Assembly: GCA_020724955.1 (NCBI GenBank)
Contig: DYFY01000004.1
Coordinates: 34,051-66,050, forward strand
DNA: 32,000 bases
Source: Candidatus Parvarchaeum sp.
GTDB taxonomy: Archaea; Nanobdellota; Nanobdellia; Pacearchaeales; GW2011-AR1
Direction: 5' to 3'
Shown here: piece by piece, positions 1 through 32,000 of the stretch
How positions within the stretch are numbered: position 1 is the first letter of the stretch
Layout of the letters: each line of letters starts with the position of its first letter
Translations under genes and position numbers: made by a program
The notes under the pieces: generated by a model
What the model was told of the DNA's origin: nothing
What the model saw: the letters and a program-made list of their open reading frames with translations, nothing else
The model's database searches: none

Positions 1-1
1 A

Positions 2-466
2 GGAAGTTTTCAGATTGATAATAAAACTAACAAAGTGAAATGGATATGCTTTGACTTTGACGGAGATTTGGATACAGAACTTGAAAAAGCTAAGAGACTA
101 TATTCTAAGTTGAAGGATAAGGGATTTTCCCCATTGATAGAATTTAGTGGAAGACGGGGCTATCATATTTGGTTATTTTTAGAGGAAACAAATGCTAAAG
201 ACGCTAAGAAATTCGCAACAGATATTTCTAAGGATGCAGGAGTTAGTGATATTTATCCAAAACAAGAGAAAATTGATCTTAGTGGTTTTGGTGGACAGGT
301 TAAAATCCCTTTGGGTATTCATAGAGCAAGTGGAAAAAGAAGTTATTTTCTCAATGATGATTTTGAAGAAATGAAGCATGATGAGTCAATAAATCTTCTT
401 CGGGAGATTTTCAAATCCAAGAGAGATAAAATAAAAGTAGTTACTCTCAACGACTTTCTAAATTAA
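2..466 (+). CDS. Archaeo-eukaryotic primase (AEP) PrimPol-domain protein, probably 5'-truncated by the window edge
   Basis: The ORF carries AEP motifs in order: DxD (ICFDFDGD), SGxGxH (FSGRRGYHIWLF) and a later strand (GQVKIPLGIHRASGK). The frame is open from nt 2 with no stop upstream of the GTG at 35, so the true start probably lies outside the window. Confidence 0.6.
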   Translation, partial: GSFQIDNKTNKVKWICFDFDGDLDTELEKAKRLYSKLKDKGFSPLIEFSGRRGYHIWLFLEETNAKDAKKFATDISKDAGVSDIYPKQEKIDLSGFGGQVKIPLGIHRASGKRSYFLNDDFEEMKHDESINLLREIFKSKRDKIKVVTLNDFLN

Positions 467-519
467 GATATATTTTTAGTTATAGAAATATCTAAATATG
501 TCTAATATATTTCATTTTT

Positions 520-1770
520 ATGGAAATTATTAACTCCTTGACCAAACTTTGGGATTTCATACCCAACTCTGAAGAGTATTACAACAAACCTCCTAAGGGT
601 CCCCCAGAACATTTACCCACACTTTCTGAAGAAGAAATAGAAAATCTCAGTAAAACCTTTTTTGGAGATCCTCAAGATATGAAAAACTACGCTTATGAGA
701 GTTTAGAATTTAATATAGAAGGAGACATGGCTCCGAAAGAAGTTAAGCTTCCAAATTCAGATGATTTGAAAGACATAAATGTTTGTGCAATTGATGGAAG
801 TAATCAAAGAATTGATCTAATTTCTTTTTATGTTTTATTGGCAAGGGCAACAATCATCAACTTTAGATATTCTAAACCTGGATATAAACCATATTTCTAT
901 ACAAGAAGCAAAGATTGCAGTGGGGTTGTTTGGGTTGATGGAAATATCTTTAATGAAGAAATAGAGACTCATACAAAGAAACTAAGTGGTGAGAATATAG
1001 AGCTAATGTCTGAAATTGAAAAACCAAACAAGGATCCTTTCCTGTTTAGGTATGATCCCTCTAAATCTGAAAAAAGCCCCTCTTCTCAAGCACTTGGGTG
1101 GTCTGTAAAATTACAGCAAGCCTTAGAACTTGCCATGATAAAAGAAGTTCCAAAAAATGCTCCTTGTGTCTGTATAAGGGATGGTCCTCTTTTTTCAACA
1201 AGTGTTGCTCCAAAGGATACAATACAAGGACTATCTCCAATATTTACCTGGAAAGATCAAGTATTAATTTCTTGTTCAAAAAGAGTTAAGGAATCATCTC
1301 TTCTTGTTGAATCTTTGATTTATTCAAAAGAATTAAGAGACTTCTGGTTCCCTAAACAAGAAATTTTGGAAAGCACATTAAGATCAGTTGCTACAGATGC
1401 TTTACTGATTCCGAAAATATTAAAACCAGGTCAAAGAACACCTTTTATAGCAGCTGTTCCAAGAGCAAGAAAGAAAATTGTAGAAGATAATGAGAGACTT
1501 ACCCCTTTGGTCTGTTATTATTATAGCAGGCATAGACCCAACACTTTTATAAGGTTAGAAGTTCCAAAATTTATGTACGAAAGAAATAAGGAAATGGTAG
1601 AAAAAGCTATTCAAATTGTTGCTTGGCAACATGAAATGGGTCATCGTGCCCCCCTTGTTCAACTTGCAGCAGATGAAAGATGTCAATTAGGACCTGAGAA
1701 AAAAATAGTTGAGAATCAAATTAGAGGTTCTTTAGCAAGAAGGGATATAAATTTATCAGAAATATATTAA
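520..1770 (+). CDS. NurA-like nuclease (RNase H-fold 5'-3' nuclease family)
   Basis: It has the NurA-type IDGS motif (VCAIDGSNQRIDL), a later acidic motif (CIRDGPLFS) and a C-terminal H/D-rich segment (WQHEMGHRAPLVQLAADERC). It sits 1 nt upstream of a HerA-like ATPase, the classical NurA partner. The call is from motif recall only. Confidence 0.5.
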   Translation: MEIINSLTKLWDFIPNSEEYYNKPPKGPPEHLPTLSEEEIENLSKTFFGDPQDMKNYAYESLEFNIEGDMAPKEVKLPNSDDLKDINVCAIDGSNQRIDLISFYVLLARATIINFRYSKPGYKPYFYTRSKDCSGVVWVDGNIFNEEIETHTKKLSGENIELMSEIEKPNKDPFLFRYDPSKSEKSPSSQALGWSVKLQQALELAMIKEVPKNAPCVCIRDGPLFSTSVAPKDTIQGLSPIFTWKDQVLISCSKRVKESSLLVESLIYSKELRDFWFPKQEILESTLRSVATDALLIPKILKPGQRTPFIAAVPRARKKIVEDNERLTPLVCYYYSRHRPNTFIRLEVPKFMYERNKEMVEKAIQIVAWQHEMGHRAPLVQLAADERCQLGPEKKIVENQIRGSLARRDINLSEIY

Positions 1771-1771
1771 G

Positions 1772-3580
1772 ATGGCAGAAGAAAAATCCACAAACAAAAC
1801 AGAAGAAAAGAAATATGCTCATCCTTATGCAGATGTTAGAAATCCTTTCTCTGTAGATAGCAAAGGATCCTTGGCAGATTATATCTTATTAGACCCAGAG
1901 TCTATTCCAGAATTAGCATTGGGTGCAAGTATTTTAGTAGAGGATACAAAAAACGGAAAAAAGTTTTGGTCTTCTGGAAGAGTAAATGGGTTAAAGGCAA
2001 TTTCTCCATTTAATCCGAATAGGGAGAACTTGTTGTACATGGATGACAATGGAAACAATCCTATTGAAATATTAAGAGAAATAAAAGGACCCCACACTCA
2101 CCAACCAATAATTATTCAAATTGAATTGGATCAAGAGTTATCTAAAAATGAGGATATTCTTCCTGATAAAAGAAGTTTCATCTCCACACCTATACAAAGA
2201 CCCCCATCTGCATCAAGTAAATTATTCTTTCCAAGAATTCTGCCAGATAACAGCGATGAGGCTCCATCTTTACAAGAAATGCTTGATATAAAAGAAAAAG
2301 GAATTCCTCTTGGTGCTGTTGGTTTTGGGAATATTCCTTATACTCAAGATGGTAAAAGATTAATTTATAACTGGGATATGGAAAACCTTGAGAATAAACA
2401 TATTTTTATTGTGGGAGAAAGTGGTTCTGGAAAAACAGTTTTATTGAAAAATCTCGCATATGAAATAAGAAAAAAACATCCAAATCAAAGAGTAATCTTG
2501 ACAGATGTGCAAGGGGACATTGTGCAGCTATTATTTAAAGATTTTACTAAAGTTATTGAGAGAAGAGGTTGGCAAGCAAACATTCCTTCCGAATCTGTGG
2601 ATGATGCAATTGAGAAATTAGGAAAATTCCAATTAATTATTCCTGCTAAAAAAGAAAAACCAGGATATATTGTTGCCTTAAAGAAACTTGCAGAGAACAG
2701 AGGCATACAAGTTAAAGAAGTTGGTCTAAGGCTCCAAGATCTTTCTAATCCTTCAGATGTTGAATACTTATATAGGGCAGCTTCACAACAAGTAGCCCCC
2801 TTGTTAGATGAAGAAGCTGAAGAAATAAAATCAAATAGTGGAGTGGTTACGATTGATGCTTTAAGAGAGAAAATGGTTACGATTCCAAGTGGGACTAAAG
2901 AAGCCCAACCAATGAGTAGTTCAGGAACTCCTTTTTATAGAAGTACTTACACAGCCGCCATAAGAGCGTTAAAGAATTTAGGAGAATATTTTGATTTCCA
3001 TCAACCATCTATGGCATCTGGGAACAATCCTCTTGATTGTTTGGATTTTGATGGTACGAGCATTTTATTTTTAGACCATTTAACAACGGAAGAAAGAATA
3101 ATGTGGGAAATGCAACTTGTAAATTGGCTCTATAGAAAAAAATCTGAAAGTTGGGAAGCATTCGTCTTCTTTGACGAAGCCCATCAAATAGTTCCTGCTT
3201 ATCCTCCAGTATCAAGTGCAGGAGGGACTTTTGATAGATTAAGAATGAACTTTGAAAGGCTTGCAAGAGAGGGGCGTAAATTTGGGATCAATTTAGTTTT
3301 AAGTACTCAAAGTCCAAAAGATTTACACGAGATAGTTCCTGAACAATGCCCAACCAAAATAATAATGAAGATTAGCCCACGTAATGCAAAATATGCATTT
3401 TTAGATTCAAGATCTGCGTTAATAGCAAATAGATTTGGTCATGGGCAATTTTGGATACAAAGCCCATTCAATGGTACTCCTGAATGGATAAGAATTCATA
3501 GTTGGGCTCCACCATTACCTCACGAAAAAATGGCTACTTATTGGGATAAGATAAAAAAACAAGCACAATCTGAGAATTAA
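1772..3580 (+). CDS. HerA-like (FtsK/HerA superfamily, DUF87-type) hexameric ATPase/translocase
   Basis: Walker A is HIFIVGESGSGKTVLLKNL and Walker B is AFVFFDEAHQIVP. The HerA-typical REGRKFGINLVLSTQSPKDL segment is present, along with an N-terminal barrel-like region (ASILVEDTKNGKKFWSSGRVNGLK). The ATG lies 1 nt after the NurA-like stop. Confidence 0.7.
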   Translation: MAEEKSTNKTEEKKYAHPYADVRNPFSVDSKGSLADYILLDPESIPELALGASILVEDTKNGKKFWSSGRVNGLKAISPFNPNRENLLYMDDNGNNPIEILREIKGPHTHQPIIIQIELDQELSKNEDILPDKRSFISTPIQRPPSASSKLFFPRILPDNSDEAPSLQEMLDIKEKGIPLGAVGFGNIPYTQDGKRLIYNWDMENLENKHIFIVGESGSGKTVLLKNLAYEIRKKHPNQRVILTDVQGDIVQLLFKDFTKVIERRGWQANIPSESVDDAIEKLGKFQLIIPAKKEKPGYIVALKKLAENRGIQVKEVGLRLQDLSNPSDVEYLYRAASQQVAPLLDEEAEEIKSNSGVVTIDALREKMVTIPSGTKEAQPMSSSGTPFYRSTYTAAIRALKNLGEYFDFHQPSMASGNNPLDCLDFDGTSILFLDHLTTEERIMWEMQLVNWLYRKKSESWEAFVFFDEAHQIVPAYPPVSSAGGTFDRLRMNFERLAREGRKFGINLVLSTQSPKDLHEIVPEQCPTKIIMKISPRNAKYAFLDSRSALIANRFGHGQFWIQSPFNGTPEWIRIHSWAPPLPHEKMATYWDKIKKQAQSEN

Positions 3581-4500
3581 TTCGCTTTCAAATAACTTGA
3601 AGTATTATTGAGTATTTTAGCCAAAGAGTCTGCTTTTTTAACACTAAAGAAAACCCTACATATTCCTTTTCCGAGAATAACTTTTTCTTTAAGATTTATT
3701 TCTCTTAATTCATTATAAGAAATGGTTTGTGATCCGACCAAGTATATCCAGGCGATCATGCCGTTATAAAATTCATCTACTGTAACCTTTTTTGAATTTT
3801 TGTTTGAAGTGAGTTCTTTAAACATTAAAGGATTACTCTTTATCAAAGCGTCTTTTCTTCCAAACCTGTAGGAATGGAATTCTCCAAGAGTTAGTAAGAA
3901 ATATCCATTTCGTATAATCTTTAAATAATTGTTGAGGCTTGGCAAAACTGTTCCACAAGTATCTAAATCAAGGAAATCAAATGTTTTATTATAAGAATAA
4001 AGTCTTGCTGCCCACTTCTGTGAGTCCTCATTTACCAAAAAAATGTTTTTACCATTATATTTTCCGAAGAAAACATTTAAGTTATATTTCTCCATTTTCT
4101 TGAATTTTATTTCAAGTTTCTTGCTCAAATTTTTCAATAGTTTATCAAAAACTTTCTTATTAATTTCACAAGAATGTATCTCCTTAACACTATCACTCTC
4201 AAGATAAATTAAAGTTGATTTTCCCTCTCCTGCAAATCCTTCAAACACTTTCTCTGGTTTGATGGATACTAACCATTTTCTTGTTAGGTCATATTTTTCC
4301 TTTCTATGGTCTGAGCCATATTTATCTTGTTTGAATCTCATTCTTCTTATTTTTGCTTTCAGAGAAATTGGTGATCTATGGGGAAGAGATTTTTTTATTT
4401 CTTTTAATGTCTTTCCTTGATTAATCATTTTATTGATTATGTGTTCTTCTTCATTGGACCAGGCTTCTCTTCCTTTAGCTATAGGTTTATTGAATTTCAT
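3577..4500 (-). CDS. Myb/SANT-like HTH fused to a class I SAM-dependent methyltransferase with TRM1-like motif order
   Basis: The N-terminus (WSNEEEHIINKMINQGKTLKEIKKSLPHRSPISLKAKIRRM) resembles a Myb/SANT repeat. The core has motif I (VFEGFAGEGKST), then CEINKKVFDKLLKNL, then FDFLDLDTCGTVLP, which resembles the DLDPFGS motif of N2,N2-dimethylguanosine tRNA methyltransferases. A TATA-like ctatttaag lies about 26 nt upstream of the ATG on the minus strand. Confidence 0.5.
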   Translation of the reverse strand: MKFNKPIAKGREAWSNEEEHIINKMINQGKTLKEIKKSLPHRSPISLKAKIRRMRFKQDKYGSDHRKEKYDLTRKWLVSIKPEKVFEGFAGEGKSTLIYLESDSVKEIHSCEINKKVFDKLLKNLSKKLEIKFKKMEKYNLNVFFGKYNGKNIFLVNEDSQKWAARLYSYNKTFDFLDLDTCGTVLPSLNNYLKIIRNGYFLLTLGEFHSYRFGRKDALIKSNPLMFKELTSNKNSKKVTVDEFYNGMIAWIYLVGSQTISYNELREINLKEKVILGKGICRVFFSVKKADSLAKILNNTSSYLKAN

Positions 4501-4542
4501 AATTTAGTAAAAACAAAGGATCTTAAATAGTTTTCTATGGGC

Positions 4543-5811
4543 TTAAAAATCTATCCCTCGCATCTTTTCTTCAACGACAAATTCTCCTCTAACTCCGAGT
4601 TCATTTATTTCTTGTATAACAACACAGATATTATGGCAGAGAATTTTCAAAAGGAGTTCATTGATTTGAGCAGTTTTTGTTTTAGAACGAAGGTTGTCTT
4701 TAAACTTCGTCTTGATCATATGAAAAACCGTCTCTGAGTTTGACCTTTTATGATAATGTTCTAAGAACTCATCATGCTTGTAAATAAAATAGTGATACAT
4801 TTTTTTCCAGATGCCAACACTTGCTCTTTTGCCTCTTACATTCTTCTTGAAAGGAATGAAGGGGACAGCACCCACATCCTCAATCGCCTGTAAGTTACTT
4901 CTTGAACTATAGGCTTTGTCTCCACTTACTTCGCCCACCTTGAAAGTTTTAGCTGTCTCCTCAACTAAGCGAGGCAATGAAGGACTATCATTCACCTCTC
5001 CTTCAGTAATTTCACAACCAGTAATAATATTGGTTTTTACTCCAGATATTAAATGTGCCTTGAGCCATATTCTGTATTTTGTTTCTCTTTGATGTTTGTA
5101 ACTAAAATAACGAGCAAACCGTGAGGTAGAAAAACCACTTGAATCAATAGCAAAATCAGTTTCAACTTCTCTTAATGGACTTGAACTTATTGAAATTAAT
5201 TCCTTGAGAATTTCGGTTATGTCCTCTCTCTGCATGAAATGACCAACAGAAGCATAGCAAGGCACAGAATCAATTAAATTCATTTCTTTGGCTATTCTTA
5301 TGTCTGAAATAAATCTCCTTAAACTGAAAGTAGAATAAACTTTCAGGACAGAAGCAAAAATTAAATCTGAAATAGGTAATGTTGGTCTGCCGAATTTGTA
5401 AGTTGGCTGTTCGGAGAAATCGGAAAGTTCTCTTAATAGTTTCATGAATAATAATTTCTCATTTGTTTGTGATTTATCGTAAGCTTTCCAATCTTGGGAA
5501 TAAGAAATCTTAACACCTTTTGTCTGAGTAACCTTTCCTTCTTTATCTATTTCTTGTTTAAGATAAAACTCAACTGCGTAAGTATGCTTACATTTTTTAT
5601 TTCTCATAGAACAATCTGGACACGTGCATTTTGGATTATCTCTAATGAACCTAACCATATACTGTCTTGAAGTATTGGTCTGGGAGGTAACTCTCCAACC
5701 GAACGGAGTCTTAACTATTCTTGTTGATTTAGCCAAGAGTTTCCCTCTTTCTTCTCTTGTAAGCTTTTTCCAGTTTGTTTCTTGTAATTGTTCCATTGTC
5801 TTATTAGTCAT
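4543..5811 (-). CDS. Transposase: N-terminal SWIM-type zinc finger plus IS4/IS5-type DDE domain
   Basis: SWIM CxC...CxH pattern (CTCPDCSMRNKKCKHTYAV). DDE signposts are AIDSSGFSTS and SGDKAYSS. A perfect Y-x2-R-x3-E-x6-K signature is present (YHKRSNSETVFHMIK). Confidence 0.7.
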   Translation of the reverse strand: MTNKTMEQLQETNWKKLTREERGKLLAKSTRIVKTPFGWRVTSQTNTSRQYMVRFIRDNPKCTCPDCSMRNKKCKHTYAVEFYLKQEIDKEGKVTQTKGVKISYSQDWKAYDKSQTNEKLLFMKLLRELSDFSEQPTYKFGRPTLPISDLIFASVLKVYSTFSLRRFISDIRIAKEMNLIDSVPCYASVGHFMQREDITEILKELISISSSPLREVETDFAIDSSGFSTSRFARYFSYKHQRETKYRIWLKAHLISGVKTNIITGCEITEGEVNDSPSLPRLVEETAKTFKVGEVSGDKAYSSRSNLQAIEDVGAVPFIPFKKNVRGKRASVGIWKKMYHYFIYKHDEFLEHYHKRSNSETVFHMIKTKFKDNLRSKTKTAQINELLLKILCHNICVVIQEINELGVRGEFVVEEKMRGIDF

Positions 5812-5889
5812 ATAGTAATATATATTACCACTACTATTTAAATGTTTCTATATGGAAATATTTATATACTACTATATATTTTATTTATC

Positions 5890-6024
5890 ATGGAAAGACA
5901 AACGGTAAGTCTTAAACTTGACCCTGAATTGTGGAAAGAGGCGAAAAAAAAGTGCATAGATAAAAATACCTCTTACTCTGAATATGTTGAGAGCCTGATA
6001 AAAAAAGACTTAGGAAAGAAATAA
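5890..6024 (+). CDS. Ribbon-helix-helix (CopG/Arc-like) small DNA-binding protein, 44 aa
   Basis: MERQTVSLKLDPELWKEAKKKCIDKNTSYSEYVESLIKKDL has the RHH pattern of a beta strand followed by two helices. The internal ATG at 5890 is preferred over the track start at 5842 because a TATA-like aatatttatatac lies about 27 nt upstream of it. The first 16 track codons are AT-rich low-complexity. Confidence 0.55.
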   Translation: MERQTVSLKLDPELWKEAKKKCIDKNTSYSEYVESLIKKDLGKK

Positions 6025-6100
6025 ATTATTGTGATGAAGTATATAGATGACTTTTTACACAAGAGCTACTTTATACACAAAGCCGACTAAAGCGAAAAGC

Positions 6101-6108
6101 TTATAAAA
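6101..6108 (+). promoter_or_regulatory. TATA box (ttataaaa) with purine-rich BRE-like gcgaaaag upstream; leaderless promoter for the 6130 lipoprotein gene
   Basis: The TATA centre is about 26 nt upstream of the ATG at 6130, the spacing expected for an archaeal leaderless transcript. Confidence 0.45.
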
Positions 6109-6129
6109 GCCGTCGATAAACACATATAT

Positions 6130-6975
6130 ATGAGAAAAACAACATCTGGTTTAGCCGCTCTAGTTGCAGTAGGATTTGGACTTGCTGGATGTAAATCTCC
6201 TCAGCATGGGCTGGATACCAGGAGCACTTATACTCTTCCACGTACTGAACTAGCAACACCAGATAATGTAAAAGGAACTGAATTAGGAAGGTTGACACAA
6301 AAAAGTACAGAGTTTAATCTTGAGTATACAGTAATTAATGGAGAAGTTTATAGTTTGGGCAATAACGTAATGCCGGAAAATGGAGAATTGGAAGGAGTCC
6401 TATACAAACACGCAGAAGGAAAATTGCGTCTGGATAGAGCTACCAAAACCGCAACAGAAGTCTTCCCGAATGTTTATGTGCCTACAAAGGAGAAAAAAGC
6501 TGATGGGACAGACGCTACCAGGTTTACTTTATTAATGGAAGGTCCTCACGCTGTAAGAGCAGATATAACGAATTTCGATGTTAAAGATGTTGAAAGAGGA
6601 GTAATCAGAACAAATCAGAACGACTTCAAAATCAGCTTAGCAATAACAAATATGTGGGGTAGAGACTTTTACACTCCGGCAATAACAGAAGAAGCCAGAT
6701 CGCCAGATGACATTAGAGGCAACTTCTATTTAATACCTGTTGAAGGCACAGTCCCAGAAATAGATGTTAATACAGGCCAAGTAACTCTAATCAGCCGAGA
6801 AGGAATCTATGGCTTACATAGATGGGATTCAAGCTTATTCAACCTAAGAACATCTGCTAAAGTAGAATTGGCTGAGCTAGAAGCTATAAAAAAAGCCCGC
6901 GAAGCAGAAGAAAAAGAAGCAGAAGAGAGAGAAAAACTAAAACCAAGTCCTGGTCAGGGCGTAATAGAAAGATAA
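6130..6975 (+). CDS. Secreted lipoprotein-like protein (lipobox LAGC), unknown function, E/K-rich C-terminal tail
   Basis: The N-terminus MRKTTSGLAALVAVGFGLAGCKSPQ is a basic n-region, a hydrophobic core and an L-A-G-C lipobox. The C-terminus (ELAELEAIKKAREAEEKEAEEREKLK) is coiled-coil-like. The stop directly abuts the stop of the convergent giant gene. Confidence 0.6.
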   Translation: MRKTTSGLAALVAVGFGLAGCKSPQHGLDTRSTYTLPRTELATPDNVKGTELGRLTQKSTEFNLEYTVINGEVYSLGNNVMPENGELEGVLYKHAEGKLRLDRATKTATEVFPNVYVPTKEKKADGTDATRFTLLMEGPHAVRADITNFDVKDVERGVIRTNQNDFKISLAITNMWGRDFYTPAITEEARSPDDIRGNFYLIPVEGTVPEIDVNTGQVTLISREGIYGLHRWDSSLFNLRTSAKVELAELEAIKKAREAEEKEAEEREKLKPSPGQGVIER

Positions 6976-9900
6976 TCATCTCTCAGGAAAGCCTTGCCCG
7001 ATTGTGGCATCTCTAACTTCTATTCTTTTTAACAAAACATCTCTCGTGCCAGGAAAAATATTCCCCTCTGAGTCAGCACAGACTGCAATAATTTCATACT
7101 CTCCGATATTTGATGTATCTAAGGGTCCGACAGCAAAAGGCTTTTGTGAACTAAACTTAGGCTCTATGTATGGCTTGCTTCCTTCTTTAGGAGAGAACTC
7201 TAACGAAACTCTAACAAAACTACACTCATGTTCAACTAACACAGACAAATCCTGATTAATCCTGACAAACTCAATGTCATCCTCTTCTGGAAAATTCTTA
7301 GATTTAAAATTAATAGACTCAATAGCATTATTTTCACATGCATCTCCAACCCCATCGGCATTAATATCTTCCTGGTCGGGATTGGAAACAGAAGGGCAGT
7401 TATCATTGCCGTTTAAAATTCCATCTCCGTCAAAATCGCCCCTTTTCCATTCAGCGTATTTCCGCAACAAATAATCTTCAAGCTTGTTAATTCCGTCCCT
7501 CACGTCGAAAAATCCTTCTCCCCTGATATCCGCGCACTGCTTGGGATCTAGAAGTTTCTTGCAAGACTCTTCCGTCAATTCAGTAGTTGCTTCAGAATCG
7601 CCATATTTCCCTTCCGCTTTCAAATTTCTTGCAATCTGCACAGCCTCTTCATATTCTAATTTCTCCTCTCCTATGCCTGACGTAGACACTCCATTAAGCC
7701 TCCTCAAAAATTCAACTTCTTCTTCTGTTAATTGCGCTTTTTCCTTCAAAGATTCCAGATTGTCAAAAAAGACAATTTTTCCTTCCCTTACACTTCCTAT
7801 AAACACCGCCGCTCCATTGGAAGATTCATAAAATACTCCTCCTGCGCTTAAAATAAAAACACTTGTAGGCCTCCCTTCCAAATAAATAAAGTCTGCTTCA
7901 AAGCTTGGAAATGCCTTAGGAAAACCCTTTTCATATCTCCCTCCAAGTTCAAATATGTTGCGCGAAGATTCAGGCGCAGTCCCGCCATCTTCACTGCTGG
8001 TTTCAGGCCCTGTTATTGCCTCATCTTTATCTTCAGCTATTCCTTCGTCAGAGCCAGTAATTTTAACATCTGCCCCGGCCAACACTTTCGCAAGCCCGTC
8101 AAACAAATTGCCTCTCAAAATAAATAAATCCGCTCTTTGATAATTCAAAAGCAAATGCTTCTCAAGCAAAGAATTTATTTTTTCCTCGAATCTCATTATA
8201 TCTTCCTTCTGCTCCCCTCCCTGGCTGATAATCCTGTTTTTCTCCTCGTTTAATTCATTTCTAATCTTTCCGAATTCCTCGGCGACTTTCAAATTGTCTT
8301 CGCTTAAAGCTTCTGTTTGCTCTTTTTGCAATTCCTCCAAGCCCTTTGTTATTTCCTCTTTTACACCTTTATCCTGGGGGATATTGCTGCTTAACGCGCT
8401 GTCAACGCTCTTCTTATCAAGCCAGCACCCTATTTTCTCGTCATTGCAATAACCGACTCTCACAAATCTGTCTTCCTCAGTTCCTTTTCCTGGATTCTCT
8501 GTCGCGCAGATTCTTGTGACTCCTCTGTTATAAATAGCCGGATCTATAGCCTCCTGTGCAGCTTCCTGAACATTTGGATTTAAGAAAGCACTTGGGTTTA
8601 TTTCTCCGGCAACACACGACCTCTCGGTAGTTATGTCTGTTCTGTTTATCTCATTGGAGACAAACTCATCCCTTATGTAATTGACTGCAAAACTGCTGCT
8701 CACTTGTTTAAACCCGCACTCTTCTTTTTGGTTTATTCTCACGCAAAGTTGCTTATATCCTGCAGGAGCTGTAAAGTCTTTAGTCTCGCTGGCAAAATCC
8801 CCTCTTCCGATAAAGCCAGAATCAACAGCTATTGTCTGTGTACTTGCAAAATGCGAGCTTGCCGGAGGATCTTTCAGGTAAACGCTGTATACAACTCCCC
8901 TGTCATTTCCGGTGAATATGTGATAAAATACTTTATATTGAGAAGTGGCCGGCAAGGTTGCATCGCTGTAAGGTATCTCGCTGAACCACGCATGGAACTG
9001 CGAAGGAGAATCAGGCTCTACCAAAGCCTCAAAATTCGTCGGTATTTTTGCAGAAACAAATGCCTGGCATATTGGCGTCCCTGCTTCTTCAAAAGACCTT
9101 GCCCTAAATGCATCAAAAGCATTCTGTGCATAGTTAGTAGTCATATAATTTATTGATTCCTGAGCATTATCAAAAGCGCTCTGTACTGTCAAATATTCCC
9201 CGCCTCCTCTGCTCTCTCCTCCTGTATAAGCATATTCTATCAGGCGCGGCAACAAACTATTTGCAACCGGTGCAACCTGTCTCCAGAAAAATTCGCAAGT
9301 ATAAACTGATGTGATTTCATCACATATTCCGACAGTTCTTCCTGTTTCCAGATTTTCCTGCAGGCATTGCTGATGGCTTTTCAAAATAGAGGTATAGCCA
9401 TCAATCCCTGCTTTTATTCCAGTGAGGCAAACAGGCACTGCAATTCCTTCCTTGACATTAGGAAGACACAACAAACTGCTTCCGATAATTCCTGTCTGAA
9501 TCACATCATCAACAGGATAAGCTCCTCCTAAATCGCACCTTGAGTTTGGACACACAACAGGATCGCATACATTAAACAACAGCAGGCATTCTTCCGGAGA
9601 CATAAAGTCTTGACACTGGGTTCCAGGAATGCTTGCAGCAGCTCTCCCCACGCTAAACAGCTGGTTTTCTATCCTTATACTGCTCTTCCCGTATTGCTCA
9701 GCAGCGTCGGTAAGTGCTTTGGTGGCTCTCTGCACAAGTTGTTCTGCCTTAGACTCGCTAACTCCAGGAAACTTATTCAAAGGCTGTCCAGTGTCAACAT
9801 CAAACCTTGAACAGATATCATCGCCTAATCCCTCCAAAAACTCAGGCCTCTTGTTTTCTCCTATGTTGCAAATCCAAAAGCTCAAGGGCCTGCCGCTTGA

Positions 9901-12900
9901 TTCAAATGCTTTTATGTTTCCAAATGCAGGCAGACTTTGTTTTGTGGCAACATACCATCCCTCATCTACATCAAACGGCACCAAAGCAGGCATTCCTTTG
10001 TAGGGCTCCCTTTCATAATATCTGATTTCTGCTGTTCCCGGTGCAAACCTGTTATTAAGCTGAATGCTCTCTTCTGCTTGTATTACGCTTATTCCATATT
10101 GTCTGTTAAATTCAGCAAGGTCTATATCTCCTCCAATTTTATTTCCATTTTCATCAACCATCACAACGCTGTCTATTTTGTATTTGCTCCCGGAAAGCTG
10201 GCTTAATTTAAGAGCGTAAATTCCTGCGCCGAGGTTGGCATTTTCAGCAATTCCCAATGAACCCGCTGCAGGCAAAGGCAATGTAGACGTATAATCTCCG
10301 ACCCCGAAAACATTTCCAGCTTTAGTGTTTGTTTCAATCTTTCTGACAGGAGCAAAAACGCTGTTTCTTCCAAGCAACACATCGCTCTCAGCAGTCAAAG
10401 CAAAGCCTTTTTCCTGCAGGCTCTTTGACTTTTCAAATTCCTGCCTGAATTTCAGATTTTCAACAGCATGCCCTCCGATAAGTTCAAGAGATTTTTCAAC
10501 GCTCTTCACACCCACACTGGAAAGAACTCCCGCATTGCCTTCTTTAAGCTCCAGATTATAATACAAATCTCTGAGCTGGTCATACCTGACAACTCCGTTT
10601 TTGTAGCTTTGGTCATCTATCAAGCCATCCACTCTCTGATTTACTCCATTGACATTGATAAGTTTGCTTCCATGTTTGCTTCTTATCTCGCTAATAAGCA
10701 TTTCCGCCGCTTTTTCTCTGTCTATCACTTTATCGTTGAACAAATTCCCAGGAGATTTTTCGGCGTTTCCCTCAATATCCTTTATCCATTTGTTCACTTC
10801 GGTTATCGCCTTGGCGCGGGCTTTTACATCATCGTTGATTTGATCTGCATTTTTATTGAAGCAGTCAGTTAATGAGTTGGCATTCCCAGAACTGACCTCT
10901 TGCTGGCAGATTTCATTCCATCCGCCTGGCCCTCTCATAGTCTGCCTCCTTGCCAAAGCCTCTCCGTTTAACCCTGTAATAAAATTCTTAACTGTTAAAG
11001 TTGCAGATGTCGCCAGACATGCCGCCTTGAGCCCCTTGATTGGATTTTCAAGACCTTTTGAAATTCCTTCCCACTTTTGTATAGACTTATTCAAATTTTC
11101 TATCTTCTCATTTGCCTTTTCAGGAGACAACTTTATAGCCCTTTTTTCTATCCCTATATTTACCGTAAAATTAGTTTCACCTTCAGTTCTTACATTCGGC
11201 TCAAGTCTTATTTTTGCAAAATCTTTGAGGTCTATGCTGTCAAGTTTCAAACTGCCTTCGCAAAAGCTTTCGGCATTTCCTATTTCCAGAGTGATTCTCT
11301 TCCCATCACCAAACTTTTCATCTCCTTTGCAATAAGCTGTAACTTCTGCTCTTCTCTCATCCAGAATTTTATCAAGAGTCAAACTCATTTCTCCTGCTCC
11401 CCCAGATTCCCCGACTCCGACATTAAACTTGCTACTCCCAAAAAAGAAATCTGCATTTGATTTTTCATCTCCTTTCGGAGCTCTGAGCTCAAGAAGTCTT
11501 ATCGTCCTGAACTTGTTGTCTACATCAACAACACTTCCTGCCAGGCTGGAATCTATTGAATAAATAAAATTAAGTCTGTCAAGCATTCCCTCTCTCTCGG
11601 CAGAATCTGGATAGATATCGACAAATTTCTCAATTAATCTTGCTTCAACGCTTTCTTTCCTTAGCCTTTTCGCCAGCTCAATAGCGTGCTTCAGTGCAAG
11701 CTCTCCTTTTGTTTCTGTCAAATCCGAGTTAAGCTCCCTCTCAAAAGCGTAATCTTCTGCAACAAGCTCATAATACTCTATCGCTTTCTGGAAATACTCT
11801 TCAGCCTCTTCGTCATATCTTGCATCAAAAAGCTTCCCGCTGGCTGCAGGAATTATTTTCCTTCCCTCAATCTCATCTAAGCTCCCATCCTTTCCGACAA
11901 TAGTGTACTTCCCGGTTTCAGAATTATAACTCCTGATTTCATAGAATTCATCCTGGTCTCCTCCAAGCTTAGTCACCAAATCTCCCGGCTCAAGAATGCT
12001 AGGGCCTATCTTCAAACTAACTCTCTCACCTCTGCAGGAAATTTCAATCTCTCCTTCATTATCTCGTATATAAGTTATTTTTCTAACATCACATTTCCCG
12101 TTTAGAATTTTGCTGCCTTCATAAACTTCCAAAATATCATCATCAACCTGCAGCTTTGCATATTTGTCTGCGGAAACAAATCCATCATAATAAACCCTCA
12201 ATCCCGCACTGCAATAAGAACCGGGAATGTAAACTTCAGAGCTTTTTCCTTTTTCCACTCTTGCAGAGCTCACCTGTCGGTCTCCTTGGTATATAATCAA
12301 TTGTGCAAAATTTGGCTCAGCATCAGCGAGCCTTACAAAATATTGTCCGTTGAAAAAACTGCTCCTGCTTCTCATCGATTTCCAGTTTTCCTCAGGAATT
12401 TCTCTAAGCAAAAACTCGCTCCTTCCGATTCCAAGAGCATTTCCGGAATAATAGTCCAGCTTGGCACTCAATGTAAAATTAATCTGGCTTGGCAGCTCGT
12501 TTTCAACAGGATTTTTCTTCAAAAGCACAACTATATATCCAACATTCTCTGTAACAGGGCTTCCGGAAAGGCGATTTGTAGTCCTTAAAGCCGCTCTCGC
12601 CGGATGGAATCCTACTCCGGCAACTTCATCAGGGTAGCTTCCTCCAAATCTTATGTTCCTTATTTCCTTGATGTCAAGCAACGGATTAACTTTCAATGCA
12701 CTCAACTGGCAAAACACAGGAACATTTTGCTCTGCGAGTAAATCGCTCCTTACTACAGCTGGCTGACATCCTGCAGGCGCGAGCTGAAGCAAAATATCCT
12801 GCCTCAACGTACAGCTCTCCGGATTGTTCAGAATTGGATAATAAGTGCTAAGCCTGTTTTCCTCGCTGTAAATTTGCCTTAAATCAGAAGGAAGATTTTT

Positions 12901-12999
12901 ATTGACAAAACTAGAACTGGTGCTGTGGTATCCCTGTGCATCAGCTCCTGCAATGAGAAAAACTGCCAAAAAAAAGCCTGCCAATATTAATTTTTTCAT
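6976..12999 (-). CDS. Giant (2007 aa) secreted Cys-rich surface protein with a thrombospondin type-3-like calcium-binding repeat
   Basis: Uninterrupted 6 kb ORF with a signal peptide (MKKLILAGFFLAVFLIAGADAQG). A strong SD (GGAGGTGG) lies about 8-15 nt upstream, and there is an ATGA overlap with the upstream gene. The Cys-dense core (QCQDFMSPEECLLLFNVCDPVVCPNSRCDL...) is at about nt 9290-9620. The TSP3-like motif DFDGDGILNGNDNCPSVSNPDQEDINADGVGDAC is at about nt 7335-7441. There is no C-terminal TM anchor. Confidence 0.8.
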   Translation of the reverse strand: MKKLILAGFFLAVFLIAGADAQGYHSTSSSFVNKNLPSDLRQIYSEENRLSTYYPILNNPESCTLRQDILLQLAPAGCQPAVVRSDLLAEQNVPVFCQLSALKVNPLLDIKEIRNIRFGGSYPDEVAGVGFHPARAALRTTNRLSGSPVTENVGYIVVLLKKNPVENELPSQINFTLSAKLDYYSGNALGIGRSEFLLREIPEENWKSMRSRSSFFNGQYFVRLADAEPNFAQLIIYQGDRQVSSARVEKGKSSEVYIPGSYCSAGLRVYYDGFVSADKYAKLQVDDDILEVYEGSKILNGKCDVRKITYIRDNEGEIEISCRGERVSLKIGPSILEPGDLVTKLGGDQDEFYEIRSYNSETGKYTIVGKDGSLDEIEGRKIIPAASGKLFDARYDEEAEEYFQKAIEYYELVAEDYAFERELNSDLTETKGELALKHAIELAKRLRKESVEARLIEKFVDIYPDSAEREGMLDRLNFIYSIDSSLAGSVVDVDNKFRTIRLLELRAPKGDEKSNADFFFGSSKFNVGVGESGGAGEMSLTLDKILDERRAEVTAYCKGDEKFGDGKRITLEIGNAESFCEGSLKLDSIDLKDFAKIRLEPNVRTEGETNFTVNIGIEKRAIKLSPEKANEKIENLNKSIQKWEGISKGLENPIKGLKAACLATSATLTVKNFITGLNGEALARRQTMRGPGGWNEICQQEVSSGNANSLTDCFNKNADQINDDVKARAKAITEVNKWIKDIEGNAEKSPGNLFNDKVIDREKAAEMLISEIRSKHGSKLINVNGVNQRVDGLIDDQSYKNGVVRYDQLRDLYYNLELKEGNAGVLSSVGVKSVEKSLELIGGHAVENLKFRQEFEKSKSLQEKGFALTAESDVLLGRNSVFAPVRKIETNTKAGNVFGVGDYTSTLPLPAAGSLGIAENANLGAGIYALKLSQLSGSKYKIDSVVMVDENGNKIGGDIDLAEFNRQYGISVIQAEESIQLNNRFAPGTAEIRYYEREPYKGMPALVPFDVDEGWYVATKQSLPAFGNIKAFESSGRPLSFWICNIGENKRPEFLEGLGDDICSRFDVDTGQPLNKFPGVSESKAEQLVQRATKALTDAAEQYGKSSIRIENQLFSVGRAAASIPGTQCQDFMSPEECLLLFNVCDPVVCPNSRCDLGGAYPVDDVIQTGIIGSSLLCLPNVKEGIAVPVCLTGIKAGIDGYTSILKSHQQCLQENLETGRTVGICDEITSVYTCEFFWRQVAPVANSLLPRLIEYAYTGGESRGGGEYLTVQSAFDNAQESINYMTTNYAQNAFDAFRARSFEEAGTPICQAFVSAKIPTNFEALVEPDSPSQFHAWFSEIPYSDATLPATSQYKVFYHIFTGNDRGVVYSVYLKDPPASSHFASTQTIAVDSGFIGRGDFASETKDFTAPAGYKQLCVRINQKEECGFKQVSSSFAVNYIRDEFVSNEINRTDITTERSCVAGEINPSAFLNPNVQEAAQEAIDPAIYNRGVTRICATENPGKGTEEDRFVRVGYCNDEKIGCWLDKKSVDSALSSNIPQDKGVKEEITKGLEELQKEQTEALSEDNLKVAEEFGKIRNELNEEKNRIISQGGEQKEDIMRFEEKINSLLEKHLLLNYQRADLFILRGNLFDGLAKVLAGADVKITGSDEGIAEDKDEAITGPETSSEDGGTAPESSRNIFELGGRYEKGFPKAFPSFEADFIYLEGRPTSVFILSAGGVFYESSNGAAVFIGSVREGKIVFFDNLESLKEKAQLTEEEVEFLRRLNGVSTSGIGEEKLEYEEAVQIARNLKAEGKYGDSEATTELTEESCKKLLDPKQCADIRGEGFFDVRDGINKLEDYLLRKYAEWKRGDFDGDGILNGNDNCPSVSNPDQEDINADGVGDACENNAIESINFKSKNFPEEDDIEFVRINQDLSVLVEHECSFVRVSLEFSPKEGSKPYIEPKFSSQKPFAVGPLDTSNIGEYEIIAVCADSEGNIFPGTRDVLLKRIEVRDATIGQGFPER

Positions 13000-14861
13000 A
13001 TGAATTCCACCTCCACTCCGTTTGCGCTGAAAACTTCTTGATTAATCTGAAGCTGCTCAAGGTTTGTTGGGCTTCCAAGGCTTTTTACATTAATAACCAT
13101 TTTTCCCTTAAGCAAATCGCTTTCTAAAAGATATGCCTCAGATCTGCCTCCTGCAGTCAATGCTCTCTCTATTTTCGTTTCAGGAATTTCAATGTCAAAG
13201 CATTTCTCCTCGGTTGCTCCAAATATTCCAAATAACCCTCCCTTAGCAACCTCAACACATTGGGTTTTTGCAGATGCAGGGATGACTATATTAGCCGCGC
13301 CATAAACATACACGCTGACATCATAAAGGTCTTCTGAAATTTTCAGTGCTTTGTTTTCAGGCCAGACCGCAGTAATCACTTTTTCCCCGGATGAAAAGCT
13401 CACAATCGCATCATCCAAAGACTCTTTTCCGTCTATTCTTAATTCAATTTCTATATCATGCTCCCTGTCCAGAATTATGTCTGCCTCTGTTTCAGAATTC
13501 GATGAAAAAAGCTGTTTTTTCCATGTATACCCTTCAGCCTCTGCAATCAGGTATCCATTCACGCACTGCGGAATTGATGTCCTCAAAACAGACTCTGTTC
13601 CGGAGATTTCTGTCTTCCCAAGTTCGCAGACACTATCAAGGCACTGGTATTTTATTTGGGCCTCGACAGGATTAAGATTATTGTCAAAACTGCGTATTTC
13701 AGCCTGTCCCTCCCTAAAATCACATGGATCAAACTCGCTTTCATCCTGAGCGGTCAAGAGCAAATCAGCCTTTCTCGGAAGATTATTGTCTATAATTACA
13801 TTAACTGGAAATTGAAAAATTTCAAGTCCATCATAAACCTGTATCATAACAGGAAAATTAATGTCATAGACAAAATGATAGGGAATATAACAGAATCCCA
13901 AAACTCCCAGCCCTTCCTGATTTCCGACAGGCTTGGAAATCATCAATTCCCCCTCGGTCGGTGTCACTTCCACTTTGCTTGGCCAGTCTTTCAAATACAA
14001 AACCTGCACCGGCTCATCAACATTCAAATCCACAACAAAATATTCATCTTCCTTTTCATCAAGGCTGTAATAGTCTCCCTTAAATTTAATGGCTTGTAGA
14101 TTTTCCTCCAAACCAGTCTTTATGTCATCAGCAACTTCACTTGCCTTCCAAATTCTTGGACTGCATTCTGCTTCAACTCCGTCAACCGGAGCATATAATC
14201 TAAGAACATCAATTGAATAGTCTTCAAGAAAATTTTCAGATGTTTGTTTGTCATAGATGCTCCTCGCAGTGTTGTAAAGCTTGCCAATTTTGCTGTCGAC
14301 GCTTATCTCATGGGATTCTTTCCTCGCACTCAACTCATTTTTGCTTGCAAAAATATTGTTATTAACAATAACTTCAGTCTTCTCGTCTTGTATATCCACT
14401 CTCACTTCAGGTTTATCAAATTCAATAAAAAATCCCTGCTCATAAAACCCAGAAAAATCGCATTCTTCCAGGCTTGTGCTAAGAAAATTTTCCAATTCAT
14501 TTTCCATTTCCCTTTCAGTTGGGACATTCTCCCTAAAGACTCCGTTCCCGGACTGGTAAAACCAAAAAGGAACAGGCGTTCCAAGAAAATTTAATTCCGA
14601 AGAAACAGGAGAAAACTCACTTGCAGGCTCATATTCCCCTGCGCTTATTCTCCCTCCCTGGCTTCCAATAAGACTCAGTCCATTGGCAGTTTTAACCTCA
14701 ATGCAATCGCTGTAATACTGATAGACAGGAGCTATCTCAGGATGTATTTCTGCCCCAAAAATCCCCAGCCTGAAAGCAAAAAACGCGGCTACAACGACAA
14801 CAATCACTATCGCGATTATGATAAAAATGCTCACCTGCCCTCTTTTATACATTTCTCTCAT
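12996..14861 (-). CDS. Membrane-anchored or pilin-like-signal extracellular protein (about 620 aa), first gene of the surface operon
   Basis: Long ORF with its stop overlapping the giant gene start (ATGA). The ATG at 14861 or 14852 gives MREMYKRGQVSIFIIIAIVIVVVVAAFFAF, a charged n-region, a KRGQ motif and a roughly 20-aa hydrophobic helix. The track start at 14954 is a TTG preceding a low-complexity basic stretch. The remainder is beta-rich with scattered Cys pairs. Confidence 0.7.
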   Translation of the reverse strand: MREMYKRGQVSIFIIIAIVIVVVVAAFFAFRLGIFGAEIHPEIAPVYQYYSDCIEVKTANGLSLIGSQGGRISAGEYEPASEFSPVSSELNFLGTPVPFWFYQSGNGVFRENVPTEREMENELENFLSTSLEECDFSGFYEQGFFIEFDKPEVRVDIQDEKTEVIVNNNIFASKNELSARKESHEISVDSKIGKLYNTARSIYDKQTSENFLEDYSIDVLRLYAPVDGVEAECSPRIWKASEVADDIKTGLEENLQAIKFKGDYYSLDEKEDEYFVVDLNVDEPVQVLYLKDWPSKVEVTPTEGELMISKPVGNQEGLGVLGFCYIPYHFVYDINFPVMIQVYDGLEIFQFPVNVIIDNNLPRKADLLLTAQDESEFDPCDFREGQAEIRSFDNNLNPVEAQIKYQCLDSVCELGKTEISGTESVLRTSIPQCVNGYLIAEAEGYTWKKQLFSSNSETEADIILDREHDIEIELRIDGKESLDDAIVSFSSGEKVITAVWPENKALKISEDLYDVSVYVYGAANIVIPASAKTQCVEVAKGGLFGIFGATEEKCFDIEIPETKIERALTAGGRSEAYLLESDLLKGKMVINVKSLGSPTNLEQLQINQEVFSANGVEVEFI

Positions 14862-15060
14862 TTCCTGCCTTTTTCCTGATAAGCTCAATAATTTCGCTGT
14901 TAATATCTTTTTTGATGCTCTTCTTGAACCTCTCCCAAAGCTTCTCGTCTTCAATAATTAGCAGATATTTTTTCACGCTCTTTCTCCCTGGAAACTATGA
15001 TAAAATTAATATATAAATGTTTCTTACTAAATTACTTACTTAGTAAGTTAGTTAATAAGA

Positions 15061-15131
15061 TGGCCCCACGCAGAATCGAACTGCGGACTCGCCCACGTCA
15101 AGGGCGCGGTTTACCACTGACCTATGGGGCC
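15061..15131 (-). tRNA. tRNA-Val (anticodon GAC)
   Basis: The reverse complement folds as a cloverleaf: GGCCCCA TA GGTCAGTGGTAAACC G CGCCC TTGACGT GGGCG AGTC CGCAG TTCGATT CTGCG TGGGGCC A. It has a 7-bp acceptor stem, a 5-bp anticodon stem, a 7-nt loop with GAC at positions 34-36, and a T-loop TTCGATT. No CCA is encoded. Confidence 0.85.
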
Positions 15132-15261
15132 TGTCCCTAACCCTTGCCAAAACATTGAAGATTGAACTTCTGTGCCTTGGCACTCTGCGAAAAACATATA
15201 TTTTTATTATGCCTTTCGCTATAAATAACTTAAAGCCCGGTTTTATAAGCTTTCTCACAAT

Positions 15262-15272
15262 CTTTATATATA
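15262..15272 (+). promoter_or_regulatory. TATA box (ctttatatata) for the 15292 gene
   Basis: The centre is about 25 nt upstream of the ATG at 15292. Confidence 0.4.
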
Positions 15273-15291
15273 TTCCAGGCTAAGAAAAGGC

Positions 15292-15552
15292 ATGGTGAAA
15301 AAGATTCTAGGGTATGTTTTAGCAATAATAGGAATATTGGCAATCTCTGCATCCTCTATAGATCAGATCCGTGCCCCGCTGGCGCCCTATATTCCTCTGG
15401 AAATTTCCAATAATTATCTTCTCATCGGTGGAATAGCTCTTGCAGTCATAGGAATTTTTCTCGTTTTGAAATCGCCACGCTCACGAAAACAAAAATCAGT
15501 TGAAGTTCCGATATACCATGGAAAAAACATCGTGGGATACCGAAGAACTTAA
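15292..15552 (+). CDS. Small two-TM membrane protein (86 aa), unknown function
   Basis: Two hydrophobic helices (ILGYVLAIIGILAISASS and LLIGGIALAVIGIFLVL) are followed by a basic tail. A TATA box sits at leaderless spacing. The stop overlaps the left target-site duplication of the IS by 1 nt. Confidence 0.5.
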   Translation: MVKKILGYVLAIIGILAISASSIDQIRAPLAPYIPLEISNNYLLIGGIALAVIGIFLVLKSPRSRKQKSVEVPIYHGKNIVGYRRT

Positions 15553-16510
15553 GCACAGCAGCATAGTCCGGAATGACTAAAACAACCAAGATTACAAAAA
15601 AATAACTGACCAGTGTTTGCTCAGATGCAGATGATTTGTCAAATTTTACATTCATTCTGATATTATAAAATAATATATGCCAGCCCATCTCTCTTTTCTT
15701 CATATAGGGCAGTTTGCTTCTTAGCTTTGGATCCTGAACTCGCTTGATAGAGGAGATAACAGATTCAACAATAGGTCTCCGATTGTAAACCTTTTTGTTA
15801 GATTGATAGTTTCTTTCTTTCCTTAATCTCTTAAAGTTATTATGCCTACATTTGCCCTTGTAATCTTTTGGTGGAGAAATAAAGTTGTTTTGATTTGCCT
15901 TGGCTAAATTTTCATATTCGTAATCCGGATAGCCCTTATCCGCAACAATCTTTACTCTTCTAAATTTGAATTTTTTTATTAGCTTCTTCCCAACAAATGT
16001 ATCGCTTCTGTTCTTTAACAGAAATGAATAGTCAATTATATGTTTTTTTCTGTTAGTATCGACGAGAATATCTAGTTTATTGTATGGTCTGCTTGTCTTC
16101 AGCTTAAACTCTTTTCTTCGCTTCTCATAGTAAGGAGATCTAAAGTTTGATTGGATGCCAGTCCCATCAATGGCAACTATTCTAAGGTCGCTTGTGTCTG
16201 TCACAAGATTGACCAATCTTTTTATGAGCTTTACTCCAAACAGCTTTAACCAATCGTGAAATGTGCTTTTCCCAGGAATCTTCTTCAAGCCAAGCCATGA
16301 AGACCATCTTGATTCGCACAGCCATTCTATGAAATCTCTAATGGACTTTTTGCTTTTTCTAAACAAAACTATTAGAGAAATACGCTGATAGTTAGTGAAC
16401 TCCTTATTGCCATAGTGATTGAAATGATTTGGCAAACCTGAATTATGAAAAAGTTTAATTAGCTGTTTTTGTACTGGATTATTAACTTGAGTGATTTGTT
16501 TTTGTACCAT
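15446..16510 (-). CDS. DDE transposase (IS4/IS5 type); the ORF has no stop inside the IS and reads about 115 nt into flanking DNA
   Basis: The first catalytic Asp is in VAIDGTGIQ and the second in IVADKGYPD. A perfect YREK signature is present (YNRRPIVESVISSIKR). The last roughly 38 codons (from ...VIPDYAAVLKFF) are encoded by the left IR and the flank. Confidence 0.7.
   Translation of the reverse strand: MVQKQITQVNNPVQKQLIKLFHNSGLPNHFNHYGNKEFTNYQRISLIVLFRKSKKSIRDFIEWLCESRWSSWLGLKKIPGKSTFHDWLKLFGVKLIKRLVNLVTDTSDLRIVAIDGTGIQSNFRSPYYEKRRKEFKLKTSRPYNKLDILVDTNRKKHIIDYSFLLKNRSDTFVGKKLIKKFKFRRVKIVADKGYPDYEYENLAKANQNNFISPPKDYKGKCRHNNFKRLRKERNYQSNKKVYNRRPIVESVISSIKRVQDPKLRSKLPYMKKREMGWHILFYNIRMNVKFDKSSASEQTLVSYFFVILVVLVIPDYAAVLKFFGIPRCFFHGISELQLIFVFVSVAISKREKFL
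15552..15560. repeat. Left copy of the 9-bp target-site duplication AGCACAGCA
   Basis: An identical 9-mer is found at 16568-16576, immediately outside the inverted repeats. Confidence 0.75.
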
Positions 16511-16567
16511 AACTGATTCAAATCACTCAAGAATAACTATTTTTCGGTCACCATTCCGGACAAAGCT
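15561..16567 (-). mobile_element. Complete IS4/IS5-superfamily insertion sequence (1007 bp)
   Basis: The imperfect terminal inverted repeats are GCATAGTCCGGAATGAC (15561-15577) and CCATTCCGGACAAAGCT (16551-16567), with shared core GTCCGGAATG. They are flanked by the perfect 9-bp direct repeat AGCACAGCA. The element holds a single DDE transposase ORF. Confidence 0.75.
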
Positions 16568-16576
16568 AGCACAGCA
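16568..16576. repeat. Right copy of the 9-bp target-site duplication AGCACAGCA
   Basis: Identical to 15552-15560. Confidence 0.75.
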
Positions 16577-16686
16577 AAACGTTTAAAAACCGCTCCTTCT
16601 CAGGTTAGGAACTAAGCATCGACCCTTTCTCCTTACAGACAGGAAAAAGGCGAGCTCATCTAGCGTCTGGATTACACGGAGAAATT

Positions 16687-17016
16687 ATGAAATTACCGCC
16701 AGAAACAAACAGGTACTGTCCGTACTGCAGGAAAAAAACAAAACAGAAAGTTAGCGTAGCCAAGCAGAGATCCCGTTCCACCGCTCACCCTCTCTCTAGA
16801 TGGTCCCAAAAAAGAACAAAACTTCGGGGTTACCGCTCTGGTTTTGGAAACATGGGCCGTTTCAGCAAGCCCCCGGTGAGCAAATGGAAAAGAAAAACAA
16901 AATCAACAAAAAGGCTCGGCATTCTCTACACATGCACCGTCTGCAAAAAATCAAAAGGAATTAAAAAAGCAATAAGAACATCCAGACTGGAGATAGGAGA
17001 AAAAGTGGCAAAATAA
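16687..17016 (+). CDS. rpl44e: 50S ribosomal protein L44e (eL42)
   Basis: Starts MKLPPETNRYCPYCRKKTKQKV and later has CTVCKK, giving the C4 zinc ribbon. The protein is highly basic and matches the eL42 pattern. GGAG lies about 7 nt upstream of the ATG. Confidence 0.85.
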   Translation: MKLPPETNRYCPYCRKKTKQKVSVAKQRSRSTAHPLSRWSQKRTKLRGYRSGFGNMGRFSKPPVSKWKRKTKSTKRLGILYTCTVCKKSKGIKKAIRTSRLEIGEKVAK

Positions 17017-17017
17017 G

Positions 17018-17599
17018 ATGATGCAACAAAGAAAAAAAATACCTAAAGGAGCAAAGAAAAAATTTTTCGAAGTGTCTGTGCCTTTAACAGCGACAAAAAT
17101 CCCTCTTTACACCTATTCCCCGGAGCTTTTGGATGGAAAAATAATCAAGCTGGATCTGACTAAAAATCTTAGGGGCAAAAACCTCGAACTGAAAGCAAAA
17201 GTGACTGAAAAAAACGGCAGTCTTTCTTCAAATCTGGTCAGCCTCGAACTAAACAGGCAATACATAAAAAAAGCTATGAGAAAGGGAATAGATTATGTAG
17301 AAGATTCGTTCCAAGCCCAATCCAAAGACTCCGGATTGCAGGTCAAATTTCTTCTCCTTACAAGAAAAAGAGTTTCGCGCTCAATCAGAAATTCTCTAAG
17401 AGAACAAACTAAAAAACTCATCCTGGCCAGGGCAAAAACCCGCTCCTCAGAAGACATATTTACAGAAACAATAACAGGAAAAATTCAAAAAGAGCTGTCC
17501 CAGAAGCTGAAAAAAATATATCCTCTGGCATTGTGCGAAATAAAATTCCTGAAAATCATCCCGGCAATAAAAGACTCTAAGGAAAAAGAAAAGCAATAA
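17018..17599 (+). CDS. rps3ae: 30S ribosomal protein S3Ae (eS1)
   Basis: KKKFFEVSVPLTATKIPLYTYSPELLDGKIIKLDLTKNLRGKNLELKAKV parallels the conserved eS1 N-terminus (KKWY.I.AP..F....GET.A..PE.L.GR..E..L.DLT......KL.FKI). The size, about 190 aa, fits. The ATG is 1 nt after the rpl44e stop. Confidence 0.65.
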   Translation: MMQQRKKIPKGAKKKFFEVSVPLTATKIPLYTYSPELLDGKIIKLDLTKNLRGKNLELKAKVTEKNGSLSSNLVSLELNRQYIKKAMRKGIDYVEDSFQAQSKDSGLQVKFLLLTRKRVSRSIRNSLREQTKKLILARAKTRSSEDIFTETITGKIQKELSQKLKKIYPLALCEIKFLKIIPAIKDSKEKEKQ

Positions 17600-17609
17600 C
17601 TTTTTAATC
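17600..17609 (+). promoter_or_regulatory. TATA-like box (ctttttaatc) upstream of tRNA-Thr
   Basis: The centre is about 31 nt upstream of the tRNA 5' end at 17636. Confidence 0.35.
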
Positions 17610-17635
17610 TCCTATTTTTTTAACACTTCATATAA

Positions 17636-17708
17636 GCCTGCATAGCTCAGCTGGTAGAGCGGCTGCCTTGTAAGCAGTAGGTCGGGGGTTCGAATCCCTC
17701 TGCAGGCT
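17636..17708 (+). tRNA. tRNA-Thr (anticodon TGT)
   Basis: Cloverleaf: GCCTGCA TA GCTC AGCTGGTA GAGC G GCTGC CTTGTAA GCAGT AGGTC GGGGG TTCGAAT CCCTC TGCAGGC T. TGT is at positions 34-36. No CCA is encoded. A T-run follows immediately. Confidence 0.85.
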
Positions 17709-17712
17709 TTTT
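17709..17712 (+). terminator. Oligo-T tract directly after tRNA-Thr (TTTTT counting the discriminator)
   Basis: Archaeal RNA polymerase terminates at oligo-T. The run begins at the tRNA 3' end. Confidence 0.3.
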
Positions 17713-17762
17713 AATATATAAATGCTTAAAAACCCCAGATTTAGGCATTCTATTATTATAAA

Positions 17763-18551
17763 ATGTCAAATATAGAAATTGAAGGATATGAAACAATTGA
17801 GGCAAATAAATTTTTTCAGAAAGAGGAAGGAGTTGAAATTGAACTTCCTGAAAGAACAGCTTATATTAGAGATGTGTTAGGACTATCAAGATACACAATG
17901 CCTTCCAGAGAACAGGTAGTTGATTTTATTATAAGCGAAGCAAAAAATGTCAAAGATGGAAAACCATCCAGCATAGCTTCTGCCATTCCACCTGATGAAA
18001 TAGAAAAAATCGCTTCCAGAAATAAGCGAATAATTAACCTTATAAGAGGAATACATGACAAAACAAATGTTTTCTCTGGATTAACATTTTTGGAACTAAT
18101 TTATTTAAGAATGGAGGAATCTTTCATCCCTGATTTTTTAGAATTTCCAGAAGATAAAAAATCAGAAATTCTTGATGAGTATGCTACGGAAATGAGTTTA
18201 ATTCAATTAGTTGATGGCTCACTTCCTCAAAGAGAAACTTTAGAGTGTTTGTTGGGAGCTAAAGTAACTTCTTCAGAGCTAGTTGCTATAAAGTCTAATA
18301 GAAAATATGAAGAAGCGGCTAATCTTGTGAGGCTTGTTTACAACTCTCTAAGCTCACAAAGAGAATTAATCAAAAGAATTAGAGATTATTCAAAAGAATT
18401 TATAGAAGAAGAAGCAAAGATAATTCTCAGTCATCTTAATATGCATCTGTTACAAGGGAAAGCAAGGACTCTAATTGAACAGATAGAAAACCTTCCTCCA
18501 TTATACCTCTCCCTAATTCATCCGCCAAAAACAAGAGGCATTAATAACTAA
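17763..18551 (+). CDS. Hypothetical protein (262 aa), mostly helical, no recognisable motif
   Basis: Clean ORF in an AT-richer stretch directly after tRNA-Thr. It converges on and overlaps the wHTH gene stop by 4 nt. Confidence 0.5.
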   Translation: MSNIEIEGYETIEANKFFQKEEGVEIELPERTAYIRDVLGLSRYTMPSREQVVDFIISEAKNVKDGKPSSIASAIPPDEIEKIASRNKRIINLIRGIHDKTNVFSGLTFLELIYLRMEESFIPDFLEFPEDKKSEILDEYATEMSLIQLVDGSLPQRETLECLLGAKVTSSELVAIKSNRKYEEAANLVRLVYNSLSSQRELIKRIRDYSKEFIEEEAKIILSHLNMHLLQGKARTLIEQIENLPPLYLSLIHPPKTRGINN

Positions 18552-18829
18552 TCCCCTCCAAGTCCAAAAGACTCTGTAAATTCCCTTATCATTCCGTATT
18601 TGTCAAGATAATTATTTCCCTTGCCTGTTATTTCATAAGTTTTCCCGGATTTTTCCTGCAATTCGACGACAAACCCTTTTTTAATCAATTCCCCAAGATA
18701 TTCCTCCATCATAGAATGTGACAAATTAGACTTATACAAAATATGAGTGGGTTTTATTTTTCCGTTTCTCTCCCTGATAACTTTCAAAATGTCATGAATT
18801 ATCTCCAGCCTGTTTCTCTTTTTGCTCAT
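18548..18829 (-). CDS. Winged helix-turn-helix transcriptional regulator (archaeal COG3432-like)
   Basis: LEIIHDILKVIRERNGKIKPTHILYKSNLSHSMMEEYLGELIKKGFVVELQEKSGKTYEITGKGNNYLDKY matches the small archaeal wHTH regulator pattern. Its start overlaps the upstream membrane-protein gene by 4 nt. Confidence 0.6.
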   Translation of the reverse strand: MSKKRNRLEIIHDILKVIRERNGKIKPTHILYKSNLSHSMMEEYLGELIKKGFVVELQEKSGKTYEITGKGNNYLDKYGMIREFTESFGLGGD

Positions 18830-19497
18830 TTTTTGAGTCCTTTTATTAAGCTTACCATTATCAAAACATATGCAACTAATTCTCCTGCGTGATTAATTAC
18901 ATATGGAAATTGATGAGCCAGCGAAAACGCCAAACTAGCCCTCGCCAAAAATAAAATCACGAATGCAAAAAATATCAAAAAATGCCTTTCATTTCTGTTT
19001 TTGAAAAATCTCCTTCCGTAAAATATAGCGATATAAAACAAGAGCAAAGCAGAAACAAAATTAAAAGCCAAAGCCGGCTGTGAACTAAAGATAACTACAA
19101 TAACGCTCAAAGAAGCCAGAAGGGTGTAAACTCTCTGATTTTTGACGTTGAAAGTCACATAAACAAGGGTTACAAGACCAAGTATAAAAAAAAGTATGTG
19201 GGCGTACAGCGATAACACCACAAAAAAAGGCAGCTTGGCCAAGTCAAGAGGGCCTCTGGACGCTATTCCTGCAATGCTAAATAAATTTAATAATGGCCAG
19301 ATAAAATAAGAAAGTGAAATGGCGCTGAAAGCCAGTCCGAGAAGCCAGCACTCTTTTTGGTCGCACAGCTTATACACCTTGAATGAGTAATAGGCGATAA
19401 ACGCTGCGATAATTCCAAAAATCAGTTCAAGAAAAATGTCGAAGCCGAAAAACCAGTCAGGTGTCAGATAGAAAAAAGCCATTCTAAAAACTGCCAA
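18826..19497 (-). CDS. Polytopic membrane protein (about 6-7 TM), unknown function
   Basis: Successive hydrophobic segments run throughout the 223 aa. It appears co-transcribed with the wHTH regulator. Confidence 0.6.
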   Translation of the reverse strand: MAVFRMAFFYLTPDWFFGFDIFLELIFGIIAAFIAYYSFKVYKLCDQKECWLLGLAFSAISLSYFIWPLLNLFSIAGIASRGPLDLAKLPFFVVLSLYAHILFFILGLVTLVYVTFNVKNQRVYTLLASLSVIVVIFSSQPALAFNFVSALLLFYIAIFYGRRFFKNRNERHFLIFFAFVILFLARASLAFSLAHQFPYVINHAGELVAYVLIMVSLIKGLKK

Positions 19498-19778
19498 AAA
19501 CCATTTTTAAATCTTGTGAAAAATATCTCTTGATTTTTCTTTAATAACTGATTAATAAAGGCTTTTCCTCAAGTCAATAAGAAAAAAGGAGAGACAAAAT
19601 GAAAACAACCAAGAAGAGAGCAAAAGAGACGCCCAACATTTGGGCTCTCCCCTCGCTTAGAAAAAGAGGAAATAAGCCTCCTCCATTTTAAGCATAATAG
19701 TCATCTAGCCATCGAAGCAGGAGGAGCAACTCGGGTTAACATCTACTAATTCTCAACCTCAACGCTCTTCCTGCTTTA

Positions 19779-20336
19779 CTACTCATCAACAAATTTGGCC
19801 CTGCCGTCTCCAACAAGAATTTCAGCAACCTTCGCGTCAAGATTAACAAGCTCCCCCTTTCCAAAAGGCCCTACAACATTGCCCTCCATATCAACAAATG
19901 CCTCAACTTCTCTATCAAGAATAATCATTTTATTTCCTCCTCCGTCCTCAGTTTCACCGCTTCCCATCAGCAAATTGCTTAAAGACTTGTCAGCTTCTTC
20001 AACATTGCCTATAAGCCCTTCAAACAACTCCCTCTCAAAATCAAGCATATTTCCGAAATCCCTTTTCATAATTCCTGTTTCAGAGGCGACAAAAACCAGG
20101 TTCAAGATTTTTTTCTTTCTCCTTAGCATCAGCTCCTTGAATATCGAAATGGCATTTTCAAACTTTTTCTTTTCAGCCATCAGGCTCTCAGAAAAAACAT
20201 CTGCTCCCGCAAGCTCTTTTCTCCTGGCCTTGAAATAATCTCCAACAGAGGCGACAAAACCTTTGGGAAGCGCCTGTAATTGCTCCCCATATTTCTCCTT
20301 CCTCAAATAATCATACAACTCATCGTAATCAACCAT
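19779..20336 (-). CDS. gins51: GINS subunit Gins51 (Gins15/Sld5-Psf1-like)
   Basis: The N-terminal helical A-domain pattern is ELYDYLRKEKYGEQLQALPKGFVASVGDYF ... LMLRRKKKILNLVFVA. The C-terminal B-domain pattern is REVEAFVDMEGNVVGPFGKGELVNLDAKVAEILVGDGRAKFV. The size is about 185 aa. Confidence 0.6.
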   Translation of the reverse strand: MVDYDELYDYLRKEKYGEQLQALPKGFVASVGDYFKARRKELAGADVFSESLMAEKKKFENAISIFKELMLRRKKKILNLVFVASETGIMKRDFGNMLDFERELFEGLIGNVEEADKSLSNLLMGSGETEDGGGNKMIILDREVEAFVDMEGNVVGPFGKGELVNLDAKVAEILVGDGRAKFVDE

Positions 20337-20562
20337 TAAGAACTCTCATCTCTGCCATTTATATTTCTTGTTATACTAAAATTAAACTCTCTCTGAAAGT
20401 ATAACTTCTTCATTGTTTTTAATTTCAGAATTATGGATAACTGCATTAATTAAGCGGCTTCTTTTTGCAGTTGCCCAGACAGAGAAGTGTGCACAAATTG
20501 TAACACAATCAGCACATTTTTCTGTAAATTTATTCAACCCAAAAGCTAATTATTTTAGTTTA

Positions 20563-20946
20563 TCATCTGCGCTCAAAATAACCAGGCACTTCATATATAT
20601 CCCTCGGGTCAAACTTCGGGTCGCTAAGAACCTCCATTCCTAATATACTATCAATAGGAGTTATTTGATGAACTGCTTTAACAGGAATAACAACCCTCTG
20701 CCCTTCTTCAATTACCCTCTCTTCAACAGGCGTCTTTGCATTTATATCATGAATTCTTAGCCTGCCTCTGCCTCTTTTGATAAGATAAACTTCTGTCATC
20801 TTTTCATGAAAATGCGGAATAGTTGGAGATTCAATTTCAAAATAAACCAAACTACAGCTTTCTTGAGGAGATTTATATAATACTCTGAGTCTACCACAAG
20901 TAGTATCTCTTTCCCAAGGTATCTCATGCAAAGCCCTTACATCCAT
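20563..20946 (-). CDS. Cupin-domain protein
   Basis: Cupin motif 1 is PHFHEKMTEVYLIKRGRGRL and a later beta-rich motif is QRVVIPVKAVHQI. The size is 127 aa. GAGGT lies about 7 nt upstream of the ATG. Confidence 0.6.
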   Translation of the reverse strand: MDVRALHEIPWERDTTCGRLRVLYKSPQESCSLVYFEIESPTIPHFHEKMTEVYLIKRGRGRLRIHDINAKTPVEERVIEEGQRVVIPVKAVHQITPIDSILGMEVLSDPKFDPRDIYEVPGYFERR

Positions 20947-20962
20947 TTATTTAACCTCAATT

Positions 20963-21079
20963 GCTCTGTCCGGAATAACAAAATTTTCGAAATTACGACA
21001 AAAACCTTTTGGCAATAAACAAAATTCAGCAAGGTTTACCGAATATCTTTAATCAGAAAAATCTATTCCGGACAATGCT
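20963..21079. mobile_element. 117-bp MITE derived from the IS at 15561-16567
   Basis: The termini are GCTCTGTCCGGAATAAC... and ...TATTCCGGACAATGCT. They share the GTCCGGAAT core and the ...TTCCGGACAA(A/T)GCT end with the IS. The flanking 9-bp direct repeat is ACCTCAATT (20954-20962) and ACCTCAATA (21080-21088), an 8/9 match. There is no coding capacity. Confidence 0.65.
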
Positions 21080-21153
21080 ACCTCAATAAAACCTTTATAA
21101 TAATTTATGTTCTAAACCGCAAACTTCTTAATCCCTCTGCACCTGGAATAAAA

Positions 21154-22320
21154 ATGTTTGGAAAACTCAGGGATAAACTAAAGTCTTTCTTAGGACATTC
21201 AGAAAAATCCGGGAAAAAGCCGAAAAAAGCAAAGGAAAAACTCAGCGAGAAGCCCAAAAAACATGCCGGAAAAACAAAAAAAGAAATTTCAAAAATCCCT
21301 ACAGAGGAAGAGCTGAAAGTCCATGCAGACCAAATCCAAAAAGAAGTCCCTCAAAAATTCCACTTGGGAAGTTTAAAAACAGAGCCAGACATAGACAAAA
21401 TTAAAGCCCAGGAAAAAAACACAGAAGAAACTCCAAAATCATCCTTTCTCTCCAAATTAACAAAAAAACTCTCGACCTCAACTCTCAGACAATCTGATTT
21501 GAATGAGATCCTAGAGCCCCTGGAATTAATTCTCCTGGAAAACAATGTAGCTCTGGAAGTGGTGGATAAAATAAAAGCAGATTTGGAAAAAGACCTGGTA
21601 GGAATAGAAGTTAAAAAGCAAAATATTGAAAATATTATAAAAAGCTCTCTCAAAGAATCAATATCATCTGTCTTAATAGAGCCTCCAGATATTCTAGAGG
21701 CAATAAAGAAAAAATCAAAACTAGAGCCATATGTAATAGTCTTCTTCGGAATCAACGGCTCTGGAAAAACAACCTCTCTGGCAAAGCTCGCAAACTACTT
21801 AAGAAAAAACAAAATCTCCTGTGTTCTCGGGGCAGCAGACACTTTCAGAGCAGCCTCGATAGAGCAGCTTCAAAAACACGCAGATGCCTTGAACATCAAA
21901 CTGATAAAACAGCAATACGGCTCAGATCCAACAGCAGTGGCATTCGATGCAAAAAAATACGCTGAAAAAAACAAACTGCAATGCGTTCTAATAGACACTG
22001 CAGGAAGAATGTACACCAAAGAAAATCTGATTAAAGAAATGGAAAAGCTCATTCGCATTATAAAGCCGGACCTAAAAATTTTCGTCGCTGAGAGCATAAC
22101 CGGAAACGATGCAGTAGCGCAGGCAAAAACGTTCAACGAAGCTCTAAACCTTGACGGCATTATTCTGACAAAAGCAGATGTGGATGAAAAAGGAGGAACA
22201 GCCCTATCTGTGTCTTACATAACAAAAAAACCGATTTATTTTCTAGGCACAGGCCAGACATACTCTGACTTTCAGCCATTCAAAAAAGAAAAAATACTCA
22301 ACTCTCTCGGGCTTGACTAA
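21154..22320 (+). CDS. ftsY: Signal recognition particle receptor FtsY
   Basis: Lys-rich acidic/basic N-terminal A domain. The SRP-GTPase NG domain motifs are FFGINGSGKTTSLAKLA (G1), DTAGR (G3) and TKADVDEKGG (G4). Confidence 0.9.
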   Translation: MFGKLRDKLKSFLGHSEKSGKKPKKAKEKLSEKPKKHAGKTKKEISKIPTEEELKVHADQIQKEVPQKFHLGSLKTEPDIDKIKAQEKNTEETPKSSFLSKLTKKLSTSTLRQSDLNEILEPLELILLENNVALEVVDKIKADLEKDLVGIEVKKQNIENIIKSSLKESISSVLIEPPDILEAIKKKSKLEPYVIVFFGINGSGKTTSLAKLANYLRKNKISCVLGAADTFRAASIEQLQKHADALNIKLIKQQYGSDPTAVAFDAKKYAEKNKLQCVLIDTAGRMYTKENLIKEMEKLIRIIKPDLKIFVAESITGNDAVAQAKTFNEALNLDGIILTKADVDEKGGTALSVSYITKKPIYFLGTGQTYSDFQPFKKEKILNSLGLD

Positions 22321-22696
22321 CCTCAGCTTCTAAAACAGCATCTTCAGGTTTAACAACAGGCCTAACATCTCCAGAGTATTTAGCAGAAGAAAAACTCCTA
22401 GCCTTTTCAAGCGTGCGCGGATCAATTCTGCAAGCTATATAACGAGAAGGCATCAGATCAAACCTACTTATTTCATCAGTAATAAGAACATTAGCTCCCC
22501 AGCTCAAAGCCTCTCGCACAATACCAGAATAATCTCTCCTAGTAGAAATCTCACTCCTCTCTTCAGACCAAGCACTTATTACTTTAAGAAGCTCACAAGA
22601 TTTACTGCTAAATTCAACACACGTTCCAGCAACGTTTATAACAAAAAATCCATCTCTAACAAATCCTTTGTAAATTCTCTCTTTTGAACTTAACAT
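22298..22696 (-). CDS. Hypothetical protein (132 aa from the ATG at 22696; the track start at 22759 would give 153 aa)
   Basis: The ORF lies between ftsY and srp54 and overlaps the ftsY 3' end by 23 nt. The internal ATG at 22696 has a TATA-like tttattaatt about 29 nt upstream on the minus strand. The 22759 start would leave only 33 nt to the srp54 ATG. No family was recognised. Confidence 0.4.
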   Translation of the reverse strand: MLSSKERIYKGFVRDGFFVINVAGTCVEFSSKSCELLKVISAWSEERSEISTRRDYSGIVREALSWGANVLITDEISRFDLMPSRYIACRIDPRTLEKARSFSSAKYSGDVRPVVKPEDAVLEAEVSQARES

Positions 22697-22761
22697 CCAT
22701 CTCAGCTTAGCCAAGGCAGAATTAATAAACATTATTACTATCCAAAATAACAAACCCAAAA

Positions 22762-22770
22762 CCTTTAATA
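22762..22770 (+). promoter_or_regulatory. TATA box (cctttaata) for srp54
   Basis: The centre is about 26 nt upstream of the ATG at 22793. Confidence 0.4.
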
Positions 22771-22792
22771 CGCTCTCAATCCTCGCTTTTCC

Positions 22793-24157
22793 ATGTTAGA
22801 TAAGCTGTCTTCAGCATTGAAAAGGACAACAGATAAAATAGCAAATGCTGTCTTTCTCGACAAGAATTTAGTGGATGGCATAGTAAAAGACCTTCAGCGC
22901 TCTCTCATAGAAGCCGACGTAAACGTTCAGTTGGTTCTTCAGATAACACAAAAAATCAAACGGGCTGCATTAGACGAGAGAATTAAAGGTATAGAGAAAA
23001 AAGAGCACATCATCAAACTTCTGCACGATGAACTCATTTCCATTTTAGGAAGCTCTCGGACTCCAGAACTCGGCAAAAGAAACATCTTCATGATGCTCGG
23101 ACTATATGGAGCAGGTAAAACCACAACGATTTCAAAACTGGCTTTATATTACAGCAAGCGCGGAAAAAAGGTTTGCACTCTTGGGCTAGATGTTCATCGT
23201 CCGGCAGCTTCAGAACAGCTAAAACAGCTCTCCGATAAGCTTAGTATCCCATGTTTCATCAATCCGGAAGAAAAAGACCCGATGAAGATTTGGAACTACT
23301 TCAGAAAAGAAGTACAGAAGTTCGACTTAGTCTTGATAGACACTGCAGGAAGAGATGCTCTTGACGCCGAGTTAATAAAAGAAATAAAAGCAATCTCCAA
23401 AGCTGTAAATCCAACAGAAACCTTCCTTGTCATTCCTGCAGACATCGGGCAAACAGCCCAGAAGCAAGCTCAGGCTTTCAAAGAAGCTGTTCAAATTACT
23501 GGAGTGATAATTACAAGAATGGACAGCACAGCAAAAGCCGGCGGGGCATTAACAGCCTGCGCAGAAGCTAAAGTTCCGGTAGTCTTCATAGGAACCGGTG
23601 AGAAGCCTCACGACCTAGAGTTATTCAATCCAGAACAATTCCTTTCCCGTCTTCTAGGTCTCGGAGACCTGCAATCTTTGATGGAAAAAATCCAATCAGT
23701 AACAGACAGAAAAAAAATGGAGAAAACCCAAAAAAATTTAGAAGAAGGCCGTCTTACTCTCAGAGATGTTCAGGCACAGCTAGAATCTTTAGATTCTTTG
23801 GGCTCAATGGACAAAATACTTTCCATGATTCCAGGTCTCGGAAAAGCCAAAGAAAAAATCTCCTCGGAACAGCTGGAACAACAGCAAAATAAACTGAAGA
23901 ACTGGAAAAATGCAATCTCGAGCATGACAGAATACGAAATAGAAAACCCTGAAATCCTGGAAAAGCAAACTTCCAGAATTCAAAGAATAGCAAAAGGTTC
24001 CGGCACTTCAACATCGGACATCAGAATGCTGATAAAGCAATACAAAATGCTAAAAGAGCTGATAAAAAGCCAGTCTGCAATAAGTGAAGGAAAACTCGAT
24101 CAGCGCACGTTACAAAAAATGGCCAAGAAGCTCGGCAAGAAAAAGTTTAGGATGTAA
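22793..24157 (+). CDS. srp54: Signal recognition particle protein SRP54
   Basis: The NG domain motifs are GLYGAGKTTTISKLA, DTAGR and TRMDSTAKAGGAL. A Met/Lys-rich C-terminal M domain follows. Confidence 0.9.
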   Translation: MLDKLSSALKRTTDKIANAVFLDKNLVDGIVKDLQRSLIEADVNVQLVLQITQKIKRAALDERIKGIEKKEHIIKLLHDELISILGSSRTPELGKRNIFMMLGLYGAGKTTTISKLALYYSKRGKKVCTLGLDVHRPAASEQLKQLSDKLSIPCFINPEEKDPMKIWNYFRKEVQKFDLVLIDTAGRDALDAELIKEIKAISKAVNPTETFLVIPADIGQTAQKQAQAFKEAVQITGVIITRMDSTAKAGGALTACAEAKVPVVFIGTGEKPHDLELFNPEQFLSRLLGLGDLQSLMEKIQSVTDRKKMEKTQKNLEEGRLTLRDVQAQLESLDSLGSMDKILSMIPGLGKAKEKISSEQLEQQQNKLKNWKNAISSMTEYEIENPEILEKQTSRIQRIAKGSGTSTSDIRMLIKQYKMLKELIKSQSAISEGKLDQRTLQKMAKKLGKKKFRM

Positions 24158-24234
24158 ATTTGCCGTCTGCTATTCAGGGAAAGACTTATATCTTTCACTA
24201 TAGCCTTGGCTAAGGATTTCAACACTCCAAAAAC

Positions 24235-24501
24235 TCAACCATAAACTTTATCATGGTGATCAAAATCATCAAATTTTATCAAATTATTTTTCTTATCATA
24301 CTGAAACACCAAAACAAAATGCCCTATATGGACCCTCTTTGAGTCCTTCATATTATATTTTAAATTCTTATAATGCTCTACATCCCCCGAATTAGTAATT
24401 TCTTCGATTTTTTTCATGACCTGCTCATATAAAACCCGGTTCTTTTTGAACATTTTTTTCAAAATTCTAGTTAAATTTTCAGAAAATTCATAAGAATACA
24501 T
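24235..24501 (-). CDS. RelE/ParE-superfamily type II toxin
   Basis: The 88-aa protein has the RelE-like layout: Y.FSENLTRILKKMFKKNRVLYEQVMKKIEEI ... KRVHIGHFVLVFQYDKKNNLIKFDDFDHHDKVY. Its start overlaps the upstream antitoxin stop. GAGGT lies upstream. Confidence 0.6.
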   Translation of the reverse strand: MYSYEFSENLTRILKKMFKKNRVLYEQVMKKIEEITNSGDVEHYKNLKYNMKDSKRVHIGHFVLVFQYDKKNNLIKFDDFDHHDKVYG

Positions 24502-24743
24502 CAGCCAACCTCTATCTGCTTTCTTAACTCTTTAACATCTTTAAATTTAACATACTTTCCTTTTCTAATCTTTTCTAATTTATTCAAATACTCCGGTCTT
24601 AACTGTGGCTCAAGAAAGTTGTCTTCGTAAACCTTCGTAATCAAAGATATAGCCTCGCTCTTGGTCTTAAAACCATGCTTAGCCTTCACTATGTTAATCA
24701 CCCTATCCTCTCGCTCTCCAATATCGATAACATTCTGAACCAT
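24501..24743 (-). CDS. Putative antitoxin (80 aa) of the RelE-like toxin
   Basis: A small protein encoded immediately upstream of the toxin with a 1-nt stop/start overlap. The N-terminal half looks DNA-binding (VINIVKAKHGFKTKSEAISLITKVYEDNF). The family was not identified by eye. Confidence 0.5.
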   Translation of the reverse strand: MVQNVIDIGEREDRVINIVKAKHGFKTKSEAISLITKVYEDNFLEPQLRPEYLNKLEKIRKGKYVKFKDVKELRKQIEVG

Positions 24744-24746
24744 TTT

Positions 24747-24778
24747 ATTATCTCAAATTATCTTACATTATCTCAAAT
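24747..24778. promoter_or_regulatory. Two perfect 12-bp direct repeats ATTATCTCAAAT (24747-24758 and 24767-24778), a candidate operator of the toxin-antitoxin operon
   Basis: The repeats are spaced 20 bp start to start. They lie between a TATA-like gtttaaatac on the minus strand (about 24785-24795) and the antitoxin ATG at 24743. Confidence 0.4.
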
Positions 24779-24803
24779 AATTTAAGTATTTAAACCTGCC
24801 CCT

Positions 24804-25388
24804 TCAAACATCCTTCCAGCTAACCCCGAGCCTCGCCCCTTTCCTAACCATCTCAACAGCTTGCCTAATTCTCTTCTCCCGTGTTTCAGCTCTTTTAGCA
24901 CTCAATATCCATCGATAAAAAGCCCGTTTATATGAAGGCGCCAATTTAACAAAAGATTCCTTCACTTTCTTATTCTTGGCTTTTTCCAACTCCAACGCCA
25001 AATCTTCAGGCATCTCCGGATTCTTCGGAATCCCGTGATCATGTGTCTTCTTAGTCAAACCAAGTTCAAACATCTCCCTCCCAAACTCACTCATCTTTCC
25101 CTGCTTAATCATCTCTCTGGCCCTAGCAAAAGTATTCTCACTCCATCTGCTGTTCTTGCTTCTCTTGACAAAAATAACTCCATATCTCCCGTCATCAATC
25201 CTCTTCAAAGTCGTGTCAATCCAGCCAAAACAAATAGCCTCATTCATAGCCACACTCTGATTAAAGCTCCTCTTTCCAGTATGTTTCTTATACCTAACCA
25301 ACAAAACCCTTTCCTCTTTCTTGTGATTCCTAGCAAGCCAAGCTCTCCAGGATTTAACAGAAAAACACGTTATTGACTTTATTTCCAT
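24804..25388 (-). CDS. YdeI/OmpD-associated family protein (COG4430-like)
   Basis: The pattern is WRAWLARNHKKEERVLLVRYKK ... NEAICFGWIDTTLKRIDDGRYGVIFVKRSKNSRWSE ... FVKLAPSYKRAFYRWILSAKRAETREKRI. This is characteristic of the family. Confidence 0.6.
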   Translation of the reverse strand: MEIKSITCFSVKSWRAWLARNHKKEERVLLVRYKKHTGKRSFNQSVAMNEAICFGWIDTTLKRIDDGRYGVIFVKRSKNSRWSENTFARAREMIKQGKMSEFGREMFELGLTKKTHDHGIPKNPEMPEDLALELEKAKNKKVKESFVKLAPSYKRAFYRWILSAKRAETREKRIRQAVEMVRKGARLGVSWKDV

Positions 25389-25411
25389 AAACCAATAAAA
25401 AAACAGGATAA

Positions 25412-25645
25412 TTAAATGTTCTCAAATTCTTCTCTCTTTTTATTAAACCATGCTTCCATATCTTCTGGACTCTTCATAAGCTCTTTCATTTTTTCCATAG
25501 CCCTAATGTGCTTTTTGTCACCTTTACGAAACATTTCCATGCCATGTTTCTTGCTCATCTCAGCAATTTCCTCAAAACTTTCAGCGCTGAACTCCTTGTC
25601 ACATGCTCCTCCAAGCTGCCTGCAAGTCATTATCTTTTTAGCCAT
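25412..25645 (-). CDS. DUF1059-like small protein
   Basis: MAKKIMTCRQLGGACDKEFSAESFEEIAEMSKKHGMEMF matches the DUF1059 N-terminal pattern (C..lG..Cdf...a.t.eEl......H). The size is 77 aa. Confidence 0.6.
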   Translation of the reverse strand: MAKKIMTCRQLGGACDKEFSAESFEEIAEMSKKHGMEMFRKGDKKHIRAMEKMKELMKSPEDMEAWFNKKREEFENI

Positions 25646-25783
25646 GTTAGACCTTCCCTAAATGTTAAGCCCGATTTATAAAGCTTTAATTAACATAAAA
25701 GTTACTGAAAGTTTAATCCTTATTCCAGGCATCTTCAGTACAAACGCGTTAGGCTAAATGGTTTAGTTTTACGCTAAAACTAA

Positions 25784-25795
25784 GATTTAAAAATC
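25784..25795 (+). promoter_or_regulatory. TATA box (gatttaaaaatc) for the 25815 gene, preceded by a 9-bp-stem palindrome at 25763-25783
   Basis: The TATA centre is about 25 nt upstream of the ATG at 25815. The palindrome TTAGTTTTA-cgc-TAAAACTAA abuts the BRE position. Confidence 0.4.
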
Positions 25796-25814
25796 TGCAT
25801 TAGCTTAAATCATC

Positions 25815-26672
25815 ATGAATCTAAAAAAGAACATTCAAAACCTAAAAACTAACTGGCTTACAATTCTGGCGGTTCTGATTTTATTCCTTTTCTTCTCTGG
25901 ATTCAATTTGAATTCTTTCCCGGAGATTCAAAATTTCCCCGCAGATTCAAGCTCGGCTTTGGGAGTGGCTCGCGGCTTTCCCCCAGGCACTTCAGAAGAT
26001 ATCGCTCCAGACGTGAAAGACAGGATAAAAACATTCTACGCCTATATAGGAATAGAAGTCAGCAAAGGAAAAATACAAGAGGCAACTGACAAAATAAAAT
26101 CAGAGATTAAAAAAACCTCATCTATATTAATAAATGAAAACTTTAACTCTTACAATAACGGGGCAGAAACAATAAAAACAGCGTCTTTCTCAATAAAGGT
26201 CCCTGTCTCAGAATACTCTGACTTCCTAGAGTTCATAAAATCCTCCGGCACTATCGTTTCTCTAACAGAGCAATCAGATGACATTACAGGACATGCAACC
26301 AACTTACAAATAGAGCTAAAAGCAGAGCAAGCAAGACTAGAAAGGCTTGAGTCCTTATACAGCATAGCCAAGACAGCAGAAGAAAAAATTTCTCTAACTG
26401 ACAAAATATTCGAGCAGGAAAGGCGAATTTATTATCTTGAAGAAGCTCTTTCTACTCAAGGCCAAACAATAGATTACGCAACAATATCATTGACAATACA
26501 GGAAAAAGAGTCTCCTTTCAAAAACATCAAGCTGATAACTCTAACCGAATTGCTAAAAAGTTTTATAACCAGCCTGAGTTCTATGATAAGGCTGATAGTG
26601 ATTATAATTCCTTACGCAATAGCTGTCTTCATAATCTGGTTTGTTTATAAAAAACTTAAAAATAGAAAATAA
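25815..26672 (+). CDS. DUF4349-like membrane protein
   Basis: The architecture is an N-terminal TM (WLTILAVLILFLFFSGF), an extracytoplasmic region, a coiled coil (TNLQIELKAEQARLERLESLYSIAKTAEEKISLTDKI), ATISLTIQE and a C-terminal TM (IVIIIPYAIAVFIIWFVY). This is typical of DUF4349. Confidence 0.55.
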   Translation: MNLKKNIQNLKTNWLTILAVLILFLFFSGFNLNSFPEIQNFPADSSSALGVARGFPPGTSEDIAPDVKDRIKTFYAYIGIEVSKGKIQEATDKIKSEIKKTSSILINENFNSYNNGAETIKTASFSIKVPVSEYSDFLEFIKSSGTIVSLTEQSDDITGHATNLQIELKAEQARLERLESLYSIAKTAEEKISLTDKIFEQERRIYYLEEALSTQGQTIDYATISLTIQEKESPFKNIKLITLTELLKSFITSLSSMIRLIVIIIPYAIAVFIIWFVYKKLKNRK

Positions 26673-26682
26673 ATTCACGAGC

Positions 26683-27561
26683 TTAATCAACCCCAGTAGG
26701 GGTTAAAACAATCAAAGAAAACTTATTGTCCGGATTCTCAGAATTCCACCTATCAATATTATCCCTCAAATCATGCTCTGCCCCGTAGACAACAAAAGAA
26801 AATCTTTCTTCGCCAGAATCCACTATATTTAGCAATGCATCTTCCCTTTCATCAAATACTACTTTCTTAAATCTATCACTTTCATGTCCCTCAGCGTTTA
26901 AAGCTTCAAAAGCCATTTCAACAAGATGAGCTTCTTCGGCTTTTCTGACATTTATCTTTCCTTGAGAGCCCAAAACTTTTTCAGATCCAAAATAAAGAAA
27001 ACGTCCTGGATTCGACTCAAGATTCAAATTTATAGTTGGAAAAATTCTTTTTAGAGCCTGACAATCTGCTACCAGGCTTTTAAGAAGAAGTTCTCTGTCA
27101 GGATTGATATCGTATCCTTCAACCCTGAAATCCTTTACTCCATAAAAATCTCTTAAGTCAATCATACAATAGGCAATATTCTTCTGCAAATCAGAAACCC
27201 TGTCAATATGACTAAGAAGAACTCCGTTTACAGCCTCATTAAACTCTCTAAGCTCTTTTTCAGAAAATTCCGAACCATTATTTATTTTATTAAGAGGTTC
27301 GACAATACTTGGCAGATTTTGAAAAGATATATTATGATACTGCCTTATATGAACAATAGCCTGGTCAGCTCCCGGAACTTCGTATTTTACAACTCCAGAA
27401 ATACCAGGAATCATATCCGGAAAACCTCTCAAAAATTGATTAGCTTCGCTAACAACTTCAACTTTCCTCTCAAGGTTATTTGTAGATTCTTCCCTATGAC
27501 ACCCTCCAAAAGTTCCAACTAACCCTAAAATCCCTCCAACAATGACATTATATCTGTTCAT
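26683..27561 (-). CDS. Secreted/lipoprotein-like hypothetical protein (292 aa)
   Basis: Starting at the ATG at 27561 gives MNRYNVIVGGILGLVGTFGGCHRE, a signal sequence plus a Cys. A TATA-like ggtttaaaaac lies about 28 nt upstream on the minus strand. The track's longer start at 27672 would overlap the divergent gene. Confidence 0.5.
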   Translation of the reverse strand: MNRYNVIVGGILGLVGTFGGCHREESTNNLERKVEVVSEANQFLRGFPDMIPGISGVVKYEVPGADQAIVHIRQYHNISFQNLPSIVEPLNKINNGSEFSEKELREFNEAVNGVLLSHIDRVSDLQKNIAYCMIDLRDFYGVKDFRVEGYDINPDRELLLKSLVADCQALKRIFPTINLNLESNPGRFLYFGSEKVLGSQGKINVRKAEEAHLVEMAFEALNAEGHESDRFKKVVFDEREDALLNIVDSGEERFSFVVYGAEHDLRDNIDRWNSENPDNKFSLIVLTPTGVD

Positions 27562-27583
27562 ATAAATTCCCACAAAATCCCAA

Positions 27584-27614
27584 GTTTTTAAACCTTGCCA
27601 AACCTTTAAATATA
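27584..27614. promoter_or_regulatory. Back-to-back divergent TATA boxes (27584-27594 for the minus gene, 27604-27614 for the plus gene)
   Basis: Each box sits 26-28 nt from its ATG, at 27561 on the minus strand and 27635 on the plus strand. Confidence 0.4.
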
Positions 27615-27634
27615 AGTTTAAACTATGTATAAAC

Positions 27635-28411
27635 ATGGAACAGCAATTAAAGGAAGTAAAAAAATGGGGCAATAGCGGAGGAATTCCAACACCTAAAGAA
27701 TGGATAGGAAAGCAGGTAAAAGTAATTCTGGTAGATAGAACTCAAGACATAAAAAAAGAAACTCTCAAAATTCTAGAGCCCTACTTAGAAGACCTACTCG
27801 GAGTCTATCTAGTTGGTAGTCATGCCAGAAAAGAGCAAACAAAAGAATCAGATATAGATATATTGGCCATATCAAAAAATACAAGAAAAACAATAAAATC
27901 CGGAAAATATGAAGTAGAAATAATCCCTCTAAAGCCACTCTTAAATTTACTAAATCAAAATCCAATAAAGATATACCCAAAATTCCTTGAAGCTGTACCA
28001 ATAATAAACAGCTCGCTTTTGGAAGAGATAAAATCAATAAAAATAGACAAAAAATCTCTAAGCCCATTTATAAAAGAATCCTTGGCAATGTTAAAAACAA
28101 ACAAGGAGCTCATAGAAAGAGATAAAAAATCTGGAGATATGCTAAAATCTTATTCTGTGGTTTATTCCTGTCTGTTGAGATTAAAAGCTCTCTATCTGAT
28201 GAACTCAATACTTTCAAAAAAAAAGTATTCAAACAGGAATTTCAGAAAATATCTGCTCTCAAGTCTGAACATAAAGCAAAAACAGCTAAATGAGCTCTAC
28301 TCAATCTACAAAGAGGTATATTTGGGCAAAGCAGTAAAAACAAAAATGCCTCTGTCTTTAGCCGAATCTCTCATTGATCTTCTAGAAAAAGAGCTGAAAA
28401 AAAATGGTTAA
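27635..28411 (+). CDS. AbrB/SpoVT-like domain fused to a minimal nucleotidyltransferase (MNT-type) and a helical C-terminal domain
   Basis: The N-terminus (VKKWGNSGGIPTPKEWIGKQVKVILVD) resembles the swapped-hairpin AbrB/MazE fold. The NTase motif is LGVYLVGSHARKEQTKESDIDILAIS (GS...DxD). The C-terminal roughly 150 aa is helical and has no Rx4-6H HEPN motif. Confidence 0.55.
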   Translation: MEQQLKEVKKWGNSGGIPTPKEWIGKQVKVILVDRTQDIKKETLKILEPYLEDLLGVYLVGSHARKEQTKESDIDILAISKNTRKTIKSGKYEVEIIPLKPLLNLLNQNPIKIYPKFLEAVPIINSSLLEEIKSIKIDKKSLSPFIKESLAMLKTNKELIERDKKSGDMLKSYSVVYSCLLRLKALYLMNSILSKKKYSNRNFRKYLLSSLNIKQKQLNELYSIYKEVYLGKAVKTKMPLSLAESLIDLLEKELKKNG

Positions 28412-28616
28412 AAGAAAAAAAGACTTAAAAGAGGAATAGCCTCCCTGCAAAACCAAATATCGATACATTCAAAAAAGCATAATTTAGCCAATGAGACAAA
28501 TCAGCAAGAACTCGCGGATTATTATCAAAGAGAAATTATAGCTAAAGAAGCTGACTTGGCAAAAAAAGAAAAACAGCTGGAAAAAGATAAATAAAACCTC
28601 TTTTCTTGGTTATAAC

Positions 28617-29225
28617 ATGAAAACCTTATTCCAAGGCGCAGAAGCAACAATTTATCTGGAAAAAAACAAAATACTAAAAACCAGGCTCCCAAAAAAATAC
28701 AGGCATCCTGCTCTGGATAAAAAACTTCGAAACAGAAGAACTAAATCCGAAGCAAGACTTCTCTCAAAAGCTTCTTTGCTTATTCCAGTTCCCCAATTGT
28801 TAGAATCCCAAAAAGATGTTTGCTCAATAGAAATGTCCCACATAAAAGGCAAAAAGCTCTCGCTGCATCTCGAAAAATTAAAAAATTGCCAAAAAATATG
28901 CGAAACCATCGGAAATTCTTTAGCAAAACTGCACGATGCCGGAATAATTCATGGAGATTTAACGACTTCAAACCTCATACTTGCTGACAAAGACAAAAAA
29001 ATATATTTCATTGATTTCGGTCTTGGATTCCACTCAAACAGAGCAGAAGACAAAGCAGTCGATCTTCATCTGATAAAAGAAGCTCTTCATGCAAAACATC
29101 CGAAATTGGCAGACAAAGCATTCTCCGCAGTTTTGCAAGGGTACAAATCTTCAAAAAATTATTCTGAAACCCTAAAACGCCTGCAAAAAGTCGAACAAAG
29201 AGGAAGATATAAAGCACAATATTAA
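28617..29225 (+). CDS. bud32: Bud32 (Kae1-associated kinase, KEOPS subunit), standalone
   Basis: GAEATIYLEKNKILKTRLPKKYRHPALDKKLRNRRTKSEARLL, the catalytic loop HGDLTTSNLIL, then IDFGLG and a C-terminal RGRY. The size is about 200 aa. Confidence 0.8.
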   Translation: MKTLFQGAEATIYLEKNKILKTRLPKKYRHPALDKKLRNRRTKSEARLLSKASLLIPVPQLLESQKDVCSIEMSHIKGKKLSLHLEKLKNCQKICETIGNSLAKLHDAGIIHGDLTTSNLILADKDKKIYFIDFGLGFHSNRAEDKAVDLHLIKEALHAKHPKLADKAFSAVLQGYKSSKNYSETLKRLQKVEQRGRYKAQY

Positions 29226-29232
29226 GAAAACC

Positions 29233-29241
29233 CTTAAAAAG
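29233..29241 (+). promoter_or_regulatory. TATA box (cttaaaaag) for tRNA-Gln
   Basis: The centre is about 27 nt upstream of the tRNA 5' end at 29264. Confidence 0.4.
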
Positions 29242-29263
29242 CTCTTATAGTTCTTATCTCAAT

Positions 29264-29336
29264 AGCCCTATAGTCTAGTGGTCAAGGACGCGAGCCTTTG
29301 GCGCTCGAAACCCCGGTTCGAATCCGGGTAGGGCTA
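29264..29336 (+). tRNA. tRNA-Gln (anticodon TTG)
   Basis: Cloverleaf: AGCCCTA TA GTCT AGTGGTCAA GGAC G CGAGC CTTTGGC GCTCG AAAC CCCGG TTCGAAT CCGGG TAGGGCT A. TTG is at positions 34-36. The A1:U72 pair is typical of archaeal tRNA-Gln. No CCA is encoded. Confidence 0.85.
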
Positions 29337-29749
29337 GTTCTCCTATTAAATTCACGCTCCCATCTCTTAAATCTAGCGCAAGAAAGACAATGAGAAAGAG
29401 ATAGTTTGAATTCTCTCGTTTGCAAAGCCCTAGTCAAATAGTCTAGTAATAAAGGAGCACACTCTCTGATACCTTCAAGTTTCTTCTCGATTCTTTGCTC
29501 AGCCATAATTCGAGCCCTGCGAGTATCTTTATAATGTATAAATGGGGGGCTTAAATGCTGGATTTCATGTGCCAATGTGTAAACCATCTCAGCAGCAGAT
29601 TGATGAGTAGGATTTATCTTAATACGCCATCTATTACTTTCATAGTCTTTTCTTAAAATACTCACTGATCCCATATAAATCATTTTCTCATCAAACTCTA
29701 TTGCCAAGTTTCCTCTTCTAATCATCTGCAATCCTTCGTAAATGCCCAT
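29282..29749 (-). CDS. HExxH motif protein (putative small zinc metallopeptidase); its 3' end runs antisense into tRNA-Gln
   Basis: MVYTLAHEIQHL contains HExxH in a context resembling ImmA/IrrE- or SprT-type peptidases. The ORF has no stop until 29282, so its last roughly 18 codons are antisense to the tRNA (29264-29336). Confidence 0.35.
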   Translation of the reverse strand: MGIYEGLQMIRRGNLAIEFDEKMIYMGSVSILRKDYESNRWRIKINPTHQSAAEMVYTLAHEIQHLSPPFIHYKDTRRARIMAEQRIEKKLEGIRECAPLLLDYLTRALQTREFKLSLSHCLSCARFKRWEREFNRRTSPTRIRTGVSSAKGSRP

Positions 29750-29805
29750 AAATTTAACTAAACCGCAACCCTTTTAAACCTCACCAAACACCTCTTCTGA
29801 TTCAT

Positions 29806-30132
29806 ATGGCAAAAACAAAAACTGACTGGGTTAAAGCGTCTCCAAAAGACGTAGAAAAGAAAATCATAGAGCTCGCCAAACAGGGAATAACTGCTGAGAA
29901 AATAGGGCTTAAGCTTCGGGATGAATTAGGTATTCCGAAAACAAGGCTTCTGGGAATAAAAATAAAAGCCGTTCTCGAGCGTGAAAACCTCTGGAAAAAT
30001 CCTGAAATACATAACATAGAAATGAAAAAAGAAAAAATAGAAAAGCATTTTGAAAAAAACAAACACGACTATAAATCCCAAAGAGAGATAGTGAGGCTGG
30101 TTTCCAGGCTAAATAAATTAAAAAACCAATAA
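29806..30132 (+). CDS. rps15: 30S ribosomal protein S15 (uS15), short form (108 aa)
   Basis: PKDVEKKIIELAKQGITAEKIGLKLRDELGIPKTRLLGIKIKAVLERENL ... KHFEKNKHDYKSQREIVRLVSRLNKL parallels archaeal uS15 (EE.V.LAKEG.S.S.IG..LRD.YGIP.VK...G.KI..IL). A TATA-like cttttaaa lies about 30 nt upstream. Confidence 0.75.
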   Translation: MAKTKTDWVKASPKDVEKKIIELAKQGITAEKIGLKLRDELGIPKTRLLGIKIKAVLERENLWKNPEIHNIEMKKEKIEKHFEKNKHDYKSQREIVRLVSRLNKLKNQ

Positions 30133-30145
30133 GGTTTTATATTAA

Positions 30146-31477
30146 ATGCTAGAAAAAATAAAAGAGGTAGTGAATGAAATCAATGCGTTTGGAAATAAAA
30201 AGCCGATAAAAATAATCAGCCATTTCGATACAGATGGAATAACTTCAGCGGCAATTTTCTCGCGGGCATTGCAGCGCGCAGGAATTAAATTTTCTCTGGA
30301 AATAACAAAAAATCTGACTCCTGAATTTTTGGAAAAACTCCCTGAAGAAAAAAACTTGATTTTCCTTGACCTGGCATCCAACAGCCTGGATTATCTGGCG
30401 AAAAAGAAAACTTCTGTGATTATACTGGATCATCACGAAATATCTCAAAATATCCCTGAGAATGTAACAATGATAAATCCTCAGCTTTTCGGAGAGGAGA
30501 ACTGCTCATCAGCGGCAATCTGTTACCTTTTTGCGAAAACTCTTTCAGAAAAAAACATCGACCTGGCAAACTTGGCGGTTATAGGAATGGTTGGAGATCA
30601 AATGGAAAAAAACCTGACTAAAACATACGATTCCATTCTGAAAGACTCCGAAACGCAGATAAGAAGAGGTCTTTTGCTTTATCCTGCAACAAGGCCATTG
30701 GACAAAGTTCTGGAATACTCTTCCGGAATGTATATCCCTGAAGTCACAGGCTCGTTTCAGGGGGTGATTTCCCTGTTGAGAGAAGCCGGAATAGAAAAGA
30801 CATCTTCCGGATTCAAATCTCTCTCAGAATTGACAGAAGAAGAAATGTCTCGCCTCATAACTTCTATAGTCCTCAAAAAATCCTCGCAAAGCGACAGCCC
30901 GAACATAGTCGGAAATATCTTTCTGACAAAATTTTTCAACAAGATAGAGGATGTAAGAGAAATATCTGCCTTGATAAATGCATGTAGCCGTATGGGCTTC
31001 TCGCAATCGGCGCTCGGATTTTGTCTTGGTAATAAAAATTCAAAAAAAGAAGCTGAAAGAATATACACAAGATACCGGCAGAACATATCATCTGCTCTGA
31101 AATATGTGACTGAAGCAGAAAAAATAATAGGAAAAAATTACACAATTATTAATGCAAGAGACAAAATAAAAGACACAATAATAGGCACCGTAGCTTCCAT
31201 TATGTCTTTTTCCCCCCTTTACCCCAAGGGAACCATCATAATAGGCATGGCCTACGATCAGGATAAAATAAAAATTTCAGCAAGAATCTCAGGAGAGTCG
31301 GAAAAAAACGTCAGGGAAATCCTGCACAGGGCAGTCATTCCTATTTCAGGAGAAGTTGGAGGCCACCCTGCAGCTGCTGGAGCGCTAATTCCAAAAGAAA
31401 AAGAATCTGTCTTCTTGAATGAGTTAAGAAGCATTTTAGACGTTGAAATCGTAAAGCCTCGCTCCACAAATGTTTAA
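30146..31477 (+). CDS. recJ: DHH-family phosphoesterase, archaeal RecJ/Cdc45-like (GAN-like)
   Basis: DHH motifs appear in order: SHFDTDGITSAAIF, ILDHH, GMVGDQM. The DHHA1 motif is GGHPAAAG. The position directly downstream of rps15 is a linkage known from other archaea. Confidence 0.75.
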   Translation: MLEKIKEVVNEINAFGNKKPIKIISHFDTDGITSAAIFSRALQRAGIKFSLEITKNLTPEFLEKLPEEKNLIFLDLASNSLDYLAKKKTSVIILDHHEISQNIPENVTMINPQLFGEENCSSAAICYLFAKTLSEKNIDLANLAVIGMVGDQMEKNLTKTYDSILKDSETQIRRGLLLYPATRPLDKVLEYSSGMYIPEVTGSFQGVISLLREAGIEKTSSGFKSLSELTEEEMSRLITSIVLKKSSQSDSPNIVGNIFLTKFFNKIEDVREISALINACSRMGFSQSALGFCLGNKNSKKEAERIYTRYRQNISSALKYVTEAEKIIGKNYTIINARDKIKDTIIGTVASIMSFSPLYPKGTIIIGMAYDQDKIKISARISGESEKNVREILHRAVIPISGEVGGHPAAAGALIPKEKESVFLNELRSILDVEIVKPRSTNV

Positions 31478-31501
31478 AAGTGGGAATTTCAATAGCTTAA
31501 A

Positions 31502-31672
31502 ATGATAGAAAGCAAATTCCTGAGGATATTTTGTCCAAGATGTAAGAAAGAGCACACAGTTTTCGGAAAATCATCCACTAGAATAAAATGTTTTAAATGT
31601 AATAAGCTACTGGTTGAAACAACTGGAGGAAAAACAAAAATTAAAGCCCCGATTAAGGAAATATTAAAATGA
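31502..31672 (+). CDS. rps27e: 30S ribosomal protein S27e (eS27), 56 aa; not in the ORF track because it is under 60 aa
   Basis: My translation is MIESKFLRIFCPRCKKEHTVFGKSSTRIKCFKCNKLLVETTGGKTKIKAPIKEILK. It has a C-x2-C-x14-C-x2-C zinc ribbon and the eS27 TGGK motif. The stop overlaps the next ATG (ATGA). Confidence 0.8.
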   Translation: MIESKFLRIFCPRCKKEHTVFGKSSTRIKCFKCNKLLVETTGGKTKIKAPIKEILK

Positions 31673-32000
31673 CTCCGAAAATAAAACTTCAAGAAGATGA
31701 CGTAGTGCTTTGCACAGTAAAAAGAATACAAGGGACTACTGTTTTTCTGGATGTTTTCCAAAATGGCTCTGTTGTTGAAGGAACAATGATTTTTTCAGAG
31801 GTTTCCCCCGGAAGAATAAGAAATATCCGTGAATTCATAGCCATCAACAAAAAAATAGTCTGTAAAATCCTGCGTGTTAAGCCCGATCACGTTGAGCTCT
31901 CTTTAAGAAGAGTTACAGCCGGAGAGCGCGAGCAGGTTTTGGAAAAAGACAGAAAAGAAAAGATGCTTCTGAACATGCTAAGAACAGTCTTCAAGGAATC
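31669..32000 (+). CDS. eif2a: Translation initiation factor aIF2 alpha subunit, N-terminal S1 domain (3'-truncated by the window edge)
   Basis: My translation is MTPKIKLQEDDVVLCTVKRIQGTTVFLDVFQNGSVVEGTMIFSEVSPGRIRNIREFIAINKKIVCKILRVKPDHVELSLRRVTAGEREQ... It matches the aIF2-alpha S1/OB pattern (ISEV..G...NIR........V.KVLRVD......LSLRRVT). The rps27e-eif2a linkage is conserved in archaea. Confidence 0.75.
   Translation, partial: MTPKIKLQEDDVVLCTVKRIQGTTVFLDVFQNGSVVEGTMIFSEVSPGRIRNIREFIAINKKIVCKILRVKPDHVELSLRRVTAGEREQVLEKDRKEKMLLNMLRTVFKE

Follow-up and report, generated by a model that had tools for sequence, protein, structure and literature searches.

The window, a 32,000-nucleotide stretch of a contig from Candidatus Parvarchaeum sp., begins inside a mobile element: its positions 1–6085, together with 227 nt to the left, make up a single DDE transposon of 6,313 bp that carries cargo genes and resides in the genome of a DPANN-type archaeon. 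The features of this locus are as follows (window positions unless given as L001).

L001:9247–9253: left copy of the target-site duplication, identical to the right heptamer and directly abutting the left repeat
L001:9254–9271 (210–227 nt left of the window): left terminal inverted repeat, perfect inverted partner of the right repeat
1–4578, no strand: in-window part of the cargo slot, from blastn against the sister elements L051 and L124; the slot starts ~179 nt before the window
2–466, plus strand: stand-alone AEP primase-polymerase (Pfam AEP-TOTE), 204 aa, with its C-terminal 154 residues in the window
520–1770, plus strand: NurA-like nuclease (Pfam NurA), 416 aa, RNase H-like fold
1772–3580, plus strand: HerA/FtsK-superfamily hexameric ATPase-translocase (Pfam DUF87 and TrwB_AAD_bind), 602 aa
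3577–4500, minus strand: methyltransferase, 307 aa, in which a Myb/SANT-like DNA-binding domain at the N terminus is followed by a Trm1-like Rossmann domain and, at the C terminus, by a domain as yet uncharacterised
4543–5811, minus strand: IS5-like DDE transposase of the transposon backbone, 422 aa (Pfam DDE_Tnp_1, E 8e-22)
5842–6024, plus strand: ribbon-helix-helix (RHH, Arc/CopG-like) protein, 60 aa (PHROGs Arc-like repressor, E 8e-6)
6050–6085, minus strand: right end, with the subterminal repeat ACTTTTTACACA at 6050–6061 and the 18-nt terminal inverted repeat at 6068–6085
6086–6092, no strand: right copy of the 7-bp target-site duplication, ACTAAAG

The 18-nt terminal inverted repeats of the element were perfect, the right one reading CGGCTTTGTGTATAAAGT on the minus strand, and two repeat matches were obtained in none of 100 dinucleotide shuffles. 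The same transposon end was found in dozens of unrelated metagenome contigs; at least 43 of the 77 repeat-bearing contigs had a common inner subterminal sequence but unrelated outer flanks. Perfect 7-bp duplications were seen in four of five independent complete copies, with L109, L051/L124 and L084 flanked in the same way as the window element. To our knowledge, a duplication of 7 bp is not typical of IS5 subgroups. The transposase scored 126 bits against NCBIfam IS5_2 (cut-off 140) and had a weak N-terminal match to a SWIM-type zinc finger (Pfam, E 0.0089, 16.0 bits, under the 19.6-bit cut-off), with homologues of 53–89% identity in 13 loci bearing the same terminal repeat. The RHH protein, 97% identical to its counterpart in the sister element L051, is a probable regulator; the backbone consists of the two ends, the RHH gene and the IS5-like transposase. 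This transposon family was apparently confined to low-G+C contigs, most likely of DPANN archaea.

The composition of the element is foreign to its host. With a G+C content of 0.331, compared with 0.378 and 0.416 in the left and right flanks and 0.385 in the rest of the window, it formed the lowest-G+C 6.3-kb stretch of the window, with the drop matching the inverted-repeat and duplication boundaries in position; GC3 was 0.22–0.29 in its genes and ~0.41 in the flanking TFB and S8e genes. The AT-rich island of the original prediction is thereby real, but it ends sharply at 6085 rather than at 4500 and starts 227 nt before the window; the IS-type transposase noted immediately after the methyltransferase gene belongs to the element's own backbone. 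It had also been proposed, as one alternative, that these genes form the replication or maintenance core of an integrated element whose left part lies outside the window. The genes are indeed mobile-element cargo and the left end does lie beyond the window, though only ~210 nt away by the position of the inverted repeat, and what was found is a 6.3-kb DDE transposon and not a large element or replication core.

Comparison by blastn showed that only positions 4579–6082 (84% identity) and a 52-nt left end (94%) were common to the window element and L051/L124, which carried other cargo between these shared ends in place of the window genes. Sister elements with the same ends, and transposases up to ~89% identical to that of the window, held in the slot restriction–modification genes of Type I/IIG, GmrSD with an EcoRI methylase, or an m5C methylase. 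L051 and L124 (transposase ~89% identical) had N6_Mtase with Methylase_S, L057, L084 and L049 had N6_Mtase fusions with a PD-(D/E)XK nuclease, L072 had the GmrSD and EcoRI methylase pair, and L071 the m5C methylase. Cargo is thus swapped in one slot among sister elements, and in the window this slot holds the AEP primase-polymerase plus a three-gene NurA/HerA/methyltransferase module. Passenger-carrying insertion sequences, or ‘transporter IS’, are a concept of the ISfinder nomenclature, and mobile restriction–modification units were reportedly described by Furuta et al. in 2010. The window family resembles both in having a DDE transposase, terminal inverted repeats and a target duplication around non-transposition genes, and in its restriction–modification cargo, but differs from them in swapping defence cargo systematically in a single slot and in its apparent confinement to low-G+C contigs.

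The four genes, their tight spacing and their motifs had all been correctly read from the sequence. The HerA-like start at 1772 follows the NurA-like stop at 1770 with a gap of one base, and the HerA-like and methyltransferase genes converge with a 4-nt overlap. The AEP gene is truncated by the window start, its frame being already open at window base 2 and running on to a stop codon at 464–466; its start lies at L001:9333, 148 nt before the window. The full-length protein matched Pfam AEP-TOTE (96 bits, E 2.6e-27). The AEP also matched the NCBIfam CRISPR-associated PrimPol (E 3e-25) and the PrimPol domain of DRT UG10 in PADLOC (E 8e-23), and has the motifs FDFDGD and SGRRGYH.

Profile searches upheld the NurA and HerA assignments. 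The NurA-like protein, with the motif AIDGSNQ, scored 29.4 bits against Pfam NurA PF09376 (cut-off 21, E 7e-7), and the top 13 PDB matches of its AlphaFold model (pLDDT 93) in Foldseek were all NurA or its homologue TM1739 (7f6d_G, 1zup, 2ygk, 3tal and 9x1m among them). Its family profile reached no solved NurA by sequence; fold comparison alone did so. For the HerA-like protein, with the motifs GESGSGKT, FDEAH and REGRKFG, the score against Pfam DUF87 was 28.5 bits (cut-off 23.2). Its best Pfam match was the coupling-protein family TrwB_AAD_bind (E 2.4e-10) and it also matched the DNA-import ATPases CedB and CedD (NCBIfam), with these TrwB and Ced matches spanning only the P-loop region, residues 199–260. 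Its PDB matches were the HerA chains of the Sir2-HerA and DUF4297-HerA complexes and archaeal HerA. PADLOC gave HerA models (1e-21), mad8 (8e-23) and a weak DndH for this protein, and no match for either the NurA-like protein or the methyltransferase. The MADS profiles derive from HHpred searches of PDB sequences, so a common HerA/FtsK fold is probably all that the mad8 match indicates.

The call of a Myb/TRM1-like methyltransferase was also right. The single sequence matched Pfam TRM weakly (E 0.008), but the family profile matched c-Myb (E 3.8e-8) and Trm1 2dul (E 6.3e-7) in the PDB, the latter alignment running from motif I through DLDPFGS; TRM was matched by 10 of 25 family members and Myb by 13. 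The translation contains FEGFAGEG and LDLDTCG, and structure prediction yielded no reliable model (pLDDT 46). All three enzyme families look active, because catalytic-type residues are invariant in each: acidic residues of the NurA-like protein, invariant or nearly so in 80 homologues; Walker A G215–T222, Walker B D468/E469 and R499/R502 of the HerA-like protein in 18 homologues; and G91, G93, D178 and D180 of the methyltransferase.

Matches of the methyltransferase domain to solved structures, obtained with the family profile, were all RNA methyltransferases (Trm1, Trm5, RsmD-like, KsgA/Erm and Tgs1), with no DNA methyltransferase among the 43 matches of the profile, and the Pfam matches of the family (TRM, Methyltransf_15, Cons_hypoth95 and TRM5) agree with an enzyme whose substrate is RNA (a tRNA guanine, for instance, like that of Trm1), which would make the module toxin–antitoxin-like or translation-linked. 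We consider this very unlikely, as the N-terminal Myb/SANT domain is conserved and typical of dsDNA binding, the enzyme is partnered with a dsDNA translocase and a DNA nuclease, the C-terminal tRNA-binding domain of Trm1 is absent, and the slot holds restriction–modification cargo in sister elements. Since the domain matches are all to RNA methyltransferases, it is the Myb domain and the genetic context that point to DNA as the probable substrate.

The conserved unit comprises three genes, not four. NurA and HerA were adjacent in all 19 genome loci analysed and the methyltransferase adjoined them in 13; three of the other six were cut by a contig end, and L017, L021 and L025 had NurA-HerA without the methyltransferase. 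Close packing of the triad was seen in 13 of the 16 informative loci, with intergenic gaps mostly ≤4 nt. In contrast, tblastn found no AEP homologue in any of the 19 loci and none was called in L109, a second transposon from a Nanoarchaeia MAG that carries NurA-HerA-methyltransferase and was inserted independently, in another target that gave it a separate duplication, CTTTATT. As the AEP family moreover usually neighbours TcmP, the AEP is an extra passenger outside the module. The four-gene cassette originally proposed therefore held for nuclease, motor and methyltransferase, which are conserved together, but not for the AEP.

Hosts of the triad included Saccharibacteria, Acidobacteriota, Bacteroidota, Gamma- and Deltaproteobacteria and Nanohaloarchaea, and the genes on either side of it were unrelated from locus to locus. 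An XRE regulator lay directly upstream of NurA in four loci and an AlbA_2/HATPase_c_4 gene directly downstream of the methyltransferase in seven, an AlbA_2 domain being present in eight neighbouring proteins overall; other genes of the vicinity were of HEPN and AbiEii-like type. The triad stands as a unit of its own, one that has moved between phyla by horizontal transfer. That all four genes instead serve the transposon, in donor or target DNA processing, in repair after DDE cleavage or in replicating an excised intermediate, would fit their position within the inverted repeats, the general frequency of stand-alone primase-polymerases on mobile elements, and L125, where NurA-HerA likewise follows an AEP (80% identical) beside a decayed copy of the same transposon end. 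We nevertheless regard this as most improbable: L051 and L124 move without any of the four genes, L109 lacks the AEP, and neither the window transposase nor its terminal repeat was found in the 13 bacterial and nanohaloarchaeal triad loci.

The NurA fold, the HerA family membership and the tight, probably translational, coupling of the two adjacent genes recall archaeal repair operons and the archaeal/Deinococcus HerA-NurA end-resection complex, and a hexamer–dimer complex degrading DNA processively is presumed here as well. That we are dealing with an ordinary chromosomal repair pair lying beside an IS by chance is nonetheless extremely doubtful. When the contig was extended ~9.5 kb leftward, the left inverted repeat and target-site duplication were found along with TFIIB, S8e, LSM and tRNA genes, and mre11 and rad50 were absent from this stretch, in keeping with the original reading. 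The pair is enclosed by the ends of a transposon that has a target duplication, is accompanied by a methyltransferase of its own, and scored 37.5 bits against the NCBIfam repair-HerA equivalog, far under its cut-off of 970. The family is patchily distributed over phyla at 37–56% identity, with non-syntenic flanks and, in the window, foreign composition.

Among systems of this gene order, the one studied experimentally is the ICETh1 operon of Thermus thermophilus HB27, which comprises TthHB27I/Tth111II (type IIG), NurA-like TTC1878, TdtA, the methylase TTC1880 and a DDE transposase (PMC5365140, PMC7767461). This operon is needed for DNA donation (PMC5365140), with NurA and TdtA both required for transjugation and the methylase having only a minor effect (PMC5365140, PMC7767461). 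By gene order, it is a close architectural precedent and the source of a serious rival function: in both cases a NurA-like gene lies immediately upstream of an FtsK/HerA-family ATPase, followed by a methyltransferase and a DDE transposase, the whole array being carried by a mobile element, which for ICETh1 is absent from sister strains. By this analogy, a TdtA-like HerA would pump dsDNA out, NurA would trim it and the methylase would be accessory, which would help the element itself or host DNA to spread horizontally. Such a donation machine, which we hold to be the main rival, possible but unlikely, agrees with the matches to TrwB and Ced and with the association of a PrimPol with the Thermus ICE pair as well (PMC7693054). 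Those matches to TrwB and Ced are limited to the P-loop region; the type IIG enzyme that ICETh1 requires is present only there; the ICETh1 methylase is an N4/N6 enzyme (PF01555) and not a Myb plus Trm1-like protein; ICETh1, 14.9 kb in length and located at a tRNA gene, belongs to the tyrosine-recombinase elements and is no inverted-repeat-bounded transposon; no Thermus relative occurred among the 90 NurA homologues or the 19 genome loci; and ordinary restriction–modification genes occupy the same slot in sister transposons.

The anti-phage systems Sir2-HerA and DUF4297-HerA likewise pair a HerA-family hexameric ATPase gene with that of an enzymatic effector, and their HerA chains were the best solved-structure matches of the window HerA (8j4u, 8xau, 8ziq and 9c1m). 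Here, however, NurA takes the effector place that Sir2 or a Cap4-like nuclease has in those systems, the conserved set includes a methyltransferase as third component, and the HerA scored 61 bits on NCBIfam HerA_antiphage (cut-off 800). The combination of modification enzyme, ATP-driven translocase and nuclease follows the logic of Type I restriction–modification, DISARM, Dnd/DndFGH and MADS, but none of their signature proteins is present here.

We found no published description of a NurA-HerA-Myb/Trm1 methyltransferase triad, which most likely is an undescribed defence system. The modification-linked defence with a NurA-HerA effector that had been proposed thus survives with three genes, the AEP excluded, in that the nuclease, the motor and the methyltransferase act like a single restriction–modification-like module that is horizontally mobile. 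On balance we favour, with somewhat better than even confidence, a mobile restriction–modification-like defence or addiction module having NurA-HerA as its DNA-degrading effector. The methyltransferase would bind DNA via its Myb domain and either mark the resident genome, thereby allowing self to be told from non-self, or serve as a specificity or sensor subunit, while the HerA hexamer with a NurA dimer would load on unmarked or broken foreign DNA and degrade it processively with ATP. The outcome would be a restriction–modification-like defence, presumably active against viruses, and the triad could also act as an addiction module stabilising its transposon, as other restriction–modification systems do.

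All coordinates that the original prediction had given for the genes at the left edge of the window were reproduced by the ORF table, and every motif that it had quoted was found in the translations. By an exact-protein look-up, the window locus was identified in six public contigs. On one of them, a JGI contig of 50 kb (L001), window base 1 corresponds to L001:9482, and this extended contig also supplied the complete gene for the AEP (primase-polymerase).

Genes of the window element, from the ORF table unless marked otherwise (window coordinates; L001 where indicated)
2 to stop codon at 464-466: AEP frame, open from window base 2
L001:9333-9947: complete AEP gene, 204 aa (extended contig)
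520-1770: NurA-like gene
1772-3580: HerA-like gene
3577-4500, minus strand: methyltransferase gene, convergent with the HerA-like gene with a 4-nt overlap
4543-5811, minus strand: DDE transposase gene

The element is bounded on L001 by a perfect inverted repeat of 18 nt, CGGCTTTGTGTATAAAGT, whose arms are at L001:9254-9271 and L001:15549-15566 (the latter being window 6068-6085), with two matches to the repeat in none of 100 dinucleotide shuffles, and the heptamer ACTAAAG abuts the outer side of both arms. The genes enclosed are those for AEP, NurA, HerA, methyltransferase and transposase plus a gene for a 60-aa ribbon-helix-helix (RHH) protein and no others, the whole measuring 6,313 bp, and the boundaries of the repeats match the step in G+C. 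The AT-rich island seen earlier was evident also in numbers, with a G+C content of 0.331 in the element versus 0.378 and 0.416 in the two flanks, and with GC3 values of 0.22–0.29 in the element genes versus about 0.41 in adjacent housekeeping genes. The gene following the cassette, predicted to encode an IS-type transposase, matched DDE_Tnp_1 (E 8e-22), and the 18-nt repeats and the 7-bp duplication complete the characteristics of a DDE transposon. The window element is a DDE transposon carrying cargo. Its transposase scored 126 bits with the NCBIfam IS5_2 model, having a cut-off of 140, and a 7-bp target duplication is untypical of the IS5 subgroups. The predicted empty site, prior to insertion, reads ...CCCAGACTAAAGCGAAAAGC...; neither an empty site nor an alternative insertion was found, as every contig with an exact match to the flanking protein or to the transposase has the identical insertion.

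To the left of the AEP gene, L001 carries a 243-aa gene (p243), tRNA-Leu and genes for TFIIB, ribosomal protein S8e and an LSM protein, which together indicate an archaeal host, while a transposase and surface-protein genes are found on the right side. Neither mre11 nor rad50, which the original prediction had taken as the sign of an ordinary repair operon if located immediately upstream, is present on this extended contig, in contrast to the Mre11-Rad50-HerA-NurA repair operon, where both lie beside herA-nurA. No integrase adjoined the cassette on the leftward-extended contig. The p243 gene, of intermediate G+C (0.36), and tRNA-Leu(TAG) are located at L001:8371-9251, directly left of the transposon; p243 gave no family match and may be a relic of a different insertion. 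Within the window, a second DDE_Tnp_1 transposase of 354 aa (15446-16510, minus strand) is encoded in a low-G+C stretch beside tRNA-Val (15061-15131), with no sequence kinship to the first transposase and no clear inverted repeats found around its gene. Window 6976-14954 encodes a 2,007-aa protein with weak matches to thrombospondin type-3 repeats, followed by a 652-aa protein without family match, both probably being host surface proteins; a 1,969-aa strain variant of the former is carried by contig L002. A promoter and terminator scan gave fewer sites than in shuffles and is uninformative for an archaeon.

The 18-mer was also present in 77 metagenome contigs, in at least 43 of which the similarity ran inward from the repeat, either in the left-end pattern of the window element (the terminal inverted repeat, TIR, followed by ctgaataaRgg..ttACTTTTTACACAG) or in its right-end pattern (TIR followed by agcNtcTGTGTAAAAAGT), with the outer flanks differing in all of these contigs. 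Transposase homologues with 53–89% identity were encoded on 13 repeat-bearing contigs, and perfect 7-bp duplications were found at three more independent elements, having the sequences ATTTCAA (L051/L124), TTTGGAT (L084) and CTTTATT (L109). The complete sister element L057 (25-6355) has good inverted repeats and lacks a target-site duplication, and is possibly the product of a recombination event involving two copies. The terminal repeat was not found in IMG/VR. Taken as a family, these are DDE elements of about 6 kb on low-G+C contigs, with 18-nt repeats, 7-bp duplications and a backbone of RHH and transposase genes; we found no description of this transposon family with its swappable cargo. 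Two features of the ends may be mentioned separately. When L109:9883-16062 is compared with L001:9254-15566, the two types of end in L109 have changed places with respect to the internal genes, with the 'left-type' end on the RHH side, and the internal segment is therefore inverted relative to the ends. Furthermore, the conserved left end (L001:9288-9332, window -193 to -149) contains AAATTTATATAAG about 25 nt before the AEP start codon; this motif resembles the TATA box of archaea and might serve, from inside the transposon end, for expression of AEP-NurA-HerA.

Comparison by blastn of the window element with the sister elements L051/L124 revealed two common regions, namely window 4579-6082, which comprises the right end and the genes for RHH and transposase (84% nucleotide identity), and 52 nt at the left end (94%). 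The intervening 4.8 kb is exchanged for other cargo in L051/L124. The transposase of L051/L124 is about 89% identical to that of the window element and falls in the same 90% cluster. The sister elements noted among the repeat-bearing metagenome contigs were L051, L124, L057, L084, L049, L069, L072 and L071, seven of which are listed below with their cargo.

Cargo of sister elements
L051, L124: N6_Mtase, Methylase_S and two uncharacterised genes
L057: N6_Mtase/S fusion and PD-(D/E)XK nuclease
L084: N6_Mtase/Eco57I, a 500-aa protein and PD-(D/E)XK nuclease
L049: N6_Mtase, PD-(D/E)XK nuclease and Fic
L072: GmrSD and EcoRI methylase
L071: C5 cytosine methylase

The single cargo slot of the family is thus filled with varying RM or defence genes, and several sister cargo proteins (149, 155 and 500 aa) had no family match. 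Since restriction-modification (RM) genes occupy this position in the sister elements, the slot holding the four cargo genes of the window element is an RM slot in its relatives.

The cassette had originally been regarded as a unit of four genes. For the NurA-like protein, 90 clusters of homologues were found (40–91% identity), and a scan of one genome per species gave 19 loci, in Saccharibacteria, Acidobacteriota, many Bacteroidota, Gamma- and Deltaproteobacteria and Nanohaloarchaea. A HerA homologue (41–60% identity) directly followed NurA in all 19, and a methyltransferase homologue adjoined HerA in 13, on either strand; three of the remaining loci reached a contig edge right after HerA, and the methyltransferase was absent from the other three (L017, L021 and L025). 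The gaps between the genes were mostly of 4 nt or less, while the flanking genes were unrelated from locus to locus. Neither an AEP nor a p243 homologue occurred in any of the 19 loci, and the conserved unit is hence one of three genes: NurA, HerA and methyltransferase. This three-gene module is under purifying selection and moves between phyla. It is also found in a Nanoarchaeia MAG (L109-L112), together with transposase and RHH genes inside the same kind of repeats, at a different site with its own 7-bp duplication, without AEP and with 51–55% amino-acid identity to the window proteins, and without a transposase in L113-L115. Neolewinella lacunae KCTC 42187 (L009) and Chryseobacterium (L016) are among the cultured carriers. 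The NurA-like protein gave no match in plasmid, phage and IMG/VR collections.

Some neighbours of the triad were recurrent. An XRE regulator of about 72 aa lies just upstream of NurA in four loci, and a protein of about 500 aa with Schlafen AlbA_2 and HATPase_c_4 domains is encoded directly 3' of the methyltransferase in seven loci, all from Bacteroidota (L011, L013, L014, L015, L016, L022 and L024); these proteins are possibly accessory or regulatory parts of a Bacteroidota subtype. Further recurrent neighbours were HEPN_LA2681, AAA_21 (AbiEii-like), ResIII helicases and HTH_17. On L113 (901-3764), a second DUF87/HerA-like ATPase (629 aa) is encoded together with partners of 208 and 115 aa; this group lies on the opposite strand to the triad and about 1.7 kb upstream of it. 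In Bacteroides reticulotermitis JCM 10512 (L024:10001-11283), the NurA homologue is divided into two ORFs of 217 and 213 aa, probably by a frameshift or as a pseudogene in an otherwise intact module.

The AEP had other company. Its family, of about 200 aa and 45–80% identity, has few named members, mostly from DPANN archaea, and AEP adjoined TcmP in four contexts, three confirmed by profile (TIGR04474) and one judged by sequence similarity alone (L116:7001-8786, L118:7001-9496, L120:7001-9538 and L126:6596-7392). The two genes were usually convergent with an overlap of about 8–26 nt, being on the same strand in L126, and were often found beside MmeI/Eco57I-type RM genes or an integrase; an SPL-like radical-SAM enzyme was also present in L118 and L120. 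AEP-TcmP may be a separate, uncharacterised module. The AEP-NurA-HerA arrangement was repeated only in L125, where the AEP is 80% identical and a copy of this transposon end is present in decayed form. As AEP is absent from the 19 genome loci, usually lies beside TcmP and is repeated with the triad genes only in L125, we treat it as a separately captured passenger. We also considered the TOTE conflict system, which is the source of the AEP-TOTE Pfam model (PMC12458937), and rejected it, as only the AEP domain matches and the neighbours have no TPR, OB/cold-shock or TBP domains.

With regards to the individual proteins, profile searches upheld the AEP, NurA and HerA assignments of the original prediction, with AEP-TOTE, NurA and DUF87/HerA all scoring above the curated Pfam cut-offs, whereas the methyltransferase as a single sequence gave weak matches to TRM and Myb. 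The NurA-like protein scored 29.4 bits with PF09376 (cut-off 21), and its AlphaFold model, based upon 80 homologues, had a pLDDT of 93. The 13 best PDB fold matches of that model all belonged to NurA or the NurA homologue TM1739, and the HerA-NurA complexes of Deinococcus and Thermococcus were among them. The sequence profile of the family reached no solved NurA, the fold search alone succeeding, and the protein therefore represents a distant branch. Among the 80 homologues E203, D293 and E347 are invariant, with D92 (of the IDGS motif), D140, D221 and H371/E372 nearly so. The HerA-like protein scored 28.5 bits with DUF87 (PF01935, cut-off 23.2), and its GESGSGKT (Walker A), DEAH (Walker B) and REGRKFG (arginine finger) motifs are invariant in 18 homologues. 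Its closest solved relatives are the HerA chains of the Sir2-HerA and DUF4297-HerA complexes and archaeal HerA, while it falls far under every NCBIfam equivalog cut-off.

For the methyltransferase, an exhaustive search of 1.84 billion representatives yielded about 25 full-length clusters, compared to three with a word-indexed search. The resulting 25-member family profile matched c-Myb repeats at the N-terminus (E 3.8e-8) and Pyrococcus Trm1 (2dul, E 6.3e-7), the latter from motif I through DLDPFGS (motif IV) only, and all other methyltransferase-domain matches were RNA methyltransferases. Pfam TRM was matched by 10 of the 25 members, and the Trm1 thresholds were missed (15.9 bits versus 27 for PF02005 and 14 versus 280 for TIGR00308), the sequence likeness to Trm1 being at superfamily level only. 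The features of a class I SAM-dependent amino-methyltransferase are kept, with G91 and G93 (motif I) and D178 and D180 (motif IV) invariant and with motif IV, DLD(T/P)(C/Y)GS, aligned with DLDPFGS of Trm1. The cysteine of DLDTCG was rejected as a C5-methyltransferase nucleophile, as it is not invariant, P0093 having Tyr at that position, and as L020 has Pro in place of the Thr before it. TcmP, also of about 307 aa and convergent with AEP, was likewise rejected as a relative (no match with BLASTP; hhalign probability 1.2%). Structure prediction from a three-sequence alignment gave an unusable model (pLDDT 46), and none of the curated Pfam, NCBIfam or PADLOC profiles covers this rare family, the chemistry of which may differ from m6A, m4C and m5C. 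The three triad proteins have the folds of a nuclease for DNA, a translocase for dsDNA and a methyltransferase that binds DNA.

The combination had been called undescribed, and we indeed found no NurA-HerA-methyltransferase triad described in PADLOC 2023, NCBIfam, Pfam or the literature searched. The window HerA scored far below the repair HerA equivalogs (37.5 bits versus 970 for NF040819 and 34.1 versus 800 for NF040937), and in contrast to Sir2-HerA and DUF4297-HerA the window has neither a Sir2 nor a DUF4297 effector, with HerA_antiphage giving 61 bits versus a cut-off of 800. MADS, which according to its MacSyFinder rule requires mad6, mad7 and mad8 together (10.1101/2023.03.30.534895), was rejected, as mad8 alone was matched, by HerA, and the other proteins had no PADLOC match; as HHpred searches of PDB sequences underlie the MADS profiles, the mad8 match probably reflects no more than the shared HerA/FtsK fold. 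The triad fits best as a variant within two established groups, the HerA-plus-effector and the modification-linked motor-nuclease systems.

We propose an RM-like mechanism on the basis of the equivalence of the cargo slots, the operon structure, the XRE gene, which resembles a controller, and neighbouring genes of defence type. In this scheme, DNA would be marked or sensed by the methyltransferase, and foreign or unmarked DNA would be broken down by HerA6-NurA2 in the manner of RM. The methyltransferase is the weak point of this mechanism, its relatives all acting on RNA. That the triad would be a new form of RM-like immunity, combining a HerA-NurA resection effector with a Trm1-like self-mark, is a long shot; such a self-mark could be N2-methylguanine in DNA, since the nearest relatives of the enzyme methylate guanine N2, and to our knowledge this is not a known prokaryotic RM mark. 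The main rival is that the triad would act in DNA donation in analogy with the Thermus ICETh1 operon, where the same gene order of NurA-like protein, HerA/FtsK ATPase and methylase is found on a mobile element (PMC5365140); however, the type IIG RM enzyme of ICETh1 is absent from the window element and from the 19 loci. The ICETh1 operon runs from the type IIG enzyme through NurA-like protein, TdtA and methylase to a DDE transposase, with NurA and TdtA needed for DNA donation and the methylase mattering little (PMC5365140, PMC7767461), and uptake of environmental DNA is restricted by a PrimPol of the partner element, ICETh2 (PMC7693054). Our comparison with ICETh1 (TdtA, TTC1878) is one of gene order and published description, and the parallel raises the question of whether NurA-HerA-methylase operons serve defence, DNA donation or both.

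Should the triad, which is present in both bacteria and archaea, act in defence as in our RM-like proposal, NurA would join the HerA-coupled effectors and a third, methyltransferase-dependent design would stand beside Sir2-HerA and DUF4297-HerA. In the window it is exchangeable cargo of a transposon family from archaea of low G+C, probably DPANN, the immune repertoire of which is poorly known. With one backbone holding either classical RM genes or the triad in the same slot, this family is a natural guilt-by-association resource, and its other uncharacterised cargo genes are therefore candidate defence genes of DPANN archaea.
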